Shown here: one piece after another, positions 1 through 64,000 of the stretch | Layout of the letters: every line of letters begins with the position of its first letter | Position numbering within the stretch: position 1 is the stretch's first letter | Assembly: GCA_001920415.1 (NCBI GenBank) | Contig: MNJR01000004.1 | Span: 1,479 to 65,478, forward strand | Reading direction: 5' to 3' | Source: Acidobacteria bacterium 13_1_20CM_3_53_8 | GTDB lineage: Bacteria; Acidobacteriota; Blastocatellia; Pyrinomonadales; Pyrinomonadaceae | Length of the DNA stretch: 64,000 bases | Notes under the pieces: generated by a model | The model's database searches: none | Told to the model about the DNA's origin: nothing | The model's input: only the letters and a program-made list of their open reading frames with translations | Made by a program: the position numbers and the translations under genes

Positions 1-2
1 TC

Positions 3-1427
3 ACTCTGATCGGAACGAAGCACACCAGTGCGGGCGACTATCCGAGTGATGCCTGGAGCTTCGACGGCGGCACCAACTATCTGAGCGACAGCGGTACGGT
101 TCACGACGCGATCAGCAAGATCGACGCGACGATCACCGTAACGCCGTACGACGTGCCGTATAACGGCAACTCGCACACTGCCAGCGGCACGGCCACAGGC
201 GTGGGCGGCGCGGACTTGAGCGCCAGCCTGACGCTCACCGGCACGACGCACACCAACGCCAGCACGTACAATGGTGATGCTTGGAGCTTCTCCGGCGGCA
301 CCAACTACAACAACGCCAACGGCACCGTTGACGACAATATCAGCAAGGCTAACGCCAATTGCACAGTGACAGGTTACAGTGTGACCTACAACGGCAGCGC
401 TCACACAGCTACTGGTTCTTGCACAGGCGTGGGTGGTTCTGGCGATGTCCTTAGTGGGCTTGATCTGAGCGGGACAACGCATACCAATGCGGGGACTTAC
501 AACAATGATCCGTGGTCGTTCACTGCTGTCACTAGCAACTACAACAACACTAACGGAACGGTCAACGACAGCATCGGCAAGAAGAACGCGATGTGGACGA
601 CGAACGCTAACAGCAAATACTTCAGTGCAAATGATCCAAGCCCGCTTACAACAGGGTCGGGCAGCGGATTCCTCGCCGCTGACGGTGTGACAGCGACTTA
701 TAGCCGCACTGGTAGTCCAGGCGCAACGCTATCTCCAGTTGGCGGCTATCCGATTACCGCGACGCTAAGCGCCACGGGTTTATTGTCGAATTACAACATC
801 ACCAACGCTGGCGCGATATTCACCATCAACCCGGATCCGACAGCGATTGCGTTCAACGGTCCGGCAACTGCTTCGGTCTTCAACTGCAACCAGACCTACT
901 CGGCCACGCTGACTGACACGATCACCAACGCGGGGATTTCGGGCGTGTCGCTCACCTTGACGATTGGCACACAGTCGGTGACGGCTGCGACCAACGCGAG
1001 CGGTGTGGCTACGTTCACCGGCTTGGTGCTAACGGATCAGGGCAATACGCTGCCGGCGAATGTGCCTGAATCGGTCAGCATCACGACGAGCTGGACTGTG
1101 CCGAATACGTCGGCTCCGGCAACGCAGACGGGTTCGTTCACCATTACTCAGGACCCGAACATCGGCACCGGCAACACGGCGACTTCGCTCTACACGGGTC
1201 CCGGGTTCTTCTGGACGACGAGTCCGACCAGCAGCACGGCGACGCTGACGCTCAACGCCACGATCAGAGACACGGGCGTGTGCCTAGGCAACATCACGAA
1301 GGCGAAGGTTTCGTTCTACGTGAGCACGAACGACGGCACCTCATTCAGTCCAGTATCGAACGCACAGAACCTGCCGGTGGGTCTCGTGAATCCGCTGGAT
1401 CAAACCACGGGGACAGCAGGGTCGTAG
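3..1427 (+). CDS. Large surface/adhesin-like protein, 5'-truncated by the window edge; tandem MBG-type repeats followed by a Thr/Ser-rich Ig-like region
   Basis: The frame is open from nt 3 (TLIGTKHTSAGDYPSDAWSFDGGTNY...). There are three ~95-aa repeats, each with YNG(N/S)xHTA(S/T)G..GVGG..GTTHTNA(S/G)TYN.D.WSF. Stop TAG at 1425-1427. Confidence 0.7.
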   Translation, partial: TLIGTKHTSAGDYPSDAWSFDGGTNYLSDSGTVHDAISKIDATITVTPYDVPYNGNSHTASGTATGVGGADLSASLTLTGTTHTNASTYNGDAWSFSGGTNYNNANGTVDDNISKANANCTVTGYSVTYNGSAHTATGSCTGVGGSGDVLSGLDLSGTTHTNAGTYNNDPWSFTAVTSNYNNTNGTVNDSIGKKNAMWTTNANSKYFSANDPSPLTTGSGSGFLAADGVTATYSRTGSPGATLSPVGGYPITATLSATGLLSNYNITNAGAIFTINPDPTAIAFNGPATASVFNCNQTYSATLTDTITNAGISGVSLTLTIGTQSVTAATNASGVATFTGLVLTDQGNTLPANVPESVSITTSWTVPNTSAPATQTGSFTITQDPNIGTGNTATSLYTGPGFFWTTSPTSSTATLTLNATIRDTGVCLGNITKAKVSFYVSTNDGTSFSPVSNAQNLPVGLVNPLDQTTGTAGS

Positions 1428-2149
1428 GGGGCGGCGATTACCTTTCCAACACCGCTGACTTCGACGTGCCGGTTGTGGTCGCCATCCCCGGTCAGCCGAA
1501 CACACTGACCGCCGGAGGCAAGCTGGGCAACGATGCCTTTAGCCTAGCGAGTGTGATTGGGGCGAAGTACTTTGCCAACGGCTATCTAGGTGCCGGTGAC
1601 GGCACCACGGATGGCGTTAGCACGGGCGCTCTGCTAAACGGTGCAGTGAGCTTTGCGGGCTTCGTGCAATGCAACAACAACAAGTGCACGAATCCGCAGG
1701 GTCAGATCGATGCCAATATCAACACCTATAATAGGTTTGACGGCACGTTTGACACGACCGTCCACCACTACTTCATCAAGTCGAACTCCATCTCGAATTG
1801 GGGCACTACAACCACCAATTCAGGAATATTCAGCGCGAAGACGAATGTGTATGAGACGACTGGCGGTTCGCGGACGGGCATTGACGGCGGCGGCACGATG
1901 CAGATGGTCTTTGCCAACCCAGGTGGCTCGTACACCTACACGCAGATCAATGGTGGCAGGGGCAGCGTCACGCTCACATGCCCAACAACAGCAACAAACG
2001 GCTGTGCGTCAATCATCATCTACCGGTCGAACACGCTCGGCGGTGGTGTCTGGTTCACAAGCGCTTGGGGGCCGATTGCAGCAGGCGACCTGCCGCAGAC
2101 GATCTTGAAGGCAATGCTGCCGGGCGGCACGATCTCGTTCACCAAATAA
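1424..2149 (+). CDS. Probable C-terminal part of the same surface protein, read in the -1 frame (frameshift, sequencing indel, or a separate ORF with an unclear start)
   Basis: The second frame gives protein-like sequence only from about nt 1424 (VVGGGDYLSNTADFDVPVVVAIPGQPNTLTAGG...ISFTK*). Upstream of that the same frame is Arg-rich nonsense. There is no ATG and no signal peptide near the junction; GTG codons lie at 1466 and 1475. Confidence 0.4.
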   Translation, partial: VGGGDYLSNTADFDVPVVVAIPGQPNTLTAGGKLGNDAFSLASVIGAKYFANGYLGAGDGTTDGVSTGALLNGAVSFAGFVQCNNNKCTNPQGQIDANINTYNRFDGTFDTTVHHYFIKSNSISNWGTTTTNSGIFSAKTNVYETTGGSRTGIDGGGTMQMVFANPGGSYTYTQINGGRGSVTLTCPTTATNGCASIIIYRSNTLGGGVWFTSAWGPIAAGDLPQTILKAMLPGGTISFTK

Positions 2150-2196
2150 CCAAGCGGGGTGTCTAACATCCCCGTTCACTAACAACGCAACACGCG

Positions 2197-2223
2197 AACC
2201 GGTCCCGCTTCGGGACCGGTTCG
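2197..2223 (+). terminator. GC-rich hairpin downstream of the adhesin-like gene
   Basis: gaaccggtcccg / ctt / cgggaccggttc, a perfect 12-bp stem located 48 nt after the stop codon. Confidence 0.55.
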
Positions 2224-2280
2224 ACTTAAGCTCGATAACTGCGTTGCGAAGCGCGGCCAAAAGAGATCAACCTTCAATAG

Positions 2281-2316
2281 AAAGAGCGTCGCTTGAATTC
2301 AAGCGACGCTCTTTCT
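2281..2316. terminator. Perfect 36-bp palindrome between convergent genes; likely a bidirectional terminator
   Basis: gaaagagcgtcgcttgaa|ttcaagcgacgctctttc followed by tgtttt. It lies between the adhesin-like gene (+) and the S8 protease gene (-). Confidence 0.6.
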
Positions 2317-2387
2317 GTTTTAAGAGCATCACGAAAAGAAGCGGCGGTCAGTTTTACGGATCACCCGCGCTTCCTCTATAGCGACTC

Positions 2388-4382
2388 TTACTTGTTACTG
2401 ACCGTCAGCGAGACGGTCGTGGTGCGCCGTAGAGAGCCGCCGACGCACGTCACCGTTAATGTGTAGGTTCCTCTTTGCGTGTTTGAGCTGGTACCGACCG
2501 TCAAGACGGACGAACCCGAAGTGTTCACGGATGTCGGGCTGAAGCTGGCAGTAGCGCCAGCGGGCAACCCACTGACACTCAGCGTGACTACCCCGTTGAA
2601 TCCGCCGGAGCCTGCTACGTTGATGCTATAAGAGGTCTGCGCCCCACGCTTGACTGTCTGCGACGAGGGTGTGGCCGAGAGCGCGAAGTTGGGGTTGTTT
2701 ACGGTCAGCGAGACGGTCGCGCTATGTTGCAGGCCGCCGCCGTTGCCAGTAATCGTCAGCGAGTAAGTGCCCAGAGGCGTCGAGTTGCTCGTGACCACAG
2801 TCATGGTTGACGTGCCCGAAGTGTTCACTGACGCCGGACTGAAGCTGGCAGTAGCGCCAGCGGGCAGGCCGCTAACACTGAAGTTCACATCACCGTTAAA
2901 CCCGACGTAGGAAGCGACGCTCACGTTGAAGCTGGTCTGTGTCCCGACCAAAACTGTTTGCCCTGCGGGGCCAGCCGAAATAGAGAAGTCCGGGTGATTG
3001 CAGGCCGTGAGCGCATTGTTGACGTTGAGCCTCCCACCCGTGATAGTCGCGCTCGCCAGGGCGGGGATGAAGTCAACATTGTCGAGCAGCGTGCTCTTGA
3101 GTCGCGTCGTGTCGAGCGTGCAGCGCGAGAGCAGCAGCGCCGCCGCGCCCGAAACGTGCGGGGTCGCCATAGAAGTCCCGCTATAATAGCCGTAGCTAGC
3201 GCCCCTGATGGTTGAAAGTATGTTAACGCCGGGCGCGCCAAGGTGAACTGTGGAGACACCGTAATTAGAGAACGAGGCGAGTTGATCGTTCGGGTCGGTA
3301 GCCGAGACGGCGATCATGTTGGGCGCGTTGTAGCTGGCCGGATAGAAAGGGTCCGCGTCGTTGTTGCTGCTGTAGTTGCCCGCCGCGGCGACGAAGAGCA
3401 TGTCGTTAGAGCTGGCCCTCTCGATCTCATCAAGTAGGGACTGCGAAAAGCCCCCGCCGCCCCAACTGTTCGAGAGCACGCGCACGTTCGCGCCCGCAGT
3501 GCCTGCGAAGACTTGCTTCGCCTGAACTGCGAACTCTATCGCGTTGACGGCGTCGGAGATCGTCCCGCCCCCACCCGAGTTCAAGAACTTTAGGCCTATG
3601 ATGCTCGCTCTCTGATTAACTCCTACCACGCCGACCGAGTTATTGCCGAGCGCGCCTATAGTGCCCGAGACGTGCGTACCGTGGTTGTGGTCGTCCATCG
3701 GGTCGCAACTCATAGTAATGGCGTTGAAGCCGTGCGTGCCTTGGGCGCAGGTGATTGATTGGCCGCCTATAGTAACCGTGAACGATGATGGGGCGGACCA
3801 GACGTTTGCTGCTAAGTCTGGATGCGTGTAGTCAATGCCTGTGTCCACTACCGCGACTACGTTGTTCGCCGAGCCTGTCGTCACGTCCCACGCGCGCGCG
3901 ACACCTATGTCCGCACCAGGGACGCCGCTCGCACCTTGAACGCTCTGCCCATTGTTCTGTAGTCCCCAGAGATTGGGGAAGTCCGGGTCGTCGGGCACGG
4001 TGTCTGCGGAGACTATGTAATCCGGCTCTGCATACAAGACATCAACGCGCGCGGACATCTCTGCCAGCAGCGCCACTGTGCTCTTACTGGAAGAGTGAAA
4101 CAGGTGTACACCCGTGCCGCCAACGCGGTGCACGTCATCGGCGCCCACTTCCTGCCGCGCTTGATCCAAAGCGTTGGGCGTGGTGCGACTGCGGAACTTG
4201 ACCAACACGTTGCCAGCGACGGCCTCGTGCCCGTTAATAACTTCTGTGCGGCGCGGCTCATCGGGAAGCTGGGCCTGAGATGATGCCGTGCGGACTATGA
4301 ACAAGGTGCTTGAAAAGAGACACGCGACAATCAGCAGTAAACGCAGTTCGACCCTGCGGGCAACGACGTTACGACAAAACAT
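2388..4382 (-). CDS. Secreted subtilisin-like serine protease (peptidase S8) with an I9-type propeptide and two C-terminal Ig-like repeat domains
   Basis: Catalytic triad motifs VVDTGIDYTHPDL, HGTHVSGTIG and GTSMATPHVSGAAALL. An N-terminal hydrophobic signal is present. Two ~100-aa C-terminal repeats each contain SGLPAGATASFSP.SVNTSG. Confidence 0.95.
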   Translation of the reverse strand: MFCRNVVARRVELRLLLIVACLFSSTLFIVRTASSQAQLPDEPRRTEVINGHEAVAGNVLVKFRSRTTPNALDQARQEVGADDVHRVGGTGVHLFHSSSKSTVALLAEMSARVDVLYAEPDYIVSADTVPDDPDFPNLWGLQNNGQSVQGASGVPGADIGVARAWDVTTGSANNVVAVVDTGIDYTHPDLAANVWSAPSSFTVTIGGQSITCAQGTHGFNAITMSCDPMDDHNHGTHVSGTIGALGNNSVGVVGVNQRASIIGLKFLNSGGGGTISDAVNAIEFAVQAKQVFAGTAGANVRVLSNSWGGGGFSQSLLDEIERASSNDMLFVAAAGNYSSNNDADPFYPASYNAPNMIAVSATDPNDQLASFSNYGVSTVHLGAPGVNILSTIRGASYGYYSGTSMATPHVSGAAALLLSRCTLDTTRLKSTLLDNVDFIPALASATITGGRLNVNNALTACNHPDFSISAGPAGQTVLVGTQTSFNVSVASYVGFNGDVNFSVSGLPAGATASFSPASVNTSGTSTMTVVTSNSTPLGTYSLTITGNGGGLQHSATVSLTVNNPNFALSATPSSQTVKRGAQTSYSINVAGSGGFNGVVTLSVSGLPAGATASFSPTSVNTSGSSVLTVGTSSNTQRGTYTLTVTCVGGSLRRTTTVSLTVSNK

Positions 4383-4915
4383 AGTTTTCCCTTCCTTGCT
4401 TGAAGGAGATTTGAAATATCTGTAGGGCTAAGGGTTTGGGGCGAAGGAACGCGCGGGGGCGAGGGAGCGTCAGGCTGCCGTACAACTTTTCATGCAGCCT
4501 GCCCGGATGACGAGCAAAGACCGTGCCGCAATGTTCTCTTGTCTATAATTGAATGCGAGGGAGGGCGTGTCCCTATAATTACAATAATAATTTTCCCGGA
4601 ATCCTGCAACATAAATTTGCGCGCATGGGTGCGCACGCAATTTGCCACGGCAAACTGGAAGGGTTGAGGCACAACGCCGCTGCATTGTTTTATTTCATTC
4701 TTGCGAGATGATTATTTTCATCTTGCTTTAGAACAATACGCCCGTCGGCAGGTTAATAGTATTTGAAAAGTTGATACGGCGAACAGTCGCTAGAAACTTT
4801 TCCTAATGAATTAAGCGCAGACGGGCTTTTCACAAAGGCATGCTCGCGTTATCTTGTTTCAGGCAGAAGAGGCGCGAAACTGGATTCTGTCAGCCGTGAA
4901 GAGTAGGTGAGGCGA

Positions 4916-5305
4916 ATGGCATTAAAGAAAACCATAATGGTTGTTGAGGACAACGAGGATACGCGCGAGCTTCTGCGACTTCATCTGGAGCGGAAGGGCT
5001 ACAAGATACTTGAAGCAGACAACGGCGCACAGGCTGTTGAGCGCGCCGCGCGCGAGCGGCTGGACTTAATCATCCTGGACTTAAGTATGCCCGTGATGGA
5101 CGGCATAGAGGCGGCTGGCAGAATAAGAGAGATGAAACATTTGAAGGAGACGCCAATAATCATTATCAGCGCGCACGGCAATCTTGCCATCAAGCTCTTT
5201 GTAAGCGATAACGTGGCGTCCGCCGGCCCCATTCTTTATCTTCCAAAGCCATTCGAGTGGCCCAACTTCGACCAACTCCTCGCGGACATTCTTCCAGCCG
5301 TATAA
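4916..5305 (+). CDS. Single-domain response regulator (CheY-like receiver)
   Basis: IMVVEDNEDTRELL...LDLIILDLSMPVMDGIEA...TPIIIISAHG. I prefer the ATG at 4916, which is preceded by aggtgagg, over the GTG at 4907. Confidence 0.9.
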   Translation: MALKKTIMVVEDNEDTRELLRLHLERKGYKILEADNGAQAVERAARERLDLIILDLSMPVMDGIEAAGRIREMKHLKETPIIIISAHGNLAIKLFVSDNVASAGPILYLPKPFEWPNFDQLLADILPAV

Positions 5306-5356
5306 GCTCAACGTGAGATTGATATAAGACGAAGTACGAGCAAGTGAATTATCCAC

Positions 5357-5506
5357 TATAGCGGTTCTCACTTGAATGCGACTCATGTCAGTACCGCCTG
5401 CGGTAGCGGGCGGGTCGTAGCCGCACCGATACCCGCCCGCTACCGCAGGCGGTACTGACCTGCATGCCTTGATCAGAGTGGTCGCACCCAAGTGAGAACC
5501 GCTATA
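5357..5506. repeat. 150-bp MITE-like element with 18-bp perfect terminal inverted repeats, carrying the family-A palindrome
   Basis: The inverted repeats are tatagcggttctcacttg (5357-5374) and caagtgagaaccgctata (5489-5506). The flanks read atccac| and |aaccac. Confidence 0.5.
5387..5459. repeat. Family-A GC-rich palindrome, copy 1 (28-bp arms, 17-nt loop)
   Basis: gtcagtaccgcctgcggtagcgggcggg (5387-5414) pairs with cccgcccgctaccgcaggcggtactgac (5432-5459). The arms are identical to those of the copy at 32992-33144. Confidence 0.85.
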
Positions 5507-5623
5507 AACCACACTAAACAACACGAAGAGAAGAATTCGTTTAGTGTAGTTTCGTGTGATGCGCGTGGATAGTTCTATCCCTTTCTTCTTTCTCTCTTAC
5601 GTCGAACTCACGTTAAGCTTCGG

Positions 5624-8260
5624 TCATTCGTCGTGCGGATGGCGTAGTCGCTGGGCTAACGTGCGTATGACGCCTGCTGCTATGGATGGGTCTGCGTTGA
5701 GCGCGTTGCGGAAGGCTTCGCCGCCCAGGCGCAACACATGCGCGCCATGTTCAGATGCGCGCAAGGTCGCAGAGCGCGGCGCGGGGTCTAACACTGCTAG
5801 CTCTCCTATAAAACCTCCGGCCACTTCGCTATTGACCATCTTTTCGCCGAGGCCATCGCGCAACATTACATTGACCTCGCCAGACAATATTATGAAGACT
5901 TCGTTGCCCTCTTCGCCCTCCATGCAGAGCGCCTGACCTGCTGCGTATTCATCTTCACGCGAAGCTCGCGCAAGCTCTGCAAGCGCCCCCGGCCCTAATG
6001 ATGAGAAGATAGGCGCGCTCCTCAGTGCAATCATCTTCTCGACCGTGATGAGATGGTCATGAGCGCCAACCGTGTCCGCACCCATTTCCGCTCTCTCCTT
6101 CAGATGCGCCGCAGTCTCACGCACAAGCTCGTGCTCGTCTCCAAGCATCCTGACTAGAATCTTCGTGTCAGCCGCGCCGCGCTCGCCCAGCGCGTAAAGA
6201 GCAACGGCGCGAACGTAAGGGTCAACGCTGTGTGTACGCTGGGCGAGCGTGTCCGTCATCGTAGGCAGCGACGATTCCGCCAAAGACGTTTCGCGGTATG
6301 CGGCCAAGAGCTTGTCTGCTATAGCCTGCGGCAGACTCGCGCGCAACTGCTCTATGACAGAGACGCGCTCACTCTCTTCCGGGCTGCAGAGTCCTGCGCG
6401 CAAACTTATGGCTTCTTCCTCTTCGAGCGAAAAGCTCAGGCCGCGCGCGAGTATTTCTACGGAATGTGCGCGGCGACGGCGCAACAAGTCTTTCAGAAAA
6501 TCGTGCGTGGGCGACTTTTGTAGATCAAGCACCTGCATGGTCTTTGCCGCTCGCTCGACCGTAGCAATCTCTTCAGCGAGTCGCGCGGCCAATCCGCGCG
6601 AGCCGCCCAACAGATCGTCCAGCACAGCCGCGTGCTCTTCTTCCGTCACGCGGTATTCCGAGCGCAACTGCCGAACGAAACTATCGTCTGCGTTACCGTC
6701 CGCCGCAAGAATTTTTCCTAAAAATTGTTCTAACGCGCGCGAGTAGGTCGCCAATTGCAAACGCTTCTCCACAGTGACCTGTCTGGCCGGATCGCTTAGC
6801 AGCGCTCGATCTTCATCGGCGAGCGCGGCCATCACCTTATCGTGATCCGATTTCTTAATCTGCAACTGGTTGCGCAAAGATTCCAGAAGATGAACCTCTT
6901 CGCGCGTCACGAACCCGTTGGCAAGAGTCTCGCGCACGGCCTCTTTGTAAATCTCTATGGTCTGCGCAGCGCCGCGCGCATTCTCGCGTGAGCGTATGGT
7001 GTGAATCAGGAAAGCTTCATGAAGGTCACGCGGCGGCTGCATGTCATCCCAAATCCAGCGGCGCAGGATGCTGCGAGCCAGCGTCTCTTCCGCGAAATCT
7101 TTGGATTGACGGCGCACGCGGCGCGCTAGCGTGAGCGTTGCGGTGAGCGCGATCAGGATTAGAAAGAGATGCGGGATAGCCCAGGGGAGTTTCCATAGCG
7201 TAGGCGCGCCAGCGAAAGTGTAGAAAGTTAGAAAAGCCGTGAAAGCAGCAATAGAGAAAGTCACATGGCGAACTCTCTGCGCGTCCCCGTCCGTTTCGCG
7301 CCTGCGCAAATAAGCGCCTATGAAAATCTGAAGCCATGAGAAGAGAAGAAAGCTCAGAAGCGCGCAGACGGCCAGCGTTAAAACGGATGCGAGCGAGCGC
7401 GGCATCCCCTGCATGAAGAAGAAGCCAGCCGTCTCCGAATCTCGCCCCGGCAAAAATGCAGTCCAGATGATGCCCGGTTGATTCACCCATGCACCGCTAT
7501 AACCTTCGACGCGCGTGAAGTAGTAGCTCCAAGTGCCCGCTTGCAGGTAGTAGTAGAAATAGAAGCCGAAGACCAGACCGGGAAATGCGTAATAGACGAA
7601 TCGCTTCGCTGTGAGATTAATCTCTTTCCAGTAGCCATTCTCTTCATTGATATCCGGGCACGCGTGCTTGCATGCCGTGCACTTCTCGCATTGCGAGTTC
7701 AAGGTGGTGCGAAGCCCGTGCGGTTCTGTGTAAATCTTTTCGATGAAAGAGACAGGACAAAAGTAGTTGCACCATGTCTTGCCAGTGTAGAGCGCGCCTG
7801 TGACGAGCGCCGCAAGCGAGATTATGATGAAGAAGATGCTGATGCTCGCGCCGCTTCCGTTCGTAGCAATAAGACGCAGCCAGAGCGAGAAGAAGAAGAC
7901 CGCGAACGAGACGTAATAATAGTTTCTCTCAAGCCACTCGGAAGCTTTGAGCGTTCCCGGTCGGCGCAACATCACAGGGATTTGCGAGAAGAACGCGAGC
8001 GGGCAGATGCGCCGCCAGCGATGATAGCCAATGAGAACTATGAAGAGCGGCAGCGCGGCTATCATTACAGTCCACACCACGCGCCCCGCGAAGCGTTGCA
8101 CGAAAAAGGCGAAGACGGGAAGAACGACGAAGACCGCGAGCGCAACCCATCTGATAGGCTCGACCCATTGCTCGTTGTCGGTCTCCGTTTGCGATTGCCC
8201 CGCCAACGGCAGCGTTCGCGCGGTCGGCGCGGCGGGCATTCTGGGGGATGCTACGGCCAT
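5624..8260 (-). CDS. Multi-pass membrane protein with NapH/YccM-like 4Fe-4S cysteine motifs, fused to a helical/HEAT-repeat region and a C-terminal cyclic-nucleotide-binding domain
   Basis: Cysteine motifs RRICPLAFF, GKTWCNYFCPVSF and CEKCTACKHACPD sit among TM helices. A HEAT-like stretch reads DPYVRAVALYALGERG...LGDEHELVRETAA. The cNMP domain reads GEEGNEVFIILSGEV...FIGELAVLDPAPRSATLRA. Confidence 0.8.
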   Translation of the reverse strand: MAVASPRMPAAPTARTLPLAGQSQTETDNEQWVEPIRWVALAVFVVLPVFAFFVQRFAGRVVWTVMIAALPLFIVLIGYHRWRRICPLAFFSQIPVMLRRPGTLKASEWLERNYYYVSFAVFFFSLWLRLIATNGSGASISIFFIIISLAALVTGALYTGKTWCNYFCPVSFIEKIYTEPHGLRTTLNSQCEKCTACKHACPDINEENGYWKEINLTAKRFVYYAFPGLVFGFYFYYYLQAGTWSYYFTRVEGYSGAWVNQPGIIWTAFLPGRDSETAGFFFMQGMPRSLASVLTLAVCALLSFLLFSWLQIFIGAYLRRRETDGDAQRVRHVTFSIAAFTAFLTFYTFAGAPTLWKLPWAIPHLFLILIALTATLTLARRVRRQSKDFAEETLARSILRRWIWDDMQPPRDLHEAFLIHTIRSRENARGAAQTIEIYKEAVRETLANGFVTREEVHLLESLRNQLQIKKSDHDKVMAALADEDRALLSDPARQVTVEKRLQLATYSRALEQFLGKILAADGNADDSFVRQLRSEYRVTEEEHAAVLDDLLGGSRGLAARLAEEIATVERAAKTMQVLDLQKSPTHDFLKDLLRRRRAHSVEILARGLSFSLEEEEAISLRAGLCSPEESERVSVIEQLRASLPQAIADKLLAAYRETSLAESSLPTMTDTLAQRTHSVDPYVRAVALYALGERGAADTKILVRMLGDEHELVRETAAHLKERAEMGADTVGAHDHLITVEKMIALRSAPIFSSLGPGALAELARASREDEYAAGQALCMEGEEGNEVFIILSGEVNVMLRDGLGEKMVNSEVAGGFIGELAVLDPAPRSATLRASEHGAHVLRLGGEAFRNALNADPSIAAGVIRTLAQRLRHPHDE

Positions 8261-8311
8261 AGATTAAGTTTCAAGCTAGAAAAGTTTTTAACTCACGCTG
8301 CGCAGCAAAAA

Positions 8312-8528
8312 TTTTAAGCCGTCGAAGACGGCGACAGAATAAAGCCCAGCGCGTGAGCGCTGGGTAAGTATGCCAGTTAAGTTTATCAAAGCCCGCGTGA
8401 GCGGGCGACAGAGCGAGATAATCAAAAGGGCTGTCGCTATCTTCGATAGCTCTCTTTATTACTCTCTGACGCTAACCCGGCGCTTACGCACCGGGCTTTA
8501 TGCTGTCGCCGTCTTCGACGGCTTAAAA
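8312..8528. repeat. 217-bp composite palindromic element with ~53-bp terminal inverted repeats (REP/MITE-like)
   Basis: The left end ttttaagccgtcgaagacggcgacagaataaagcccagcgcgtgagcgctggg matches the reverse complement of the right end cccggcgcttacgcaccgggctttatgctgtcgccgtcttcgacggcttaaaa. A third copy of the AAAGCCC..GTGA..GGG mini-hairpin lies at 8388-8406. Confidence 0.75.
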
Positions 8529-8561
8529 CCATAATTTGCGTAAGGTGAGCTTTCTAATTTC

Positions 8562-10388
8562 CTAGCTTCTTCCCGTCTTCGTATTGAACGGCCAGTCGGC
8601 GGCGAGCGCTGGCGGGATGTTTATCTTGATGCCCAGATAGTCGCGCATGACACCTTGAAGATTGCCTACCTGCTCCTCTTCATTGCGGCGCATGAACTCG
8701 CTGCGCTCTTCGTCGGGCGTGATGACGAAGAAGAGGCGCGGGATGTCTCGCGTCGCAGTCATCTTCGCCAACTGCCGTGGATCGCTCACGGCGGCGTCCA
8801 GGTAATCGCCTTCATCGAAGTTGCGCACGTGACATTGTATGCAGGTCATGCCGCGTTCTTCAAAGAGGCGGCGACGCGGGTCGCGCAACGAAGTTTCTTC
8901 GACCATGAACTTGCTCTTGAAGCCGCGCGAGAGCGACGAGGCATCAATGATGCTGGGTTGTGGCGCGCCGCTTCCTGCGCCTTCATGCTCGTCTGGAATA
9001 GCCACGTTCACGTGATCGTCTGCGTCAATGAGCCTGTCCCAGCCTTTGATGAAAGTCGGACTGTTTGGATTAAAACGAGGAGCAGGCGCAGGCGCGTAAG
9101 CAGTCCCAGCCGGATTCGGTTTTATAGAAGTTGCGAAGCCATCAATAGGAAGATTCGCTAATGCTAGAACACGCGCGCCTCCTCTCTCTACAGGAACAAC
9201 TTTCATCACGCCCAAAGCCCAGCCGTTGCCGCGCAAATATCTCCCCTGAGAATCGAGCGCATCGTCGCCGCCGAGCCGCGCGTTGTGCGGAAGCGCAGCA
9301 AAATTCGCCTGCATGTTCGGGTCTGCCGGGTCGCTGTAAGTAACTACCTTCGTGATGAAATCCGCCAGAGCTTCACCATACTTCTGTCTATCGCTAGCGA
9401 CGAACGGTTTCAAGTTTGCGCCATCAAAGAACTCGTCATGAAACAGGCGCGCGAAAGTCTGGTTGTTCTTCTGTCTAACTTCATCGGGTCGCCCTGCGTC
9501 TTTGCCGCGCACAACGCGCATTCGCGGCATAAGGTAAACAGGCTCAGCCGCGACCACGTTGCGATAGACCAGGCGAAGTTCAAACACTTTCTTATTCATG
9601 CGCGGTCGCACCATGACGAGCCGCCAGTTCTCTGCATTCCATTGCTGGTTGAAGCGCGGGCTGTCCGGGTCAATCTCTTCGTTGTGATGAAGCGCCGCCA
9701 AGTTTTTAAGAGCATCACGGAAAAGCTGAGCGCCAGTAGTAGGCTTGATGTTGCTGCCTGCTGTTATCTGTTTGCTAGCCTCTATCTGCGCTATGCGGTC
9801 GAAGAGCGCGACGATAGGCCAACGCTGATTCGCCGCAGCGAGTCTTTCGGGGTCTGTGATTGAGACGAGCGTTTCGACAGCGAGCGAGCCGGGCTGCGGC
9901 GTAGGGAGCACGACCGCCTGCGGTTCTATGTTGATGCTGAATGATTTCAAGAGCGTGCGTCTAACGTCACCTGTGCCGCGCGTAAACTCCGTTATGCGAA
10001 CCGCAAAGTCACCGCTTCGACCATCCGAGACTTGCGGCGTCCAGTCAACGGTCAGAGTCCTCTCGTTGTATTTAGCAGACGCAGGTTTTTGGACAAGCTC
10101 TACGCGCACGTCGTCCGATTCTTCATCAATCACCGAAATGCCAAAAGTTATGCGCTGGCCTATTCCTACACGAGTGAATCTAACGGGAGCCATTTCGGGT
10201 GCTTGATTTGATTGCTGCCCGAAGCCGCGACCGGGCGAAGGCACTTGATTCACCAGCCTGTATGCAGCAACAGGCATGAAGCGCGGGGCAAAGAGCGACA
10301 GTGCGAAGAGAAGGAAGAGCGCAACGGAGAGAAGTTTTACTCTTCTGTTGCGCGACTTACCTGCCGAGGGATTAAAACTTTCTCTCAT
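8562..10388 (-). CDS. Secreted or membrane-anchored protein of unknown function with one CxxCH motif near the C-terminus
   Basis: 608-aa ORF with an N-terminal hydrophobic segment (KLLSVALFLLFALSLFAP). MTCIQCHVRNFDEGDY is the only heme-c-like motif. I recognise no family. Confidence 0.65.
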   Translation of the reverse strand: MRESFNPSAGKSRNRRVKLLSVALFLLFALSLFAPRFMPVAAYRLVNQVPSPGRGFGQQSNQAPEMAPVRFTRVGIGQRITFGISVIDEESDDVRVELVQKPASAKYNERTLTVDWTPQVSDGRSGDFAVRITEFTRGTGDVRRTLLKSFSINIEPQAVVLPTPQPGSLAVETLVSITDPERLAAANQRWPIVALFDRIAQIEASKQITAGSNIKPTTGAQLFRDALKNLAALHHNEEIDPDSPRFNQQWNAENWRLVMVRPRMNKKVFELRLVYRNVVAAEPVYLMPRMRVVRGKDAGRPDEVRQKNNQTFARLFHDEFFDGANLKPFVASDRQKYGEALADFITKVVTYSDPADPNMQANFAALPHNARLGGDDALDSQGRYLRGNGWALGVMKVVPVERGGARVLALANLPIDGFATSIKPNPAGTAYAPAPAPRFNPNSPTFIKGWDRLIDADDHVNVAIPDEHEGAGSGAPQPSIIDASSLSRGFKSKFMVEETSLRDPRRRLFEERGMTCIQCHVRNFDEGDYLDAAVSDPRQLAKMTATRDIPRLFFVITPDEERSEFMRRNEEEQVGNLQGVMRDYLGIKINIPPALAADWPFNTKTGRS

Positions 10389-10498
10389 GATCTCTCAAAG
10401 AAATTTCTGGCGACCCGTTGAAGCGGACGATGAAAGCAGCGCTGTTTTGCCCCGACTCAGATGAAGAGGTCTTGCGCTTCACGTCTCACAGCATTCGA

Positions 10499-11074
10499 TC
10501 ACTGTGCGACGAAGTTATAGACGAGCACACCCCTTACCTTTACAGGCTGGCCCGATAATCTGGTTGGCGCGAACTTAGCCTGTCGTGCCGCTTGCACTGC
10601 TGCCTGCTGCAATAGCGGATGGCCGGACACGGCGCGAGCAAATATGACGTTGCCCTCCTCGTCAATCGTAACCTGAACCACAACCGTCCCCGTAGCATGC
10701 GCAGCACGGGCTACGGGCGGGTAAGCAGGTTTAGGCAGACTTATGGCCTTGCCGTTTAGTACGCCTCCCTCTATAACCGTTCTCGGTGGCAGCGGAGATG
10801 GGCGAGGCTGAGGCGGCAGAGGCTCTTCGGGCACGCCCGTTCCGGGTTCAACGTTTCTGCTTCCGAGCACCACCGGTCTTTCGGACACAGGTGGAACACT
10901 GTCCGTTATCCCACGCACTCTAATGACTCTTCTCTTCGAGTGTTTAGCGCGAGCGACTCTGTGCCTACGATGCTTCTGCGGCAACGGTGTGGCCGCGAAA
11001 CTTACTACGCTCAGAGACAGAAGCACAAACGCGGCCAGAGCTAAACGTGCAAATGGCTTGAGAAGTTTAGACAT
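10499..11074 (-). CDS. TonB-family energy transducer (Pro-rich linker plus TonB C-terminal domain)
   Basis: N-terminal anchor, then the linker PEEPLPPQPRPSPLPP, then PKPAYPPVARAAHATGTVVVQVTIDEEGNV...AKFAPT. An AGGAGG Shine-Dalgarno sequence precedes the ATG. Confidence 0.85.
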   Translation of the reverse strand: MSKLLKPFARLALAAFVLLSLSVVSFAATPLPQKHRRHRVARAKHSKRRVIRVRGITDSVPPVSERPVVLGSRNVEPGTGVPEEPLPPQPRPSPLPPRTVIEGGVLNGKAISLPKPAYPPVARAAHATGTVVVQVTIDEEGNVIFARAVSGHPLLQQAAVQAARQAKFAPTRLSGQPVKVRGVLVYNFVAQ

Positions 11075-11266
11075 TTGAATTCCTCCTATCGAGTTCGCGC
11101 CTGTTCAGAGCAAAAGCGCAAGACCGAAAACCCTTGCGAAGAATTAAGAGCGGCGGGAGACAAACAGCTTTCCTCTGCTGGCTTTATATTCAAACCTGAG
11201 AGAGAAAGTTGTCAAGCAGACACTTCTGCGCCATAGGGACGATTCATTCTTGATAGAAAAGAGTTA

Positions 11267-11338
11267 TCCACTAAATCACACTAAACGACACGAAACTGCT
11301 TGAAGCTCCCTTCGTGTCGTTTAGTGTGATTTGGTGGA
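11267..11338. repeat. Family-B hairpin (28-bp arms, one G-T mismatch), downstream of the sigma-54 regulator gene
   Basis: tccactaaatcacactaaacgacacgaa (11267-11294) pairs with ttcgtgtcgtttagtgtgatttggtgga (11311-11338). Confidence 0.85.
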
Positions 11339-11384
11339 CGACTTCTCCTCTTATAAGGCCCATGAAGACGGAAACAATTTCTAT

Positions 11385-12791
11385 TCAGCCGCGACGATCA
11401 AGGTTGTAGTCGCGCAGGCGGCGGTAGAGCGTAGAAGGAGAGATGCCCAGGATTTCGGCTGCTTTGGCGCGATGCCAGCCCGTCTGTTCGAGCGCGGCCA
11501 GAATCTGCTGTCGCTCGACTTCGCGCAATGAAGCGGGTGCGCCTTCACCAGCTTGCGCGTCCGCGCTGTCCGCAGGGCGCGCGGCTGCGATTACTGGAAT
11601 GAAAGGCGCGCCCGATTGCGTAACTTCGGGCGGCAGTTCTTTCGTTGTTATCCGCCCGTCGTTTGCGAGCAGCACGGCGCGCTCAAGACAGTTGCGCAGT
11701 TGACGAACGTTGCCGGGCCAACTGTAGGTGCGAAGCGCGTTGAGCACTTCCGGCGTCAACTCCGGCGGATTCGCGCTACACAATTGTTTCAAGATGTGAT
11801 GCGCCAGAGGTTCTATGTCTTCGCGTCGCTCGCGCAGTGGCGTGAGGTGAATCTCGAATCCGTTGACGCGGTAGAGCAGGTCTGAACGAAACTGCCCGAT
11901 GCCTACTACTTCATCAAGATTGCGATTCGTGGCGGCGACTATACGCACGTTGACTTCAACCTTTCTGACACCGCCCACACGGAAGAAGGTGCGAGTCTCA
12001 ATGGCGCGAAGAAGCTTGGCCTGAAGCTGTGTGGGCAATTCTGTTATCTCGTCAAGAAAGAGCGTGCCGCGATCCGCCAGTTCAATCAGACCTAGCTTTC
12101 TGGCTTTCGCGCCTGAGAACGCGCCCGCTTCGTATCCAAAGAGTTCCGATTCGAGAAGCGTTTCCTGAAACGCAGCGCAGTTCAGATCAATAAAGCTCGC
12201 ATCCGAACGATTCGACAACCGGTGAAGAGCATGAGCAACAAGCTCTTTGCCCGTGCCAGACTCGCCCGTGATTAGAACGGAAGTGTCCGAAGGAGCGACG
12301 CGCTCAATCAAACGCACGGCCTCGCTCATCTGCTCAGAGACCGATACGATTTCGGGCATGGGCGACTGCCGCTCTAACTGCGCGCGAAGCCGCTGATTAT
12401 CAACACGAAGGGCGCGCTTCTCCGCAGCCTGTTTTACCAGCGCATCGAGTTCAGTAATCCTGTATGGTTTCGTCAGGTAATCGTAAGCGCCCAGCTTCAT
12501 AGCCTCAATCGCTGTCTCAACCGTCGCGTGGCCTGTCAGCATTATTACTTCGGGCGGGTTGGGACGTTCGTGCACTCGGCGCAAGAGTTCCATGCCGTCC
12601 ATGCGCGGCATGTTTATGTCGCAGAGCATCACGTCAACATTGCTCTCTTCCAATTTGCGAAGCGCGGCCTCGCCATCGGGCGCTGCATGCACTCTGTAGC
12701 CCAGTCGCTGCAACTCTTTTTGAAGCACGAGACGCAGGTTGGCCTCGTCCTCCGCTATCAGAAGTCTAGCTTTCGCCTGCTGTTCGCTCAA
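11385..12791 (-). CDS. Sigma-54-dependent response regulator (NtrC family: receiver + AAA+ + Fis-type HTH)
   Basis: Motifs DVMLCDINMPRMDG, Walker A GESGTGKE, GAFSGA (the GAFTGA loop) and C-terminal AAEILGISPSTLYRRL. The gene overlaps the upstream kinase gene by 4 nt. Confidence 0.95.
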   Translation of the reverse strand: MSEQQAKARLLIAEDEANLRLVLQKELQRLGYRVHAAPDGEAALRKLEESNVDVMLCDINMPRMDGMELLRRVHERPNPPEVIMLTGHATVETAIEAMKLGAYDYLTKPYRITELDALVKQAAEKRALRVDNQRLRAQLERQSPMPEIVSVSEQMSEAVRLIERVAPSDTSVLITGESGTGKELVAHALHRLSNRSDASFIDLNCAAFQETLLESELFGYEAGAFSGAKARKLGLIELADRGTLFLDEITELPTQLQAKLLRAIETRTFFRVGGVRKVEVNVRIVAATNRNLDEVVGIGQFRSDLLYRVNGFEIHLTPLRERREDIEPLAHHILKQLCSANPPELTPEVLNALRTYSWPGNVRQLRNCLERAVLLANDGRITTKELPPEVTQSGAPFIPVIAAARPADSADAQAGEGAPASLREVERQQILAALEQTGWHRAKAAEILGISPSTLYRRLRDYNLDRRG

Positions 12792-14848
12792 CCTACTGTC
12801 TCCCCTTCGCGCCCCTTTGCGGCGGCTGGCAATCGTATGGTGAACGTAGTGCCCGCGCCGATTGCGGACTTCACATCAAGCCGCCCGCCGTGATCCTCTA
12901 CGATACCATAACAGACGGCCAGGCCAAGCCCTGTGCCGCGCCCAACCTCTTTCGTAGTAAAGAAGGGATCGAAGATTTTAGTCAGATTTTCCGGCGCTAT
13001 CCCTAACCCTGTGTCGCTCACTTCGACTATCACATGGCCGTCTTCGTTTCGCGCGCGAAGCGTCAAGCGTCCGCCGTCAGGCATAGCATCAATCGCGTTG
13101 GTTGCGAGCGCAATCACGGCCTGCTGCAACTGCCCTTCGTCGCCTTCGATTATGGCCGTATCCTCGCCGACTTCAACGTGAATCTCAACACGCGCGCCGC
13201 GCTTTTGATGTGCGACGAGCCGTGCGGCTGACGCAAGCACGCCCGGCAGATTAACGGGCGCGTGCTCTCCTACGGCGCGTGTGTGGCTGAAATCTAATAG
13301 CCCGTTCGTAATAGTCTTGCAACGAAAAGCCTCGCTGCGAATGATGCCCAAATATTCCCTCAAATCTTCGACCTCTGAGGAAGCGTCGAACGCGCCTTCA
13401 CGCGCGCGCGATTCCAAGGCTTCGGCGCAGGCCGAGATGGTTGCGAGCGGGTTGTTTATCTCATGCACGACCCCGGCGGCGAGTCGTCCGACAGCCGCTA
13501 GCTTTTCGGCGCGAGCAACTGCTCGATTGGCCTGAACTCGCGCAGTGATGTCTTCGCCCACAGTGATTACGTGCGAGACTTCGCCGCCGTCTTCGGCGCG
13601 CATAGGGATTTTGCTGACAAGCCAGTGGCGAGTTTCGCCGCTCATTCCTGCGGACTCCTGTTCAATGCGTTCAATCTCTCCGGTCTTGAATGCGCGCGCG
13701 AACTCGCGTTCTAATCTTTCGCGGTTCTGCTTGGTCAACACATCGAAGATTTTTCTTCCCATCACGCGCCCGCGCGGAATACCCAGTTGGCCCAACTCAC
13801 GATTGCGATTCCACGCGACTATACGGTAATCGCGGTCAACCGCGTAGAGCGACAGTGGCAGGCTGTCAATAATAGCTTCTGTGAAGCGGCGCTGGCTTTC
13901 GGCCTCAGCCGTTCGTCGCTCGACTTCGCGCGCGAGCGTGACGGATGAAGCGCGCGCCGCAGCGTAGAGCGACGAGACGTGCGCGGCCAGCGCCGCCTGC
14001 TGAGCCGCAGCGTCAACCAATCTAGTAGCGTTTTCATTAAAATCCTTTTCGCGGTCGAACGAGACTATGAGCGCGCCGCGCGTGCGACTGCGAAACCTGA
14101 GCGGCGCGGCATACTCAATTTTGTGAGACGTATCAAGCAGAAAAAATTTTTCCTGCTCATTCAACAGAGCGGCGCGCGAAGCGGCTGGCGACGAGAGCCA
14201 TTGATTCATGCGCTCAATTTGAATCAAGTTCTCGCCTTCAGCGCTTCCTTCACGATCAAAGACGCAGACATGAGCGCCTCTCTCTTCATCTTTAATCACA
14301 GCCGCGCAGAGCGTTGCGCCAGTAGCTTCGTAGGTCATGCCCGCCACAATGCGAACGACCTGTTCAGGTTCCGTCGCGCGCAGCAAGCCCCGACCCAAAT
14401 CCGACAGGAACTGCAACTCGCGGTTTGTGCCAAGAAGATTCCACTCGCGCGCGGCAGCCTTCAGATGAGCGTTCACGCGCGAGACCAACTCACGCTCGCT
14501 CGAAGATTTCAGTATGTAATCGTCCGCCCCTGCGTTGAATGCTTCGACCTTGCGATTCTCGTCGTCGCTAGAAGTGTAGATGATTATGGGAAGTTTTTCC
14601 GTAGCTTCCTGCGCGCGCAGCAATCTGCATAGAGCGAGTCCGTCAACCTCCGGCATCGTCAAATCCAGCAGAACAAGGTCGCAGCCTTCCCTGTGCAGCG
14701 TGGAAAGGGCTGACGGCGCATCCTCGACCGAGACGACGCGATGCCCCTCGCCCCCAAAAATTTTTTCCAGACTGCGGCGCGTCTGCTCGTCGTCATCAAC
14801 GACCAGAACAGTTGCGCCTGTGGCGATTGCTTTTTCGGAAATCAGCAT
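12788..14848 (-). CDS. Hybrid sensor histidine kinase (N-terminal receiver, GAF/PAS-like sensor region, HisKA, HATPase_c)
   Basis: Receiver motif VLLDLTMPEVDG, H-box HEINNPLATI, then NAIDAM and GTGLGLAVCYGIVEDHGGRL. Confidence 0.9.
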   Translation of the reverse strand: MLISEKAIATGATVLVVDDDEQTRRSLEKIFGGEGHRVVSVEDAPSALSTLHREGCDLVLLDLTMPEVDGLALCRLLRAQEATEKLPIIIYTSSDDENRKVEAFNAGADDYILKSSSERELVSRVNAHLKAAAREWNLLGTNRELQFLSDLGRGLLRATEPEQVVRIVAGMTYEATGATLCAAVIKDEERGAHVCVFDREGSAEGENLIQIERMNQWLSSPAASRAALLNEQEKFFLLDTSHKIEYAAPLRFRSRTRGALIVSFDREKDFNENATRLVDAAAQQAALAAHVSSLYAAARASSVTLAREVERRTAEAESQRRFTEAIIDSLPLSLYAVDRDYRIVAWNRNRELGQLGIPRGRVMGRKIFDVLTKQNRERLEREFARAFKTGEIERIEQESAGMSGETRHWLVSKIPMRAEDGGEVSHVITVGEDITARVQANRAVARAEKLAAVGRLAAGVVHEINNPLATISACAEALESRAREGAFDASSEVEDLREYLGIIRSEAFRCKTITNGLLDFSHTRAVGEHAPVNLPGVLASAARLVAHQKRGARVEIHVEVGEDTAIIEGDEGQLQQAVIALATNAIDAMPDGGRLTLRARNEDGHVIVEVSDTGLGIAPENLTKIFDPFFTTKEVGRGTGLGLAVCYGIVEDHGGRLDVKSAIGAGTTFTIRLPAAAKGREGETVG

Positions 14849-15109
14849 CTTTTACAGAGGAGGACGACCGCTGGGCTGGAAGGCTCGCGCTGCCTGCGAG
14901 TGGTCGCTTAAAGACGCGCGCACTCGAATCGTCTGAGCGCGGCTTCAACTAACCGGGTCGGGATGGCATCAAACAGGCATGAGCGCCGCATCGCTCTCAA
15001 TTTAATTGAAAGCGATTGCAGGTAAGGATGTCAAGAGGATAAAAGCTTTGTTAACTTCCCATAGGATTCGGGAAAAGAATTATGAGGTTCAGCAGCAAGT
15101 GGATATATT

Positions 15110-15586
15110 CTAATTGTGAATGGCATCCACAATAAGCCGCGCGAATTGCTTCCTTAGCTGTTTCTCATCTTCGGCGTCAGAACCCTTAACATATATATAG
15201 ACCAAAAAATTATGCTTTCTAAAGACGAATGAGTTAAGACTACCCCATGAATAACCTTCTTCCCCTGAATCAGTGGAACTCCTATTCGCTCTCATGCTAG
15301 CGGCGAACTCTCGCATACTTTTTGCTGCCTCTTCCTGTGACGGGTAGCGAACAATTGTAATCTTCACTACTTTACCATCAGATGCCCACTGTTCTAATGC
15401 CACATCTCGACTGCCTTCAATAGGTGGGACCGAAGTATGGCTCCATCCTTGGTTTTGCTCTTCTACGGAACGTACTAGCCTATCTACGACATCAGACAAT
15501 TCTGCTGATTTACTTTGTGCTTTCGATAGTGCTGAAGCATAAAGCAAAACAATTACTGCAAAACATAACGCCGCTGGTTTTCTCAT
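15110..15586 (-). CDS. Small secreted protein of unknown function
   Basis: 158-aa ORF with signal peptide MRKPAALCFAVIVLLYASALSKA and an AGGAG Shine-Dalgarno sequence. It lies in an AT-rich island. Confidence 0.6.
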   Translation of the reverse strand: MRKPAALCFAVIVLLYASALSKAQSKSAELSDVVDRLVRSVEEQNQGWSHTSVPPIEGSRDVALEQWASDGKVVKITIVRYPSQEEAAKSMREFAASMRANRSSTDSGEEGYSWGSLNSFVFRKHNFLVYIYVKGSDAEDEKQLRKQFARLIVDAIHN

Positions 15587-15613
15587 GTGTGAACTCCTGA
15601 TTGAAAGCTCAGC

Positions 15614-16177
15614 TTAATTCTCTGGATTCTTCGGTACAACTTCAAACGTAATTGAAGAAGATTCAACCCAATCTTGACCAAGATTAAACCGGTGTTTGAG
15701 AGATAGCTGGTAATGCCCCGGCTGAAGCGTCTCATACCAATCATCCAGAAAGAGGTATCCGACTATTTTCGACTCATTCGAATTTAATTTAACAGCATAA
15801 ATATTACCTACAAAGGGGTCATCTTCTACCCCTTTTAAGATTTCATCCAGTCCTTTTTTGTAAGGTACAACTTGCCCGCCTCTTAATAGCTCAAGACGAT
15901 TTTGAAAATAGGGGTTTAAGATAGGTATTGTTACTTGTGCTAGAGATGTATTCGTCGCCTGAATCCGAAAATGAATTCTTGCTCCTACTTTATAAGGTTC
16001 TGTTAAGGCTCTGGGGTCTTCATTTAGTTCCAGCTTTCTCGGTAATAATTCCAGTCTAATAACCCTTGGGTTTTCCGGTGGCAAGCTGTTTTGGTTTCGA
16101 GTCTGCCCTTGGCCGGTAATCATCACATAACCGATAAGAAACAGCATCAATAAGAACGGAACATTTTGTTTCCTCAT
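15614..16177 (-). CDS. Small secreted protein of unknown function
   Basis: I prefer the start at the ATG at 16177 (MRKQNVPFLLMLFLIGYVMITG), which is preceded by AGGAG. The longer ORF reaching 16267 would overlap the upstream gene by 80 nt. Confidence 0.6.
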   Translation of the reverse strand: MRKQNVPFLLMLFLIGYVMITGQGQTRNQNSLPPENPRVIRLELLPRKLELNEDPRALTEPYKVGARIHFRIQATNTSLAQVTIPILNPYFQNRLELLRGGQVVPYKKGLDEILKGVEDDPFVGNIYAVKLNSNESKIVGYLFLDDWYETLQPGHYQLSLKHRFNLGQDWVESSSITFEVVPKNPEN

Positions 16178-16187
16178 GTCGCTACTC

Positions 16188-18281
16188 CTATGGGCAAGGG
16201 TGAAATTGTCTCTGGTTTCTGTATTCATAACTTGTAATGAACGCATTGATGACTCCTGTATAATCACCTGTGCGGTTTAATACATCAGTCCAAAAGGCAA
16301 GTCCGCCTGGCTCTGGATCCCTTTGCAGGAAATTTCGATAGCAGTGTGAAACAAAAGCTCGGTTGTAAACCGACGGATCGAAATTGGGTGATCCTGGCGG
16401 GTTTGCCATTGCCGGGTCTGTCTGCTGAAACTCAGCTGATCTAAAGAATTCATTGGCGACCACATTGCGTTGCGAACCGATGCAATTCCTATCAAATTCG
16501 CATCTAGCGATCTGGGAAGTCCAGAAGTCCAATCCTCCTTGATCCGGCTCACGTGAGAGAAAATCCCAATACTGCTGCTTAACGAAACATCGCGCACCAT
16601 CAATCATGTTGTTACTGAGCGCAGAATCTCCTGGGCACGCGCCATAGTTCGAATTAACAGTACCATGTAAAGTAGGTAAACTATTAATCCCGGCTAAGAA
16701 GATTGAAGGTGTATTGGAAAATTGTAGCCGATACTTTACGAAAGATACAGATGGATCAAAAATCACTTGGCCGTTCCATCTCCATCCGATGTAACTGAAT
16801 TGATAATTATTTTCCGTAGCAAGTTTCAGCGGCTGCTCATACATGGGAAGTAATGGGTCACCCACATAATAATAGACATAAGTCTGGAAGCGGTCATCAA
16901 CAAAAAGCAGATCATTCATAGAAAAGTAGATGGAAGATGGGTCATATGAATCAAGGGTATCAGCAGGAGGATCGAAAGCATTATACGTTAGAACATTCCC
17001 TTGAGAGAAGTTTGGGGCTGGATGCGCAAAAATAGTTACGGCATCAGAATCGAGTTGCCATCCTGTATCCACTTGATCCTGTGATTGCCGCACTGTAATA
17101 CACTCAAAGTTGCCGTTTCTAACATCATTTACACGTTTACGGAATGCGCTCACAAACTGTTTGATTTTTATGCCGCTCTGTGCAGGATCAGATAGATACT
17201 GGACAGAAGGTATTTGTACACGGGCTGTAAATATTATTCCGTCGTCAGCTCCGCCTTGATAACAGCCTAATGAATATATAGCTCCTGGTAAACCAGTGGT
17301 GCAATGTCTGTCTCTACTTACTTGGTCTGATGTAGATTGTGCCGTAAAACTTGAAAGGGTAGGTAGAATCACATTTACATTTACGGATGCAGGAATACTC
17401 ATTCCACTTTCGGAATAGGTAACCGATGCCTTGTAGCTGCCGGGCTTCTTCCAGCGAATAATTGGTGACGGGATATTCGTTCCACCTACTAGATCGTAAT
17501 CAGTCCCCTGCTGTCCCGTAAAACTCCACGCGTAAGTACCGCTTCCCGCCGGAGAGAGACTAGCTTGTAACCTGACATCTGCACCGATAAGCGCATTTTG
17601 CGTAGTACCACTAAGATTACCGCTCACTCTCGGATTTGTAATGCTGAGAGTTGGATTCGGGGTGAACGTAATATCATCAAAGCCTATTCCATATACGTCT
17701 GTGACGTTGTAGATACGTATTCTTGTGATCTTAGTGCCAAAAGAGCTTAGGTCGTCAAAAAGTGGATAATAGCTTGAGCCATAGTAGTTATTGATAGGAA
17801 CGGTTCGCGCATAAGTTCCATTTTCCCAAATGTCAATCTGGGCAATAGTACCGTAGTTATCAGGGCCTACAATATAAAAAGAAAGATTCTTCACAGGCCA
17901 CTTAAAGTCGAGAATGAGTTCATGATGAGAGTCGTATCCAGTGCCAGAGGTAACGAAATTTGGCGACGACGAGGTAACACAATAGCCGCAATAATTCCAT
18001 GTATGTGAAGGATGGTAAAAATTATCCTCAGAAGAGAAAGTAACTTGTGGATATTGTGAGCCGACGACAGTGTTATTTGGAAGATTGTCAAAATTTATGA
18101 TAACCGGATCTATCGCATCAGGACCATTATCGTCTTGCGCTATCGTTAGTTCAGTAAATGTAAAGACCAGGGCTATACATAACAGCACATAAAGGGAAAT
18201 CTTAAGTCTAATAATAGATCGCAAAGCAAATGAAATTGAGGAAGGCGAAGAGAATATACTACGGAGGGGGAAGCGCATCAC
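16188..18281 (-). CDS. Secreted multidomain protein with Ig/PKD-like middle region and two C-terminal DUF4214 repeats
   Basis: N-terminal hydrophobic anchor. The DUF4214-type motifs are QQYWDFLSREPDQGGLDFWTSQI and CYRNFLQRDPEPGGLAFWTDVLN. It is a paralogue of the tail of the protein encoded at 22845-24398. Confidence 0.8.
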   Translation of the reverse strand: MMRFPLRSIFSSPSSISFALRSIIRLKISLYVLLCIALVFTFTELTIAQDDNGPDAIDPVIINFDNLPNNTVVGSQYPQVTFSSEDNFYHPSHTWNYCGYCVTSSSPNFVTSGTGYDSHHELILDFKWPVKNLSFYIVGPDNYGTIAQIDIWENGTYARTVPINNYYGSSYYPLFDDLSSFGTKITRIRIYNVTDVYGIGFDDITFTPNPTLSITNPRVSGNLSGTTQNALIGADVRLQASLSPAGSGTYAWSFTGQQGTDYDLVGGTNIPSPIIRWKKPGSYKASVTYSESGMSIPASVNVNVILPTLSSFTAQSTSDQVSRDRHCTTGLPGAIYSLGCYQGGADDGIIFTARVQIPSVQYLSDPAQSGIKIKQFVSAFRKRVNDVRNGNFECITVRQSQDQVDTGWQLDSDAVTIFAHPAPNFSQGNVLTYNAFDPPADTLDSYDPSSIYFSMNDLLFVDDRFQTYVYYYVGDPLLPMYEQPLKLATENNYQFSYIGWRWNGQVIFDPSVSFVKYRLQFSNTPSIFLAGINSLPTLHGTVNSNYGACPGDSALSNNMIDGARCFVKQQYWDFLSREPDQGGLDFWTSQIARCEFDRNCIGSQRNVVANEFFRSAEFQQTDPAMANPPGSPNFDPSVYNRAFVSHCYRNFLQRDPEPGGLAFWTDVLNRTGDYTGVINAFITSYEYRNQRQFHPCP

Positions 18282-18400
18282 ATTATCCTTTTGTAATGTA
18301 GAGCGTTAACGTGAGATTAAGCAGGAGCAAGACTCGTTGAAGAGTGAGGCTCTAGCTTGTCTGAGAATTATAAAACCGTAAAGACCCTGTGATGCGGGGG

Positions 18401-18429
18401 ACTCTACTCTCGTTACTTATAGCTGTCAA
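18401..18429 (-). promoter_or_regulatory. Candidate sigma-70-type promoter for the 16188-18281 gene
   Basis: On the minus strand: TTGACA (18429-18424), a 17-nt spacer, then TAGAGT (18406-18401). It sits about 120 nt upstream of the start codon. Confidence 0.3.
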
Positions 18430-18465
18430 GAGGTTTTTATTTTTATTCTGCTCTATCCGAATTTA

Positions 18466-20979
18466 TTAGTTTATTGCTGAAGATGCGAGTTTGTCATTGA
18501 GTTCGATGATTGTTTCTGAGTCGCTGGCTTCTGCCGCCTGTCGCTGCTGTTTGTGTAGAGATTTGCTGCGGTACATGGCCTGGTCTGCTGCTATCAAGAG
18601 TTGATCCAAAGTTTCGCCGTCAATGCCGTAGGTAGCCGCGCCGACGCTTATGCCTACGCGCGCGTGCTTGTCGGAGCGAACGCGCAAAGAGAACTGTCCT
18701 ATGGCAGATTCTATGCGCTCGCGCAACTCTTCAACCTGATCCGCGAGCAGGTCTTGCACGATTGCGACAAATTCGTCTCCGGCGTAGCGCGCCAGAAAAT
18801 CATATTCGCGCAGTTGCGTATGAAGTATGCGCGCTATCTCGCGCAGCATCTTGTCGCCGACCTTGTGGCCGAACGTGTCGTTGACCTGCTTGAAGCCGTC
18901 AAGGTCAAGCATGATGACCTGGAATGTGTGGCCTGTGCGGCGCGCGCGCGAAGCTTCCTGTTCAAAGCGCAGGTACATGCTGCGCGCGTTCGGCAGAGAC
19001 GTGAGCGCGTCTGTCAAGGCGTTTGACTCAGCCTCTGCGTGCTGCATAGCGTTGGCTAGCGCATCCGAAGCCAGACGTGTGACCGTCTCAAGAAGCCGCA
19101 TGTGATCGTCCGTGTACTCCTTCAACTCCATTGAATAGACAGAGAGAGCGCCCAGGAGCAGGTCGTCTTTGAAGAGCGGCAGCGCAGCCATCGCGTGATA
19201 GCTTTTGCTGTTGGAAGAAAATTCCACGCCGTCGAAATCCAGGCTGGGATGCAGCCGATTTATAGGACGACGATTGGCGAGCGCGAACCCTGTCACGCCT
19301 TCGCCCGGCGCAATGCAACGCCCTTTGAGCGCATCCACGTTTTTCCCCGCGACGTGCGCTGCCGTAGCATATCCTTTTATCTCGTCGTGCAGGTAAACGA
19401 CGCACGTATCGAACGGAACGATGTGGCCGACCTTGTTGACAAGGATAGAGACTGTGTCTTCGATATTGAGGGACGCGCCGAAAGTGCGAGCGATTTCGTA
19501 GAGCGCGTAAACTTCGCGGTGAGCGTTCTTAATCTGATCGTAGGCGAGTGCGGACGCGCGCTCGCGCGATTGATGTATGTCGTCATCTATGAGCGAGCGC
19601 GGCTCAAGCTCTTTTTCAGTCACGCCGTGCTTGTCCAGATTGAGCGCAATCACTTCCCGCTCGAACCTATCAATGTTTTTTACGAAACAATCAACGATCT
19701 TCGGATCGAAGTGCGTGCCTGAGCCGCGAAGAAGCAGCGCGGTGGCCTCGTCGCGCGTCATGCCGCGACGATAGGGGCGGTCTTCGCGCGCAGAGTCGAA
19801 GCAATCAACGACCGCGAGTATTCGCGCCGTCATTGGAATCTGCTCGCCGCGAAGCGCGTCAGGGTAGCCCATGCCGTCCCAGCGCTCGTGATGATGGCGC
19901 ACTATGGGCACGACAGGATACGGGAATTCAACTCGCTCAAGAATCTCCGCGCCTACGGTCGTATGAATCTTCATCTTCTCGAACTCGGCTGTGGTCAAAC
20001 GACCCGGCTTATTCAAGATGTGGTCGGGCACAGCAAGTTTTCCAACGTCGTGCAGAAGCGCGCCCGCCTTCAATGCTTCAATCTCGCCATCTGACAATCC
20101 GAATTCCTGTGCCATTCCTGCCGCGTAGATTTGGACGCGGCGCACGTGGCAGTGCGTCGTCTGATCTTTGGCGTCAATCGCTGTGGCAAGCGCCTCGACC
20201 GTTGCAAGGTGCAGGCGGCTTAACTCGGAAGCTTCGCGCGCCTTCTCGGCCATGCGCTCGAAATAGATTTTGTGCGTAGCGTAGATCGCGGCGATTACGG
20301 GCGCGCTCAGGAAGATGAACAGGAAGCCGAACTGCGCAATGCCCATGTAAACGGCTGCCGCAAGGCAAGCGCCTATGATGAAAGCCAAGCTGGTCCAGAT
20401 GTGATTGTCTCGCCAGAATTGCAAGACCGAGCGACGCGCTTTCAGCGCATACATCGCTGCGACCGCTAATCCGTTACACAAATATTGAATCAAGGTCATC
20501 AATGCCAAAGGCACTATCAACTGCTCGAACTCTATGTGCGCGCCGCCGAGCGGAATCCGATTGATGCCTTCGTAACGTGCGAGCGCAAGGTAAAAGGCCT
20601 GGCCTGAGATGAAGACGGTCGCAGCCATTATCGCCGCACCGCAGAGAAGACTGGGCGCGCGTTTCGTGGCGCGACGCGTGCTGACTAAAGTTTCAACTAT
20701 GCCGAGCAACACGGCTGCCGGAACGCCCAGCAACAGAACGCAAAGGAACGTGAAAGCCTCGCCCGCAGTCATTGTCGCGGTCGTAGTTGGAATGCGTATG
20801 GGATAGGAGCCAGTGACGACTACAAGGCTGAGCAGCGCAAGGAACTGGCCCAACTGCGCAACATTAAAAGAGAGAACGTGCGCGAGCGCCCAAACGGTAA
20901 CGCACGCGCCCAGAACAACCACAGCAGACCAGTAGAATTTAGCCCCGCGATTGTAATCGGACATTTCCAGAAATTTCAC
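18466..20979 (-). CDS. Membrane-bound c-di-GMP turnover protein: multi-TM N-terminus, HD-GYP phosphodiesterase, GAF, and a GGDEF domain with an AGDEF motif
   Basis: HD-GYP region HDVGKLAVPD...HHERWDGMGYPD. A GAF-like segment follows (GEGVTGFALANRRP). The GGDEF domain reads MLDLDGFKQVNDTFGH...RYAGDEFVAIV. Confidence 0.9.
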   Translation of the reverse strand: MKFLEMSDYNRGAKFYWSAVVVLGACVTVWALAHVLSFNVAQLGQFLALLSLVVVTGSYPIRIPTTTATMTAGEAFTFLCVLLLGVPAAVLLGIVETLVSTRRATKRAPSLLCGAAIMAATVFISGQAFYLALARYEGINRIPLGGAHIEFEQLIVPLALMTLIQYLCNGLAVAAMYALKARRSVLQFWRDNHIWTSLAFIIGACLAAAVYMGIAQFGFLFIFLSAPVIAAIYATHKIYFERMAEKAREASELSRLHLATVEALATAIDAKDQTTHCHVRRVQIYAAGMAQEFGLSDGEIEALKAGALLHDVGKLAVPDHILNKPGRLTTAEFEKMKIHTTVGAEILERVEFPYPVVPIVRHHHERWDGMGYPDALRGEQIPMTARILAVVDCFDSAREDRPYRRGMTRDEATALLLRGSGTHFDPKIVDCFVKNIDRFEREVIALNLDKHGVTEKELEPRSLIDDDIHQSRERASALAYDQIKNAHREVYALYEIARTFGASLNIEDTVSILVNKVGHIVPFDTCVVYLHDEIKGYATAAHVAGKNVDALKGRCIAPGEGVTGFALANRRPINRLHPSLDFDGVEFSSNSKSYHAMAALPLFKDDLLLGALSVYSMELKEYTDDHMRLLETVTRLASDALANAMQHAEAESNALTDALTSLPNARSMYLRFEQEASRARRTGHTFQVIMLDLDGFKQVNDTFGHKVGDKMLREIARILHTQLREYDFLARYAGDEFVAIVQDLLADQVEELRERIESAIGQFSLRVRSDKHARVGISVGAATYGIDGETLDQLLIAADQAMYRSKSLHKQQRQAAEASDSETIIELNDKLASSAIN

Positions 20980-21667
20980 CTGCTCGGTCTCCTAAGCTTG
21001 TCGGCTACATCGTGTGGCCTATGAGCTTCAATCTTCGGATTTACAAACCAACTGCGGGAGAAATCTTCACGATCAACTGATCATACGATCTACGATAATC
21101 GTCGCCACATAGCGCACATGCGCGTGATATTCGTTCGCTCGACTTGCCGCGTAATGCTCGCGTATGTCTTTGAATGAATTTTTCACTACGAGCGAATTCG
21201 TTCCGGCCTGCTGACAACTCAACCTGCGCTTTTCTGTGAATCTCACCCTTTAAGGAAATGTCCCCGCGCCGAAGGAGAAAGCCGGGCAAAGGCTTTCGCC
21301 CACGGCGCTTGGGGGACGGGCAAGCGGCGGGCCTTTATGGCATAAGCGGCACTCATTGGAAGAGAACGCGCACGCACCCGCCTGTCTGGGGGCGAGATTT
21401 CGTTCGCTCGCGCACGGGACGCATCGCACTAATGAACAGGCGGTCGGCGCTAGCGTTTTCAAATTCGTGCGGCTCATGGCGGAACTCCGTGCGGTGAGTC
21501 CGCCCGAAGCGCAAAAGTTTTGCGCCTCTAAGCCGCGCCTCCTTTTGATAACAAGCAACGTGCCGCGCCTTCATGAAAATTGATTTGAGTCGCCAAGTCG
21601 AACTTGCGATTCTACTTAACTGAAAAGAGTGAAACTTTCGCGCCAGATAATCTACGCGGGCATCAAT

Positions 21668-21702
21668 CAGTTTGAGCGGTCAAGTTGCGATAGCGGTCAG
21701 GA
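21668..21702. repeat. Solo copy of the 33-nt motif that forms the left flank of the family-H element at 29578
   Basis: cagtttgagcggtcaagttgcgatagcggtcagga compared with cactttgagcgg-caagttgcaatagcggtcaggg at 29578-29612: 2 mismatches and 1 indel. Confidence 0.6.
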
Positions 21703-21816
21703 ATGAAAGATTGCGGAGCGCATGTTCGCTAAAGGCTATTCATCAGTGGCGCGGTAAATGGTGCGAAAAGCTCTAACGGCATTAGGAGAATCTCTGTTCA
21801 CCGGATGTCGCTTTCC

Positions 21817-22758
21817 TCACCTTATCAGATAGCGTTGTTGATAGCGTAGATTGAGACGGCTAGAGTCCCGCGTGAGGTTCACCTGAATGCGTCGCCAGCC
21901 CGGCGCTCTGCTCGGCGAGTAGTAGCTCAGACTATACTGGTTGCTCAAATCCGCATTGATCGTCTCTAGAACTCCGCGTATCTCTTCAAGCGCCGGGAAA
22001 AGAACTAACCCTCCGGTCGCGGCGGCCAACTGGTTCAAGAGTTCCCTGCCGTCATGCTCCCACACGAAGAGGTCATGTTTATGAAGGAGTATCCCTACAG
22101 TGTAGATTGAGGCGCGATGTGTTAGTACCTCTTGCTGGACGTGTGGAAGCCCTGCGTGGCTGGAGTTGTCCTGGCCGTCCGAGAGCAGGACGAGCGCCTT
22201 ATGACGTTGCGCAACTTGCTCCAAAGCACTCAGGCCTAGCAGCAGCGCGTCGTAGAGCGCCGTCTGCCCCGAAGGTTTCAGGCCGCTGAATTTCTGCCAT
22301 AACTCTTCTGCGCCGATTGAACTGGCAATCAGTTGCGGGGCGTCGCTAAAGGCGATTAGCGTGTAATCATTGCCCTCGCGCGCGGTTGTGAGAAACTTTT
22401 TCATTCCGGCCTTCAGGCGCTGCCACTTCTCCCCGCGCATAGAGGATGACATATCCACCACGAAGATGATGCTCGCCGACCCCTGTGTGTTGAAGAAGTC
22501 TAGCCTTACAGGATCGCCTTCGTCTGTTACTAGAAAATCTTCTGCACGAAGCCCTGAGAGATGACGTCCCCTTGCGTCGGTCACGGAGACGTTGACCGTC
22601 ACCAAGGATATATCAACCTTAATCACCTCCTCCGCCTCTTGAGACCGAACAGGAGCACAAGAAAGAGCCATGAGAAGCAGCAGCATCAGCCACCTATTCC
22701 TTGCTAGTCCCATTATCTCTCCCATCTCTTCGGGCAGGATTATTGAAGCCCAAAACAT
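21817..22758 (-). CDS. VWA domain protein (acidobacterial VWFA-related type)
   Basis: MIDAS motif IIFVVDMSSSM; also LLSDGQDNSS and the C-terminal YSLSYYSPSRAPGWRRIQV. Signal peptide present. The start may instead be the internal ATG at 22713. Confidence 0.85.
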   Translation of the reverse strand: MFWASIILPEEMGEIMGLARNRWLMLLLLMALSCAPVRSQEAEEVIKVDISLVTVNVSVTDARGRHLSGLRAEDFLVTDEGDPVRLDFFNTQGSASIIFVVDMSSSMRGEKWQRLKAGMKKFLTTAREGNDYTLIAFSDAPQLIASSIGAEELWQKFSGLKPSGQTALYDALLLGLSALEQVAQRHKALVLLSDGQDNSSHAGLPHVQQEVLTHRASIYTVGILLHKHDLFVWEHDGRELLNQLAAATGGLVLFPALEEIRGVLETINADLSNQYSLSYYSPSRAPGWRRIQVNLTRDSSRLNLRYQQRYLIR

Positions 22759-22844
22759 CGCGCCGCCGTAGGAGGAGTTTCTGGTTCACTCCAGACCTCC
22801 TCCTACGCGCGTCGCCAGACTACTTGAAGATCAAGACTTGCGTT

Positions 22845-24398
22845 TTAAGGGGCGCACTCTGCGTTGGAGTGTGTAACGTCGTTCCCGAACCTGCGCTGGT
22901 ACTCCGCGCTTGTGATGAAGGCACAGACCATAGAGCGATAATTTCCGGGCACGCGATTATTGAGAACATCCAGCCAGAAGTCATAGCCGCTCCGTTCAGG
23001 GTCACGTCTGAGATAGCCGAAATACTGTGTTAGAACGAAAGCTGGATTATACTCTCTCTGCTTGAACTCCGAAATCTCAATAACGTCTCTCAAGACTTGC
23101 GCACGCGTCTTGCCGCTCGTCATCGCTTCTAACTGCTGCTCGCGCTCTTGCGTGTGCGACGCTAGCCCTGCCGTGTCAAATAGCTTGTTGACGAACTCTG
23201 AGTTGGACATGGTTACGGGATACGCTTGCAGGAAAGCGGCGCGCCCAACGAACTCGTTAGCGAAGGCGGTTTTGCGCGCTTCCAAATCGGAGTCACCTAC
23301 GACATGACTTCGATCAGCTAAGAATTCAGCATAGTTCGGCTGACGACCCAAACTTGCTTTGTAGAAGCGATAGACGAAGTAGCCCGTCTCTTGAAACTCC
23401 TGCTCGATGAAGAAGGCTGCCGAAACATCTAGGCGCCGGTCATGGACGCATAGGGCGTTTGAGCCGCACTCTGTGATTCTGCTCTTCCAGTAAGATAGGC
23501 CGCTTGCGTCGGGTTCGCGGCTGAGGAAGTCCAGGTAGTGTTGGCGGACAAAGAATTCAGGGCTATCAATCTGGTTGGAGACCGGCGCCGGGGCAATCGT
23601 TACGTCCTGCATTCGGATCGTATAGGGGCCGGAGCGGAGAGCATCGTTACGGATCGAGTCAACGAACAGGTAAAGAGGAACATTCAATGGAAGGCCCTTC
23701 ATCTGTGCGCTGTCAAGTGTTGCGATACCGGCCGTGGCATACGACAACTCAATCATTGTGCATGGAGAATTTCCTGTACCAGTCGGGCAGCCGCCCCTGC
23801 CGTCTAAGACGTAAACTATGGGGAGGTAAGAGCCGGAAGTCGTAGATACGTCTATCTTGGGATGTGCTCCGAGGCCGGTCAGCGTAAACGAATAAATGTG
23901 GTCGGGCCCAGAAGCTTCATAAGAGTAGTAACAATAAAAAATGGAGTTAGCCCACGTAACCGTATCATTCGCACCGGTCGTATTGCCGGAGTCAATATAA
24001 GGCGACGCGGCTGTATAGTTTCCCCCCGGAATGGCGCGGCCTGGACAGTCATCGTTTCCAGCAAGCGGGGTCAGCACATCATCGAAGTTGCTATTTTGGT
24101 GAGGCAGGCGAAACGCGCTTTGCCGTTTCAGCAATGCCGGATTGCTGAAGCTCATATTCAGCCTCTCACGAAATCTCGCAGTCCGTCCGGCGACGCTCAC
24201 TTCCGGTTGTCTCACTTCCTGTGAGTGTGCCTCTGGTAAGTACGAAGCCAAAATCGCAGGGACTGCCGCAAAAATTGAACAATAGCCCAATTTTTGCCGC
24301 CACTGCTTTAGCGTCGCGGTGAAGATTTCCTGATCTGATGAGCGGTCACCATTTCCAAGAATATCCGGTCGCTTCGAGTTTGTTATTTGGGTTTTCAT
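22845..24398 (-). CDS. Secreted protein with an N-terminal beta-rich domain and three C-terminal DUF4214 repeats
   Basis: Motifs RQHYLDFLSREPDASGLSYWKSRI, FYKASLGRQPNYAEF and YFGYLRRDPERSGYDFWLDVLN. Confidence 0.8.
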   Translation of the reverse strand: MKTQITNSKRPDILGNGDRSSDQEIFTATLKQWRQKLGYCSIFAAVPAILASYLPEAHSQEVRQPEVSVAGRTARFRERLNMSFSNPALLKRQSAFRLPHQNSNFDDVLTPLAGNDDCPGRAIPGGNYTAASPYIDSGNTTGANDTVTWANSIFYCYYSYEASGPDHIYSFTLTGLGAHPKIDVSTTSGSYLPIVYVLDGRGGCPTGTGNSPCTMIELSYATAGIATLDSAQMKGLPLNVPLYLFVDSIRNDALRSGPYTIRMQDVTIAPAPVSNQIDSPEFFVRQHYLDFLSREPDASGLSYWKSRITECGSNALCVHDRRLDVSAAFFIEQEFQETGYFVYRFYKASLGRQPNYAEFLADRSHVVGDSDLEARKTAFANEFVGRAAFLQAYPVTMSNSEFVNKLFDTAGLASHTQEREQQLEAMTSGKTRAQVLRDVIEISEFKQREYNPAFVLTQYFGYLRRDPERSGYDFWLDVLNNRVPGNYRSMVCAFITSAEYQRRFGNDVTHSNAECAP

Positions 24399-24416
24399 TT
24401 TCTTTTCCTTTCCGAA

Positions 24417-25679
24417 TTACAACCCTATCCGGCCAAAATCTGTGGACGGATAGTATCTTGCGAGGCGGCTTACCTGTTCCTTCTGCCGATTCTGAAGACC
24501 CGACAGCCCGCGTCCCGTTACTCCTTTATTGAAACGTATCTTTCGTTCTTCCGATTCGATTTCCCCGATTCTTTGCTCGACACCTCGCCGCGATGCTCCG
24601 AGTCCGTAAAACTCCAGAACCTTTAGAACGCTCGAAGGTTTGTCAGCGATAAGGTCTTCGTAGCTGAGCCAATGAACTTCGAGCCGCTTCTGCTTTTCAG
24701 CCAAGTCCCAAGATGCGACGAACTGGAAATACCAGGGAATTACATTTTCTATGAGCAGATCAATCTTCGTTTCTTCATCCAGATGCGGCCAATCCGCACG
24801 GAAATACGATGTCTGGAACGCGCCTTTGTTATAGAAATCAAGCAGGCTCATCACGGAATCGAAGATATTGCGAACAAGCACCACCGGACGGATTCGGAAG
24901 GCCTGCATCAGGTGAACATTCGCGTCCGATGCACGACAGTGCTGCTGCGTAACGGTATCAAGATGAGCAGACTCTCGAAGTGTGGGCAGGTAAATCTCGT
25001 GTTCACTTTGCCCCGCCGCATAAACCGTGAAAAGATCGCGGTAGCCAGTCATGTTCAGCAGAAGATTCTTGAGAAATGTCGAGGCGCTTTTCGGGACGCA
25101 GGCAATAAAAAGATGCCGTCCCAGCTGCTCCGGCGTTATCTCCGTCGTAAAATCCGAAAGTCTGGCCCGCTGGCCTGTGGCCGCCAGCGAATTTGTCAGA
25201 TTGATATAAGAGCCGGGGCTGGGATAGACCGAGATCGCTTTTCGGCAGCACAAGAGGCTTGCTTCATTCAGGTTGTTTTGGAAGAAAGCGATTCCGAGGC
25301 TCTGGAATTCACCGGCGAATTTATGGAGGAACGTGGAATCTTCAGCCATGTCGCCACGTATCTCCAGCCGCAGCGCCGCACGCAGAAAATCGAGCGCCGT
25401 GGACGTGTCGCCCTTCTTCAGTAGTTGTTCGATCAGAAGCTTATAGCTTAAGAGCAGGTTGTGAACCAGATGGTCGTAAAACGGCTGGTCAACCGTCAAT
25501 TTCTGAAGCGCGCTTTGAAACAGCGTGACCGCCATATCGGCGCTTTCACGTTCTAGGGCTTGACCGCCAAGATCAACCTCTTGCTGCAAAATGCTGTAAA
25601 GGTTTCGGCTCATATGCGGAACATCAATCGTTTTGCCGGATTGCCGAATGAGATGAGATATTGAATCTAATCCCTGCAT
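24417..25679 (-). CDS. TPR-repeat protein fused to a sulfotransferase-like domain
   Basis: N-terminal helical/TPR-like repeats, then FIACVPKSASTFLKNLL (a PAPS 5'-phosphosulfate-binding PKSGTT-like loop), then VLVRNIFDSVMS. It lies 18 nt upstream of the next gene. Confidence 0.7.
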   Translation of the reverse strand: MQGLDSISHLIRQSGKTIDVPHMSRNLYSILQQEVDLGGQALERESADMAVTLFQSALQKLTVDQPFYDHLVHNLLLSYKLLIEQLLKKGDTSTALDFLRAALRLEIRGDMAEDSTFLHKFAGEFQSLGIAFFQNNLNEASLLCCRKAISVYPSPGSYINLTNSLAATGQRARLSDFTTEITPEQLGRHLFIACVPKSASTFLKNLLLNMTGYRDLFTVYAAGQSEHEIYLPTLRESAHLDTVTQQHCRASDANVHLMQAFRIRPVVLVRNIFDSVMSLLDFYNKGAFQTSYFRADWPHLDEETKIDLLIENVIPWYFQFVASWDLAEKQKRLEVHWLSYEDLIADKPSSVLKVLEFYGLGASRRGVEQRIGEIESEERKIRFNKGVTGRGLSGLQNRQKEQVSRLARYYPSTDFGRIGL

Positions 25680-26283
25680 TGTTTTTTCCTCTAGTCATTG
25701 CAAGCGAGGACGCGCCTCATGCTCCACTCACTGCCTTTGATAATTGTGCCGCCCGCACCGAACGTCGGGTCAATTTTCGCCGGACAGCCGGAGAAGCTTG
25801 TGCGTAGGCGAGTCTTGTTGCGCCTAGCACCGGGGTGGTCGCATTATCAAATCAGCAAGTGCCAACATCTGCCGCCCTCTATCTACATATGCGAGGATTG
25901 CGCCCGAAACCTCTAACCGATAATTGCCTTTCCCTAATTACTATGAAGGGGTCAAGCAAAACGTTTCCTTCGGTCTGCTTCGGTGACAAACTGAAGAATG
26001 GATCAGCCACAGTGTTCCGACTCATCAACGAGACCAATGTGAGCGCCAGAGCGAATAGCTTTCGAGCGCCACTTAGCTTTCTCATACAAAACTCGCCTCA
26101 AATGTGGGGCAGGCATCTTGCGTCTCTACCTGCTCATGCGAGAATTAAAATAAGAGCACACAGGGCTGATGCTTTTTAAAAATCTCTTCATCCATTAACG
26201 CGGATAACAGAGAGAGTGTGTGCCAGGCTTATAGAAAGTTTCTGTGAGAATGTCTCTTCTCTAAAGCGGAAGATTTCATTGAC

Positions 26284-26469
26284 TTGGCGCGGCTTCGCGC
26301 CCTATGCTCTCGACTGCCAGTGATGATGTTCTTCCTTATCCGCTCTGCGGGAGATTCCCACATGACGACTCCCTTATCAGAGAACGTGACAGACCTGCTC
26401 CACGACTGGAATGTAGCGAAAGCATGGCTGCGGCGCGAGATTACAAAGGTGAATCGCAATGACCTCTGA
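26284..26469 (+). pseudogene. Possible remnant of an ECF (ECF43/TIGR02999-like) sigma factor, with only a region-4.2-like tail left
   Basis: ...SENVTDLLHDWNVAKAWLRREI resembles the conserved ..S.RTV.RDW..ARAWLRREL tail of sigma factors that normally precede this kinase type. It overlaps the kinase start by 11 nt, and no intact sigma ORF lies upstream. Confidence 0.3.
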
Positions 26470-35845: not shown

Positions 35846-35982
35846 TGGTTGAGCAATTGCGCGTGACTTTGAACTTTGCACAGAGAGTTTGAAGGGCGGT
35901 CGTTGCTTGATAGAAATATAGAGGCTTTGCTGTTAATCTCTTCGCGCGAAAGTTAAAGCATAATGAGCCAGCTTCTTTAATC

Positions 35983-36774
35983 ATGGACTTTGGACTGAAT
36001 AATCGTGTTGCTATTGTCGCGGCTGCGAGCCAAGGGATAGGTTTCGCGGCTGCGCTTGAACTGGCGCGTGAAGGCGCTCGCGTCTTTCTCTGTTCGCGCG
36101 ACGAGGGGCGTGCGCGCGACGCGGCGGAGAGGATCAAAGCCGAGACTGGAACTGAAGCTTTCGGCGTGCGCGCAGACGTGACGAGCGACGAAGACGCAGC
36201 GCGCTTTCTGGAGATTACGCGCGAGCGCGCTGGGCGCGTTGACATCTGCGTGACGAACGCTGGCGGCCCTCCTGCTTCAAGATTGGCCGATGCTGACCTT
36301 GATGCTATTCGACGCGCGTTTGAATTAAATGCTCTTTCTGCGATTCGACTTGCGCGGCTTGTGCTGCCCCAAATGCGCGAACGAAAGTGGGGACGCATCA
36401 TCAACATCACTTCCGTTTCAGTCAAACAGCCCATTGATGGATTGCTGCTTTCAAACACTGTGCGCGCGAGCTTGACGGGTTGGGCCAAGACTGTTTCCAA
36501 CGAAGTGGCTTCGGACGGTGTGACTGTGAACAACATAGCTCCGGGCTACACTCTGACGGAGCATCAGGAAGAGTTGGCAGAAACACGCGGGCTGGCAGCC
36601 GGGAAGAGCAAGGATGAGATGGTGGCTGGTTGGGCTTCGCAGATTCCCATAAATCGTCTGGCGCGTCCCGAAGAGATTGCCGCAGCCGTAGCTTTCCTGG
36701 CATCCGAGCGCGCTTCATACATAACAGGCGTGACGCTGCAAGTTGACGGCGGCTGGGTGCGTGGACTTTTCTGA
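35983..36774 (+). CDS. SDR-family oxidoreductase (3-oxoacyl-ACP reductase-like)
   Basis: Cofactor-binding motif VAAASQGIGFAAALELAREGARV, plus NAGG and NNIAPG. Confidence 0.9.
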   Translation: MDFGLNNRVAIVAAASQGIGFAAALELAREGARVFLCSRDEGRARDAAERIKAETGTEAFGVRADVTSDEDAARFLEITRERAGRVDICVTNAGGPPASRLADADLDAIRRAFELNALSAIRLARLVLPQMRERKWGRIINITSVSVKQPIDGLLLSNTVRASLTGWAKTVSNEVASDGVTVNNIAPGYTLTEHQEELAETRGLAAGKSKDEMVAGWASQIPINRLARPEEIAAAVAFLASERASYITGVTLQVDGGWVRGLF

Positions 36775-36776
36775 TT

Positions 36777-37442
36777 ATGGATGACCTCAGATACCTTCTA
36801 GTCGAAAACGAAAGCGCGATAGAGGCGCATCGCTCTCGCCCGGAAATTCGCGCAGACGATTTCGATAACAGAGAGTGGAAGCACGCACGACCTACGCGAA
36901 TCAATCGCTATTGGTCTGGCGAGGAAGCGCCGGAATCTCGCCACGCAGAAGCTCGCCTGATCTGGTCTGACGCGGCGCTTTCTGTGCGCTTTGAGTGCAA
37001 CCAGCGAGAGCCGCTTGTTGTTAGCGCCACGCCACAGGCCGTTAAGAAGACAATAGGATTGTGGGACAGAGACGTTTGCGAAATCTTCGTCGCGCCCTAT
37101 GCGAGCGAGCCTGAAAAGTATTTAGAGTTTGAGGCCGCGCCAACAGGCGAGTGGATTGACCTTGCAATTCACTGGCGAGCGGAAGGGCGCGAGACCGACT
37201 GGAACTTTCATTCAGGCATGGAGGCATCCGCTCGCGTCTCTCACAACCACGTAACCATCGCCATGCGCATTCCCTGGGAAGCGTTCGGCCACAAACCGCA
37301 GGCCGGAGAGCGATGGCGCGCAAACCTCTTCCGCTGCGTTGGCCGTGACCCCACGCGCGGCTACCTAGCATGGCGACCAACGCACACGCCGCAGCCAAGC
37401 TTCCACGTCCCGCAGGCTTTCGGGTGGATGGATTTTAAGTGA
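36777..37442 (+). CDS. Carbohydrate-binding family 9 (CBM9/DOMON)-like protein
   Basis: Motifs LIWSDAALSVRFEC, LWDRDVCEIFVAP, YLEFEAAPTGEWIDL, RIPWEAF and GERWRANLFR. The start is 2 nt after the SDR stop. Confidence 0.6.
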   Translation: MDDLRYLLVENESAIEAHRSRPEIRADDFDNREWKHARPTRINRYWSGEEAPESRHAEARLIWSDAALSVRFECNQREPLVVSATPQAVKKTIGLWDRDVCEIFVAPYASEPEKYLEFEAAPTGEWIDLAIHWRAEGRETDWNFHSGMEASARVSHNHVTIAMRIPWEAFGHKPQAGERWRANLFRCVGRDPTRGYLAWRPTHTPQPSFHVPQAFGWMDFK

Positions 37443-37522
37443 TGAGTGATAAGAAAGTCTGGAGTAAGAAGAGAAGAAGCTGACAGCTAATAGCTATCAG
37501 TTATTAGCTTTTGACTCCAGAC
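37439..37522. repeat. Composite element: solo family-C half-arm (GTGATGAGTGATAAG) plus a family-F core inside a GTCTGGAGT/ACTCCAGAC hairpin
   Basis: agctgacagctaatagctatcagttattagcttttgactcc (37478-37518) is about 85% identical to 57129-57168. The CBM9 stop TGA (37440-37442) lies in the C-type arm. Confidence 0.7.
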
Positions 37523-37589
37523 TTTTTTACCACTATCTAGCATCTGACATCTGCTTTTTGTGTCTCTCTCAAAAATTCGTTAGGCCATC

Positions 37590-40500
37590 CTAAATCATCT
37601 TCACAGGTGAAGAGGAGACCTGTGGCGCACTGTAGATCGTGCGCAAGCTCGCGTCGTCGAGTTCAGGTCTTTGCAAATCAGCCGGGGGCTTGCTGAGCGG
37701 CTGAAGTGAAGCGGTGAATAGGTAGAACCCTGACCCTAGAGGCAGCAGATCAAGTTTAGGCGCGTCCCCGTCGTCCCCGACTGCGGACGGCTCGATATCT
37801 AGCTTAACTCCCTCGGTTGACAATGAGAGTCCTTTGATACTTGGAATCAGCAGCAGTATGAGTCCGACCGCAGCAGGCACTAAAGGCGCTTTCCAATCCA
37901 GGGTCTTCTGGAAGTAGGCTAACGCTGGCGCAGCGAGCGCCGAGGCTACTGCCACCAGCAAGGATATCCCCACGATGAAGCGCGTTCTGCCAACCCCTTC
38001 GCCGAACCATGTCTCCCACCATCCGCCCGCGGCGTCGCGCTTAGTCTTGAGCGCCTGAGCGGACTCAGTGGCCTCTATGACGCCAGCGTCGGACGCCTCT
38101 TTGATTATGCGCTTCGCTTGCTCCTTCTTACCCAAAGCCCATAGTGCCACCCCCCGATTATATTTCAGCGCGGGATCTTGCGTAGCAAGCTGGCGAGCCT
38201 CTTGTTCGATGAAGCGTCTGGCTTCGCCGTACTGCTTTTGCCGGATCAGTACAGCGCTGATTCCTCGCGCAAGGTTGGCGTTTCGTTCAATCTGCCAGCC
38301 GCGTCGGAAGCCGCGCAGCGCTGCCTCGTATCGCTCAAGCGCGTAGTAGGCCTCGCCTAGCCTGCGCCAATAGTGTGCGTCCGCTTCCGCGTTTGCGCCG
38401 CCGACACGTAAAGCTTCACGGTAAGCAGCCACCGCCGCGTCGTAAGTGTGCGCGTCATGAAGGGCGCGGCCTTTGCCTACGAGGGCATCGAACTGCTGAG
38501 GGAAATCCTGGCGGTTGGCAGCGTTCTTGACGGCAGCATCGAAAACTGGCAATGCACGATCAGGGTCTTCTAGGGCCAGCAGAGCGCGACCTTGCCAAAC
38601 AAGCGCGTCATTGCCGGGCAGACCCGTGAGTTGAGCCTGCTCGAATATGTCCAGCGCCTCTTCTTCACGGCCTGAGTCGAACAGTATGAAGCCTTTGATC
38701 CAGAGAGAGCGCCCGGGTTCAAAAAAATCTTGCGGGAATTGCGCGCCGACCATTTCTTCTGCCTGGATCGCCGCATTGATCGCCACAAGAGCCTGGTCGT
38801 TCTGCCCCAAGCGATTCAGAATCATTGATCGTGTCATACCCACTATGAAACCGACTAACTGAGCCATACCGGCACTGGGGGTAAGTTTTCCTATTTCGGA
38901 CAGCGCGGCGAGCGCGGCCTTGTATCGGTTCAGCCGGGCTAAGCAGTTGGCCTTCATGCACACTGCGAATACAGACACCAGAGGATCAATCTCAGGACTC
39001 TCAGCCGCGAGCGCAACGATTTGATCTAACGCCACGATTGCTTGATCGAAGTCGCCGGTTTCGCTCAGAGCAAGTGAACGGGCTTGAGCCGCCATTATTC
39101 TCAAAGGACTCAACATATCAGGATCATCTTGGACCAGACCCAGCGCTTCTCGAAAATTGCCCATCCCCGCCAGGACTAAGCCGCGAACTACCCGCAGCAG
39201 CGGGCTGCCGAAAAACGACTCGTCAAGATTTTTCAGTTGTTCTATAGCGTCCGACGCTTCCTTCCAGCGACGAGTACCAAGTCCTGCAAATGCGGCGGCC
39301 AAAAAAGCTCTGGGATCGTCGGCGTGATCGGGCGGCACATGGGTAGCCTCGGCCAGTTCCGCGAAATATCTTTCGACTTCTCCCATACGCCGCAAGGTCT
39401 CGCCCAGAGCCACGCGAAGGAAAGGATGACCGGCAAGCGCAGAGTGCCCGTTGATAGTATTCTGTATCAGTTCCAACGCGTCGTCATTCCTGCCGAGCAT
39501 CAACAGGGTTTCCCAGCGAAAGATGATGAAGTCCAGGTCTTCGTTCACGGTGGGATCGAGCCGCTCGATTCGCTCTACGGCGTCGAGCGCGCTAGCATAG
39601 TCACCTTGTGTCCTGAGCGCCCAAGCTCGTATGCCCAGTGCTCGGACGCGCACGCCATTCATATCGTCCTGCTCGCCTAGCGCAGCGAGAGCAGCGTCGG
39701 CGCTCTTCAAAGCGTCAGCCGCCTTCCCTACCGCTTGGGCAATCGCCGCCTTCTCAAGCTCGACCCTGACCTGATTGACGGTCTCTGGCGAAAGATTTTG
39801 AGCCGAATCTAGAGCCGCGAACGCAGCATCCACCTTCCCCTGCAAGCTAAGCAGGCTTGCTTTTGAGATCAGCAACTCGGCGGCGACCATTTTGTTCTGA
39901 CTCAATTCGATTGCACTCGCCAGCTTTTCGATGGCGTCGTTTATTCTTCCCATCCCCTGCAACGCTGCTGCCTCGCCAACACGCAGGGCGTAAGTCTCTG
40001 TGCTCGGAAACCCTGCTTTGTACGCCTCGGCGAACGCGGCCAGTGCGTCCTCGTAGCGCTTCAGTCCGGTAAGGACTCGACCCTCCCAATAAAGAACCGA
40101 TGCGAGCACTTCTGTGTTCTGGTATACCTTGCGGGCTTCCTCTAATAGCGCAAGCGCCAGATCGTTTTTTCCCAGTCCCGCAAACGCGATGCCCTGATGA
40201 AGCGTGAATTCAGGACGAAGTTCTTCGGGCAGTAGTTCCGGCTTGATAGCTTTAAGGTCTTCGATGGCTCGCTGGTACTCGCCCTTACTGATGAGCAGGC
40301 GGGCACGAACCAAGATAATCATAGCCGCAACATCCTCGGACAACTTTAGTGACAGCGCATCATCGGTGCATGCAAGCGCCTTATCTATGCGACCCGCACG
40401 TTCGAGCGCTACGGCTTGCCAGAACCGCACTCCGCCCCTCTCTTGCTCGTCGGCGGCAGACGCATCGGCAGTTTCCAGCACCGCCAGCGCCTCGTCGTAT

Positions 40501-41309
40501 TTTGTCGCGATAATGAGCGCCTGCGCCTTGACCCGCAGGACAGGCCAGCGATTCTGTGGCGGCGCAATCACTGGCTCGATCTGATTGATGACTTCGAGCG
40601 ACTCTTCAGTATGCGGCGGCTTGCTCCCAAGCAGTGCTTCAGCCAATTGAATCCCGCGTCTCTGTACTTCGATTAGATTGAGCGAAGGCTGTTGTGCGCG
40701 CCAAACGTCCAGGGCTTCTGTTGGTCGCTGAGCTATAGTGAGCGCCGCGACCTTGAGCGCCACGAATATCGGTACTGACTCGTTTTCCGGGTCGAGTCGT
40801 ACCATTTGACTCATGGCATCCAGCGCGACATCTGGCTTTTGCGCGTCTACGGCGGCTCTGGCAAGGTCGAACCACGCGAGGTCTGACGACGCATCACGCG
40901 CCGTAGCTTCTGTCAATGACGCCACGGCGTCGTCGTTCCGATCCAAAAACCACTGGAATCTGCCGAGCAGCAGCCAGTGGTGCGCAGTAGAGTCTGTACG
41001 ATTAGCGCGACCCTTCAACTCATCAAGGAAGCCTTCAGACAACCCTAGTGAATTTACGGCGTGTGCAATGCGTGTCCAAATCGAGAGATTGTCCCACGCC
41101 TCGTCGCACGCTTTCATCAGTAGCGCCAGAACCTCGGCTCGGTCTGCCTGATCGTTCCGTTTTTCTAACGCTACGGCTTGCGCGGCGAGAGCGAGCGCGT
41201 CGTCGGGCTGGTTCAACAGGCTCTCTTTCGCTCGCGCAAGTAACTGAGCCGGATCGGTTGTACTCAGTGCGAGACTCAGCAAATCTTGATCGGGCATCTG
41301 CGTAGCCAT
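37590..41309 (-). CDS. Very large TPR-repeat protein with two C-terminal TM helices
   Basis: 1239 aa with TPR-like periodicity (A..A/Y..G..D.A) throughout. The C-terminal hydrophobic segments are FIVGISLLVAVASALAAPALA and LVPAAVGLILLLIPSI. An AGGAGG Shine-Dalgarno sequence is present. Confidence 0.85.
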   Translation of the reverse strand: MATQMPDQDLLSLALSTTDPAQLLARAKESLLNQPDDALALAAQAVALEKRNDQADRAEVLALLMKACDEAWDNLSIWTRIAHAVNSLGLSEGFLDELKGRANRTDSTAHHWLLLGRFQWFLDRNDDAVASLTEATARDASSDLAWFDLARAAVDAQKPDVALDAMSQMVRLDPENESVPIFVALKVAALTIAQRPTEALDVWRAQQPSLNLIEVQRRGIQLAEALLGSKPPHTEESLEVINQIEPVIAPPQNRWPVLRVKAQALIIATKYDEALAVLETADASAADEQERGGVRFWQAVALERAGRIDKALACTDDALSLKLSEDVAAMIILVRARLLISKGEYQRAIEDLKAIKPELLPEELRPEFTLHQGIAFAGLGKNDLALALLEEARKVYQNTEVLASVLYWEGRVLTGLKRYEDALAAFAEAYKAGFPSTETYALRVGEAAALQGMGRINDAIEKLASAIELSQNKMVAAELLISKASLLSLQGKVDAAFAALDSAQNLSPETVNQVRVELEKAAIAQAVGKAADALKSADAALAALGEQDDMNGVRVRALGIRAWALRTQGDYASALDAVERIERLDPTVNEDLDFIIFRWETLLMLGRNDDALELIQNTINGHSALAGHPFLRVALGETLRRMGEVERYFAELAEATHVPPDHADDPRAFLAAAFAGLGTRRWKEASDAIEQLKNLDESFFGSPLLRVVRGLVLAGMGNFREALGLVQDDPDMLSPLRIMAAQARSLALSETGDFDQAIVALDQIVALAAESPEIDPLVSVFAVCMKANCLARLNRYKAALAALSEIGKLTPSAGMAQLVGFIVGMTRSMILNRLGQNDQALVAINAAIQAEEMVGAQFPQDFFEPGRSLWIKGFILFDSGREEEALDIFEQAQLTGLPGNDALVWQGRALLALEDPDRALPVFDAAVKNAANRQDFPQQFDALVGKGRALHDAHTYDAAVAAYREALRVGGANAEADAHYWRRLGEAYYALERYEAALRGFRRGWQIERNANLARGISAVLIRQKQYGEARRFIEQEARQLATQDPALKYNRGVALWALGKKEQAKRIIKEASDAGVIEATESAQALKTKRDAAGGWWETWFGEGVGRTRFIVGISLLVAVASALAAPALAYFQKTLDWKAPLVPAAVGLILLLIPSIKGLSLSTEGVKLDIEPSAVGDDGDAPKLDLLPLGSGFYLFTASLQPLSKPPADLQRPELDDASLRTIYSAPQVSSSPVKMI

Positions 41310-41491
41310 AGCGTCCTCCTGCTGTCAATTTAGGTTCCTAATGCAAGGCTTCCGTGGAAGGCGTGTGTAGGTAATTCGTGCGCTATTTTGCCACAACGAA
41401 AGCTACTAAACAACAGATTATTCCTAAGGCGATACCGTCGGCACGCACTCCCTGAAATAGTCGTTGACATCATTCGATCGCTTGCCCGACA

Positions 41492-41651
41492 GGAGGGAGA
41501 ATGGAAGGGATGAGGGATGAGGGATGAGGGATGAAAAAGATGGTGATGAGTGCGGAGTGCAGAGTGATGAATAAGAAGCTCTTAATTCATCATTCTGCAC
41601 TCTGCGTTCTGCACTTTCTTCATCCTTCATCCCTCCTTTCATCCCTTCTTC
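41492..41651. repeat. Family-G nested hairpin: outer arms of (GGGATGA)n, inner arms GTGCGGAGTGCAGAGTGATGAAT
   Basis: Outer left arm: ggagggagaatggaagggatgagggatgagggatgagggatgaa. Outer right arm: ttcatccttcatccctcctttcatcccttcttc. An inner inverted repeat spans 41548-41614. The PilZ stop codon lies in the right arm. Confidence 0.75.
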
Positions 41652-42070
41652 ATAAGCTCTCTCAAATAAGTATTGAATTTCTCGCGTTCTTGTTCGCTTA
41701 TCTCAGTGATCTGCACGCCGACCAAATAACCTTTATCCGTCTCGCTTCTTTCCAGCTTTTCGTAGCGCACGGGCGCGACCCTCATCTCGACGGGGCCGTG
41801 CGGCGTCTCCATGACGACGAGCAGGGCGTGGCCTTCGCCCATCAGGTAGGAATCGTTTATGCGTATGGCAGGAACTATCAGAGCAAGGCCGCTCTCGCTA
41901 ACATCGTGCGTGAAGCCGTCGAGTTTGGGCAGGCGAACACGCCCCGGCGCTCTCACTTTCGGCTCGATAATCAGGACGCTGACGGGCAGGCGAACGCGAT
42001 GGCGCGGCGAGCGTCGGCGGTTGCCTACGAAGTTGCGCAGTAGCGCAATGATAGATCGGGTCAGTTCCAT
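41639..42070 (-). CDS. PilZ domain protein (c-di-GMP receptor)
   Basis: The RRRSPRHRVRLPV (RxxxR) and DVSESGLAL (D/NxSxxG) motifs are present with the expected spacing. Confidence 0.85.
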   Translation of the reverse strand: MELTRSIIALLRNFVGNRRRSPRHRVRLPVSVLIIEPKVRAPGRVRLPKLDGFTHDVSESGLALIVPAIRINDSYLMGEGHALLVVMETPHGPVEMRVAPVRYEKLERSETDKGYLVGVQITEISEQEREKFNTYLRELMKKG

Positions 42071-42077
42071 AAAAACA

Positions 42078-42214
42078 GTGATAAGTGATGAGTGATAAGT
42101 GATAAGAGGAAGAATACAGAAGTCAGGAGTCAGAATATGAAGCTATTATCTTCTGAATTCTGTATTCTCACTTCTGCGTTCCCTTCTTATCACTTATCAC
42201 TCATCACTTATCAC
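42078..42214. repeat. Family-C hairpin: perfect 29-bp arms of GTGATAA/GTGATGA heptads with a second inverted repeat in the loop
   Basis: gtgataagtgatgagtgataagtgataag (42078-42106) pairs with cttatcacttatcactcatcacttatcac (42186-42214). The inner repeat is agaatacagaa...ttctgtattct. Confidence 0.9.
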
Positions 42215-43044
42215 CTATTAAGCTGTCTGCCGTTAACGTCTGAGCTGTGTATGCCGTCGTTGTTTATCATGAATGAAAGGCGGCCTGTCTGGCCGTAGCG
42301 TTGCGGCTCTGCGTGACCCATAAAACTCTTGTGGTCGGAAGAGACTGTGAATTGAAAGTTGTAGCCGATTGATTCTGTCGCAATTGATTCCTGCGTCAGG
42401 TGGCCTGCGGCTATCAACTCTTGGAGGTTGCCGAACAGGCCGCTGTGCTGGATGCTGTACTTCAATTCGGCTTCGAGCACGCCCTGAAGCGCTGCCTGCA
42501 TGTCGCTGTGATGCGCGTTGATTCGCGCATCGAAGAAGAAGCGATTGCCGCCCTGTTTGACCACTCGTTCGTTCTCGTGATCGCCGACAATCCATTGTCC
42601 GTTTGAACGAATCAACGTGAGCGGCTCAGGCTGTTGTATTGCATCTCCGGGGTTCGCAGAAGCTTTAACGAAAACAGTCGCAGTGTCTACGCTCACCTGT
42701 TCGCCGCTGATTGTAATGTTATCGGGAACGCTCGACGCCATGCGCTCGAACTCCGGGCGAAGGTCATCGAACTCCTGATCCGTTAAGCCCTCAATCGCAG
42801 GCTTGTAAATAGAGATTGCGAACGCCTCGCGGAAGTGGCGCTCGCGCAGCAAGCGATAGAACTCGCGCACGGTCTCTGTAGGCGTGCGAGCCTGAGCCGC
42901 TGAAGAGCTTTGCGCGTTCGCAGCTTGCGGCGCTGGCTGCGAGTTTTGAGAAAGGGCTGCGACCGACGCTAAGATTAAGAGGAGCGCTGTTATGAACAGT
43001 CTTATGCAGTACGAGCGAAGAAACGTTCTGGATTTGAAGTGCAT
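42211..43044 (-). CDS. Secreted protein of unknown function
   Basis: 277-aa ORF with signal-like segment FITALLLILASVAALSQ. The stop codon is inside the family-C arm. Confidence 0.65.
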   Translation of the reverse strand: MHFKSRTFLRSYCIRLFITALLLILASVAALSQNSQPAPQAANAQSSSAAQARTPTETVREFYRLLRERHFREAFAISIYKPAIEGLTDQEFDDLRPEFERMASSVPDNITISGEQVSVDTATVFVKASANPGDAIQQPEPLTLIRSNGQWIVGDHENERVVKQGGNRFFFDARINAHHSDMQAALQGVLEAELKYSIQHSGLFGNLQELIAAGHLTQESIATESIGYNFQFTVSSDHKSFMGHAEPQRYGQTGRLSFMINNDGIHSSDVNGRQLNR

Positions 43045-43163
43045 TAAAAACCTCTGGCGGGTGAAATGAATCGGGGCGGGCGAGGACGAGCTTTCTCAAG
43101 CCGCAAGCGCGCCCGCCACTCGCTAAGAAGTATTTAACGAGAAAAAGGTTGGCAGGTCAAGAA

Positions 43164-43274
43164 GAAGGCAAAAGTAAAAAGGCAAAAGTTAGGCGGAAGC
43201 CATTTTTAATTTATAATTCACGCCTGCAAGGCGTGCCTTCCCTTTTGACTTTTTACTTCTACCTTTTACCTTTT
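43164..43274. repeat. Family-D hairpin (AAAAGGCAAAAGTAAAAAG-type arms)
   Basis: Left arm: gaaggcaaaagtaaaaaggcaaaagt. Right arm: cttttgactttttacttctaccttttacctttt. The loop core ggcggaagccatttttaat is shared with the copy at 60556. Confidence 0.75.
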
Positions 43275-45604
43275 AGCGAGAGAATGTCCGCGTAGGCGTG
43301 CGGGTTCGCGCCCGGATTCGCCTTCAGGAAATCTTCCGTTGGCGGGAAGAAAGGATTGTGCACGCTGGCCCAGTTGGCTACGCGGTCTGTGAAAGCCTTG
43401 AGCCAGGAGACGCCCGTCATGAAAGCTATGACAATTCCGGCTAAAGCGCCGCCAGCTATATAACCCGAAGCCATCAACACGCCCGGACTCTTATCGCCTT
43501 CTGCGACCAGTTCTTCTTCCGACAGTTTCTTGTGCGCGAGCCGCTTGCGCAATCGGTTATCAACGAGCCAGCGAATGAAACCGCCGATCAGGATAGGACT
43601 CGAAGACGAGAGCGGCAAATAGACTCCGACGGCGAAGGCGAGCGACGGGAGGCCGCTCATCTCCAACACGATTGCTATCATCACGCCGAGCAGGACGAGT
43701 CCCCACGGCAATCTTCTATCAAGAATGCCTTTGATGATATAGCTCATCAGCGTAGCCTTCGGCGCTTTGAATTTATCAACTTGCGAGCCATCGGGACGCG
43801 TCTTAACTTTGCCGTTGATGCCTGGGTCAACAATGTAAACGGGCACGCCCTGTTCGTTGACAAGATACTTCGTTGCCGTACCGCTCTCCTGATCAACTCT
43901 CTGCCAGACGCGATAAGTGTTTGTGTCGTTGACGCTCTGTGGCCCCGTCAGTCTCTCCGTCCCGCCGAGTTGTGAAGGATCAACGCGCGTGCCGACAGGC
44001 AAAGTATCTCCGACCGGGGCATAAACCGTTCCCGCGTCGTTCAAGCGTAGAAGGATTGGCCCAAGCACTAGCGCGGAAGCTAGTGCGCCTACGAGAATGG
44101 CTATCTGCTGGCTGCTGGGCGTAGAGCCAACGAGGAAGCCTGTCTTCAAATCCTGCGAAGTCGTGCCGCCGTTCGACGCTGCGATGCAGACGATTGCGCC
44201 GATTGATAACGCGGTGACGTAATACTGTGGGCCTGTCCAGCCGACCAGTACGAATATCAAGCAGGTCAATAGAAGCGTTGCGACCGTCATGCCCGAAATC
44301 GGATTTGAAGATGAGCCTATCTCGCCGGTCAGACGCGAAGAGACCGTTACGAACAGGAAGCCGAAAGCTACTATCATCACAGCACCAGCGAATGCCACGA
44401 AGATGTTGTGCTGAAATCCCAACTGCGGGAAGGCCATTATCATTCCGATGAGCGCGATTATTCCGGCCAGCACGAACTTCATCGAAAGGTCGCGGTCTAT
44501 GCGCGGCGCTTGCTCGTTCGCAGCCGCGCTGCTGCTTCTTAGGTCGCGCAAGCCGCCTTTCAATCCGTGCCAGATGACTGGCAGCGAACGCACAAGGCTG
44601 ATGATGCCGCCCGCAGCCACAGCGCCCGCGCCTATGTAGAGCACGTAAGCGTTGCGCACATCGTCCGGCCCCATCTTGCTAATCAGCGTATCGCCCGGCG
44701 GCAGAACGGTTGTTAATGAGTCCCCGAAAAATTTTATGGCCGGAATCAGAACAAGGTAAGCCAACACGCCGCCCGCGCACATTATAGAAGAGATGCGTGG
44801 GCCAATGATGTAGCCCACGCCCAATAGCGTCGGGTTGACCTCAACCGACACGGAGCCTCCTGTGTATGGTGCCCCCCAGATTTTTTCGGGCGTCTCTTTC
44901 CAGCCGCTGAAGACTCTTAGAATAGTGTAATAGATGAAACCTATGCCGAAGCCTGCGAAGATAGTCTTCGCGCCAATGTTCGCGGTGTCCTCAAGTTTCG
45001 CCGCGTCCGCCTTTGCGTCCGTCGCAGCCGCAGCTCTAGATTCATCCGACGCGCCTGCCTTCAACACTTCCGCGCATGCAGTCCCTTCCGGGTATTTCAG
45101 AAGGCCGTGCTGCTGGACTATGAGCGCGCGGCGAAGGGGAATCATCATGAGGATTCCTAGAAGCCCGCCCAGGATTGCTACGAGCATGACGCGCGTGAAC
45201 TCGAGGTCGAAGCCAAGAATCATAATCGCAGGCATCGTCACGCCTATGCCGAACGCGATTGATTCGCCAGCCGAGCCAGCCGTCTGCACTATGTTGTTCT
45301 CTAAAATCGTGGCGTCTCTTAAACCGAATTTAGAGAGCATGCGAAAGAGTGTGATTGAAATGACCGCCACGGGAATCGAAGCGCTCACCGTCAGGCCGAC
45401 TTTCAAGACCAGATAGAGTGACGATGCGCCGAAGATAATCCCAAGAATCGTGCCCATGACAAGTGGCAGCGCGGTCAACTCGCGCAAGTGCGTCGCCGTA
45501 GGTATGTACGGGCGGAACGCTGCAAGATATGGGTTCTCAGGCTTGGCCCCGACTATATCAGGGTATTCGTTTGTGGCAGCAATGTTCGGGTCTATAGTCG
45601 CCAT
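43259..45604 (-). CDS. OPT-family oligopeptide transporter
   Basis: About 16 TM segments. The N-terminus ..YIPTATHLRELTALPLVMGTILGIIFGASSLYLVLKVGLTVSASIPVAV is typical of bacterial OPT proteins. I prefer the ATG at 45604, which has a GGAGG upstream; a GTG at 45625 is the alternative. Confidence 0.8.
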   Translation of the reverse strand: MATIDPNIAATNEYPDIVGAKPENPYLAAFRPYIPTATHLRELTALPLVMGTILGIIFGASSLYLVLKVGLTVSASIPVAVISITLFRMLSKFGLRDATILENNIVQTAGSAGESIAFGIGVTMPAIMILGFDLEFTRVMLVAILGGLLGILMMIPLRRALIVQQHGLLKYPEGTACAEVLKAGASDESRAAAATDAKADAAKLEDTANIGAKTIFAGFGIGFIYYTILRVFSGWKETPEKIWGAPYTGGSVSVEVNPTLLGVGYIIGPRISSIMCAGGVLAYLVLIPAIKFFGDSLTTVLPPGDTLISKMGPDDVRNAYVLYIGAGAVAAGGIISLVRSLPVIWHGLKGGLRDLRSSSAAANEQAPRIDRDLSMKFVLAGIIALIGMIMAFPQLGFQHNIFVAFAGAVMIVAFGFLFVTVSSRLTGEIGSSSNPISGMTVATLLLTCLIFVLVGWTGPQYYVTALSIGAIVCIAASNGGTTSQDLKTGFLVGSTPSSQQIAILVGALASALVLGPILLRLNDAGTVYAPVGDTLPVGTRVDPSQLGGTERLTGPQSVNDTNTYRVWQRVDQESGTATKYLVNEQGVPVYIVDPGINGKVKTRPDGSQVDKFKAPKATLMSYIIKGILDRRLPWGLVLLGVMIAIVLEMSGLPSLAFAVGVYLPLSSSSPILIGGFIRWLVDNRLRKRLAHKKLSEEELVAEGDKSPGVLMASGYIAGGALAGIVIAFMTGVSWLKAFTDRVANWASVHNPFFPPTEDFLKANPGANPHAYADILSLKGKR

Positions 45605-45848
45605 TGGAACTAAAACCTCCGGCACAAGTAGTTTTTACGAAAACCTTGGGAGAGCTACGCGGGGAATGTTACGCGCGTTAATTTACCGCGCGGGCGCGTG
45701 CGAGGGCAAGTGTTCAGGCTAGAAGTTTTGAATATAAGATGCAAAATTAAGGTTGCCTTTCTTTTACTCCGACCCCATTTCTAATACACTTATCCGCACT
45801 TACGACGAAAATTTGAACGCCCATTAGTTTCAGGAGCTAAAGATCATC

Positions 45849-48374
45849 ATGCGCACACGCAGCCTCTTCACTCTTTTCGTAGCGCTTCTTCTAGCCTTCT
45901 CTTCGCTAGCCGGAATACACGCGGCGCGCCCTCTTCCTTCATTGAACTCAGCGCACGCTTCCCTCTCGCGCGTGCCAGCGCCGGAAGATGTGTTGGGGTT
46001 TCGCCCAGGTGATGACCGAAAACTTGCTGGGTGGACGCAGGTGATTGAGTATTTTCGTAAGCTGGATGCAGCGAGCGACCGTGTGAAGTTCGAGGAGTTG
46101 GGCAAAACTACTATGGGCGCGCCGTTTGTGATGGCTACTATTAGCGCGCCTGAGAATCTTGCGCGTCTGGATGAGTATAAAAAGATTCAGGAGATGCTAG
46201 CAGACCCGCGAAAGCTTGGAGCAAACCCGGACGCGCAGGCCAGAGATTTGATAAAGCGCGGCAAGACCATTGTGCTCATCACGTGCGGCATACATTCCGA
46301 TGAGGTCGGCTCTTATCTTTCGAGCATGCTCATAGCGCATCGTCTGGCTTCATCCGACGAACCCGAAGTTCAGAATATTTTGCGCAACTGCATCATCCTT
46401 CTAGTCCCATCGCTCAACCCTGACGGCGTGGACATAGTTAAAAAATGGTACGACCAAACACTGGGCACGCCTTACGAAGGCACAGACCCGCCCGTGCTTT
46501 ATCACAAGTACACCGGGCACGACGACAACCGCGACTGGTACGCATTCACGCAGGTCGAGACGCAGGTAACAGTTGACCGCATTCACAACGTCTGGCATCC
46601 GCAGATTGTCCACGACATACACCAGCAGGGCGAACGCGGCTCGCGTCTATTCCTGCCGCCCTACATGCAGCCCGTCGAGCCGAACGTTCCGAAGCAGATT
46701 GTAGAAGGCTACACGGAGCTTGGTCTATCTATTGCGAACGAGATGCGCGCGAGTGGGTTTAGGGGCATCACGTGGAATTCGACTTACGACGCATGGAGTC
46801 CTGCGCGCGCCTACTCTCATTATCACGGCGGCGTGCGAATTCTATCGGAAACCGCGTCGGCGCATCTTGCCACGCCCATCACTGTAAAGCCTTCGGAACT
46901 CGAAGCCGAGTTGGGCTATGACGCACGAGTGGCTTCGCCCAACTTCCCCGAACCGTGGGGCGGCGGCGAATGGCACTTAAGGGACATCACCAACTACATG
47001 ACGACCGCAGCCTTCTCTTTATTGAAGCACGCCGCGACGCATCGTGAAGAGTGGCTAACGAGATTTTATGAGATTGGGAGAGAGGCTGTAAGACCGAGAA
47101 TGGCAGGCGAGTTGTTTGGATTCAAAATAAAAGTTTCTGAGAACACCGCTCATCTTCTTGAAATATTAGATCGTGCCGGAGTGGAATATTCATGGCTTGC
47201 TGGCGAGCGGCCAGTTAAACTTAAGGGGCAGACATATTTTGATCCGACCGTGACTTATCCTAGCCGGACGGTAATCCTACCGCTAGCTCAACCGTATGGC
47301 AGTTTCGCAAAGGCGCTCCTTGAGCGTCAGAACTATCCTGACCTTCGCGATTCTAATAATCATCCAATCGCTCCCTACGATGTTACAGCCCACACCTTAC
47401 CCTTATTGATGGGAATCGAAGTAAGCACAATTAAAGCTCCCTTTAGCGCAGCCTTTATAAAGAGGGCTAACATTCTTATCGAAATACCTGATTGCCTCGT
47501 TCCAAGAAACAGGAAAACGGCTATTTATAAATCTCATGTTCCCTCTATAGACGAGGGATGGACACGATGGGTGCTCCATGACCCGTGCTATGCAAACGTA
47601 TCTTTGCAAGATGCTGAAGTCCGCGCCGGAAATTTGCGCGCAAAGTATGACACCATCATCATTCCTGACCAATCACCGCGAACGATTTTAAACGGCTACC
47701 GCGCGGGCGCTATGCCGACAGAGTTGACGGGCGGGATTTCGTCTGAAGGCGTGCGCGCTCTGCGCGAGTTTGTAGAACAGGGCGGGACGCTAATCTGTTT
47801 GAATCGCGCTTCGGATTTTGCGATTGAGCAGTTGAAATTGCCCGTGCGCGATATTACCGAAGGCTTGAAGCGAACGGACTATTACGCGCCCGGCTCAATC
47901 TTGAGGACAGAGCTAGACCTTTCAAATCCTGTAACGCGAGGTATGACGCAGCAATCAATCGCTTGGGTAGAAAACTCGCCCGTCTTCGAGATTAAGAGCG
48001 ACCCGGCTGCAATTGCCAGAGTTAAAATCATCGCTCGCTACCCAGTAAATTCAGACCCGCTGCTTTCCGGCTGGCTTCTGGGCGGCGAGCGCATCCAAGG
48101 CAAAGCTGCGCTCGTAGAGGTCGGATTGGGGCGTGGGCGCGTCTACCTCTTCGGCTTTCGCCCGCAGTATCGCGGACAATCCTTAGCGACCTACCCGCTG
48201 CTCTTTAACGCCATACCCTGCGTCGCACGCCATCGTATATTGATTTACGGAGAACGCCCCGAAGAAAAGCGCGGGAGGGGAAAGCAAGTAGCGCCGGGCG
48301 TTCACGGCCACAATGGTCATCTTTCTCATTACCTCGTTTGTCCTAATAGCCGCAATCGTTTTCGCTATTCGTAG
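45849..48374 (+). CDS. Secreted M14-family zinc carboxypeptidase-like protein with a large C-terminal domain
   Basis: Signal peptide present. Motifs ITCGIHSDEVGS (HxxE zinc site), HDIHQQGERG and HYHGG. The last ~20 codons overlap the next ORF. Confidence 0.8.
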   Translation: MRTRSLFTLFVALLLAFSSLAGIHAARPLPSLNSAHASLSRVPAPEDVLGFRPGDDRKLAGWTQVIEYFRKLDAASDRVKFEELGKTTMGAPFVMATISAPENLARLDEYKKIQEMLADPRKLGANPDAQARDLIKRGKTIVLITCGIHSDEVGSYLSSMLIAHRLASSDEPEVQNILRNCIILLVPSLNPDGVDIVKKWYDQTLGTPYEGTDPPVLYHKYTGHDDNRDWYAFTQVETQVTVDRIHNVWHPQIVHDIHQQGERGSRLFLPPYMQPVEPNVPKQIVEGYTELGLSIANEMRASGFRGITWNSTYDAWSPARAYSHYHGGVRILSETASAHLATPITVKPSELEAELGYDARVASPNFPEPWGGGEWHLRDITNYMTTAAFSLLKHAATHREEWLTRFYEIGREAVRPRMAGELFGFKIKVSENTAHLLEILDRAGVEYSWLAGERPVKLKGQTYFDPTVTYPSRTVILPLAQPYGSFAKALLERQNYPDLRDSNNHPIAPYDVTAHTLPLLMGIEVSTIKAPFSAAFIKRANILIEIPDCLVPRNRKTAIYKSHVPSIDEGWTRWVLHDPCYANVSLQDAEVRAGNLRAKYDTIIIPDQSPRTILNGYRAGAMPTELTGGISSEGVRALREFVEQGGTLICLNRASDFAIEQLKLPVRDITEGLKRTDYYAPGSILRTELDLSNPVTRGMTQQSIAWVENSPVFEIKSDPAAIARVKIIARYPVNSDPLLSGWLLGGERIQGKAALVEVGLGRGRVYLFGFRPQYRGQSLATYPLLFNAIPCVARHRILIYGERPEEKRGRGKQVAPGVHGHNGHLSHYLVCPNSRNRFRYS

Positions 48375-49020
48375 CTGGCAGAGCAGCGCGCAACCCGAGA
48401 GGGCGGAACGCTCTTTACCTACGCGCCCTGTAGTAAGTCTGTTCGATGAAGATAGAACCGGCGCGAGAGCTTTGCGCTCTCTGGATAGCGTAGAGAGCAA
48501 GCTAACAGACGAAGAGCGCCGGAAACTTTTAGCACGCGCCGCAGAGGGCGAGCGCATCGTTCTGCTGGAAGCGCACGCTATCGGCAAAGCAGAGCTTTAT
48601 GAAGAAGTTCTGAACACTTTGGTTGACCGCGCGCGTGCTTCCGACGAGCCGGATAAAAGCCTGCTCGCGTTAGTCTCTTTCGTCACACGACACGAAAATT
48701 TCTCTGTGAGCCGGAAACTTGCCGAAGCTTTCATAGAATCATGGAAGCGCGCGCCCGACCGTAACTTTACGGCAAAGATGCTGCACGTAGCGGCGCTTGC
48801 CTGCGACGCGGAGCTATATCAGGAAGCAGTTGAATCTGCGTTCGAATTCTGGCGCGACGGAAAATTGCCGGACGTTTCGGCTGAAGAGTTGCGTATGCTG
48901 GCCGATAGCGAATACTGGGTGCTGTCATCGGAGGCCAGATCATCCGGCGCAGGCTTTCTATTGAAGCGAACTCTTTCAAAGATGCGCCGCGAACTGGAAT
49001 CGAAAGCGCGCGCATCCTGA
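48313..49020 (+). CDS. Membrane-anchored protein of unknown function
   Basis: 235-aa ORF with N-terminal TM helix VIFLITSFVLIAAIVFAI and a helical remainder. I recognise no family. Confidence 0.55.
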   Translation: MVIFLITSFVLIAAIVFAIRSWQSSAQPERAERSLPTRPVVSLFDEDRTGARALRSLDSVESKLTDEERRKLLARAAEGERIVLLEAHAIGKAELYEEVLNTLVDRARASDEPDKSLLALVSFVTRHENFSVSRKLAEAFIESWKRAPDRNFTAKMLHVAALACDAELYQEAVESAFEFWRDGKLPDVSAEELRMLADSEYWVLSSEARSSGAGFLLKRTLSKMRRELESKARAS

Positions 49021-49060
49021 ATCGAAACCAGCAACGTTGAGGCAGACGAAAATAAGATGA

Positions 49061-49132
49061 TCCACGAAGTCACACGAAACAACACGAAAACTGATTGAGT
49101 TCTCTTCGTGTTGTTTCGTGTGACTTCGTGGA
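49061..49132. repeat. Family-B hairpin, perfect 28-bp arms with a 16-nt loop
   Basis: tccacgaagtcacacgaaacaacacgaa (49061-49088) pairs with ttcgtgttgtttcgtgtgacttcgtgga (49105-49132). Confidence 0.9.
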
Positions 49133-49277
49133 CAGTTTACGGCTCGCGTATTTCGTTTTAGAAACGACTTGAACTCGTAAAAACGTAGAATTACAAAAGC
49201 CGTGTGAATTGAATTTCAATCGTTCTCAAAATTTTTTGGGAACTTTCCCCTTTCGTTAGACTTTAGGAGTTCACACC

Positions 49278-51467
49278 ATGAACATAGACTTTGCTGCTGT
49301 TGTCCCTTTTCTAATCCTCGCAGTCATAGCGCTCATAGCGCTGCTCATAATCTTAAGCAAGATTATGGTGAACGTGGGCGCGCGCGAGATTGCGATTAAA
49401 GAGCGCCGCTACTTTGGACGAAAAATGCCGCCGGGCCGCGTCGTTGCAACCGAAGGCGAGGTCGGTATTCAGGCAGACGTTTTGAAGCCCGGACTTCACT
49501 TCATTAAATTCCCTTTCGAGAAAGTCGTGCGCAAAGTTCCTTTGATAGAGATAGGCGCGGACGAACTCGGCATTGTCGAAGCGGTTGACGGCGAGCCTAT
49601 GCCGCCGGGCAGAAACTTCGCGCCAGATCGTGCTCAGAACGCGCACAACAATTTTCAGGACCCGATTGCTTTCATCAAGCAGGGCGGCGTCAAAGGCATA
49701 CAGCTTCGCACGCTGCCGCCGGGCTTGTGGCCTATTCACCCTTACCTTTTCCGTATGTCTGTGACGAAAGCTACTGTCATTCCTCCCGGCAAAATCGGTG
49801 TGGTGACGGCAGCCGACGGCGCGCAGCTTGATCCGGGTCGCCTGCTAGCCAAAGCTATTGACGGGCATCGCAACTTTCAGGACGCGGAGCAGTTCGTCGC
49901 TTCAAACGGGCAGAAGGGGCCGCAGGTTGACATTCTCACGCCCGGCACTTACCGCATACTGACTCAGTCGCTCCCCTTGGACGGAGCCAACGCGACAAAG
50001 CCCGGCATCTTCTTCGTGCGACTGTTTGACGCGACCGTGATTAACGAGAATCAGATAGGTCTGGTCGAAGCACTGGACGGCTCGCCGCTAAACCAGCGCG
50101 ATTACGTTGCCACTTCGGTCGAAGGCCACGACAACTTTCAGGACGGCAATGAGTTCATAGGTCGCGGCGGCCAGCGTGGCCCGCAGAAAGACATTCTGTT
50201 GCCCGGCACTTACTATATCAACCCGTTCCTCTTCAAAGTGATTCCAGACACTGCGAAGGAAGTCAAACCGGGCGAGGTCGCCGTCGTAGTCTCTAACACA
50301 GGCAAAGACCCTTCGGACGATATTCGTCGCCAGATGGCCGCAAAGGTGCGCGAACGTATGGAGCGCGAAGAGCGCGAGCAGGCCGAACAATCTGCCGCGC
50401 GTCTGGACAAGATTGAGGACTCGAAAACAGCCGAAGAGATTAAGCAGGAGTTGATGACAGGCGACCCTGCGGATCGTCGTCTTGATGAAGGCGCGCACGA
50501 AGCTTACGTCGTGCCAGAAGGCTATAGAGGCATTCAAGAATCTGTCGTTGGCCCGGGACGCTACTACGTCAATACGCTTGCAATCACGCCGATTATTATT
50601 CCTACGACGAACCAGACGGTCGAGTGGACTGCTGGCGAAGTCGTCAACACCTTCAATCCTTTTGAAGTGATCTCAAAAGACGGCTTCACAATGCAGTTGG
50701 AAGTGCGCGTTGTCTTCCGCGTCAAACCCGAAGATGCGCCCTTCATGGTTGCGAAGATAGGCGGCATCGAGCGCCTTATTCAGAACGTTATGCACCCTTT
50801 GATTGATTCAATCTTCCGCAATCAGGCTTCCGAAAGTTCTGCTATGGCCTACTTGCAGAATCGTCACGAAGAGCAGGAGCGCGCAGAAGCTCGCGTTCGC
50901 GCTCATCTCCTAAAGTATCACGTTGACGTTGTGAACGTGCTCATCTGCCACATACATCTGCCGGAAGAGTTGATGAAGACGCAGACTGAGAAAATTCTAG
51001 CCGAGCAGCGCCAGAACATGTACAACGCGCAGCGCGAGGCCGAAGAGAAACGCATTCAGCTTGAGAAGACCAAAGCCAATGCAGACAAGCAGCGCGATCT
51101 GATGGCGGAAACCGTAGGCGTCGAAATCGCCAGCAAGCGCGCAGAACAGCGCAAAGCTGAAGCCGACGGTGAAGCGAGCTACATACTGCAAACCGGCAAG
51201 GCCGAAGCCGAGAAGGTGCGCTTGATGGGCGAGGCTCAGGGCGTAGCCTACCGCGAGCAGGTCAGTGCGCTCGGCGCGCAGGGCGTTGCGCTCGTCGAAA
51301 CTTTGAAAGTCATTGGCGAGAAGAATGTGCGCATCACGCCAGACGTTCTGGCTTCGGGCGGCACAGGCGACGGCGCTAGCGGATTGGGTACGCTGCTATT
51401 GCTGAATCTTTTCCGCGACCGCATAAATCTTCCGGGCGAGAACGGAGCAAAGACGACTGTGAAGTAA
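49278..51467 (+). CDS. Flotillin-like SPFH/band-7 protein with a triplicated N-terminal module
   Basis: N-terminal TM helix. There are three ~95-aa repeats containing H.NFQD...GG.(K/R)G.Q..(L/T)LPG.(W/Y).I.P(Y/F)LF. The C-terminal coiled coil (AEQRQNMYNAQREAEEKRIQLEK...AEAEKVRLMGEAQG) is flotillin-like. Confidence 0.85.
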   Translation: MNIDFAAVVPFLILAVIALIALLIILSKIMVNVGAREIAIKERRYFGRKMPPGRVVATEGEVGIQADVLKPGLHFIKFPFEKVVRKVPLIEIGADELGIVEAVDGEPMPPGRNFAPDRAQNAHNNFQDPIAFIKQGGVKGIQLRTLPPGLWPIHPYLFRMSVTKATVIPPGKIGVVTAADGAQLDPGRLLAKAIDGHRNFQDAEQFVASNGQKGPQVDILTPGTYRILTQSLPLDGANATKPGIFFVRLFDATVINENQIGLVEALDGSPLNQRDYVATSVEGHDNFQDGNEFIGRGGQRGPQKDILLPGTYYINPFLFKVIPDTAKEVKPGEVAVVVSNTGKDPSDDIRRQMAAKVRERMEREEREQAEQSAARLDKIEDSKTAEEIKQELMTGDPADRRLDEGAHEAYVVPEGYRGIQESVVGPGRYYVNTLAITPIIIPTTNQTVEWTAGEVVNTFNPFEVISKDGFTMQLEVRVVFRVKPEDAPFMVAKIGGIERLIQNVMHPLIDSIFRNQASESSAMAYLQNRHEEQERAEARVRAHLLKYHVDVVNVLICHIHLPEELMKTQTEKILAEQRQNMYNAQREAEEKRIQLEKTKANADKQRDLMAETVGVEIASKRAEQRKAEADGEASYILQTGKAEAEKVRLMGEAQGVAYREQVSALGAQGVALVETLKVIGEKNVRITPDVLASGGTGDGASGLGTLLLLNLFRDRINLPGENGAKTTVK

Positions 51468-51481
51468 GGCCACTCATTAAC

Positions 51482-51528
51482 AAACGAAATCGGCTGCTTT
51501 GAGCCAAACAAGGCAGCCGATTTCGTTT
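51482..51528 (+). terminator. Hairpin terminator after the flotillin-like gene
   Basis: aaacgaaatcggctgc (51482-51497) pairs with gcagccgatttcgttt (51513-51528): a perfect 16-bp stem with a 15-nt loop, 15 nt after the stop. Confidence 0.7.
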
Positions 51529-51598
51529 ACTTCGATAAATTTCTTGTGAGCTAGTATCAAGCGCAGTTAGAATTATAAAGAAAGGAGGCTCTTGGGTC

Positions 51599-51838
51599 AT
51601 GCCAACGGAGTTCGCAGAAATTATATTTGAGAAGATTAAAGAGTTGCCGCTGGAGCAGCAGCGCGAGGTCTTGCAGTTTATCGAGAGGCTTGCGACCGAA
51701 GACATCCAATCCTCTGGAACAATCTGGGAAGAGATTAGAGAGATAGTTAAAGACGTGCCGAACGAGGTCTGGGAACAATTGCCGCGCGACGGATCGCTGA
51801 ATGTTGACCATTATCTGTACGGAGCGCCGAAGAAATGA
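51599..51838 (+). CDS. Type II antitoxin-like protein (partner type of PIN/VapC toxins)
   Basis: 79 aa with an AGGAGG Shine-Dalgarno sequence. The sequence has LPLEQQREVLQFIERL and a C-terminal ...LPRDGSLNVDHYLYGAPKK. Its stop overlaps the ATG of a PIN-like stump (ATGA). Confidence 0.6.
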   Translation: MPTEFAEIIFEKIKELPLEQQREVLQFIERLATEDIQSSGTIWEEIREIVKDVPNEVWEQLPRDGSLNVDHYLYGAPKK

Positions 51839-51936
51839 GCGTTGTCTTCGTTGACACGCATTACTGGGTCGCCTCAATCAATCCACTAGACCAGTCCAAT
51901 AACAAGCCCAGCATGAAAGGTCTTCGATGGCATTAA
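51835..51936 (+). pseudogene. Truncated PIN-domain (VapC-like) toxin; only 33 codons remain
   Basis: MSVVFVDTHYWVASINPLDQSNNKPSMKGLRWH*. The first ~20 residues match the PIN N-terminal strand with the catalytic Asp (FVDT.yw.A..n..Dq), and the rest of the domain is absent. Confidence 0.55.
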
Positions 51937-54044
51937 CGAATCTGCTCGGACAGACGCTGGACGAAAAATATCTGATTGAGAGAGAGCTAGGCCGTGGCGG
52001 GATGGGCGCGGTCTATCTGGCGACGCACGTGGGCACGGGGCGCGTCGTAGCTGTGAAAGTCATCGCGCCTGAGTTCATGCGTCACAGCGAGTTCGTAGAG
52101 CGTTTCAAGCGCGAGGCGCGCGCAGCCGGTCGCCTTCGCCACCCGAACGTTGTTGATGTGACGGACTTCGGCTTTGCTCGCGTAGGAGCGGAGCGCGTGG
52201 CCTATTTAGTGATGGAATATCTGGACGGCTGCACGCTGGCAGAGATTCTGGCCGAAGAGTCAAGCTTGCCGCTCAACTGGGTCGTTGACATACTTGAACA
52301 GACTTGCTCGGCTGTGGAGAGCGCGCACCGGCAGGGCATCATTCACCGCGATTTGAAGCCCGACAACATCTGGCTTGAGCCGAACCAGCGCGGCGGCTAC
52401 ACGGTCAAGGTTCTGGACTTCGGAATCGCCAAACTCGCGGAGCAAGCAGATCAGGGACTGGAAGAGCAGGCGGCTCACACTCCAAACAAGTCCGATTCAT
52501 CAACCAACTCTCAAACGCATCACTCCTCGTCGCTCGAACTCCCAACGCTTGCGCTTGCATCTTCGTCAACGCCGACTGACGCAGCCGAAAGCACAGGCGC
52601 GACTTCGCACGTGCGACAGACAGCAAGCTCTTCATTGCTCGATACAGAATTGAACGAGTCTGCCACGCTGTTGCAGCCTGCATCAACAAAGAATACAGAG
52701 ACTGCGGAAGCGGCGACGCGGCTTCTTTCGCACGCAGTTGATGACGAAGAAGCAGGTACGCGCATACTTGAGCCGCGCACAACAACGGAGCGCAACTTGT
52801 CGCACACTGCTTCTGCCAGCAGCCTCACGCGCGTTGGCGCGACGCTTGGCACGCCGCTCTACATGTCGCCCGAACAGTGGCGCGGCGAACAATTGGACGC
52901 ACGCTCGGACATCTACTCATTGGGCGTCATAGCCTATCAGATGCTCTCTGGCCGCACGCCCTTCAAGGGCGACCTCACGACCGTCAGCCGCGAGACGCAA
53001 GCCGCCCCGCCTCCGCTGCTCAAGATGAAGAATGTGCCGAAGAAGTTCGCGCGCGTTGTGCTGTCTGCGCTGGCCAAGAAGCCGGAAGATCGTCCATCTA
53101 CAGCCCTGGCGCTCGCAAGCGCCCTGCGCGCACACTCGGAAAGCGCAATCATGTTGCTGCGCCACGCACTAACTCTCTTTAGCGAACACATGCCCGTCTT
53201 CCTGCGCCTGGCGCTTCTCGTCAGCATCCCTATGATCGTAGTCAACTTGATGCAACTGGCTCTCGGCCTGTTCGTCGCGCGGCAGGCAGCAGTAAGCAGA
53301 ACGGTAGCCACAGGCGGCGGCCTTGTCTTGAGCGTAAGCAAGACCACAACCACGATTGCCAGTTTTGTGCTGAGCCTGATTACACTGCTCGTAGCAATCC
53401 TGACTGCGGCCATACTGACGGGCGTCACAACGCGGCTGGTCACGCAACTGCTGGCTCAGCCTCTTCGCCCCATTCAACTGCGCCCGGCTTTCAGTGCGCT
53501 CAAACGACGACTGCGCCCCTTTCTGACTACAGCCTTTCTGGTCAGCTTGCTCTCTATGATAGGAATGATTCTGGGCTTAATCCCCGGCCTTATAGTTCTG
53601 GTCAACTACTCAATGGTCACGCCCGTGATGATGATGGAGGAGGGCATGAGCGGGCGCGCAGCCATGAGACGCGCGCGAACTCTTTCAAAGCGATCAAGGC
53701 CGACCGTTATCTTCATAATCTTATTTCAAATCGCCGTGCCTATCCTGACAGCGCTCCTGCTCGCGTTTCTAATCATATCCGTCATCAAAGCCTTCGCCAT
53801 GTCGGGCAGCCACGCCAACACTTTCAGCCTTATCTACCAAGTGATACAGATGCCCATGAACATACTGTTCGGCTCCTTCAGCGCCATCGTCACCGCTCTG
53901 CTTTACTTGAAAACTAGATTGGCCGGAGGCGAGACTTTGAGGGATGCTTTAGGACAGTTCGATTCCGAAGAGTTGCCGCAACGCCGCTGGCAAAAGCGCA
54001 TGCGCGAACGCCTTCAAGTAACCATCAGACAAACACGACACTGA
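51927..54044 (+). CDS. Ser/Thr protein kinase with a low-complexity linker and a multi-pass C-terminal membrane domain
   Basis: Kinase motifs GRGGMGAVYLA, VAVK, HRDLKPDNI, DFGIAK and SPEQ, followed by 5-6 hydrophobic helices. Confidence 0.9.
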   Translation: MALTNLLGQTLDEKYLIERELGRGGMGAVYLATHVGTGRVVAVKVIAPEFMRHSEFVERFKREARAAGRLRHPNVVDVTDFGFARVGAERVAYLVMEYLDGCTLAEILAEESSLPLNWVVDILEQTCSAVESAHRQGIIHRDLKPDNIWLEPNQRGGYTVKVLDFGIAKLAEQADQGLEEQAAHTPNKSDSSTNSQTHHSSSLELPTLALASSSTPTDAAESTGATSHVRQTASSSLLDTELNESATLLQPASTKNTETAEAATRLLSHAVDDEEAGTRILEPRTTTERNLSHTASASSLTRVGATLGTPLYMSPEQWRGEQLDARSDIYSLGVIAYQMLSGRTPFKGDLTTVSRETQAAPPPLLKMKNVPKKFARVVLSALAKKPEDRPSTALALASALRAHSESAIMLLRHALTLFSEHMPVFLRLALLVSIPMIVVNLMQLALGLFVARQAAVSRTVATGGGLVLSVSKTTTTIASFVLSLITLLVAILTAAILTGVTTRLVTQLLAQPLRPIQLRPAFSALKRRLRPFLTTAFLVSLLSMIGMILGLIPGLIVLVNYSMVTPVMMMEEGMSGRAAMRRARTLSKRSRPTVIFIILFQIAVPILTALLLAFLIISVIKAFAMSGSHANTFSLIYQVIQMPMNILFGSFSAIVTALLYLKTRLAGGETLRDALGQFDSEELPQRRWQKRMRERLQVTIRQTRH

Positions 54045-54200
54045 AAAGCAGTGACAAGTGACTAGCAAGAGAGAATTTTTAATCTTTAATCTAAATCTTT
54101 TTCAGTTTACAGAAATAAGCTAATTGCGTTCACTTAATTTATGTAAATGAAAAATTAAAAGTGATTCCTGCTCGTCACTTGTCACTTGTCACTGCTTTTC
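54043..54200. repeat. Hairpin with GAAAAGCAGTGACAAGTGAC arms (GTGACAA heptads) and an AT-rich ~118-nt loop between convergent genes
   Basis: gaaaagcagtgacaagtgac (54043-54062) pairs with gtcacttgtcactgcttttc (54181-54200), a perfect 20 bp. Confidence 0.85.
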
Positions 54201-55973
54201 CAGGTACATCTTCGCGGCCATCTTGGCGAGTTTCCACATCTTGCTCCACTTTATTCGCCCTTCCTGATCGCGCCCCGTTAATTTATCTAACAGCAGTTGG
54301 CGGAAATGTTTGCCTTCACGGCGCAGCATGAACTCTTTGGCGAAAGGTTTCGCCGTCTCGAAGAAGCTGAAGCCGGGGTCTGTGACGATGCCTATGCCTT
54401 CCAGAGTCATCAGTGCGCGCATGACGTAGGTGAAGTTGGCTGGAAGTCTAAAGGGGTAATCGTACATCACTTCGGCCAAATCGTAGGTCAACTCTTTGAA
54501 GTTGACTTCGCCCAGTTTCAGATTGAGGTAATGCTGGAAAAGCCCTTCGACCACAGGGCGCACGGATTCCGGGTCAACGCCCGGCTTTAAGAAATTCAGA
54601 TTGATTAAATCCTGCCCCAGCCCGTGAACGTCTCTGCCTACTACGTGGAAGAATGCATCAATCATCATTGATTGCAGGCGCGGCGTGATTCGTCCGGTCA
54701 TGCCGAAGTCGAAGAAGGCCAGCCGCCCGTTATCCATCACCAGCAAATTTCCGGGATGCGGGTCTGCGTGAAAGAAGCCGTCTTCTAGAAGCTGTTTCAA
54801 GTAGGTGCGAACCAGCAGACGGTTTACTTTCACTGCTGAAATTCGTCTAGCGCGCAAGCTTTCAAGATCAATCACCTTCGTGCCGCGTATGAACTCCATC
54901 GTAAGCACGCGCTTTGTAGTATGCGTCCAGTAAATTTTTGGGACATAGACGGCGCGCCACTCACTGAAGTTCGAGCGAAAGCGGTCGGCGTTATGCCCTT
55001 CCTGCACGTAGTCCATCTCTTCGAAGACGGTCACGGCAAATTCTCGGAGCATCCCTTCCCAGTCCGCATTCTCGTTGGCCTGCGGAAAGTAGCGATTCAC
55101 ATGCGCGACCAGGTTGCGAAGGATGGCTATGTCGAAGCTTATAATCTCTCTGAGATGGGGGCGCTGAACTTTGACGGCGACCTCCTGCCCTGTATGCAGG
55201 CGCGCACGATAGACCTGACCCAATGAAGCTGCGGCAATAGGCTCGGCGTCAATCTCCGCATAAACTTCTCGAATCTTTCGACCCAATTCGGATTCAATGC
55301 GCGCGTAAGCTTCTGCTGTAGAGAAAGGCGGCACTTGATCTTGAAGCAGCGCAAGCTCTTTCACATAGGCGAGCGGCAACAGATCGCCGCGCGTGCCTAG
55401 CGCTTGGCCTATCTTGATGAATGTTGGGCCAAGACGTATTAAATTCTCTTTCAGCCAGACAGCTTGTCTTTGATGGTGCGCCTCTTTGTCTTCACCTTCC
55501 GCGCCGCGAAAGATTAGGAAGCGCACCGCGCGAATCAATTTATCAATCGCGCGACGATCAATCTCTCGCGTCCACTGCTGAAACAGAGCTATGCGTCCAC
55601 GCGCTCGCGCCTCCTCCAGATTTCGCTCGGTGATGCGCCGGTTGAAATTCGCGCGTATGTCGTAGCTGTCCAGAAAAAGGTAGAGCGAGAGCGTGCCAAG
55701 AACGCGCGCGATTTTCAGAGTACGAAGCCAGCCGCGCCATCCACGCGCTGATACATCAATAGCTTCCTGCGCAGATTCATCATGCAATCCCGGCAACAAC
55801 ACGAGCGGCTGAGCCTCTCCTACAGTCGCGCCATTTCGCGCCGGAGGCCGTAGCTTCACAACCAGACTCGTGTGACCGTTGCCGCTCGCACCTTTACCAT
55901 CTCTGTTATTGCCGTCACGTCGCTCGCCGCTCGCACGCAAGGGACTCACCTTTTCTTGCTCAACATCCATCAT
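54189..55973 (-). CDS. ABC1/UbiB-family atypical kinase
   Basis: Motifs [34 protein letters not shown] and DFGM. Confidence 0.9.
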
Positions 55974-56019
55974 CTTAATACTAAGAGAAACCTGTTACGA
56001 TACTATAGCAACTGCTTAA

Positions 56020-56102
56020 CTCTTTGCGCTCTCGCTTTGCGCCTTGGCGTGAGGATTAGGTCTCACGCAAAGCCGCTAAGACGCTAAGAAAACGCAAAAG
56101 AG
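56020..56102. repeat. Imperfect hairpin with CTTTGCG-repeat arms downstream of ribF; likely a terminator
   Basis: ctctttgcgctctcgctttgcgccttggcgtgag pairs with ctcacgcaaagccgctaagacgctaagaaaacgcaaaagag. The core stem is gcgtgag/ctcacgc. Confidence 0.55.
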
Positions 56103-56127
56103 ATTTTGAAACACGCTCTAAATTTCT

Positions 56128-57081
56128 TCAAACCATCGCCAGCGTGCGACGCACGCCGCCGCGCTCGAAATAGTCGCTCGCGCGCCGAACGTCGCGCTCA
56201 ATCTGTTTCCTCAAATCTTCCAGCCCGGCGAACTTGCGCTCGTCGCGCAAGCGATGAAGGAAGCGCACGCGAACCACGTCGCCGTACAAATCCCCTGACC
56301 AATTCATTACGAACGTTTCGACGGAAGGTTCCGCCGCATCATTAAACGTAGGGCGCGTGCCGACGTTTGTGAGACTTCGCCGCCACGCGCCCTCAACCAA
56401 TGTAGCCGTAACGTAAACTCCTGCACGTGGTATGACGCGGTTCTGCGCTCTGAGGTTGGCCGTTGGAAAGCCCAGACTGTGACCGCGCGCGTCGCCGTGA
56501 ATGACGCGCCCTTCCACGCCGTAAGGGCGGCCAAGCATACGGCGCGCAAGGTTGACTCGCCCTTCTGAGAGCAACTGTCGAATACGGCTTGAGCTGATGC
56601 GCTGGCCGCGCAGTCGAACCTCCGGCACTTCGTCAGCGAAAAATCTTAGCCGCTTACTCACCTTTCTCAGGAGCTTTATGTTCCCCTCGCGGTCATGACC
56701 GAACGCGAAGCCGCGTCCCAGATAAACCTCTTTCGCGTGAAGTCGCTCTTCAACCACGTCGCGCAAGAAATCTTCCGCGCGAATCTGCGAGAAGGCGCGC
56801 GTGAAACGTATGACTATAGCCTGCTCAACGCCCAGCACGCCTAGCGCCTCTATCTTCTGATCCAGAGTTTGCAGAAGCGGAGGCGCAGATTCTGGATGAA
56901 GCACAGCGCGCGGGTGAGGATCGAAAGTTATCACGGTCGGGACCGACTTCATTGCGCGCGCACGTTCCACAACAGTTCTCACAATCAACTGATGCCCCAG
57001 GTGCAGCCCGTCGAACACGCCCAGCGTCAGCACCGTTGGCCGCGCAATCTCCGCATTGTCAGTTCCGTGAAAAAGCTTCAT
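56128..57081 (-). CDS. ribF: Bifunctional riboflavin kinase / FMN adenylyltransferase
   Basis: Motifs LTLGVFDGLHLGHQ, GFPTANL, and the C-terminal riboflavin kinase segment ...EVHLLDF-like (VETFVMNWSGDLYG). Confidence 0.95.
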   Translation of the reverse strand: MKLFHGTDNAEIARPTVLTLGVFDGLHLGHQLIVRTVVERARAMKSVPTVITFDPHPRAVLHPESAPPLLQTLDQKIEALGVLGVEQAIVIRFTRAFSQIRAEDFLRDVVEERLHAKEVYLGRGFAFGHDREGNIKLLRKVSKRLRFFADEVPEVRLRGQRISSSRIRQLLSEGRVNLARRMLGRPYGVEGRVIHGDARGHSLGFPTANLRAQNRVIPRAGVYVTATLVEGAWRRSLTNVGTRPTFNDAAEPSVETFVMNWSGDLYGDVVRVRFLHRLRDERKFAGLEDLRKQIERDVRRASDYFERGGVRRTLAMV

Positions 57082-57083
57082 AA

Positions 57084-57204
57084 GTGATAAGTGATGAGTG
57101 ATAAGTGATAAGTGATAAGAGAGAAGATAGCTGACAGCTATTAGCTAATGGCTATTAGCTTTGACTCCAATCTTTCTTATCACTTATCACTCATCACTTA
57201 TCAC
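57084..57204. repeat. Family-C hairpin with a family-F core in the loop
   Basis: The left arm is five GTGATAA/GTGATGA heptads (57084-57118) and the right arm is cttatcacttatcactcatcacttatcac (57176-57204). The loop holds agctgacagctattagctaatggctattagctttgactcc. Confidence 0.9.
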
Positions 57205-57954
57205 TAAATTATCGTATGCCCACTCAACGCCGCGTGGGAGTTTAGGGGAGTCACGCTCGTGCCGAACATCGTGCGCGATGTGCGTAAAGAAAGTTCTACG
57301 AGGTTTTAATTCACTCACATATTCAAGCGCGCGTTCTACCCACAGGTGCGTGGGGTGTTCGCGGAAGCGCAGGCAGTCGAGCACAAGTACATCAAGACCA
57401 CTGAGCGCAGCAATCGTGGCGGGCGGAATCTCGTTCAAATCAGTTGCGTAGGCGAAGTCGTTGAAGCGATATGCGATGACTGGCAGGCGACCGTGAATCA
57501 CCTCAAGGGGCGTGACCTGCAAATCAGGGCCGATGCAGAATGGCGCGCCCGCGACGACCGTGTGCGCAAGGATTTGCGGCAGGCCGCCGCCGAAGTATGT
57601 AGGCTCGAAGACGTACTTGAAGATGCGGCGAATGTCTACCCAGGCGCGCTCGTTGGCATAAACGCCCAAAGCGCCGTGCCGAAAGTTTAAGGGGCGAATG
57701 TCATCGAGTCCGAAGATGTGGTCGGCGTGACAGTGCGTGATGAGAACGGCGTCTAGCCACTTTATTTTTTGACGAAGAGCTTGCTGTCGAAAATCCGCCG
57801 AAGTGTCAACGAGAACCGTCTGCCCTCCATGCTCTATCAGAACCGAAACGCGCAGCCGCTTGTCGCGCGCATCATCCGACACGCACGTCTCACACTCGCA
57901 CCCGATGGACGGCACGCCTGTAGAAGTTCCAGTTCCGAGAAAGGTCAGCTTCAT
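57187..57954 (-). CDS. MBL-fold metallo-hydrolase (PhnP/GPMB-like)
   Basis: Motif THCHADH (HxHxDH). The last five codons (VISDE) and the stop lie inside the family-C arm. Confidence 0.85.
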   Translation of the reverse strand: MKLTFLGTGTSTGVPSIGCECETCVSDDARDKRLRVSVLIEHGGQTVLVDTSADFRQQALRQKIKWLDAVLITHCHADHIFGLDDIRPLNFRHGALGVYANERAWVDIRRIFKYVFEPTYFGGGLPQILAHTVVAGAPFCIGPDLQVTPLEVIHGRLPVIAYRFNDFAYATDLNEIPPATIAALSGLDVLVLDCLRFREHPTHLWVERALEYVSELKPRRTFFTHIAHDVRHERDSPKLPRGVEWAYDNLVISDE

Positions 57955-58035
57955 CAGTTTTCAGTTTTCAGTTTTCAGTTTTCAGATGAAGCGAAAAGCT
58001 TTTACTTAAAACTGAAAACTGAAAACTGAAAACTG
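57955..58035. repeat. Family-E hairpin: (CAGTTTT)4 / (AAAACTG)n arms
   Basis: cagttttcagttttcagttttcagttttcag (57955-57985) pairs with ctgaaaactgaaaactgaaaactg (58012-58035). It fills the whole gap between two minus-strand genes. Confidence 0.9.
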
Positions 58036-58036
58036 T

Positions 58037-58621
58037 TTACTTCCCTCCAATGATGTCGCGCCCTGTGAAGCCGCGTCGTGGCTGTGGCGATTGCGTGAGC
58101 GAGACGTATTGCATGCGCAGGTCTGAGAGCAGACCGTCCAGGATTTGCTGTTCCTGCGCGGCCAAGTTGCCGCGTGTCTTCTGGCGCAGCATGCCCAGGA
58201 TGTCTATCCAGTGTTTGGCAAGCTCCAGGTCAACGTCGCGCTCCCCTGTCACGGGATGCTCCATCATGCCCAGCGAACTGGCCGCGTTCGACGCGATTGA
58301 CATGATGAAGTTGACAAAGCTGGCAGGATCATTCGCGCCCGGAATCTCTTCCGCCTCGCCTTCCGTCTCTGTGCTTCTTTCCGCATGCGATTGAGTTTCT
58401 TCGATAGGCGCGGGCTGCTCGGCTTCAGCTTCTGCCGCCGCAGAAGCTGAAGGCTGCGTGCTTGCTGTGACTGAAGCTGAAGCCACTTGCGGTTCGACAG
58501 CCGGTTGTGTGGCCGCATCGGTTTGCGCTTCCGTCTCCTCGCGCGGCACTTCGCGCGGCGTGCCGTCCGGGTTGAAGAGACGGCGGTCTGTGACTTTGAA
58601 AATGGGTTGTTCTTCGCTCAT
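58037..58621 (-). CDS. DUF1844 domain protein
   Basis: Acidic low-complexity N-terminal half, then FVNFIMSIASNAASSLGMMEHPVTGERDVDLELAKHWIDILGMLRQKTRGNL. Confidence 0.75.
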   Translation of the reverse strand: MSEEQPIFKVTDRRLFNPDGTPREVPREETEAQTDAATQPAVEPQVASASVTASTQPSASAAAEAEAEQPAPIEETQSHAERSTETEGEAEEIPGANDPASFVNFIMSIASNAASSLGMMEHPVTGERDVDLELAKHWIDILGMLRQKTRGNLAAQEQQILDGLLSDLRMQYVSLTQSPQPRRGFTGRDIIGGK

Positions 58622-58757
58622 CTTAACTCTTCCCTGAAAGACGCAGAAGCCTCAACCGCGTAGGCCGCTTCCGAAGCCATGCGCCATAATCTATGAAATT
58701 TCATTTGATGTCTTGATGGTAACATCCCTATCTGCGCGCTCGCAAGAAAGCTAAAAA

Positions 58758-58888
58758 CAGTTTTCAGTTTTTAGTTTTCAGTTTTCAGAGTAAGAACCCG
58801 GCTTGGAGGATGCGAACCAAAGCTTTAGACTCTAACCCTGGACTGTTGAGATACGAACTTAAAACTGAAAACTAAAAACTGAAAACTG
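58758..58888. repeat. Family-E hairpin, second copy, with a 76-nt loop in a divergent intergenic region
   Basis: cagttttcagtttttagttttcagttttcag (58758-58788) pairs with ctgaaaactaaaaactgaaaactg (58865-58888). It ends 5 nt before the mazG ATG. Confidence 0.9.
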
Positions 58889-58893
58889 CTCTT

Positions 58894-59730
58894 ATGTCCG
58901 ATTCATTTGATGATCTGGTTGCGTTGATGGCTCACTTGCGCTCCGCTGCGGGGTGCCCGTGGGATAGGGAACAGACCTTTGAGACTCTTGCGCCTATGCT
59001 GGTTGAAGAGGCTTATGAAGTTTTCGAGGCTGCGCAGGTGGCAAGCGAAGGTCGTACAGAAAACCTTCGGGACGAACTCGGCGACCTTCTTTTCCAGATA
59101 CTCTTTTATGCTCAAATTGCGTCGGAGCGTAATGAGTTCACGATTGACGACGTTGCGCGCGCAGTCCACGCGAAGATGGTGCGCCGTCATCCGCATGTGT
59201 TCGGTGATGCACAGGCGGAGACTTCCCCAGAAGTTCTGCGTAACTGGGAAGAGATAAAAGCTGTAGAGAAGCGCGCTGCGGGCGACGCCGAGCGACAGGA
59301 CAAATCTTTGCTTAATGAGATTTCATTGAAGACTCCGGCGCTTGTTGAAGCCCGAAAACTTTCGTCCAGAGCAGCGCGAGTCGGCTTCGACTGGAAGCAG
59401 TTGGAAGACATCTTCGATAAGCTGCACGAAGAGATAGAGGAACTACGCGGTGCCATACGCGAGCGCGATGAATCCAGTTCAGGCGAGGCATCCGAGACGC
59501 GCGTGAATGAAGAGATAGGAGATGTGCTCTTCGCAGTTGCGAACATCGCGCGCCATTTGAAGGTCGAGCCTGAATCAGCCCTGAAACTCACAAACCGCAA
59601 GTTCCGCCGCCGCTTTCGTCACATCGAGCGAAAATTAATGGAACAAGGTCGAACACTCGAAGACGCCACGCTCGACGAGATGGAGGCGCTGTGGCAGGAA
59701 GCGAAAAAGCAGGTGACAAGTGATGAGTGA
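58894..59730 (+). CDS. mazG: Nucleoside triphosphate pyrophosphohydrolase MazG
   Basis: Motifs CPWDREQTFETLAPMLVEEAYEV and ELGDLLFQ, plus a second EEIGDVLFAV repeat. Confidence 0.95.
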   Translation: MSDSFDDLVALMAHLRSAAGCPWDREQTFETLAPMLVEEAYEVFEAAQVASEGRTENLRDELGDLLFQILFYAQIASERNEFTIDDVARAVHAKMVRRHPHVFGDAQAETSPEVLRNWEEIKAVEKRAAGDAERQDKSLLNEISLKTPALVEARKLSSRAARVGFDWKQLEDIFDKLHEEIEELRGAIRERDESSSGEASETRVNEEIGDVLFAVANIARHLKVEPESALKLTNRKFRRRFRHIERKLMEQGRTLEDATLDEMEALWQEAKKQVTSDE

Positions 59731-59844
59731 TAAGTGACAAGAAAAAGACGAACTGCTATCTTATTTGCTGCGACCTGTTGGCGGTCTGATGTGGTCGCAA
59801 CTCCTCTTGTTGTTTCTTATCACTCATCACTTATCACTCATCAC
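59713..59844. repeat. Family-C-type hairpin (GTGACAA/GTGATGA/GTGATAA heptads), imperfect
   Basis: gtgacaagtgatgagtgataagtgacaag (59713-59741) pairs with cttatcactcatcacttatcactcatcac (59816-59844). The MazG codons VTSDE and its stop lie in the left arm. Confidence 0.8.
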
Positions 59845-59855
59845 GAGGTATTGAT

Positions 59856-60557
59856 ATGGCAATGATTCAGTTCGTTCAGAATTACGATGATCTTTCGACG
59901 GATAGAGGCTTTCAGTTCAAGTTCCACTGCGACAAATGCGGCAACGGTTTCATGTCGCACTTCCAGCCTTCTACGCTTGGCACGGCAGGGTCGCTGCTGC
60001 GCGCCGCAGGAGATTTATTCGGCGGCTGGGCTAGCTCCGCAGGAAACTCTGCATACGAGATGCAGCGCGCCGTAGGCGGCAAGGCGCACGACGAGGCTCT
60101 GATGAAAGCCGTCGCAGAGGGCAAGGAACATTTTCATCAATGCTCGCGCTGCGGTCGCTGGGTCTGCCCGGAAGTATGCTGGAACGCTAACGCAGGTCAA
60201 TGCGAAGATTGTGCGCCCGATTTTCAAGAGGAGATGGCTTCGTCGCACGCTCATGCCAAAGCCGAAGCTGCGCGCCAGCAACTCTACGAGCGAGCGCAGC
60301 AAACAGATTACGCCTCGAACATTGATATGGGCGTAGACGCTCACGTTCGCGCGCCATCGCCAGCAGCGCAGCAAAAGGCAGCCGCCGCTGCCAACTGCTC
60401 GTCGTGCGGCGCTGAAGTCGGCAAGGCGAAGTTCTGTCCCGAATGCGGCGCGCCCACCAAGCCACAGAAGCTCACCTGCCCCGGCTGCGGCCATCAGCCC
60501 GAAGGCTCGCCTAAATTTTGTCCTGAATGCGGAATGAAACTGCCGCTCATAAGTTAA
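59856..60557 (+). CDS. Zinc-ribbon domain protein
   Basis: CxxC pairs: CDKCGN..., CSRCGRWVCPEVC, CSSCGAEVGKAKFCPECGAP and CPGCGHQPEGSPKFCPECG. Confidence 0.7.
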   Translation: MAMIQFVQNYDDLSTDRGFQFKFHCDKCGNGFMSHFQPSTLGTAGSLLRAAGDLFGGWASSAGNSAYEMQRAVGGKAHDEALMKAVAEGKEHFHQCSRCGRWVCPEVCWNANAGQCEDCAPDFQEEMASSHAHAKAEAARQQLYERAQQTDYASNIDMGVDAHVRAPSPAAQQKAAAAANCSSCGAEVGKAKFCPECGAPTKPQKLTCPGCGHQPEGSPKFCPECGMKLPLIS

Positions 60558-60675
60558 GGCAAAAGGTAAAAGTAAAAAGGCAAAAGTGCGGCGGAAGCCA
60601 ATTTTTTAATAAAAGATGGTTTCAGCCTTCCTTTTGCCTTTTACCTTTTTCCTTTTTACTTCTCCCTTTGCCTTC
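60556..60675. repeat. Family-D hairpin between convergent genes
   Basis: Left arm: aaggcaaaaggtaaaagtaaaaaggcaaaagt. Right arm: cttttgccttttacctttttcctttttacttctccctttgccttc. The loop core is gcggaagccaattttttaat. Confidence 0.8.
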
Positions 60676-60687
60676 TCTTTTCATCGG

Positions 60688-62112
60688 TCAGTCATTGAAC
60701 TGAATCGAGCGAAGGATGTTGCCGAATGCGCCCTGGTAGTAGCTGTACTCGTTCGCTGGTGTGACGGCGATCATGTAGAAGAGTTGGCCGTTGCGCAGTT
60801 GCGTTGTGATGACCGTGATAATTTCGGGGCGACCGGTCGCCTCGTTGATATTATCAAGGCTGATAGAGAGGCCGTAGCGATTGCCAACGCGAACCTGCTG
60901 GTAGCCGCTACGCTGGCGCAAGTTGCGATTGCCCTGCGCTAGACCATTCAGAAACTCGCTTGTAGCAGATTGAAGATCGCGGCTCTGCGTTTGCGCCAGT
61001 CCAAGGTTTACGCCGTGCGTAAAGACGGCCTGCCCTTGCGCTGAGCCATAAGCGCCTTCAGGCGCAAACCACACGTCGCTGCTACCGCTGCCACCCAGTT
61101 CACGCCAGTTGTCCGGCACACTCAAGCGAACTATGTTGCCTTCCGTATAAGTGCGGTAGCGACTCGAAGGCGCTTCAACACGACTGCTGACCTGACCTTC
61201 GGGATAGTTGCCGCCGCCTTGGGTCGGGTATCGTTGTCCGCTCTGCGCTATTTCGGCCATTGACGGCGCGCGACCCATGCCGCGCAATCGAGCCTGTATG
61301 CGGTCAAACTCGCGCGTGTCGCGCACAGGATTTTCGACGCGAAGGTACTGCGCCTCCTGATTGATGCGAGCGTAACGATTTGCAGGACTGGGGTGGTCGC
61401 TCAGGAAGGTTGGCGCGCCACGGCTTCCGCCCTGCTGCTCTATAATCTGGAACATGCGCGCGAGGTCTCTTGGATCATAACCGGCACGCGCCATGATTTG
61501 CGAGCCGAGCACGTCTGCTTCTGTCTCATACTCGCGGCTGAATTTCAGGAAGTAAGCTCCGACGGCAGCCTGTCCCAATTGACCCACAGCGGGGCCGCCT
61601 AGTATCGCGCCGCCGATTCCAAGAACGCCCGCGAGGATAGAATATTTTTGAGCTTTGGTCGCCTGCGCCGTTCCGTGACGAAGCGCTACGTGGCTCAATT
61701 CGTGCGCCATCACGCCCGCAAGCTCGCCCTCTCGTTCGGCCACTTCAATCGTTCCGCGATTGACATACATTGGCCCACCGGGCAGCGCGAACGCGTTGAT
61801 GTCGCGCGCGTTCACGACTCTGAAATAGTAATTAAATTCAGGATGCTGAAACTCCGGCGGAATCGCTGCCACCAGACGACGACCGACCGATTCCAGATAG
61901 CTTGTAGCGTCCGAGTCGCGCAAAACCGGCAACTGCTGCTCGGCTTCGGCTGCGGCCTGACGCCCAAGCTGAACGTCATCGCTAGGCTTATACTTATTGC
62001 TGTGATAACTGATTCTAGTCTGCGCAATAGCAGTTAGCGGCGTTGCGAAAATAGCCAGCGCCATGAGCCACGCGGCCAACTTTTGCGCGCGATGATGATT
62101 GTTGTAACCCAT
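60688..62112 (-). CDS. M48-family zinc metalloprotease with a C-terminal beta-rich domain
   Basis: Motif HELSHVALRH (HExxH). I prefer the start at the ATG at 62112 (MGYNNHH..., signal peptide), preceded by GAAGGAGGG. The ORF is open to 62172. Confidence 0.85.
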   Translation of the reverse strand: MGYNNHHRAQKLAAWLMALAIFATPLTAIAQTRISYHSNKYKPSDDVQLGRQAAAEAEQQLPVLRDSDATSYLESVGRRLVAAIPPEFQHPEFNYYFRVVNARDINAFALPGGPMYVNRGTIEVAEREGELAGVMAHELSHVALRHGTAQATKAQKYSILAGVLGIGGAILGGPAVGQLGQAAVGAYFLKFSREYETEADVLGSQIMARAGYDPRDLARMFQIIEQQGGSRGAPTFLSDHPSPANRYARINQEAQYLRVENPVRDTREFDRIQARLRGMGRAPSMAEIAQSGQRYPTQGGGNYPEGQVSSRVEAPSSRYRTYTEGNIVRLSVPDNWRELGGSGSSDVWFAPEGAYGSAQGQAVFTHGVNLGLAQTQSRDLQSATSEFLNGLAQGNRNLRQRSGYQQVRVGNRYGLSISLDNINEATGRPEIITVITTQLRNGQLFYMIAVTPANEYSYYQGAFGNILRSIQFND

Positions 62113-62176
62113 CTTTCCCTCCTTCGGAACAAGCTGGAAATCCCTAGTTTCGCACCTGTCCGTTTTTAGCAAACTA

Positions 62177-62232
62177 AAAGAGCGACTGGCTCTTCTCCGA
62201 TGAAGATTTCGGAGGAGAGCCGGTCGCTCTTT
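62177..62232. other. 56-nt hairpin just upstream of the M48 gene
   Basis: aaagagcgactggctcttctccga pairs with tcggaggagagccggtcgctcttt (2 mismatches). There is no U-tract on either strand. Confidence 0.5.
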
Positions 62233-62560
62233 GAAGACAAGCTCGTAAATTCTCCCCCAAAATTTTCCCGCTTCGCGCCACGCGCAGGGGGAGAGAGCGC
62301 GTTAATCTCTGCCGCATGAGGCGCGTTGTAAATTCAGAACGCGCGCCCCTTTCAATCGGCTCTATTTTGATGAACTCAAGCAAGAGCGGGTTGGCCTCTG
62401 TAAACAGAGGCTTTACCTCTCTTGCCCCTCGATTCCATAGCTTCGCCGCTTTATGTCACGATTTTGCTCAACTTTCTTAACTTCATTGTCAAACTTTAAG
62501 GAAAAGAGGCGCAAGAGAGTTGGCGACCAAGGAGAGAAAACTAAGGGGACATTTCAAAAT

Positions 62561-62691
62561 CCTCTTAGTGAGCTTAAGTATTTCTCTTTGCGCCTTTGCG
62601 AGAACATGCAATTCTCTCTAAGCTCAAGATTGATGATAATTGAGGGTTCACGCTGTAGAAGCAAAGAGAAATACTTAAGCTCGCTAAGAGG
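62561..62691. repeat. Family-I element, copy 2: 31-bp inverted repeats (1 mismatch) around a 69-nt interior
   Basis: cctcttagtgagcttaagtatttctctttgc (62561-62591) pairs with gcaaagagaaatacttaagctcgctaagagg (62661-62691). Confidence 0.85.
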
Positions 62692-62717
62692 TTGAGCAGT
62701 TGTTGCGTTTTTAGCTC

Positions 62718-63479
62718 TTACTTTTTCGGCTCGATGTGTTCGTTGAACCACTTGGTGAGTTCTGCTATCGGGCCGATGCGCAGGTCGTCGCCCTTCCAGA
62801 CTTTTATCAGGCAGATGATTGTGAACACTATTGCACCTATGCTGAATAGCACAGAGGCTAGGCCGAGCATGCCCGATGCGACTCCGCCAAGCGTGTTGTC
62901 GGCAAGCATGCGCGCGATGCGCAGGACAAAGCCCACTATCAATATTACAAGGTGAAGAGAAAGCCCCTGCGCCGCATGATGACGCACGCGCACTTCGCTT
63001 CTTGGCACTAGGAAAAGCTCTACAGCGCCAAGGATTGCGCCTATGTAGAAAGGTATGTAGGGCAGAACCAGCGTCAGGTTTTCCGGTGTGCCTATGCCGG
63101 GGATTGTGCGCGACGTAGGCGGCGTGTTGAAGCTTTGCGGAGCAGCGCTCGGCGCTTGATAAGTTGCAGGTGGCGGCGCGTACTTCGGCGGAATAAAAAC
63201 GGACGGGTAAGACTCTGGCAGAAACGGCGCTTCCATGCGGCGTGTAGGCGCATCCTCGCCCGGCTCGCTTCGAGCCTGCTCGTTTGCCGTGCGAGCCACT
63301 TCTCTAGTCGCGCCGCCCCTTACCTCTTCGGTCGTCTTTGAAGTCGAGCGCGTAGCGCCCCATGCGTCATCCGCGCGCGCAGATACATCATGGTCAAGCG
63401 GATTGGTGTCGTATTTGCTCTTCTTTTCCATCGCAGGCACTCTTCTTATACGCACAACCCCGCGCTCAGGTTCACGCAA
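62718..63479 (-). CDS. Membrane protein of unknown function (DUF4870-like C-terminal TM region, Pro-rich N-terminal half)
   Basis: 253-aa ORF with three C-terminal TM helices (LVLPYIPFYIGAILGAVELFLV, LSLHLVILIVGFVL, ASVLFSIGAIVFTIICL). An alternative start is the ATG at 63431. Confidence 0.6.
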   Translation of the reverse strand: MREPERGVVRIRRVPAMEKKSKYDTNPLDHDVSARADDAWGATRSTSKTTEEVRGGATREVARTANEQARSEPGEDAPTRRMEAPFLPESYPSVFIPPKYAPPPATYQAPSAAPQSFNTPPTSRTIPGIGTPENLTLVLPYIPFYIGAILGAVELFLVPRSEVRVRHHAAQGLSLHLVILIVGFVLRIARMLADNTLGGVASGMLGLASVLFSIGAIVFTIICLIKVWKGDDLRIGPIAELTKWFNEHIEPKK

Positions 63480-63482
63480 GCT

Positions 63483-63950
63483 TCACGCTATCTCGTACCG
63501 AGCGCGTTCCCAGCGCCCCTCTTTTTCGGAAAGCCGGAATGCTCGCACGATAGCCTCGCCTTCAAGTCCAATAATAAAGTATGTGGCCGAAGGATAGTAG
63601 GCCAGGCGCACGTCAGTTTCAGACGGCGCGGGGTCTGCGGAGCGAGGATGCGAGTGATAGATGCCAAGAAGCTGCTCGCCACGCTCGCGCATCAAACGCT
63701 GAGCTGCGAACAAATCTTTCGGCGCAGCTTCGTAAGCGATGAGCGGGTCAGACGCTACGTTCCTCAAACGATAGATAGAGCAGGCGCGTCCCTCGCTCGC
63801 GCCACCTATCAGGCCGCAGCACTCCGATGGACTGGCTTCACGCGCATGCGCGTACATCTCTTCGACGTGCGCGCGAAGAAGGGTTATAGGGTGCCGGGTG
63901 TCAGGTGCCGAGTGCCGGTAACGATTATTGACTGATCTTGAATTATTCAT
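63483..63950 (-). CDS. JAMM/MPN+ metalloprotease (Mov34/Mec+-like)
   Basis: Motifs ECCGLIGG and GIYHSHPRSADPAPSETD (the HxHx7Sx2D JAMM motif). Confidence 0.85.
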   Translation of the reverse strand: MNNSRSVNNRYRHSAPDTRHPITLLRAHVEEMYAHAREASPSECCGLIGGASEGRACSIYRLRNVASDPLIAYEAAPKDLFAAQRLMRERGEQLLGIYHSHPRSADPAPSETDVRLAYYPSATYFIIGLEGEAIVRAFRLSEKEGRWERARYEIA

Positions 63951-64000
63951 CTTCGACCGGGAAGCACGATAAATATTCAGGCTTTGAGTTCCTGCCGACA

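Follow-up and report, generated by a model that had tools for sequence, protein, structure and literature searches.

A probable IS630-derived MITE with a palindromic cargo within nested intergenic hairpins of an acidobacterial genome

The closest described counterparts of the small element analysed in this work are MITEs and the insertion sequences that share their ends. RUP and the Correia elements of Neisseria are flanked by duplicated TA. In Nostocaceae, the small dispersed repeats and heptamer (STRR) hairpins treated by Elhai et al. in 2008 are reportedly nested in one another and inside MITEs. RUP of Streptococcus pneumoniae is a 107-bp MITE with terminal inverted repeats (TIRs) that resemble those of IS630-Spn1 (PMC3049150), and mobilisation by ISNpu3-like elements has been proposed for the Nezha MITE of Anabaena/Nostoc (PMC3184786; PMC3049150). 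For ISY100, the transposase alone suffices for excision and integration; insertion occurs almost exclusively into TA, which is duplicated, and 30 bp per end work like the full element (PMC2170065).

Here, we examined a 64,000-nt stretch of the genome of Acidobacteria bacterium 13_1_20CM_3_53_8 (the window), in which a nest of hairpins takes up the whole of the 318-bp spacer that separates two convergent genes. Very probably, an IS630/Tc1-mariner-type MITE was inserted at a TA inside an intergenic hairpin (family B), with a GC-rich palindrome (family A) as its cargo. The features of the locus are as follows (L numbers denote loci fetched for comparison).

4916 to 5305, + strand: flanking gene for a single-domain response regulator of 129 aa (Pfam Response_reg, 1.9e-24), with the stop codon TAA at 5303-5305
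5304 to 5329, + strand: left arm of the outermost imperfect inverted repeat, 26 nt, 81% complementary to 5595-5620
5309 to 5619: 311-bp block (whole nest), absent from the orthologous spacer of L105 (JGI Ga0066671_10027129) in an alignment with that contig
5346 to 5356: outer left arm of the family-B hairpin (GAATTATCCAC), upstream of the insertion; pairs with 5565-5575 and aligns with the family-B copy at 11262
5357 to 5358: left copy of the putative duplicated TA target site; TA precedes most 16-mer termini elsewhere, and in the intact family-B copy this place is taken by one TA
5359 to 5504: putative MITE proper, 146 bp, non-coding, IS630-family-derived by its termini; no Pfam match, homologue at L028:3405-3546
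5359 to 5384, + strand: left TIR (TAGCGGTTCTCACTTGAATGCGACTC), 24/26 to L103 End1 (the transposase-3' end) and 18/26 to the other end, End2
5384 to 5462: family-A GC-rich palindrome, the putative MITE cargo, with arms 5384-5415 and 5431-5462 and a 15-nt loop; also in the L028 MITE
5479 to 5504, - strand: right TIR (reverse complement TAGCGGTTCTCACTTGGGTGCGACCA), 22/26 to L103 End1 and 20/26 to End2, with a VAPK* remnant
5505 to 5506: right copy of the putative duplicated TA target site; TA is on the right side in 28/28 paired elements elsewhere, among the matches listed
5507 to 5575: remaining left arm, loop and right arm of the family-B hairpin, from inverted repeats and from BLAST and MAFFT against other family-B copies
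5595 to 5620, - strand: right arm of the outermost imperfect inverted repeat, pairing with 5304-5329
5624 to 8260, - strand: convergent flanking gene for an 878-aa cNMP-binding/HEAT protein (Pfam), with the stop codon at 5624-5626

The element belongs to a well-known kind, that of IS630-derived MITEs comparable to Nezha or RUP (PMC3184786; PMC3049150). With the IS630 family (IS630 and ISY100/ISTcSa of Synechocystis, in the Tc1/mariner superfamily), it shares a duplicated TA and the termini of ~1.0-kb DDE_3/HTH_Tnp_IS630 elements, but it has no transposase, and both of its ends appear to come from the same (transposase-3') end. The likeness to Nezha lies in a length of 130-170 bp, non-coding sequence, IS-type TIRs, flanking direct repeats, a stable hairpin, and filled and empty sites (PMC3184786; PMC3049150), and is one of traits rather than of compared TIR sequences; the present host, in contrast, is an acidobacterium, and the interior of the element, with its family-A palindrome, is a different sequence. 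In RUP and Correia elements, sequences and hosts are unrelated to those here, and neither has a separate GC-palindrome cargo. The window is also rich in hairpins armed with tandem heptamers, one of them within a family-A loop, which can be likened to the STRR hairpins of Nostocaceae by form only, the phylum being a different one.

The initial annotation had described a 150-bp element bounded by perfect 18-bp inverted repeats and containing a GC-rich palindrome. The repeats are present exactly as claimed, with TATAGCGGTTCTCACTTG at 5357-5374 (+) and 5489-5506 (-), and so is the palindrome (5384-5415/5431-5462, 32-nt arms, 97%). With up to three mismatches, TATAGCGGTTCTCACTTG has three matches in the window against 0.04 expected from 100 shuffles, none of which reached three; the third match, at 2377-2394, is degenerate. 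When extended to 26 nt, the inverted repeat retains 92% complementarity. The length needed revision: while an inverted-repeat-bounded unit does occupy 5357-5506, the family-wide element boundary lies between TA and TAGCGG..., which leaves 146 bp (5359-5504) for the element proper. No coding capacity was found in these 146 bp, and the ORFs that overlap them (5081-5524, - strand) had no Pfam match. Folded as single-stranded DNA, the whole 326-nt stretch forms nested hairpins at -96.8 kcal/mol (z = -15.6). A CRISPR-like or tandem-repeat reading of the nest was set aside, as its units are inverted and not direct. A permissive Rfam search of 5000-5900 returned mir-8515 at 39 bits (gathering score 100) and Termite-flg at 29.6 (40), which we regard as chance matches to the GC hairpin.

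The window holds a single copy of the MITE, plus a doubtful solo end at 2377-2394. The sequence there, TATAGCGACTCTTACTTG, is TIR-like with three mismatches, is preceded by TA, and overlaps the stop codon of an S8 peptidase gene (2388-4382, - strand); a solo IS630 end is one possible explanation, a chance match (0.04 expected per window) the other.

The termini connect the element to a wider group. A scan of the GTDB collection (one genome per species) for the exact 16-mer TAGCGGTTCTCACTTG found at least 103 matching loci, the exact-match requirement biasing both copy numbers and host range. At least nine TA-flanked loci are in at least seven Pyrinomonadaceae/Blastocatellia/Acidobacteriota MAGs, and most of the matches listed are in Nostoc, Scytonema, Calothrix, Tolypothrix, Heteroscytonema, and other filamentous cyanobacteria (many of them Nostocales). 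In many filamentous cyanobacteria among these matches, the 16-mer ends both IS copies and MITEs. When the matches listed were lined up, only TA was conserved on the 5' side of the 16-mer, preceding it in 78 of 102 scorable ends (dinucleotide background 5.7%), and positions -5 to -3 were A-rich. The 16-mer loci without TA, most of which are in unrelated phyla or have a coding context in common, look like chance or genic matches. A search for a partner repeat no more than 3 kb away and with at most three mismatches defined 28 paired elements among the matches listed, and these fall into two length classes, MITEs of 35-216 bp and full elements of ~1003-1079 bp. Further copies with the same termini, which had been suggested as a check together with 6-bp duplications, are therefore plentiful, but their flanks are TA...TA (27 of the 28 paired elements, among the matches listed) without 6-bp duplications.

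Two full elements, L103:1343-2348 from an acidobacterium and L022:1733-2763 from Scytonema, carry the transposase in two ORFs; that of ISY100, by contrast, is a single ORF (282 aa). The ORFs of the full elements match Pfam DDE_3 (1e-33 to 1e-35) and HTH_Tnp_IS630, the transposases score above the cutoff of the NCBIfam equivalog transpos_IS630, and the catalytic ORFs of the two elements are 49% identical. The transposase stop codon lies within the terminal repeat: the right IS end holds the codons for the final nine residues and the stop, HCGYSVACK* (L103:1343-1375, L084, and L022:2725-2763), in the sequence ...CAAGTGAGAACCGCTA. This coding overlap between the repeat and the C-terminal end of the transposase gene, stop codon included, probably explains both the strong conservation of the terminus and its 16-bp identity despite 49%-identical transposases in two phyla.

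The window element has terminal repeats of this IS630 family. Its first 16 bp are identical to L103 End1, with L084, L010, and L055 similar, and over 26 bp both of its ends are closer to End1 than to End2. Remnants of the transposase C-terminal codons (VAxK*) are kept at both ends. Both also carry TGCGAC at positions 19-24, an acidobacterial IS-end signature, where the cyanobacterial elements have TGCAATACA. The End1-type signature at both ends points to a MITE in which one and the same IS end, the transposase-proximal one of an acidobacterial IS630-family IS, is present twice. Searches of the 64-kb window by tblastn with acidobacterial IS630 ORFs as queries gave no significant match to a transposase, and among the matches listed, full-length IS copies of the matching acidobacterial type are found only in other acidobacterial MAGs. 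A literature search for the terminal sequence string found no paper containing it among those searched.

The flanks of the element read ...TTATCCAC before it and AACCACACTAAACAACACGAA...GTGTGATGCGCGTGGAT after it. Once 5359-5506 (the element with one of its two TAs) is deleted, the flanks read ttatccac-TA-aaccacactaaacaacacgaa, which compares with ttatccac-TA-aatcacactaaacgacacgaa in the intact family-B copy at 11262. By BLAST, the reconstructed hairpin is 93.5% identical to 11264-11294 over 31 nt spanning the junction, and a MAFFT alignment of the four family-B copies has no gap at the insertion site. The proposal that the insertion splits the left arm of a family-B hairpin is thus borne out. 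Intact family-B copies are at 11262-11343, 34089-34225, and 49061-49132 in the window, none of them with a MITE. TA flanks alone are indistinguishable from a terminal TA belonging to the element; at this locus, TA stands at both 5357-58 and 5505-06, and the paralogous copy at 11262 has a single TA. This uninterrupted paralogue provides the empty site that the initial annotation had called for. An orthologous site with family B but without the MITE was not found, the orthologue in L105 lacking the whole 311-bp nest and not the MITE alone.

The family-A palindrome occurs both inside and outside the MITE. L028:3405-3546, from the Pyrinomonadaceae MAG SMAG_U3489, aligns with the window element over its full length in reverse orientation, through the IS ends and the palindrome with its unequal spacers, 4 nt on one side and ~20 nt on the other; it has TA on both sides and flanks otherwise unrelated to those in the window. 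The palindrome therefore travels within a MITE subfamily. Family A would have entered the ancestor of this subfamily instead of inserting separately at the window locus, and the claim of a third insertion event fails on the L028 MITE, which has the same palindrome and the same asymmetric spacers at an unrelated TA. The initial view of the inverted-repeat-bounded unit as mobile and non-autonomous, in turn, agrees with its IS630 termini, its TA flanks, and this homologous copy at an unrelated site. Solo family-A copies were found at 32992-33144, the second copy in the window, and at L028:5428-5500. Across copies, arms of 29-32 nt are conserved and the 15-16-nt centre is different in each. The arms show paired changes (CGGTAGC/GCTACCG in the window and CGTGAGC/GCTCACG in L028), and each holds a small internal palindrome, read from the sequence as TACCGC-CT-GCGGTA. 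In the solo copy at 32992-33144, the loop holds an 82-nt hairpin (33025-33106) with arms of AAAAG[GT][CA] heptamers, and no target duplication is visible.

Around these inner layers, the complete 311-bp nest appears as a presence/absence polymorphism between close lineages. L105, a JGI soil contig of a related lineage with 96.9% nt identity over the cNMP gene and 97.7% aa identity in the response regulator, lacks window 5309-5619 and has the empty form CCGCATAAGCTTCTCCTCATTCG. Its spacer, TAAGCTTCTCCTCA, corresponds to TAAGCT[C AACGTGAG...CTCACGTT AAGCT]TCGGTCA in the window, and the fully empty junction sequence is TAAGCTTC. This absence supports a gain or loss of the outer layers and does not speak to the MITE alone. 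AAGCT stands at both edges of the nest (5304-5308 and 5615-5619), which could reflect a 5-bp duplication made when the outermost unit inserted or, equally well, a slippage deletion of a long palindrome in L105. Other copies of the outer arms (5300-5348 and 5571-5625) were absent from the window and from the ~1.3 Mb of fetched loci. An identical filled locus is in NCBI GCA_002384175.1, and the exact response-regulator protein (ATG start at 4916) is in four assemblies, all filled or broken inside the nest; the protein translated from the first GTG start was not on record.

The 878-aa protein has dozens of homologues at 63-68% identity, named Pyrinomonadaceae bacterium by NCBI. These homologues and the MITE shared with L028 make a host within or near Pyrinomonadaceae (Acidobacteriota) most likely; tblastx of the window against the fetched loci added no information on the host. 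In two sister species (86-87% aa identity), the cNMP gene is followed by short, hairpin-free spacers of 25-56 nt and a different downstream neighbour, and these spacers weakly support a gain in the window lineage. The nest (~5300-5620) coincides with a synteny breakpoint against L189:5581-5636 and L190:5581-5605; where the window has the response regulator and peptidase, the sister species have, downstream of the cNMP gene, a 4HBT thioesterase and then an AMP-binding enzyme. A metagenome scan of more distant relatives did not find the response regulator as a neighbour, and a true outgroup for the junction was not found. The window is not of cyanobacterial origin, a sigma-54 activator adjoining the locus.

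Alternative accounts concern both the element and the nest. According to the initial annotation, a 150-bp element (5357-5506) had duplicated a 6-bp target, leaving ATCCAC (5351-5356) and AACCAC (5507-5512). This 5/6 direct repeat exists and adjoins the 18-bp inverted repeats, but it is native to family B because the arms of that family are built of short CACAC-type units, and the insert-free copy at 11262 already reads ATCCAC-TA-AATCAC. Nothing beyond TA is conserved or duplicated at other loci among the matches listed, and TA is what IS630-family elements duplicate (PMC2170065). We give a 6-bp duplication virtually no credence; the real duplication would be the 2-bp TA, as expected for IS630/Tc1-mariner. 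It is also highly improbable that the unit is of the REP/REPIN type (mobilised by a RAYT Y1 transposase), or a structure such as a selected bidirectional terminator, and not a DDE-transposon derivative. Such a nature would suit the core, a long GC-rich palindrome whose loop varies and which also occurs solo, as well as the paired changes in both arms between genomes and a position between convergent genes. In form, the family-A core does resemble REPINs and RAYT-mobilised REPs (Bertels & Rainey 2011, PMC3116915), with ~29-nt inverted arms, a ~15-nt poorly conserved spacer, solo intergenic copies, and no visible target duplication. However, a RAYT origin leaves unexplained why the 26 bp at either extremity are TA-flanked IS630 ends; the unit is bounded by these and not by REP ends, and no RAYT gene was noticed. 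The GTAG (or CGTC) head of REPs is not conserved in family A, the window having GGTAGC where L028 has GTAAGC/GTGAGC (GTAG becoming GTGA/GTAA). A terminator-like T-tract is missing, and no Rfam family matches the unit at its gathering score. A consensus scan of 5200-5700 for promoters and terminators found nothing, so that a classical intrinsic terminator role is not supported. The REPIN or structural interpretation may apply to the family-A core alone.

As for the nest, a single-step arrival of all layers (outer hairpin, B, MITE, and A), whether as one composite or through recombination, would agree with the simultaneous absence of all of them from L105 at a clean junction with AAGCT on both edges, and with the synteny breakpoint against the sister species at this site. 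We nevertheless consider it unlikely, given that neither a second copy of the outer arms nor a MITE-carrying family-B copy was found in the window or the ~1.3 Mb of fetched loci, that the three other family-B copies have no MITE, and that ~97% nt identity to L105 leaves time for several events. Short direct repeats around a stable hairpin are a classic substrate for precise deletion. That the nest is ancestral and was lost from L105, through slippage or deletion at the AAGCT repeats on either side of this long and unstable palindrome, is accordingly a possibility to be kept in mind, if a minor one, as 5-bp direct repeats do flank a hairpin of -97 kcal/mol. The two sister species, with 25-56 nt of hairpin-free spacer after the same gene, speak against it even though the neighbouring gene differs, and the hairpins at 8312-8528 and 11262-11343 are also missing in these species, which suggests gain in the window lineage.

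If the MITE was inserted at a TA within a family-B hairpin, the events may be pictured as follows. Two ~26-bp IS ends, each with the last transposase codons and stop, would flank the family-A palindrome and short spacers. An IS630-family transposase encoded elsewhere in the genome would bind both terminal repeats through its N-terminal helix-turn-helix domain, excise the element by double-strand breaks, and integrate it at TA, and repair of the 2-nt stagger would duplicate this TA (5357-58 and 5505-06). The family-B intergenic hairpin would already have been there, with the targeted TA in its left arm, and is itself placed centrally in a further imperfect hairpin between the two convergent genes. 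We infer the order of the insertion events from the locus as it stands, and mobilisation of the MITE in trans because the ISY100 transposase alone suffices with 30-bp ends (PMC2170065); any effect on the transcription of the flanking genes is likewise putative.

There are other hairpins in the window that differ among lineages. The family-B hairpin at 11262-11343 is missing from the orthologous intergenic spacers of the sister-species contigs L189 and L190, and family-B copies are therefore lineage-specific gains or losses. A 217-bp unit at 8312-8528, with 57-nt imperfect inverted arms that each consist of smaller GC hairpins, is missing from the orthologous spacer of the same two contigs, which carry their own heptamer-repeat hairpins there. 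Intergenic hairpins such as these turn over quickly, whatever makes them. Heptamer-armed hairpins were found at 37445-37534, 42078-42214, 54050-54186, 57083-57205, 57955-58035, 58752-58894, 59713-59837, and 60556-60661. The heptamers in hairpin arms of the window (AGTGATA/AGTGATG, CAGTTTT, and AAAAGGC) resemble cyanobacterial STRR repeats despite the acidobacterial host. The GC content is 0.44-0.49 in window 14001-18000, compared with ~0.55 elsewhere.

Similar combinations are seen in cyanobacteria. L007, L015, L030, L068, L083, and other cyanobacterial loci have MITEs with the same terminus and differing, lineage-specific internal palindromes or heptamer-repeat hairpins (for example, GGGACAATTCATGAATTGTCCC and AAGGCAG/AAGGCAC repeats). 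Hairpin cargo seems to be a general habit of the MITE group with the TAGCGGTTCTCACTTG terminus. A broader idea, which we regard as rather doubtful, is a hierarchy of separately mobile hairpins that insert preferentially into one another, in loops or in stems, and are then spread as IS630-MITE cargo; it would be the acidobacterial equivalent of the small dispersed repeats known from cyanobacteria. If true, this hierarchy (A, B, and heptamer-armed hairpins, without target duplications) might have to do with exchange across phyla, the partners being soil cyanobacteria, in which the same IS630 terminus occurs.

These results correct the anatomy of the element to 146 bp with a TA duplication, from 150 bp with a 6-bp duplication, and tie one of the many hairpins in the window to a known transposition mechanism. 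Nested repeats of this kind fragment short-read metagenome assemblies: ENA, Logan, and JGI contigs (L186, L187, L188, and L001, from three datasets, with one ENA contig per side) end inside the nest, amounting to three independent cases. Such nests mark intergenic sites of fast turnover and could serve as strain markers. Beyond this locus, Pyrinomonadaceae and filamentous cyanobacteria have in common an IS630 lineage whose terminus is very conserved, and in Pyrinomonadaceae and cyanobacteria alike, its MITE derivatives carry lineage-specific palindromes as cargo.

Follow-up and report, generated by a model that had tools for sequence, protein, structure and literature searches.

Intergenic hairpins with tandem 7-nt arms in an acidobacterium resemble the STRR repeats of cyanobacteria

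The window analysed here, a stretch of 64,000 nucleotides of contig MNJR01000004.1 from the soil MAG Acidobacteria bacterium 13_1_20CM_3_53_8, carries at 42078..42214 a palindrome, without assigned strand, between two genes read from the minus strand, i.e., a gene for 277 aa (42211..43044) and the gene of a PilZ-domain protein (41639..42070). The outer arms of this hairpin (42078-42107 and 42185-42214) are 30 nt long, 100% complementary and separated by 77 nt, and each of them consists of four GTGATAA/GTGATGA heptads; the inner arms are imperfect and made of AGTCAGG-type heptads, with additional period-7 arrays at 42117 and 42151. Its predicted folding energy is -78.1 kcal/mol as RNA (z -11.3 versus shuffles) and -44.9 kcal/mol as DNA (z -12.1). 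The TGA stop codon of the 277-aa gene (42211..42213, minus strand) lies within the first heptad that is encountered on this strand, and the gene ends in ...AAT AGG TGA, followed by TAAGTGATGAG. At the opposite side, the PilZ start codon (42068..42070, minus strand) is located 7 nt beyond the stem, after the sequence TGTTTTT, and no Shine-Dalgarno motif is present between the stem and this codon. The minus strand of the element shows here a terminator-like U tract, UGUUUUU.

A sequence-only reading of this DNA described six hairpins with GTGAYRA or GGGATGA heptads in their arms, and all six are present in the window, the one at 37439 being weak. The element at the junction of an MBL-fold gene and ribF (57083..57205; the 57084 element) has outer arms identical to those of the 42078 element, i.e., 30 nt of GTGATAA/GTGATGA units that are 100% complementary (57083-57112 and 57176-57205), and an interior of AGCTAWT heptads (-63.5 kcal/mol, z -10.6). 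The ribF start codon (57079..57081, minus strand), whose position is common to all orthologues, directly adjoins its last heptad (CACTT ATG). Between mazG and a double-zinc-ribbon (DZR) gene, GTGACAA, GTGATGA and GTGATAA units form a hairpin at 59713..59844, with arms of 36 nt (59713-59748 and 59802-59837) that are 83% complementary (-54 kcal/mol, z -5.0). The convergent kinase and ABC1/UbiB-like genes are separated by a GTGACAA hairpin (54043..54200), in which the arms formed by these units (54050-54086 and 54150-54186) are 76% complementary and the stem is lengthened by the pair AAAAGCAG / CTGCTTTT (-48.1 kcal/mol, z -6.4); the ABC1 stop codon (54189-54191, minus strand) is the TGA of a heptad. 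This hairpin is among the minority that is flanked by an A-tract and a T-tract. At 41506..41653, four GGGATGA units (41506-41534) pair with TCATCCC-type partners that reach 41653, enclosing GTGATGA/GTGCRGA inner heptads (-74.8 kcal/mol, z -10.2), and the right arm contains the stop (41639-41641, minus strand) and the last codons of the PilZ gene. The weak member (37439..37534) has just two clear heptads in its left arm, GTGATGA and GTGATAA, followed by AGTCTGG- and AGCTAWT-type inner heptads, and a degenerate right arm (-45.2 kcal/mol, z -8.6); the stop of a CBM9 gene (37440-37442) is the TGA of its first heptad, and AGCTGACAGCTA and TTTGACTCCA are common to this element and the 57084 element.

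In addition to these six, the window contains five hairpins from two other heptad families. A CAGTTTT...AAAACTG hairpin (57955..58035; -44.9 kcal/mol, z -10.9) occupies the whole DUF1844-to-MBL junction; the MBL start codon overlaps its final heptad (CTGATG), and a GGAGG is located 8 nt upstream of the stem. The second CAGTTTT hairpin (58752..58894, z -7.1) lies in the divergent spacer between DUF1844 and MazG, with its 3' edge 6 nt ahead of the mazG start codon. The AAGGCAA/AAGTAAA family is represented at 33025..33106 (z -5.9), nested in a REP-like inverted repeat (32992-33020 / 33116-33144), at 43165..43275 (z -4.0), where an OPT gene (43259..45625, minus strand) enters the heptads by approx. 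17 nt and terminates at a variant TAG, and, with AAGGCAA units, between convergent genes at 60556..60674 (z -6.4), where the TAA stop of the DZR gene (60555-60557) is found at the first, variant heptad. The core GGCGGAAGCCA is common to the elements at 43165 and 60556, and GAAGCCAAT is present in inverted form in the 33025 element. These asymmetric cores shared by copies of an element are themselves heptads of other families.

The heptad periodicity is far from a chance result. Allowing at most one mismatch, GTGAYRAGTGAYRAG has 23 matches in the window versus 0.03 expected, and a single criterion detected 11 tracts at period 7, whereas periods 5, 6 and 8-12 gave none. All 11 elements are predicted to form long hairpins (z -4 to -11 versus shuffles) and every one of these hairpins, distributed in three families over 64 kb, is located in a spacer or at a gene end and none inside a gene. 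They are not an assembly artefact: a region of 6.5-7 kb was found in two other assemblies, with 100% identity over 6,520 nt in an independent one and 99.986%, i.e., one mismatch in 6,954 nt, in the other; both contigs have an identical RibF protein and represent the same genome, so no copy-number variation is visible. Equivalent hairpins are present in 80 related metagenome contigs, and the pattern occurs mostly in MAGs of Pyrinomonadaceae, Blastocatellia and other Acidobacteriota. A search of Rfam 15 gave no match at the gathering score, just sub-threshold hits to eukaryotic miRNA-precursor models, which are generic for long hairpins.

Another characteristic feature of these elements is that their arms encode the ends of genes. 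As the sequence-only reading pointed out, the 5' arm of the GTGAYRA type stops translation in every frame: read from the sequence, GTGATAAGTGATGAGTGA halts frame 2 at nucleotides 2-4, frame 3 at 9-11 and frame 1 at 16-18. These arms do serve as the stops of real genes, given that a heptad stop codon is used at eight of the 11 gene 3' ends that face hairpins in the window (CBM9, PilZ, the 277-aa gene, OPT, ABC1, MBL, MazG and DZR have their stop in the first heptads), and all six GTGAYRA/GGGATGA elements face at least one gene 3' end. The MBL and MazG reading frames extend 15 nt into the arm, and as a result the last five codons and the stop of the MBL-fold gene (57187..57204, minus strand) are wholly heptad-encoded (GTG ATA AGT GAT GAG TGA, V-I-S-D-E*), as is the C-terminal tail and stop of MazG (59713..59730, plus strand; GTG ACA AGT GAT GAG TGA, V-T-S-D-E*). 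The tail of MBL changes along with the local heptad in relatives; the end ...AGT GAT GAG TGA is retained in relatives whose junction now carries another family, and at locus L202 remnants of both arms are retained.

It had also been claimed that the stop-bearing arm is always the 5' arm, with the CAGTTTT family as an exception. Within the GTGAYRA family this polarity is essentially invariant: all plus-strand matches to GTGAYRAGTGAYRAG lie in left arms and all minus-strand matches in right arms, and across phyla and viral contigs GTGAYRA was found on the 5' arm approx. 100 times (79 + 27 strand-wise) and on the 3' arm once or twice. The opposite polarity of the CAGTTTT family, with TGA on the 3' arm, was likewise confirmed. 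Each family has a fixed arm order; nevertheless, six of six on the 5' arm do not amount to six independent trials, since copies of one family share polarity by descent, given that the inversion of a palindrome leaves its arms unswapped. A universal rule that the 5' arm bears the stop was rejected at two levels. In a set of 77 heptad hairpins that were not selected by pattern, all three frames are closed by neither arm in 44, by the 5' arm only in 20 and by the 3' arm only in 11, and among 33 unit groups TGA is located in the 5' arm in nine and in the 3' arm in seven. These same 33 groups have AGT in the 5' arm in 12 cases and ACT in none, and AGG in eight and CCT in none. This bias is significant, yet a universal rule of AGT in the 5' arm was discarded as well, on account of the families CATTTKY, GGTAAAT and CTTTGTA that lack it. 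A purely neutral picture would predict neither the fixed arm order across phyla and in viral contigs nor the AGT/AGG bias of the 5' arms.

The gene order DUF1844, MBL and ribF is kept at 80 orthologous loci, and the two junctions in this segment document how these elements change. At both, the space between stop and start is nearly always taken up by a hairpin, belonging to more than ten unrelated heptad families or to non-heptad palindromes; the few empty junctions measure 1, 21 or 40 nt, or consist of an overlapping ATGA. Relative to the stop, the outermost helix starts at a median position of -2 or +1 nt; it leaves a median of 7 or 3 nt ahead of the start and covers 91-94% of the spacer. 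Some hairpin is present at these junctions in approx. 95% of the relatives despite complete sequence turnover, a figure for two junctions that were picked on account of their hairpins in the window. Spacer homology is gone once the third-codon-position identity of MBL falls below approx. 0.9; hairpin families are replaced faster than synonymous sites saturate, and unrelated hairpins are found at loci inside one 10% distance cluster. In the relatives the elements are nested in one another, their arms are mosaics of several heptad types, and unpaired heptad arrays occur immediately upstream of the mazG start. Occupancy by hairpins is similar whether a spacer is convergent, tandem or divergent, with no depletion of the divergent ones, in a census based on home-made gene calls and on spacers that are orthologous and hence non-independent. 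Gene ends assigned by a long-ORF heuristic in pattern-selected loci were discarded as too noisy because of antisense ORFs. A Shine-Dalgarno sequence split and bridged by the hairpin was also considered and rejected: the DUF1844-to-MBL junction of the window fits, with its GGAGG, but most relatives have GGCGG, and the motif is protein-coding (G-G-K/R).

The sequence-only reading knew of no described class of repeats with this design; nevertheless, two precedents were found. The 7-bp STRR repeats of cyanobacteria form hairpins between co-transcribed genes, such as those located between hupS and hupL and upstream of hoxW in Nostoc/Anabaena, for which roles in transcript stability, translational coupling or termination have been proposed (PMC2670836). 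The elements of the window share with them the tandem 7-nt unit, the several unit families per genome, the many dispersed intergenic copies (here 11 hairpins of three families), and the inverted, hairpin-forming arrays between co-transcribed genes, which here span 91-94% of the spacer. They differ in the host, an acidobacterium and not a heterocystous cyanobacterium, in their units (GTGAYRA, GGGATGA, CAGTTTT and AAGGCAA instead of STRR1-3), in the pairing of nearly all arrays into long hairpins of several layers, and in that the hairpins take up the whole junction between stop and start and contribute the ends of genes. Therefore, they are elements of the same kind as the STRRs, without belonging to one family by descent. 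Two of the three classic STRR units, as reportedly described by Mazel et al. in 1990, contain AGT (CCCCAGT and CAACAGT), and to our knowledge no function has been established for these heptamers since then. A search of the literature retrieved no description of heptad hairpins in Acidobacteria.

The second precedent is the TAACTGA heptamer described by MacGregor in 2015, which stops every frame and can overlap the end of an ORF by up to 18 nt; it occurs in marine Beggiatoaceae, Cyanobacteria and Bacteroidetes, and binding of S1, Csp or CsrA has been proposed (PMC4679880). In both systems the heptamers precede start codons by a few nt, carry stops in all frames in one orientation and lie in spacers without canonical ribosome-binding sites, and the AAAACTG(A) arm of the window, which adjoins the MBL start and lies 6 nt before that of MazG, is one base off TAACTGA. 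The difference is that in the Beggiatoaceae the repeats are nearly always direct (169 direct sets versus one inverted) and without predicted folding (PMC4679880), whereas here they form one arm of a hairpin. Palindromic repeats of Fusarium, made of microsatellites, and of Lobosphaera mitochondria, which are optional between close species and thought to be mobile (PMC7218506), resemble our elements in their short tandem units, but they are organellar and eukaryotic, have other unit lengths and are unrelated to gene stops.

The proposal that had been derived from the window alone was that of a designed module, in which an all-frame stop on the arm that is met first is combined with a stem-loop acting as a bidirectional transcription terminator. 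It accounts for the heptad stops at eight of 11 adjacent gene ends, for the fact that each of the six family elements of the window faces at least one gene 3' end, and for the counts of GTGAYRA on the 5' arm (79 + 27 versus 1). Many copies are also flanked by AAAA(G)CAG...CTG(C)TTTT, and upstream A-tracts (31/111) and downstream T-tracts (15/111) exceed the approx. 6% of the controls; in addition, canonical short terminators are not enriched in the region (20 versus 24.3 expected), so that something else must end the transcripts. However, the all-frame closure that is absent from both arms in 44 of the 77 hairpins, and confined to the 3' arm in 11, together with the nine-to-seven distribution of TGA among the unit groups, does not correspond to such a design, and a fixed polarity is what copies of one founder would show under the null expectation. 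By home-made gene calls, divergent spacers carry hairpins no less often than the other spacers. Between genes in tandem, the stem is followed by the next start at a median of 3-7 nt, which leaves no room for a promoter, and efficient termination would thus silence the downstream gene. Intrinsic terminators, including bidirectional ones, have in common with these elements the stem-loop and, in a minority of copies here, the flanking A- and T-tracts; in contrast, the present stems are of 30-55 bp, moderately AT-rich, built from repeats and mostly devoid of the U-run (at least five T in the eight positions after the stem are found in only 15 of 111), and many adjoin the start of the next cistron or sit in divergent spacers. 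A canonical intrinsic terminator, i.e., a GC-rich stem with a U-run, was discarded, since a consensus scan flagged none of the hairpins. The sense strand shows no G-U enrichment, and among 112 non-redundant spacers RNA stability has no strand bias (-50.0 versus -49.8 kcal/mol; 61 versus 51 spacers, p = 0.54); on these equal sense and antisense energies and G-U counts, RNA-level selection on the transcribed strand was rejected. On this balance we regard a selected stop-and-terminator module as improbable.

A different possibility is that the elements are classical non-autonomous transposable elements, MITE- or REPIN-like, mobilized by a dedicated transposase in trans and with the heptad arms as terminal inverted repeats. 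The identical 30-nt arms of the dispersed 42078 and 57084 elements, the asymmetric cores common to copies, the nesting of elements, the replacement of entire spacers between close relatives and the co-occurrence of REP-like palindromes (GTCAGTACCGCC...) would all be in line with it. REPs are described as imperfect palindromes of 20-40 bp with a fixed sequence and a GTAG or CGTC tag, linked to RAYT transposases (PMC3733652). The REP, BIME and REPIN elements of proteobacteria are, like the present ones, abundant extragenic palindromes of short spacers, often within operons, variable between strains and with proposed roles in mRNA stabilisation and termination; here, on the other hand, the arms are microsatellites with a variable number of units, and no GTAG or CGTC tag is visible at the element ends as read by eye. 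Gene-end MITEs such as Correia/NEMIS in Neisseria, RUP/BOX in pneumococcus and RPE in Rickettsia can add terminal codons or stops; these are also small hairpin-forming repeats, with a defined consensus, terminal inverted repeats, target-site duplications and no heptad periodicity, a point in which the present elements differ. The flanks of the elements at 42078, 57084 and 59713 show no target-site duplication, though inverted arms are present, and there is no transposase or RAYT among the genes of the window. Given also that arm length and unit order differ from copy to copy and that the shared cores turned out to be heptads of other families, this origin seems unlikely. A reading to which we give just as little weight as to the terminator module is that the heptads are sites read in a 7-nt register by a single-strand binder of the cold-shock-domain or S1 type, which, bound to the arm that is transcribed first, would compete with the hairpin and make read-through or translational coupling switchable. 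Each domain of a cold-shock protein binds 6-7 nt, and such proteins can be antiterminators; the strict period of 7, the AGT and AGG bias of the 5' arms (12 versus 0 and 8 versus 0 in 33 unit groups) and the constant chirality across phyla would fit such a factor. The unpaired arrays upstream of mazG in relatives and the AAAACTG(A) arm at two starts of the window also resemble TAACTGA (PMC4679880). Against it, unit sequences differ widely between families and turn over quickly, the abundant families CATTTKY, GGTAAAT and CTTTGTA have no AGT, very stable stems with the arms paired throughout are predicted, and no candidate protein was identified.

These hairpins are dispersed repeat DNA of multiple families, present in non-coding spacers of every orientation and confined between a stop and the next start, and they are rapidly rebuilt, with mosaic arms, nesting and the replacement of whole spacer contents between close relatives. 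We thus favour, with moderate confidence, that they are fast-evolving intergenic palindromic repeats which look like the acidobacterial (Pyrinomonadaceae/Blastocatellia-like) counterpart of the STRRs, nearly harmless to their host, and that the all-frame stop is a tolerance filter and not their purpose. Units would be gained and lost by slippage, and elements would be copied between loci, as the non-repeat cores shared by copies suggest, although no transposase, target-site duplication or other means of copying turned up; they would persist for being nearly harmless. Once folded, the RNA may loop itself out, so that the upstream stop and the downstream start would stay a few nt apart at the base of the stem, and the 3'-arm segment that lies over the next start would be opened by a ribosome that finishes translation at the foot of the 5' arm, by which translational coupling could be kept. 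Families with GTGAYRA, GGGATGA or AAGTAAA units have a 5' arm that closes every frame within 18 nt; therefore, an element on a gene end would exchange just the last one to five codons and the stop. As a filter of this kind, the all-frame stop would still have real consequences, namely repeat-encoded stops and C-terminal tails. Side effects on the stability of mRNA 3' ends or partial termination, especially between convergent genes, are plausible, and the hairpin itself could be under selection at the two junctions with approx. 95% occupancy, which were chosen for having hairpins.

The presence of the STRR design at very high density in soil Acidobacteria indicates that it is not a cyanobacterial curiosity, and the approx. 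80 orthologous junctions represent a natural experiment on the birth, replacement and tolerance of such repeats. Repeats of this type can replace the final codons and the stop of housekeeping genes, i.e., those of the MBL-fold, mazG, ABC1/UbiB-like and PilZ-domain proteins and the OPT transporter, and in the annotation of MAGs errors arise easily in calling the ORF ends and starts beside these hairpins. Two concrete, testable leads to a mechanism are the fixed chirality and the AGT/AGG bias. There is a small chance that this chirality, constant in phyla and viral contigs (AGT 12 versus ACT 0), reflects a conserved factor that reads the single-stranded 7-nt units of the first arm in register as it emerges and decides whether the hairpin forms; if so, these elements, and with them the STRRs of cyanobacteria, would be widespread switchable devices for read-through or translational coupling instead of passive repeats.

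The focal hairpin, at 42078–42214, has two perfectly complementary arms of 30 nt made of GTGATAA/GTGATGA units, with 77 nt between them. The six sites with heptad arms that had been recognized in the sequence-only reading (37439, 41492, 42078, 54043, 57084 and 59713) are all present, with the qualifications that in the 37439 element just two heptads are clear and the right arm is degenerate, and that the GGGATGA array starts at 41506. The window also contains two CAGTTTT...AAAACTG hairpins (57955 and 58758) and three of the AAGGCAA/AAGTAAA...TTGCCTT type (33025, 43165 and 60556). Allowing at most one mismatch, GTGAYRAGTGAYRAG occurs 23 times in the window versus 0.03 expected from shuffles, always in left arms on the + strand and in right arms on the - strand. 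With one scoring rule throughout, 11 period-7 tracts were detected, and none with periods 5, 6 or 8–12. Folding into a long hairpin is predicted for 11/11 elements (z-scores -4.0 to -11.3), and for the focal hairpin the predicted energies of the RNA and DNA forms are -78.1 and -44.9 kcal/mol, respectively. An assembly artefact was ruled out because two independent assemblies contain the stretch with the hairpins, one with 100% identity and the other with 99.986% (a single mismatch over 6,954 nt). The existence of the heptad hairpins is confirmed, and the arithmetic of the all-frame stop is also correct, with three frames closed by a heptad arm within 18 nt.

The neighbouring genes are ordinary, i.e., PilZ, OPT transporter, CBM9, ABC1/UbiB-like, RibF, MBL-fold hydrolase, DUF1844, MazG and double zinc ribbon; RibF is the protein of the MAG 'Acidobacteria bacterium 13_1_20CM_3_53_8'. 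Eleven gene 3' ends in the window face a heptad hairpin, and at eight of them the stop codon comes from the first heptads. The coding sequences of two genes continue for 15 nt within the arm: that of MBL closes with GTG ATA AGT GAT GAG TGA (V-I-S-D-E-stop), and that of MazG with GTG ACA AGT GAT GAG TGA (V-T-S-D-E-stop). At the other side, the ribF start codon adjoins the last heptad, the MBL ATG shares bases with the last heptad of its upstream hairpin, and the PilZ ATG directly follows UGUUUUU; no Shine-Dalgarno motif was found between stem and start at these three junctions. Spurious ORFs can run into hairpins whose arms leave every frame open, which is a pitfall for annotation. A 170-aa ORF on the + strand (41531–42043) starts inside the GGGATGA hairpin and overlaps the Pfam-supported PilZ gene (41639–42070, - strand).

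With the MBL-fold protein as query, metagenomes yielded 80 orthologous loci (79–86% amino-acid identity), in which the gene order DUF1844 > MBL > ribF is kept. The MBL > ribF junction is empty in a few relatives (1, 21 or 40 nt), and in two loci DUF1844 and MBL have no spacer and overlap by ATGA. Almost all the other orthologous junctions hold a hairpin that runs from stop to start, but its families are many: the heptads GTGAYRA, GGGATGA/GGATGAA, AAGGCAA, CATTTKY...RMAAATG, TCATTGA, CAGTTTT, AGTCCAA, AGTCTGG, TGTCAGT, GGTAAAT, CTTTGTA, CAGTGAG and AGCTTTT, as well as 8-nt and 10-nt periodic hairpins, several non-periodic REP-like palindromes and nested combinations. At the two junctions, the outermost predicted helix has its beginning at -2 or +1 nt relative to the stop codon and its end 7 or 3 nt short of the start codon (medians), and covers 91–94% of the spacer. 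Homology between spacers is lost where the third-codon-position identity of MBL falls below approx. 0.9; the families are partly clade-specific, and loci of one 10% distance cluster may carry unrelated hairpins. In one clade (L178, L180 and L183), the MBL > ribF spacer measures 302–469 nt, having gained a few hundred bases with apparent short ORFs beside remnants of a CATTTKY hairpin, and ribF starts with TTG.

In most relatives, the 3' end of MBL reads ...GTG GTG AGT GAT GAG TGA, an in-frame GTGATGA heptad, and this tail varies together with the local array. With a GTGACAA array (locus L195) it is I-S-D-K-stop, with GTGACGA (L123) it contains GAC GAG, and with GGGATGA (L124, L130 and L152) it is ...D-E-G-stop or ...K-G-stop. 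Since S-D-E-stop persists in relatives now holding another hairpin family, and remnants of both old arms are retained in L202, these data suggest that newer elements took over the interior of an older hairpin at the end of MBL.

Scans for three GTGAYRA units gave at least 120 loci with one genome per species, and at least 120 in viral contigs (IMG/VR, L203–L322). Among the matches listed, Pyrinomonadaceae, Blastocatellia and other Acidobacteriota MAGs dominate, with others in Chloroflexota, Planctomycetota, Bacteroidota, Clostridia and proteobacteria. Each heptad family has a fixed arm order; among these matches that of GTGAYRA is the same across phyla and viral contigs, and where a partner arm is present, the strand-wise counts of GTGAYRA as 5' arm are 79 + 27; the exceptions are one doubtful case and one reversed case recognized by eye (L026). 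For the viral contigs listed, the partner arm lies downstream in 27 strand-wise cases and the order is reversed in none. In the hairpins of the window and of L003–L202 (33 unit groups), 5' arms carry AGT in 12 versus ACT in 0, AGG in 8 versus CCT in 0, GGT in 8 versus ACC in 1, and GAG in 8 versus CTC in 1, while TGA (9) and TCA (7) are balanced; from these counts, purine-rich, Shine-Dalgarno-like motifs rather than stop codons track the polarity. A fixed order is expected from a single founder, but this requires wide horizontal spread; a factor reading the heptads in register is another possible source.

The proposal that stop-bearing 5' arms and stem-loop form a combined translational stop and terminator was only partly supported. 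The heptad stops at 8/11 gene ends agree with it; however, among 77 hairpins not selected by pattern, all frames are closed in neither arm of 44, in the 5' arm only of 20, in the 3' arm only of 11 and in both of 2, and TGA lies in the 5' arm of 9 and the 3' arm of 7 of the 33 unit groups. The terminator consensus scan did not flag the heptad hairpins, and canonical terminators were not enriched (20 found versus 24.3 expected). An A-tract precedes 31/111 hairpins and a T-tract follows 15/111 (controls approx. 6%), so that a minority, such as 54043–54200, resemble bidirectional terminators. By home-made gene calls, and with many of the spacers orthologous, inverted repeats occur in 32/74 convergent, 37/112 tandem and 20/51 divergent spacers, and heptad hairpins number 4, 11 and 9, respectively. 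No RNA-level selection on the transcribed strand was seen (sense -50.0 versus antisense -49.8 kcal/mol, p = 0.54; 61 versus 51 spacers; G-U pairs 418 versus 369).

The arms are layered, onion-like. The asymmetric interior strings AGCTGACAGCTA and TTTGACTCCA are common to the 37439 and 57084 elements, GGCGGAAGCCA to 43165 and 60556, and GAAGCCAAT is present inverted in 33025. Because family members share asymmetric interior strings, their sequences point to composite elements copied as such, although the shared cores in turn consist of heptads belonging to other families. No transposase was found in the window, and no target-site duplication was detected at the 42078, 57084 and 59713 elements.

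Other repeats are present nearby. The REP-like palindrome GTCAGTACCGCCTGCGGTAGCGGGCGGGT lies at 5384–5462 and at 32992–33020/33116–33144, one copy surrounding an AAGGCAA hairpin; relatives (L151, L157, L159, L169 and L146) carry variants of it (GTCAGTACCGGGAGCGGTAGCGACCGGGT) in their spacers, and it is therefore a second dispersed palindrome family. Hairpins with approx. 10-nt periodic CACGAA-type arms (TCCACGAAGTCACACGAAACAACACGAA; 11262–11343, 49061–49132 and 5505–5557) are nested in CATTTKY loops in relatives (L188, L132, L150, L157, L176 and L144). Arms of 8-nt period (CCGCGTCT/GGAGACGC) occur at 29615–29728, in L149 and in L200, there within a GGATGAA hairpin. The Acido-Lenti-1 RNA motif (8317–8364, - strand; Rfam, 46 bits, gathering score 37) is contained in one of the two arms of an inverted repeat (8312–8368/8472–8528; 57 nt, 89% complementary), so that the 'sRNA' motif forms an inverted pair and resembles a repeat element. 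A low-GC island (approx. 14000–18000; 0.44–0.49 versus approx. 0.55 elsewhere), which contains two ORFs without Pfam match besides a DUF4214 protein of 697 aa, may have been acquired horizontally.

The sequence-only reading knew of no described class with this design. Nevertheless, 7-bp STRR repeats are described from filamentous cyanobacteria, in which they give hairpins at sites that include the hupS–hupL spacer, with the same candidate roles as those considered here (PMC2670836), and TAACTGA repeats directly upstream of start codons stop every frame and can overlap ORF ends by up to 18 nt (MacGregor 2015, PMC4679880). The literature search found no report of such hairpins in Acidobacteria, and no Rfam family matches them. 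Several relatives (L199, L193, L158, L169, L159 and L194; divergent MazG/DUF1844 spacer) carry three to four unpaired direct heptads, GAAACTT/TGAAACT, directly upstream of the mazG start, resembling the TAACTGA repeats of Beggiatoaceae; the window has an AAAACTG hairpin arm at this position.

We have documented the distribution, turnover and geometry of the hairpins, and their repeat-encoded stops and tails. Most likely they are STRR-like heptamer-repeat hairpins, i.e., dispersed repeat DNA that is quickly remodelled, settles in any spacer and is retained because its harm is small. The all-frame stop would act as a tolerance filter, by which certain families can be accommodated at gene ends. 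Folded RNA would keep stop and start codons side by side, and translation of the two genes could be coupled if a ribosome that terminates at the base of the 5' arm unwinds the 3' arm where it covers the following start; effects on mRNA ends may occur, but would not be the purpose of these elements. The heptad hairpins of the window join an already known sort of repeat, and their density, turnover, repeat-encoded gene ends and chirality are the useful new facts.

Follow-up and report, generated by a model that had tools for sequence, protein, structure and literature searches.

In the Pyrinomonadaceae lineage (Acidobacteriota, Blastocatellia), the intergenic spacers between stop and start codons are filled by long hairpins, each arm of which is a tandem array of a 7-nt unit, with the two arms inverted and often nested. 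Within the window (the whole stretch of 64,000 nucleotides analysed here), such repeat arms contain the stop and last codons of unrelated genes, i.e., those for the MBL hydrolase, MazG, PilZ, the OPT transporter, the ABC1 kinase and a 277-aa protein; this central claim of the initial annotation is real. Two points were absent from that annotation: (i) the overlap is conditional on a heptamer that provides stops in every frame, and (ii) the protein tail and both arms evolve in concert. Taken together, the observations are probably explained by stop-bearing heptamer arrays that spread into gene ends and thereby rewrite dispensable C-termini.

The heptamer units include GTGATAA/GTGATGA, GGGATGA, AAGGATG, AAGGCAA, AAATCGT, AAAGTCC and CAGTTTT, among others, and all 17 arrays of the window are located in spacers or at gene boundaries. 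A comparison sample of 81 Pyrinomonadaceae loci (1.3 Mb) harbours 353 period-7 arrays; block-shuffled sequence yields 3, and a period of 8 gives 21. Metagenome loci L081-L139 represent more distant, array-poor genomes (5.7 vs. 27 arrays per 100 kb), useful as repeat-poor comparators but unsuited to tracking unit changes. Stems of the inverted pairs in the window reach 30 bp, with predicted folding energies of -40 to -77 kcal/mol (z = -3.7 to -13), while many loops comprise only 10-25 nt and share no core. The motif AAGCTT, considered as common loop core, is ~7-fold enriched, yet present in only 8 of 92 loops and thus not defining. Turnover of the arrays is rapid and takes three forms: gain, loss and homogenisation of units, which affect both arms jointly; exchange of inner parts; and copying of entire elements from one locus to another. 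At gathering threshold, no Rfam family was found over the hairpins of the whole window, the sole match being Acido-Lenti-1 at 8317-8364. Assignment as Rho-independent terminators was rejected, since no heptamer hairpin overlaps any of the 20 terminator-like sites, and no T runs follow the arms. A promoter consensus scan of the window yielded promoter-like counts at chance level; the only promoter-like site with conservation backing (GTGACA-N17-TATCTT, 59734-59762), carried by the MazG arm described below, is kept in relatives.

At the junction between the genes for the MBL hydrolase and RibF, the MBL ORF (57187-57954, minus strand) terminates with TGA at 57187-57189, preceded by the V-I-S-D-E codons at 57190-57204 (tail N-L-V-I-S-D-E-stop). 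The arm at 57176-57205, reading CTTATCACTTATCACTCATCACTTATCACT on the plus strand, consists of four GTGATAA/GTGATGA heptamers, represents the 5' arm on the minus-strand mRNA and holds the stop as well as the last five codons, such that 15 coding nt and the stop reside in the stem, as originally described. Its partner, the 3' arm on the mRNA (57083-57112, minus strand), matches it as a perfect complement over 30 nt (100 %); 2 nt separate this partner arm from the ribF start (57079-57081), with no Shine-Dalgarno sequence in between. Four copies of this 30-mer (≤1 mismatch) are present in the window, as compared to 0 expected from 100 shuffles. The predicted fold of the MBL-ribF transcript (-63.5 kcal/mol, z = -11.3) has its first paired base in the V codon. 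The element's inner part (57113-57175, minus strand) holds a nested AGCTATT-type array (57136-57160). In L001, the closest relative, an AAATCGT array takes the place of this inner part between retained outer arms.

Across related species, a robust MBL-ribF stem (bounded by at least 6 stacked pairs in RNAfold) is formed in 76 of 76 cases, includes or precedes the stop in 59 of these, and is mostly followed by the ribF ATG after 5-11 nt. Compensatory changes affect 20 of 23 pairs, with 91.9 % of cells paired; none of 500 shuffles reaches the observed values, and slid controls yield 27-48 %. In species L069, a classic ATGA stop/start overlap takes the place of the hairpin. Beyond the family core, which ends with ..YDGLxhxh, the MBL tails of 80 species (SDE, RDEG, NDE, NDEF, SDEY, SAEC) track the local heptamer, and their match to the region upstream of ribF is species-specific; the MBL tail and both arms evolve in concert. 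The SDE tail is ancestral to the ~80 species, and in those without the GTGATGA array it survives with synonymous changes alone. Judged from this distribution, it does not represent a recent replacement; selection on the protein may maintain it, or it may even be native, with the array possibly seeded from it. In case of RibF itself, the tail is native (..AIV-stop conserved everywhere), the array merely abutting or sharing the stop.

The plus-strand MazG arm (59713-59748) is composed of GTGACAA, GTGATGA and GTGATAA units and completely encloses the gene end GTG ACA AGT GAT GAG TGA (59713-59730), i.e., the V-T-S-D-E codons at 59713-59727 and the stop at 59728-59730, in accordance with the initial annotation. 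The partner arm (59802-59844, plus strand) stops 11 nt short of the zinc-ribbon gene, which starts at 59856. With tails defined by rescanning to the first in-frame stop, repeat-free MazG orthologues end with ..EAKKQ-stop, to which the gene of the window adds the five arm-encoded codons VTSDE (+5 aa), while other orthologues carry GVISDE and further tails read from arms. In L001, VISDE is common to two unrelated proteins. The check on family HMMs proposed in the initial annotation holds as well: full-length NCBIfam models end at residue 251-252 of 255 for MBL and at 271-273 of 278 for MazG. Two further plus-strand hairpins flank this region: one of the CAGTTTT family (58752-58894), with 5 nt between its 3' arm and the MazG start (58894), and one of the AAGGCAA family (60556-60674), whose first bases fall within the zinc-ribbon gene's TAA stop (60555-57) and which represents a homologous copy of the element found where the OPT gene ends.

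This OPT element (minus strand) is formed by an AAAAGGT/AAAAGTN arm at 43238-43275, holding the stop (43259-43261) plus the K-G-K-R codons, and by a partner array of the AAGGCAA family at 43165-43188. The stop and 14 coding nt are contained in the CCTTTTA array at 43241-43275, with the stop in the main stem, while the partner arm and ~20 nt of non-heptamer loop (GGCGGAAGCCATTTT) are common to the element at 60556-60674. OPT relatives of at least 90 % identity (P0511, P0512, L140) proceed from ..DILSL to IPFLVLMLLLYLAGREMILAGKAKER, as do 118 of 120 OPT homologues overall. The OPT transporter of the window ends with KGKR-stop, encoded by an AAGGTAA/AAGGCAA hairpin exactly at the place of the missing coding DNA, such that the array stands in place of 26-29 native C-terminal codons (last transmembrane helix) of all close relatives. 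The 90 %-identical L140 has a GTGGCAA hairpin at this end; in the window, an AAGGCAA copy replaces that hairpin together with 78 nt of coding DNA. Loss of the conserved 26-aa terminal helix to the repeat is thereby shown for one metagenome-assembled contig.

Smaller effects are evident at other gene ends. The PilZ arm (41620-41649, minus strand; GGGATGA/AGGATGA heptamers, 80 % complementary) includes the stop (41639-41641) and ~8 coding nt of the K-K-G codons, extending the protein by 1 aa from ..KK-stop in orthologues to ..KKG-stop; its partner arm is located at 41498-41534, with an inner GAGTGCA hairpin at 41548-41615. Likewise, the outer units of the ABC1/UbiB kinase arm (GTGACAA heptamers, 54150-54193, minus strand) hold the stop (54189-54191) and 2 nt of an added Q codon (..LEK-stop to ..LEKQ-stop, 1 aa), a shallow overlap with the GTCACTT array at 54174-54193. 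The corresponding partner arm (54050-54086, plus strand) starts 5 nt past the stop (54042-54044) of the convergent second Ser/Thr kinase (51927-54044), for which no alignable orthologue tail was found among 80 loci; this kinase had been reported to terminate within or at an arm, of which the proximity is confirmed, but its stop lies outside. The 277-aa gene possesses a native tail (..NR), and its stop (42211-42213) lies within an arm of four GTGATAA units (42185-42218, minus strand), 100 % complementary over 30 nt (42185-42214); the gene of relative L140 ends AGG TGA TAAG with a single such unit vs. four in the window. The partner arm (42077-42107, minus strand; inner CAGAAGT hairpin at 42117-42176) ends 6 nt before the PilZ start (42068-42070) and contains a 30-mer identical to the arm at 57083-57112, with the variant units in the same order. 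The CBM9-like protein, with the native tail ..DFK, represents a marginal case: its stop (37440-37442), which had also been assigned to an arm, lies within the first periodic unit (AAGTGATGAGTGATAAG) of a composite plus-strand hairpin (37437-37534; GTGATGA/GTGATAA unit followed by AGTCTGG and AGCTAAT inner arms), but pairing begins beyond it (stem at 37445-37534). DUF1844 has a native tail as well, which is merely abutted by a minus-strand CAGTTTT-family hairpin without inward stop (57954-58035), located 1 nt past the DUF1844 stop (58037-58039) and abutting the MBL start (57952-57954); in this hairpin, both arms changed in concert from CAGTTTT to GAGTCTT, with the loop retained.

The two origins offered by the initial annotation therefore apply to different genes. 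Replacement of a native terminus holds for OPT, and extension for MazG, ABC1 and PilZ. Expansion of arms up to the ORFs agrees with the native tails of CBM9, the 277-aa protein, RibF and DUF1844. Orthologues with the same C-terminal residues in the absence of the repeat, proposed as evidence for coincidental overlap, were found in part for MBL, SDE persisting there without a GTGATGA array.

As 7 is not divisible by 3, one stop triplet per unit suffices to terminate every reading frame within ~21 nt. The majority of families (GTGATAA, GTGATGA, GGGATGA, AAGGATG, AATGATG and others) present a stop on the strand read when entering from either side. By stop orientation, 92 hairpins comprise 48 inward-only, 22 outward-only, 19 without stop and 3 with both, the respective expectations from random heptamers being fractions of 0.21, 0.21, 0.40 and 0.18. 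In the 81 loci, with gene ends set by a longest-ORF heuristic, 57 of 77 inward-stop arrays have their start within the ORF (as deep as -22 nt), whereas arrays without inward stop cluster at -2 to +8 and reach deeper in only 2 of 55, counts which are not phylogenetically independent as many points represent the same 2-3 junctions across related species. The deepest overlap amounts to 19 coding nt plus the stop and depends on an inward stop. Across the 1.3 Mb, 68 of 1014 called stop codons are within an array.

The proposed course of events would be as follows. Arrays may spread until purifying selection on the flanking genes halts them. An array with inward stop could overwrite dispensable last codons, up to ~19 coding nt, because a new stop is always supplied a few codons later; for an array without inward stop, the native stop would be the limit. 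Unrelated proteins would consequently carry 1-6 terminal residues encoded by the repeat (VISDE, VTSDE, KKG, KGKR, ..Q), which change in step with the local heptamer. Such tails may serve as a fail-safe against frame-shifting indels, as in MazG, and occasionally a real piece of protein would be lost, as in OPT.

An alternative origin, possible though somewhat doubtful, is selfish insertion of MITE-like, non-autonomous mobile elements that replace 3' ends, with built-in stops limiting the damage and the overlap being an insertion scar. Elements in the window share terminal inverted repeats and dispersed homologous copies with MITEs, and further agreement comes from the arms and non-heptamer loop sequence common to copies at different loci, the identical 30-mer with the same unit order at two loci, the AAGGCAA copy that displaced coding DNA and hairpin at OPT, and inner modules swapped between close relatives. 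On the other hand, no target-site duplications were visible by inspection at 57080-57205, 57954-58035 and 43165-43275, no transposase or RAYT domain was found in the scanned proteins of the 64-kb window, and many loops, of only 10-25 nt, lack a common core. Moreover, a hairpin occupies the same MBL-ribF junction in all 76 species, and unit-by-unit change in both arms around a constant loop points to in-place concerted evolution rather than re-insertion. The window offered no candidate mechanism for the generation or movement of such inverted arrays. Origin from the gene end itself, by slippage of a heptamer spanning the native last codons and stop, such that the arm copies the gene end and the residues are native, is considered improbable. 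It fits ribF, where ..ATA GTC TGA is followed by in-register AGTCTAG AGTCTGG and further units in several species, the single-unit end of the 277-aa gene in L140, and the MBL end, where V-S-D-E-stop corresponds to G(TGAGTGA)x2 and SDE is ancestral in the tree; it conflicts with the absence of the MazG, ABC1, PilZ and OPT tails from repeat-free orthologues, and leaves the inverted partner arm as well as identical arms and shared loops at unrelated loci unexplained. Coincidence or an annotation effect, i.e., native C-termini resembling the repeat or over-extended ORFs, is very improbable. The native tails of CBM9, the 277-aa protein, RibF and DUF1844, the 2-nt overlap of ABC1 and the kinase stop outside its arm would be in line with it, but the ORFs do enter the arms as no earlier in-frame stop exists, overlap depths extend to 19 nt and differ with the presence of a stop in the unit, tails covary with units, and VISDE recurs in two unrelated L001 proteins. 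For MBL, MazG and OPT, this reading is contradicted by the comparison of orthologue tails.

Selection as a translation device, which would make the overlap functional instead of incidental, appears unlikely: the stop would have to lie in the 5' arm, and the terminating ribosome would melt the stem to expose a start lacking a Shine-Dalgarno sequence, or REP-like stalling would occur. Where both genes run in the same direction, the predicted stem encloses the stop of the first gene along with 20-30 nt immediately 5' of the second gene's start, which has no Shine-Dalgarno sequence. The geometry at MBL-ribF is kept despite sequence turnover, covariation is strong, L069 carries an ATGA overlap instead, and 80 of 80 starts with an array within 12 nt are without Shine-Dalgarno sequence, although such starts are common (214 of 256) even without detected array. 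Precedents are the TAACTGA repeats, which sit just upstream of Shine-Dalgarno-less starts (PMC4679880), and the REPs of E. coli, at which ribosomes stall if the element lies within 15 nt of a stop (Liang et al. 2015, cited in PMC12306157). However, the same hairpins are present between convergent genes (54050-54193) and upstream of a unit's first gene (58752-58894), families without inward stop end short of the stop codon, and covariation could stem from templated arm-to-arm repair rather than selection. More speculatively, the hairpin is probably kept for some role at the RNA level, be it translation-dependent coupling or unmasking of the next gene's start, REP-like stalling with mRNA protection, or RNase III processing. 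A lineage-wide boundary module maintained by selection, in which the 5' arm ends translation in any frame, the stem hides a Shine-Dalgarno-less start until melted by a terminating ribosome, and templated (quasi-palindrome) repair matches arms and tails, is regarded as rather unlikely; it would take the role otherwise played by Shine-Dalgarno-based initiation or ATGA overlap coupling, and non-coding repeat dynamics would write the C-termini of hundreds of Pyrinomonadaceae proteins.

For heptamers overlapping stop codons, the closest precedent is the TAACTGA repeats, described as direct repeats in Beggiatoaceae, Cyanobacteria and Bacteroidetes (MacGregor 2015, PMC4679880). In forward orientation they stop all frames, overlapping upstream ORFs by up to ~18 nt (13 cases), and they have no predicted secondary structure and only one indirect repeat (PMC4679880). 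Shared features are the mostly intergenic 7-nt tandem unit, three-frame stops with limited ORF overlap (here at most 19 coding nt plus the stop), and a position few nt upstream of starts usually without Shine-Dalgarno sequence. The CAGTTTT family reads AAACTGA on the other strand, one mismatch from TAACTGA, which is not itself the unit here. In contrast to a single direct heptamer, dozens of families form inverted arrays with nested 20-30 bp stems and covarying arms in the present case, the host phylum is Acidobacteriota, and C-terminal tails track the unit across species.

REP/BIME elements (REPINs) of Enterobacteria and Pseudomonas, which are mobilised by RAYT transposases, are similarly abundant extragenic palindromes, often hairpins, near stop codons. 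REPs are defined as 20-40 nt imperfect palindromes with conserved family sequence and GTAG/CGTC end (PMC3733652), and stalling REPs also lower translation and stabilise the upstream mRNA (PMC12306157, citing Liang et al. 2015). The arms described here differ from REPs in being periodic heptamers without GTAG/CGTC head that vary between loci and species, and in enclosing the stop codon within the stem rather than following it; no RAYT is seen among the scanned window proteins. Correia elements (Neisseria) and Rickettsia palindromic elements are short dispersed inverted repeats at or inside gene ends that can alter protein termini or add residues; both have a defined full-length consensus and Correia elements also target duplications, whereas the present elements have no fixed consensus, only a periodic arm, and evolve concertedly in place. 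Cyanobacterial STRR heptanucleotide repeats, described as direct arrays, are likewise tandem heptamers over-represented in the non-coding DNA of one lineage; they are not known to pair as inverted arrays or to extend over stop codons in that form. Heptameric SSRs have been noted to be in excess in bacteria (PMC4692102). A literature search for heptamer or inverted-array hairpins in Acidobacteria/Pyrinomonadaceae retrieved nothing specific, and inverted-array hairpins appear to be undescribed.

With respect to annotation, C-terminal residues of Pyrinomonadaceae proteins can be repeat-encoded, identical in unrelated proteins and unstable between strains, and a repeat can cost a protein a conserved transmembrane helix. 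In evolutionary terms, the system provides a clean natural case of a periodic non-coding repeat and an overlapped coding tail evolving in concert, the structure being kept across ~80 species while the sequence is replaced. For metagenomics, heptamer arrays constitute assembly hazards as well as useful strain markers. In this host group, abundant in soil and poorly studied, 30-bp stems burying the stop and the pre-start region would likely shape translation, mRNA processing or stability.

Tandem Repeats Finder and a lag-7 self-match scan resolve every arm of the intergenic hairpins into a 7-nt unit repeated in a short tandem array, and every such array has as its partner an inverted one with the same unit. 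The pairs are often nested (outer GTGATAA, inner CAGAAGT at 42077-42218; outer GGGATGA, inner GAGTGCA at 41498-41649). In a census of the window, which was placed in the Pyrinomonadaceae, and 80 orthologous loci of different species (together 1.3 Mb), 353 arrays of period 7 were counted, whereas period 8 gave 21 and block shuffling left 3. Deep within called ORFs there are only 39 arrays, and at least 92 form recognisable inverted pairs, gene ends being heuristically called, junctions phylogenetically non-independent and all sequences metagenome-assembled. No Rfam family matches these hairpins, canonical terminators were rejected by a terminator scan, and no transposase is encoded in the 64-kb window.

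The MBL-fold hydrolase ORF upstream of ribF (255 aa; 57187-57954, minus strand) has the 3' end GTG ATA AGT GAT GAG TGA (V-I-S-D-E-stop). As claimed in the initial annotation, this whole stretch is located within a repeat arm at 57176-57205 (CTTATCACTTATCACTCATCACTTATCACT on the plus strand; AGTGATA AGTGATG AGTGATA AGTGATA AG on the minus strand). The arm is 100 % complementary to 57083-57112 across 30 nt, and its 30-mer occurs four times in the window at ≤1 mismatch (none in 100 shuffles). Folded as RNA, the MBL-ribF spacer is predicted to reach -63.5 kcal/mol (z = -11.3), with a stem that begins at the V codon and finishes 2 nt short of the ribF start codon. The overlap of gene end and arm is correct and not due to chance. 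Distant MBL homologues end shortly past AYDGLxhxh, with homology running out at residue 251-253. Since the last residue of the full-length NCBIfam models is 251-252, S-D-E falls outside the family core; the MazG models reach only residue 271-273 of 278, the tail residues of both proteins thus being missing from the models, as anticipated.

Across the 80 species, the MBL tail tracks the local heptamer: SDE is found with GTGATGA, RDEG with GGGATGA, NDE with AATGATG, NDEF with TTTTGAA, SDEY with GTACTGA, SAEC with GTGCTGA, and QG or KDEG with AAGGATG. Where no array lies at the stop, the tails are ..VVEA, ..VVESA, ..VIE or ..VIQ, and in one such species (locus L069) the MBL-ribF junction is a direct ATGA stop/start overlap. 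According to the tree (neighbour-joining, as all trees here), SDE is ancestral to the sampled clade, and it persists after loss of the GTGATGA array with only synonymous changes (AGC GAC GAG TAG/TAA). The tail is therefore old, and may now be protein-selected or may once have seeded the array.

Because 7 is coprime to 3, a single stop triplet in the unit suffices to close all three frames of an array within 21 nt. Among 92 hairpins, a stop is present solely on the inward-reading strand, i.e., the one read by a ribosome entering from the flanking gene, in 48 (expected fraction 0.21 for random heptamers of matching composition), solely on the outward-reading strand in 22 (0.21), on neither in 19 (0.40) and on both in 3 (0.18). 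Where an array sits with respect to the ORF depends on the inward stop: of 77 arrays possessing one, 57 begin within the ORF, down to 19 coding nt, whereas those without cluster between -2 and +8 nt of the stop-codon end and are located deeper in only 2 of 55 cases. This contrast indicates that arrays run towards the gene as far as possible and enter it only when carrying their own stop. The same boundary rule was given for the TAACTGA repeats of Beggiatoaceae (PMC4679880).

The window holds no heptamer arrays in its first 33 kb. Between 33 and 61 kb, 12 genes have a heptamer hairpin facing their 3' end (by reading of hairpin lists), with the stop inside the array in 8, within 5 nt in 2 and farther away in 2 cases. 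Besides MBL, placement of the stop within an arm was confirmed for MazG (stop 59728-59730; GTG ACA AGT GAT GAG TGA at 59713-59730, arm 59713-59748), PilZ (stop 41639-41641 plus ~8 coding nt, arm 41620-41649), the OPT transporter (stop 43259-43261 plus 14 coding nt, array 43241-43275, with the main stem holding the stop) and the 277-aa gene (stop 42211-42213, perfect 30-nt arm 42185-42214). For the ABC1/UbiB kinase, the stop (54189-54191) does reside in an array (54174-54193), but the overlap is shallow (2 coding nt), and the case of the CBM9-like gene is marginal, its stop (37440-37442) lying in the first periodic unit but 2 nt ahead of the paired stem. The stop of the second Ser/Thr kinase (54042-54044), initially listed among those within or at an arm, is not inside one but positioned 5 nt ahead of the arm at 54050.

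Either replacement of native termini or expansion of arms up to the ORFs had been considered as origin of these overlaps. MazG orthologues without the repeat end ..WQEAKKQ-stop, and in many relatives the first TGA of the array serves as native stop (CAG TGA CAAGTGAC..). In the window, one added base shifts the frame (CAG G TG ACA AGT GAT GAG TGA), and judging from the sequence the array would catch the ribosome five codons on. The closest relative (L001) has the tails GVISDE in MazG and LVISDE in MBL. ABC1 ends ..LEKQ-stop vs native ..YLEK-stop, and PilZ KKG vs native ..KK-stop (KKE in one member of the 90 % cluster). In case of OPT, ..LSLIPF..LLY.VGRE.. follows DILSL in 118 of 120 homologues, including cluster mates with ≥90 % identity. 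Window homology in the DNA alignment breaks exactly past ..CTCTCGCTA, and an AAGGTAA/AAGGCAA hairpin stands where 78-87 nt of coding sequence would be, also supplanting a GTGGCAA hairpin 3' of the intact stop in the 90 %-identical relative L140. Provided that the contig is correctly assembled, the native OPT terminus was truly replaced, as one of the two proposals held. Orthologues lacking the repeat do not share the tails of these four proteins, as a coincidental overlap would require. The tails are native in CBM9 (where FGW.xF.-stop falls within the Pfam model), in the 277-aa gene (which shares ..NR-stop with L140), in ribF (..AIV-stop) and in DUF1844 (..GGK-stop); there the arrays only adjoin or share the stop.

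A robust stem is present in the MBL-ribF spacer of all 76 species with a spacer of 15-400 nt; it begins at or upstream of the stop in 59 of them, and the ribF ATG mostly follows 5-11 nt past the stem. For 15 species with simple hairpins, RNAalifold yielded 23 pairs, and compensatory double changes are seen in 20 of these; 91.9 % of cells are paired on this structure (slid controls 27-48 %), and none of 500 shuffles attains the observed values. In 15 of 74 species, at least 15 of the last 18 nt of MBL are complementary to the 45-nt stretch preceding ribF, compared to 3.6 % of cross-species pairings with different tails and never more than 11/18 in the internal CDS control. Relative to L001, the DUF1844-MBL hairpin has kept its loop while every unit changed in both arms (CAGTTTT to GAGTCTT), and the MBL-ribF hairpin has kept its outer arms with the inner module swapped. 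Element copies at different loci moreover have non-heptamer loop sequence in common. Three processes thus operate: in-place concerted evolution, module swapping and inter-locus copying.

Several hairpin centres read AAAAGCTTTT or similar (57990-58005 and 58820-58830; L001, L009, L012, L017, L030, L047), and AAGCTT is ~7-fold enriched in hairpin loops (8 of 92 hairpins). Further elements are also present. An Acido-Lenti-1 RNA (RF01687; 8317-8364, minus strand; 46 bits vs gathering score 37) is located in a 300-nt spacer (8261-8561) crowded with further palindromes of the form ..ATAAAGCCCAGCGCGTGAGCGCTGGG..; similar hairpins (ATAGCCCAGC..GCTGGG) are found between MBL and ribF in L003, L010 and L016. 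A second dispersed palindrome family, which is not heptameric (5505-5557, 11262-11343, 34089-34225, 49061-49132; related copy in L070), shows decamer periodicity, and its arms of ~28 nt follow the pattern TCCAC..CACACGAAAC(A/G)ACACGAA. A third, GTCAGTACCGCCTGCGGTAGCGGGCGGGT, is found at 5384-5462 and 32992-33144, with related copies in L040, L052, L055 and L077; its latter copy encloses an AAGGCAA heptamer hairpin (33025-33107), one element thus being nested in another. A composite palindromic element exists in two copies of opposite orientation (35701-35830, 62550-62700; ..CTTTGCTTCTACAGCGTGAACCTGCAATTCTC.. / ..GCAAAGAGAAATACTTAAGCTCGCTAAGAGG..). The region 14000-18000, comprising a 601-nt spacer (15587-16187) and the gene for a 697-aa DUF4214 protein, has a G+C content of 0.44-0.49 (~0.55 elsewhere) and may represent acquired DNA.

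Downstream of MazG, GTGACAAGAAAAA..TGCTATCTT (59734-59762; GTGACA-N17-TATCTT with TG ahead of the second hexamer), within left arm and loop of the hairpin, looks like the promoter of the 233-aa double zinc-ribbon gene (59856-60557); it has the same position in L009, L010, L013, L016, L019, L026, L033 and L057. If this is a true promoter, the zinc-ribbon transcript would hold only the 3' arm. The gene is missing in L001, where a convergent M48 peptidase gene directly follows the MazG hairpin. Immediately past the OPT hairpin, both the window (43045-43090) and L140 (3030-3070) have retained TTGACC-N17-TTAAAT with a G+C-rich hairpin behind it, a likely promoter or leader of the 277-aa gene.

The nearest precedent for the arrays is the TAACTGA heptamer direct repeats, which have the same stop logic, overlap with the upstream stop and position before Shine-Dalgarno-less starts, but are direct, of a single unit and without predicted structure (PMC4679880). 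REP/BIME and MITEs are likewise dispersed hairpins near stops; however, the present elements lack the conserved head of the former and, at the inspected junctions, the target duplication of the latter. No RAYT, the transposase associated with REPs, is encoded among the scanned proteins of the 64-kb window. Full-text literature searches returned no account of hairpins made of inverted heptamer arrays in Acidobacteria.

With respect to function, one may speculate that the stem, by burying the stop together with the stretch ahead of the next start, which has no Shine-Dalgarno sequence, couples or gates translation. Pure coupling is disfavoured by the same hairpins at convergent and divergent junctions, by stop-free families leaving the stop outside, and by Shine-Dalgarno-less starts being common in these genomes anyway. 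Equally speculative, the hairpins could act by analogy to REPs, which within 15 nt of the stop stall ribosomes (Liang et al. 2015, as cited in PMC12306157), or could serve as RNase III or stability elements. As to their origin, we infer that the heptamer arrays keep expanding and being replaced up to the point where selection on the protein halts them. As a new stop always lies no more than 7 codons away, the overlap would be tolerated; the repeat-encoded tails would mostly be neutral passengers.
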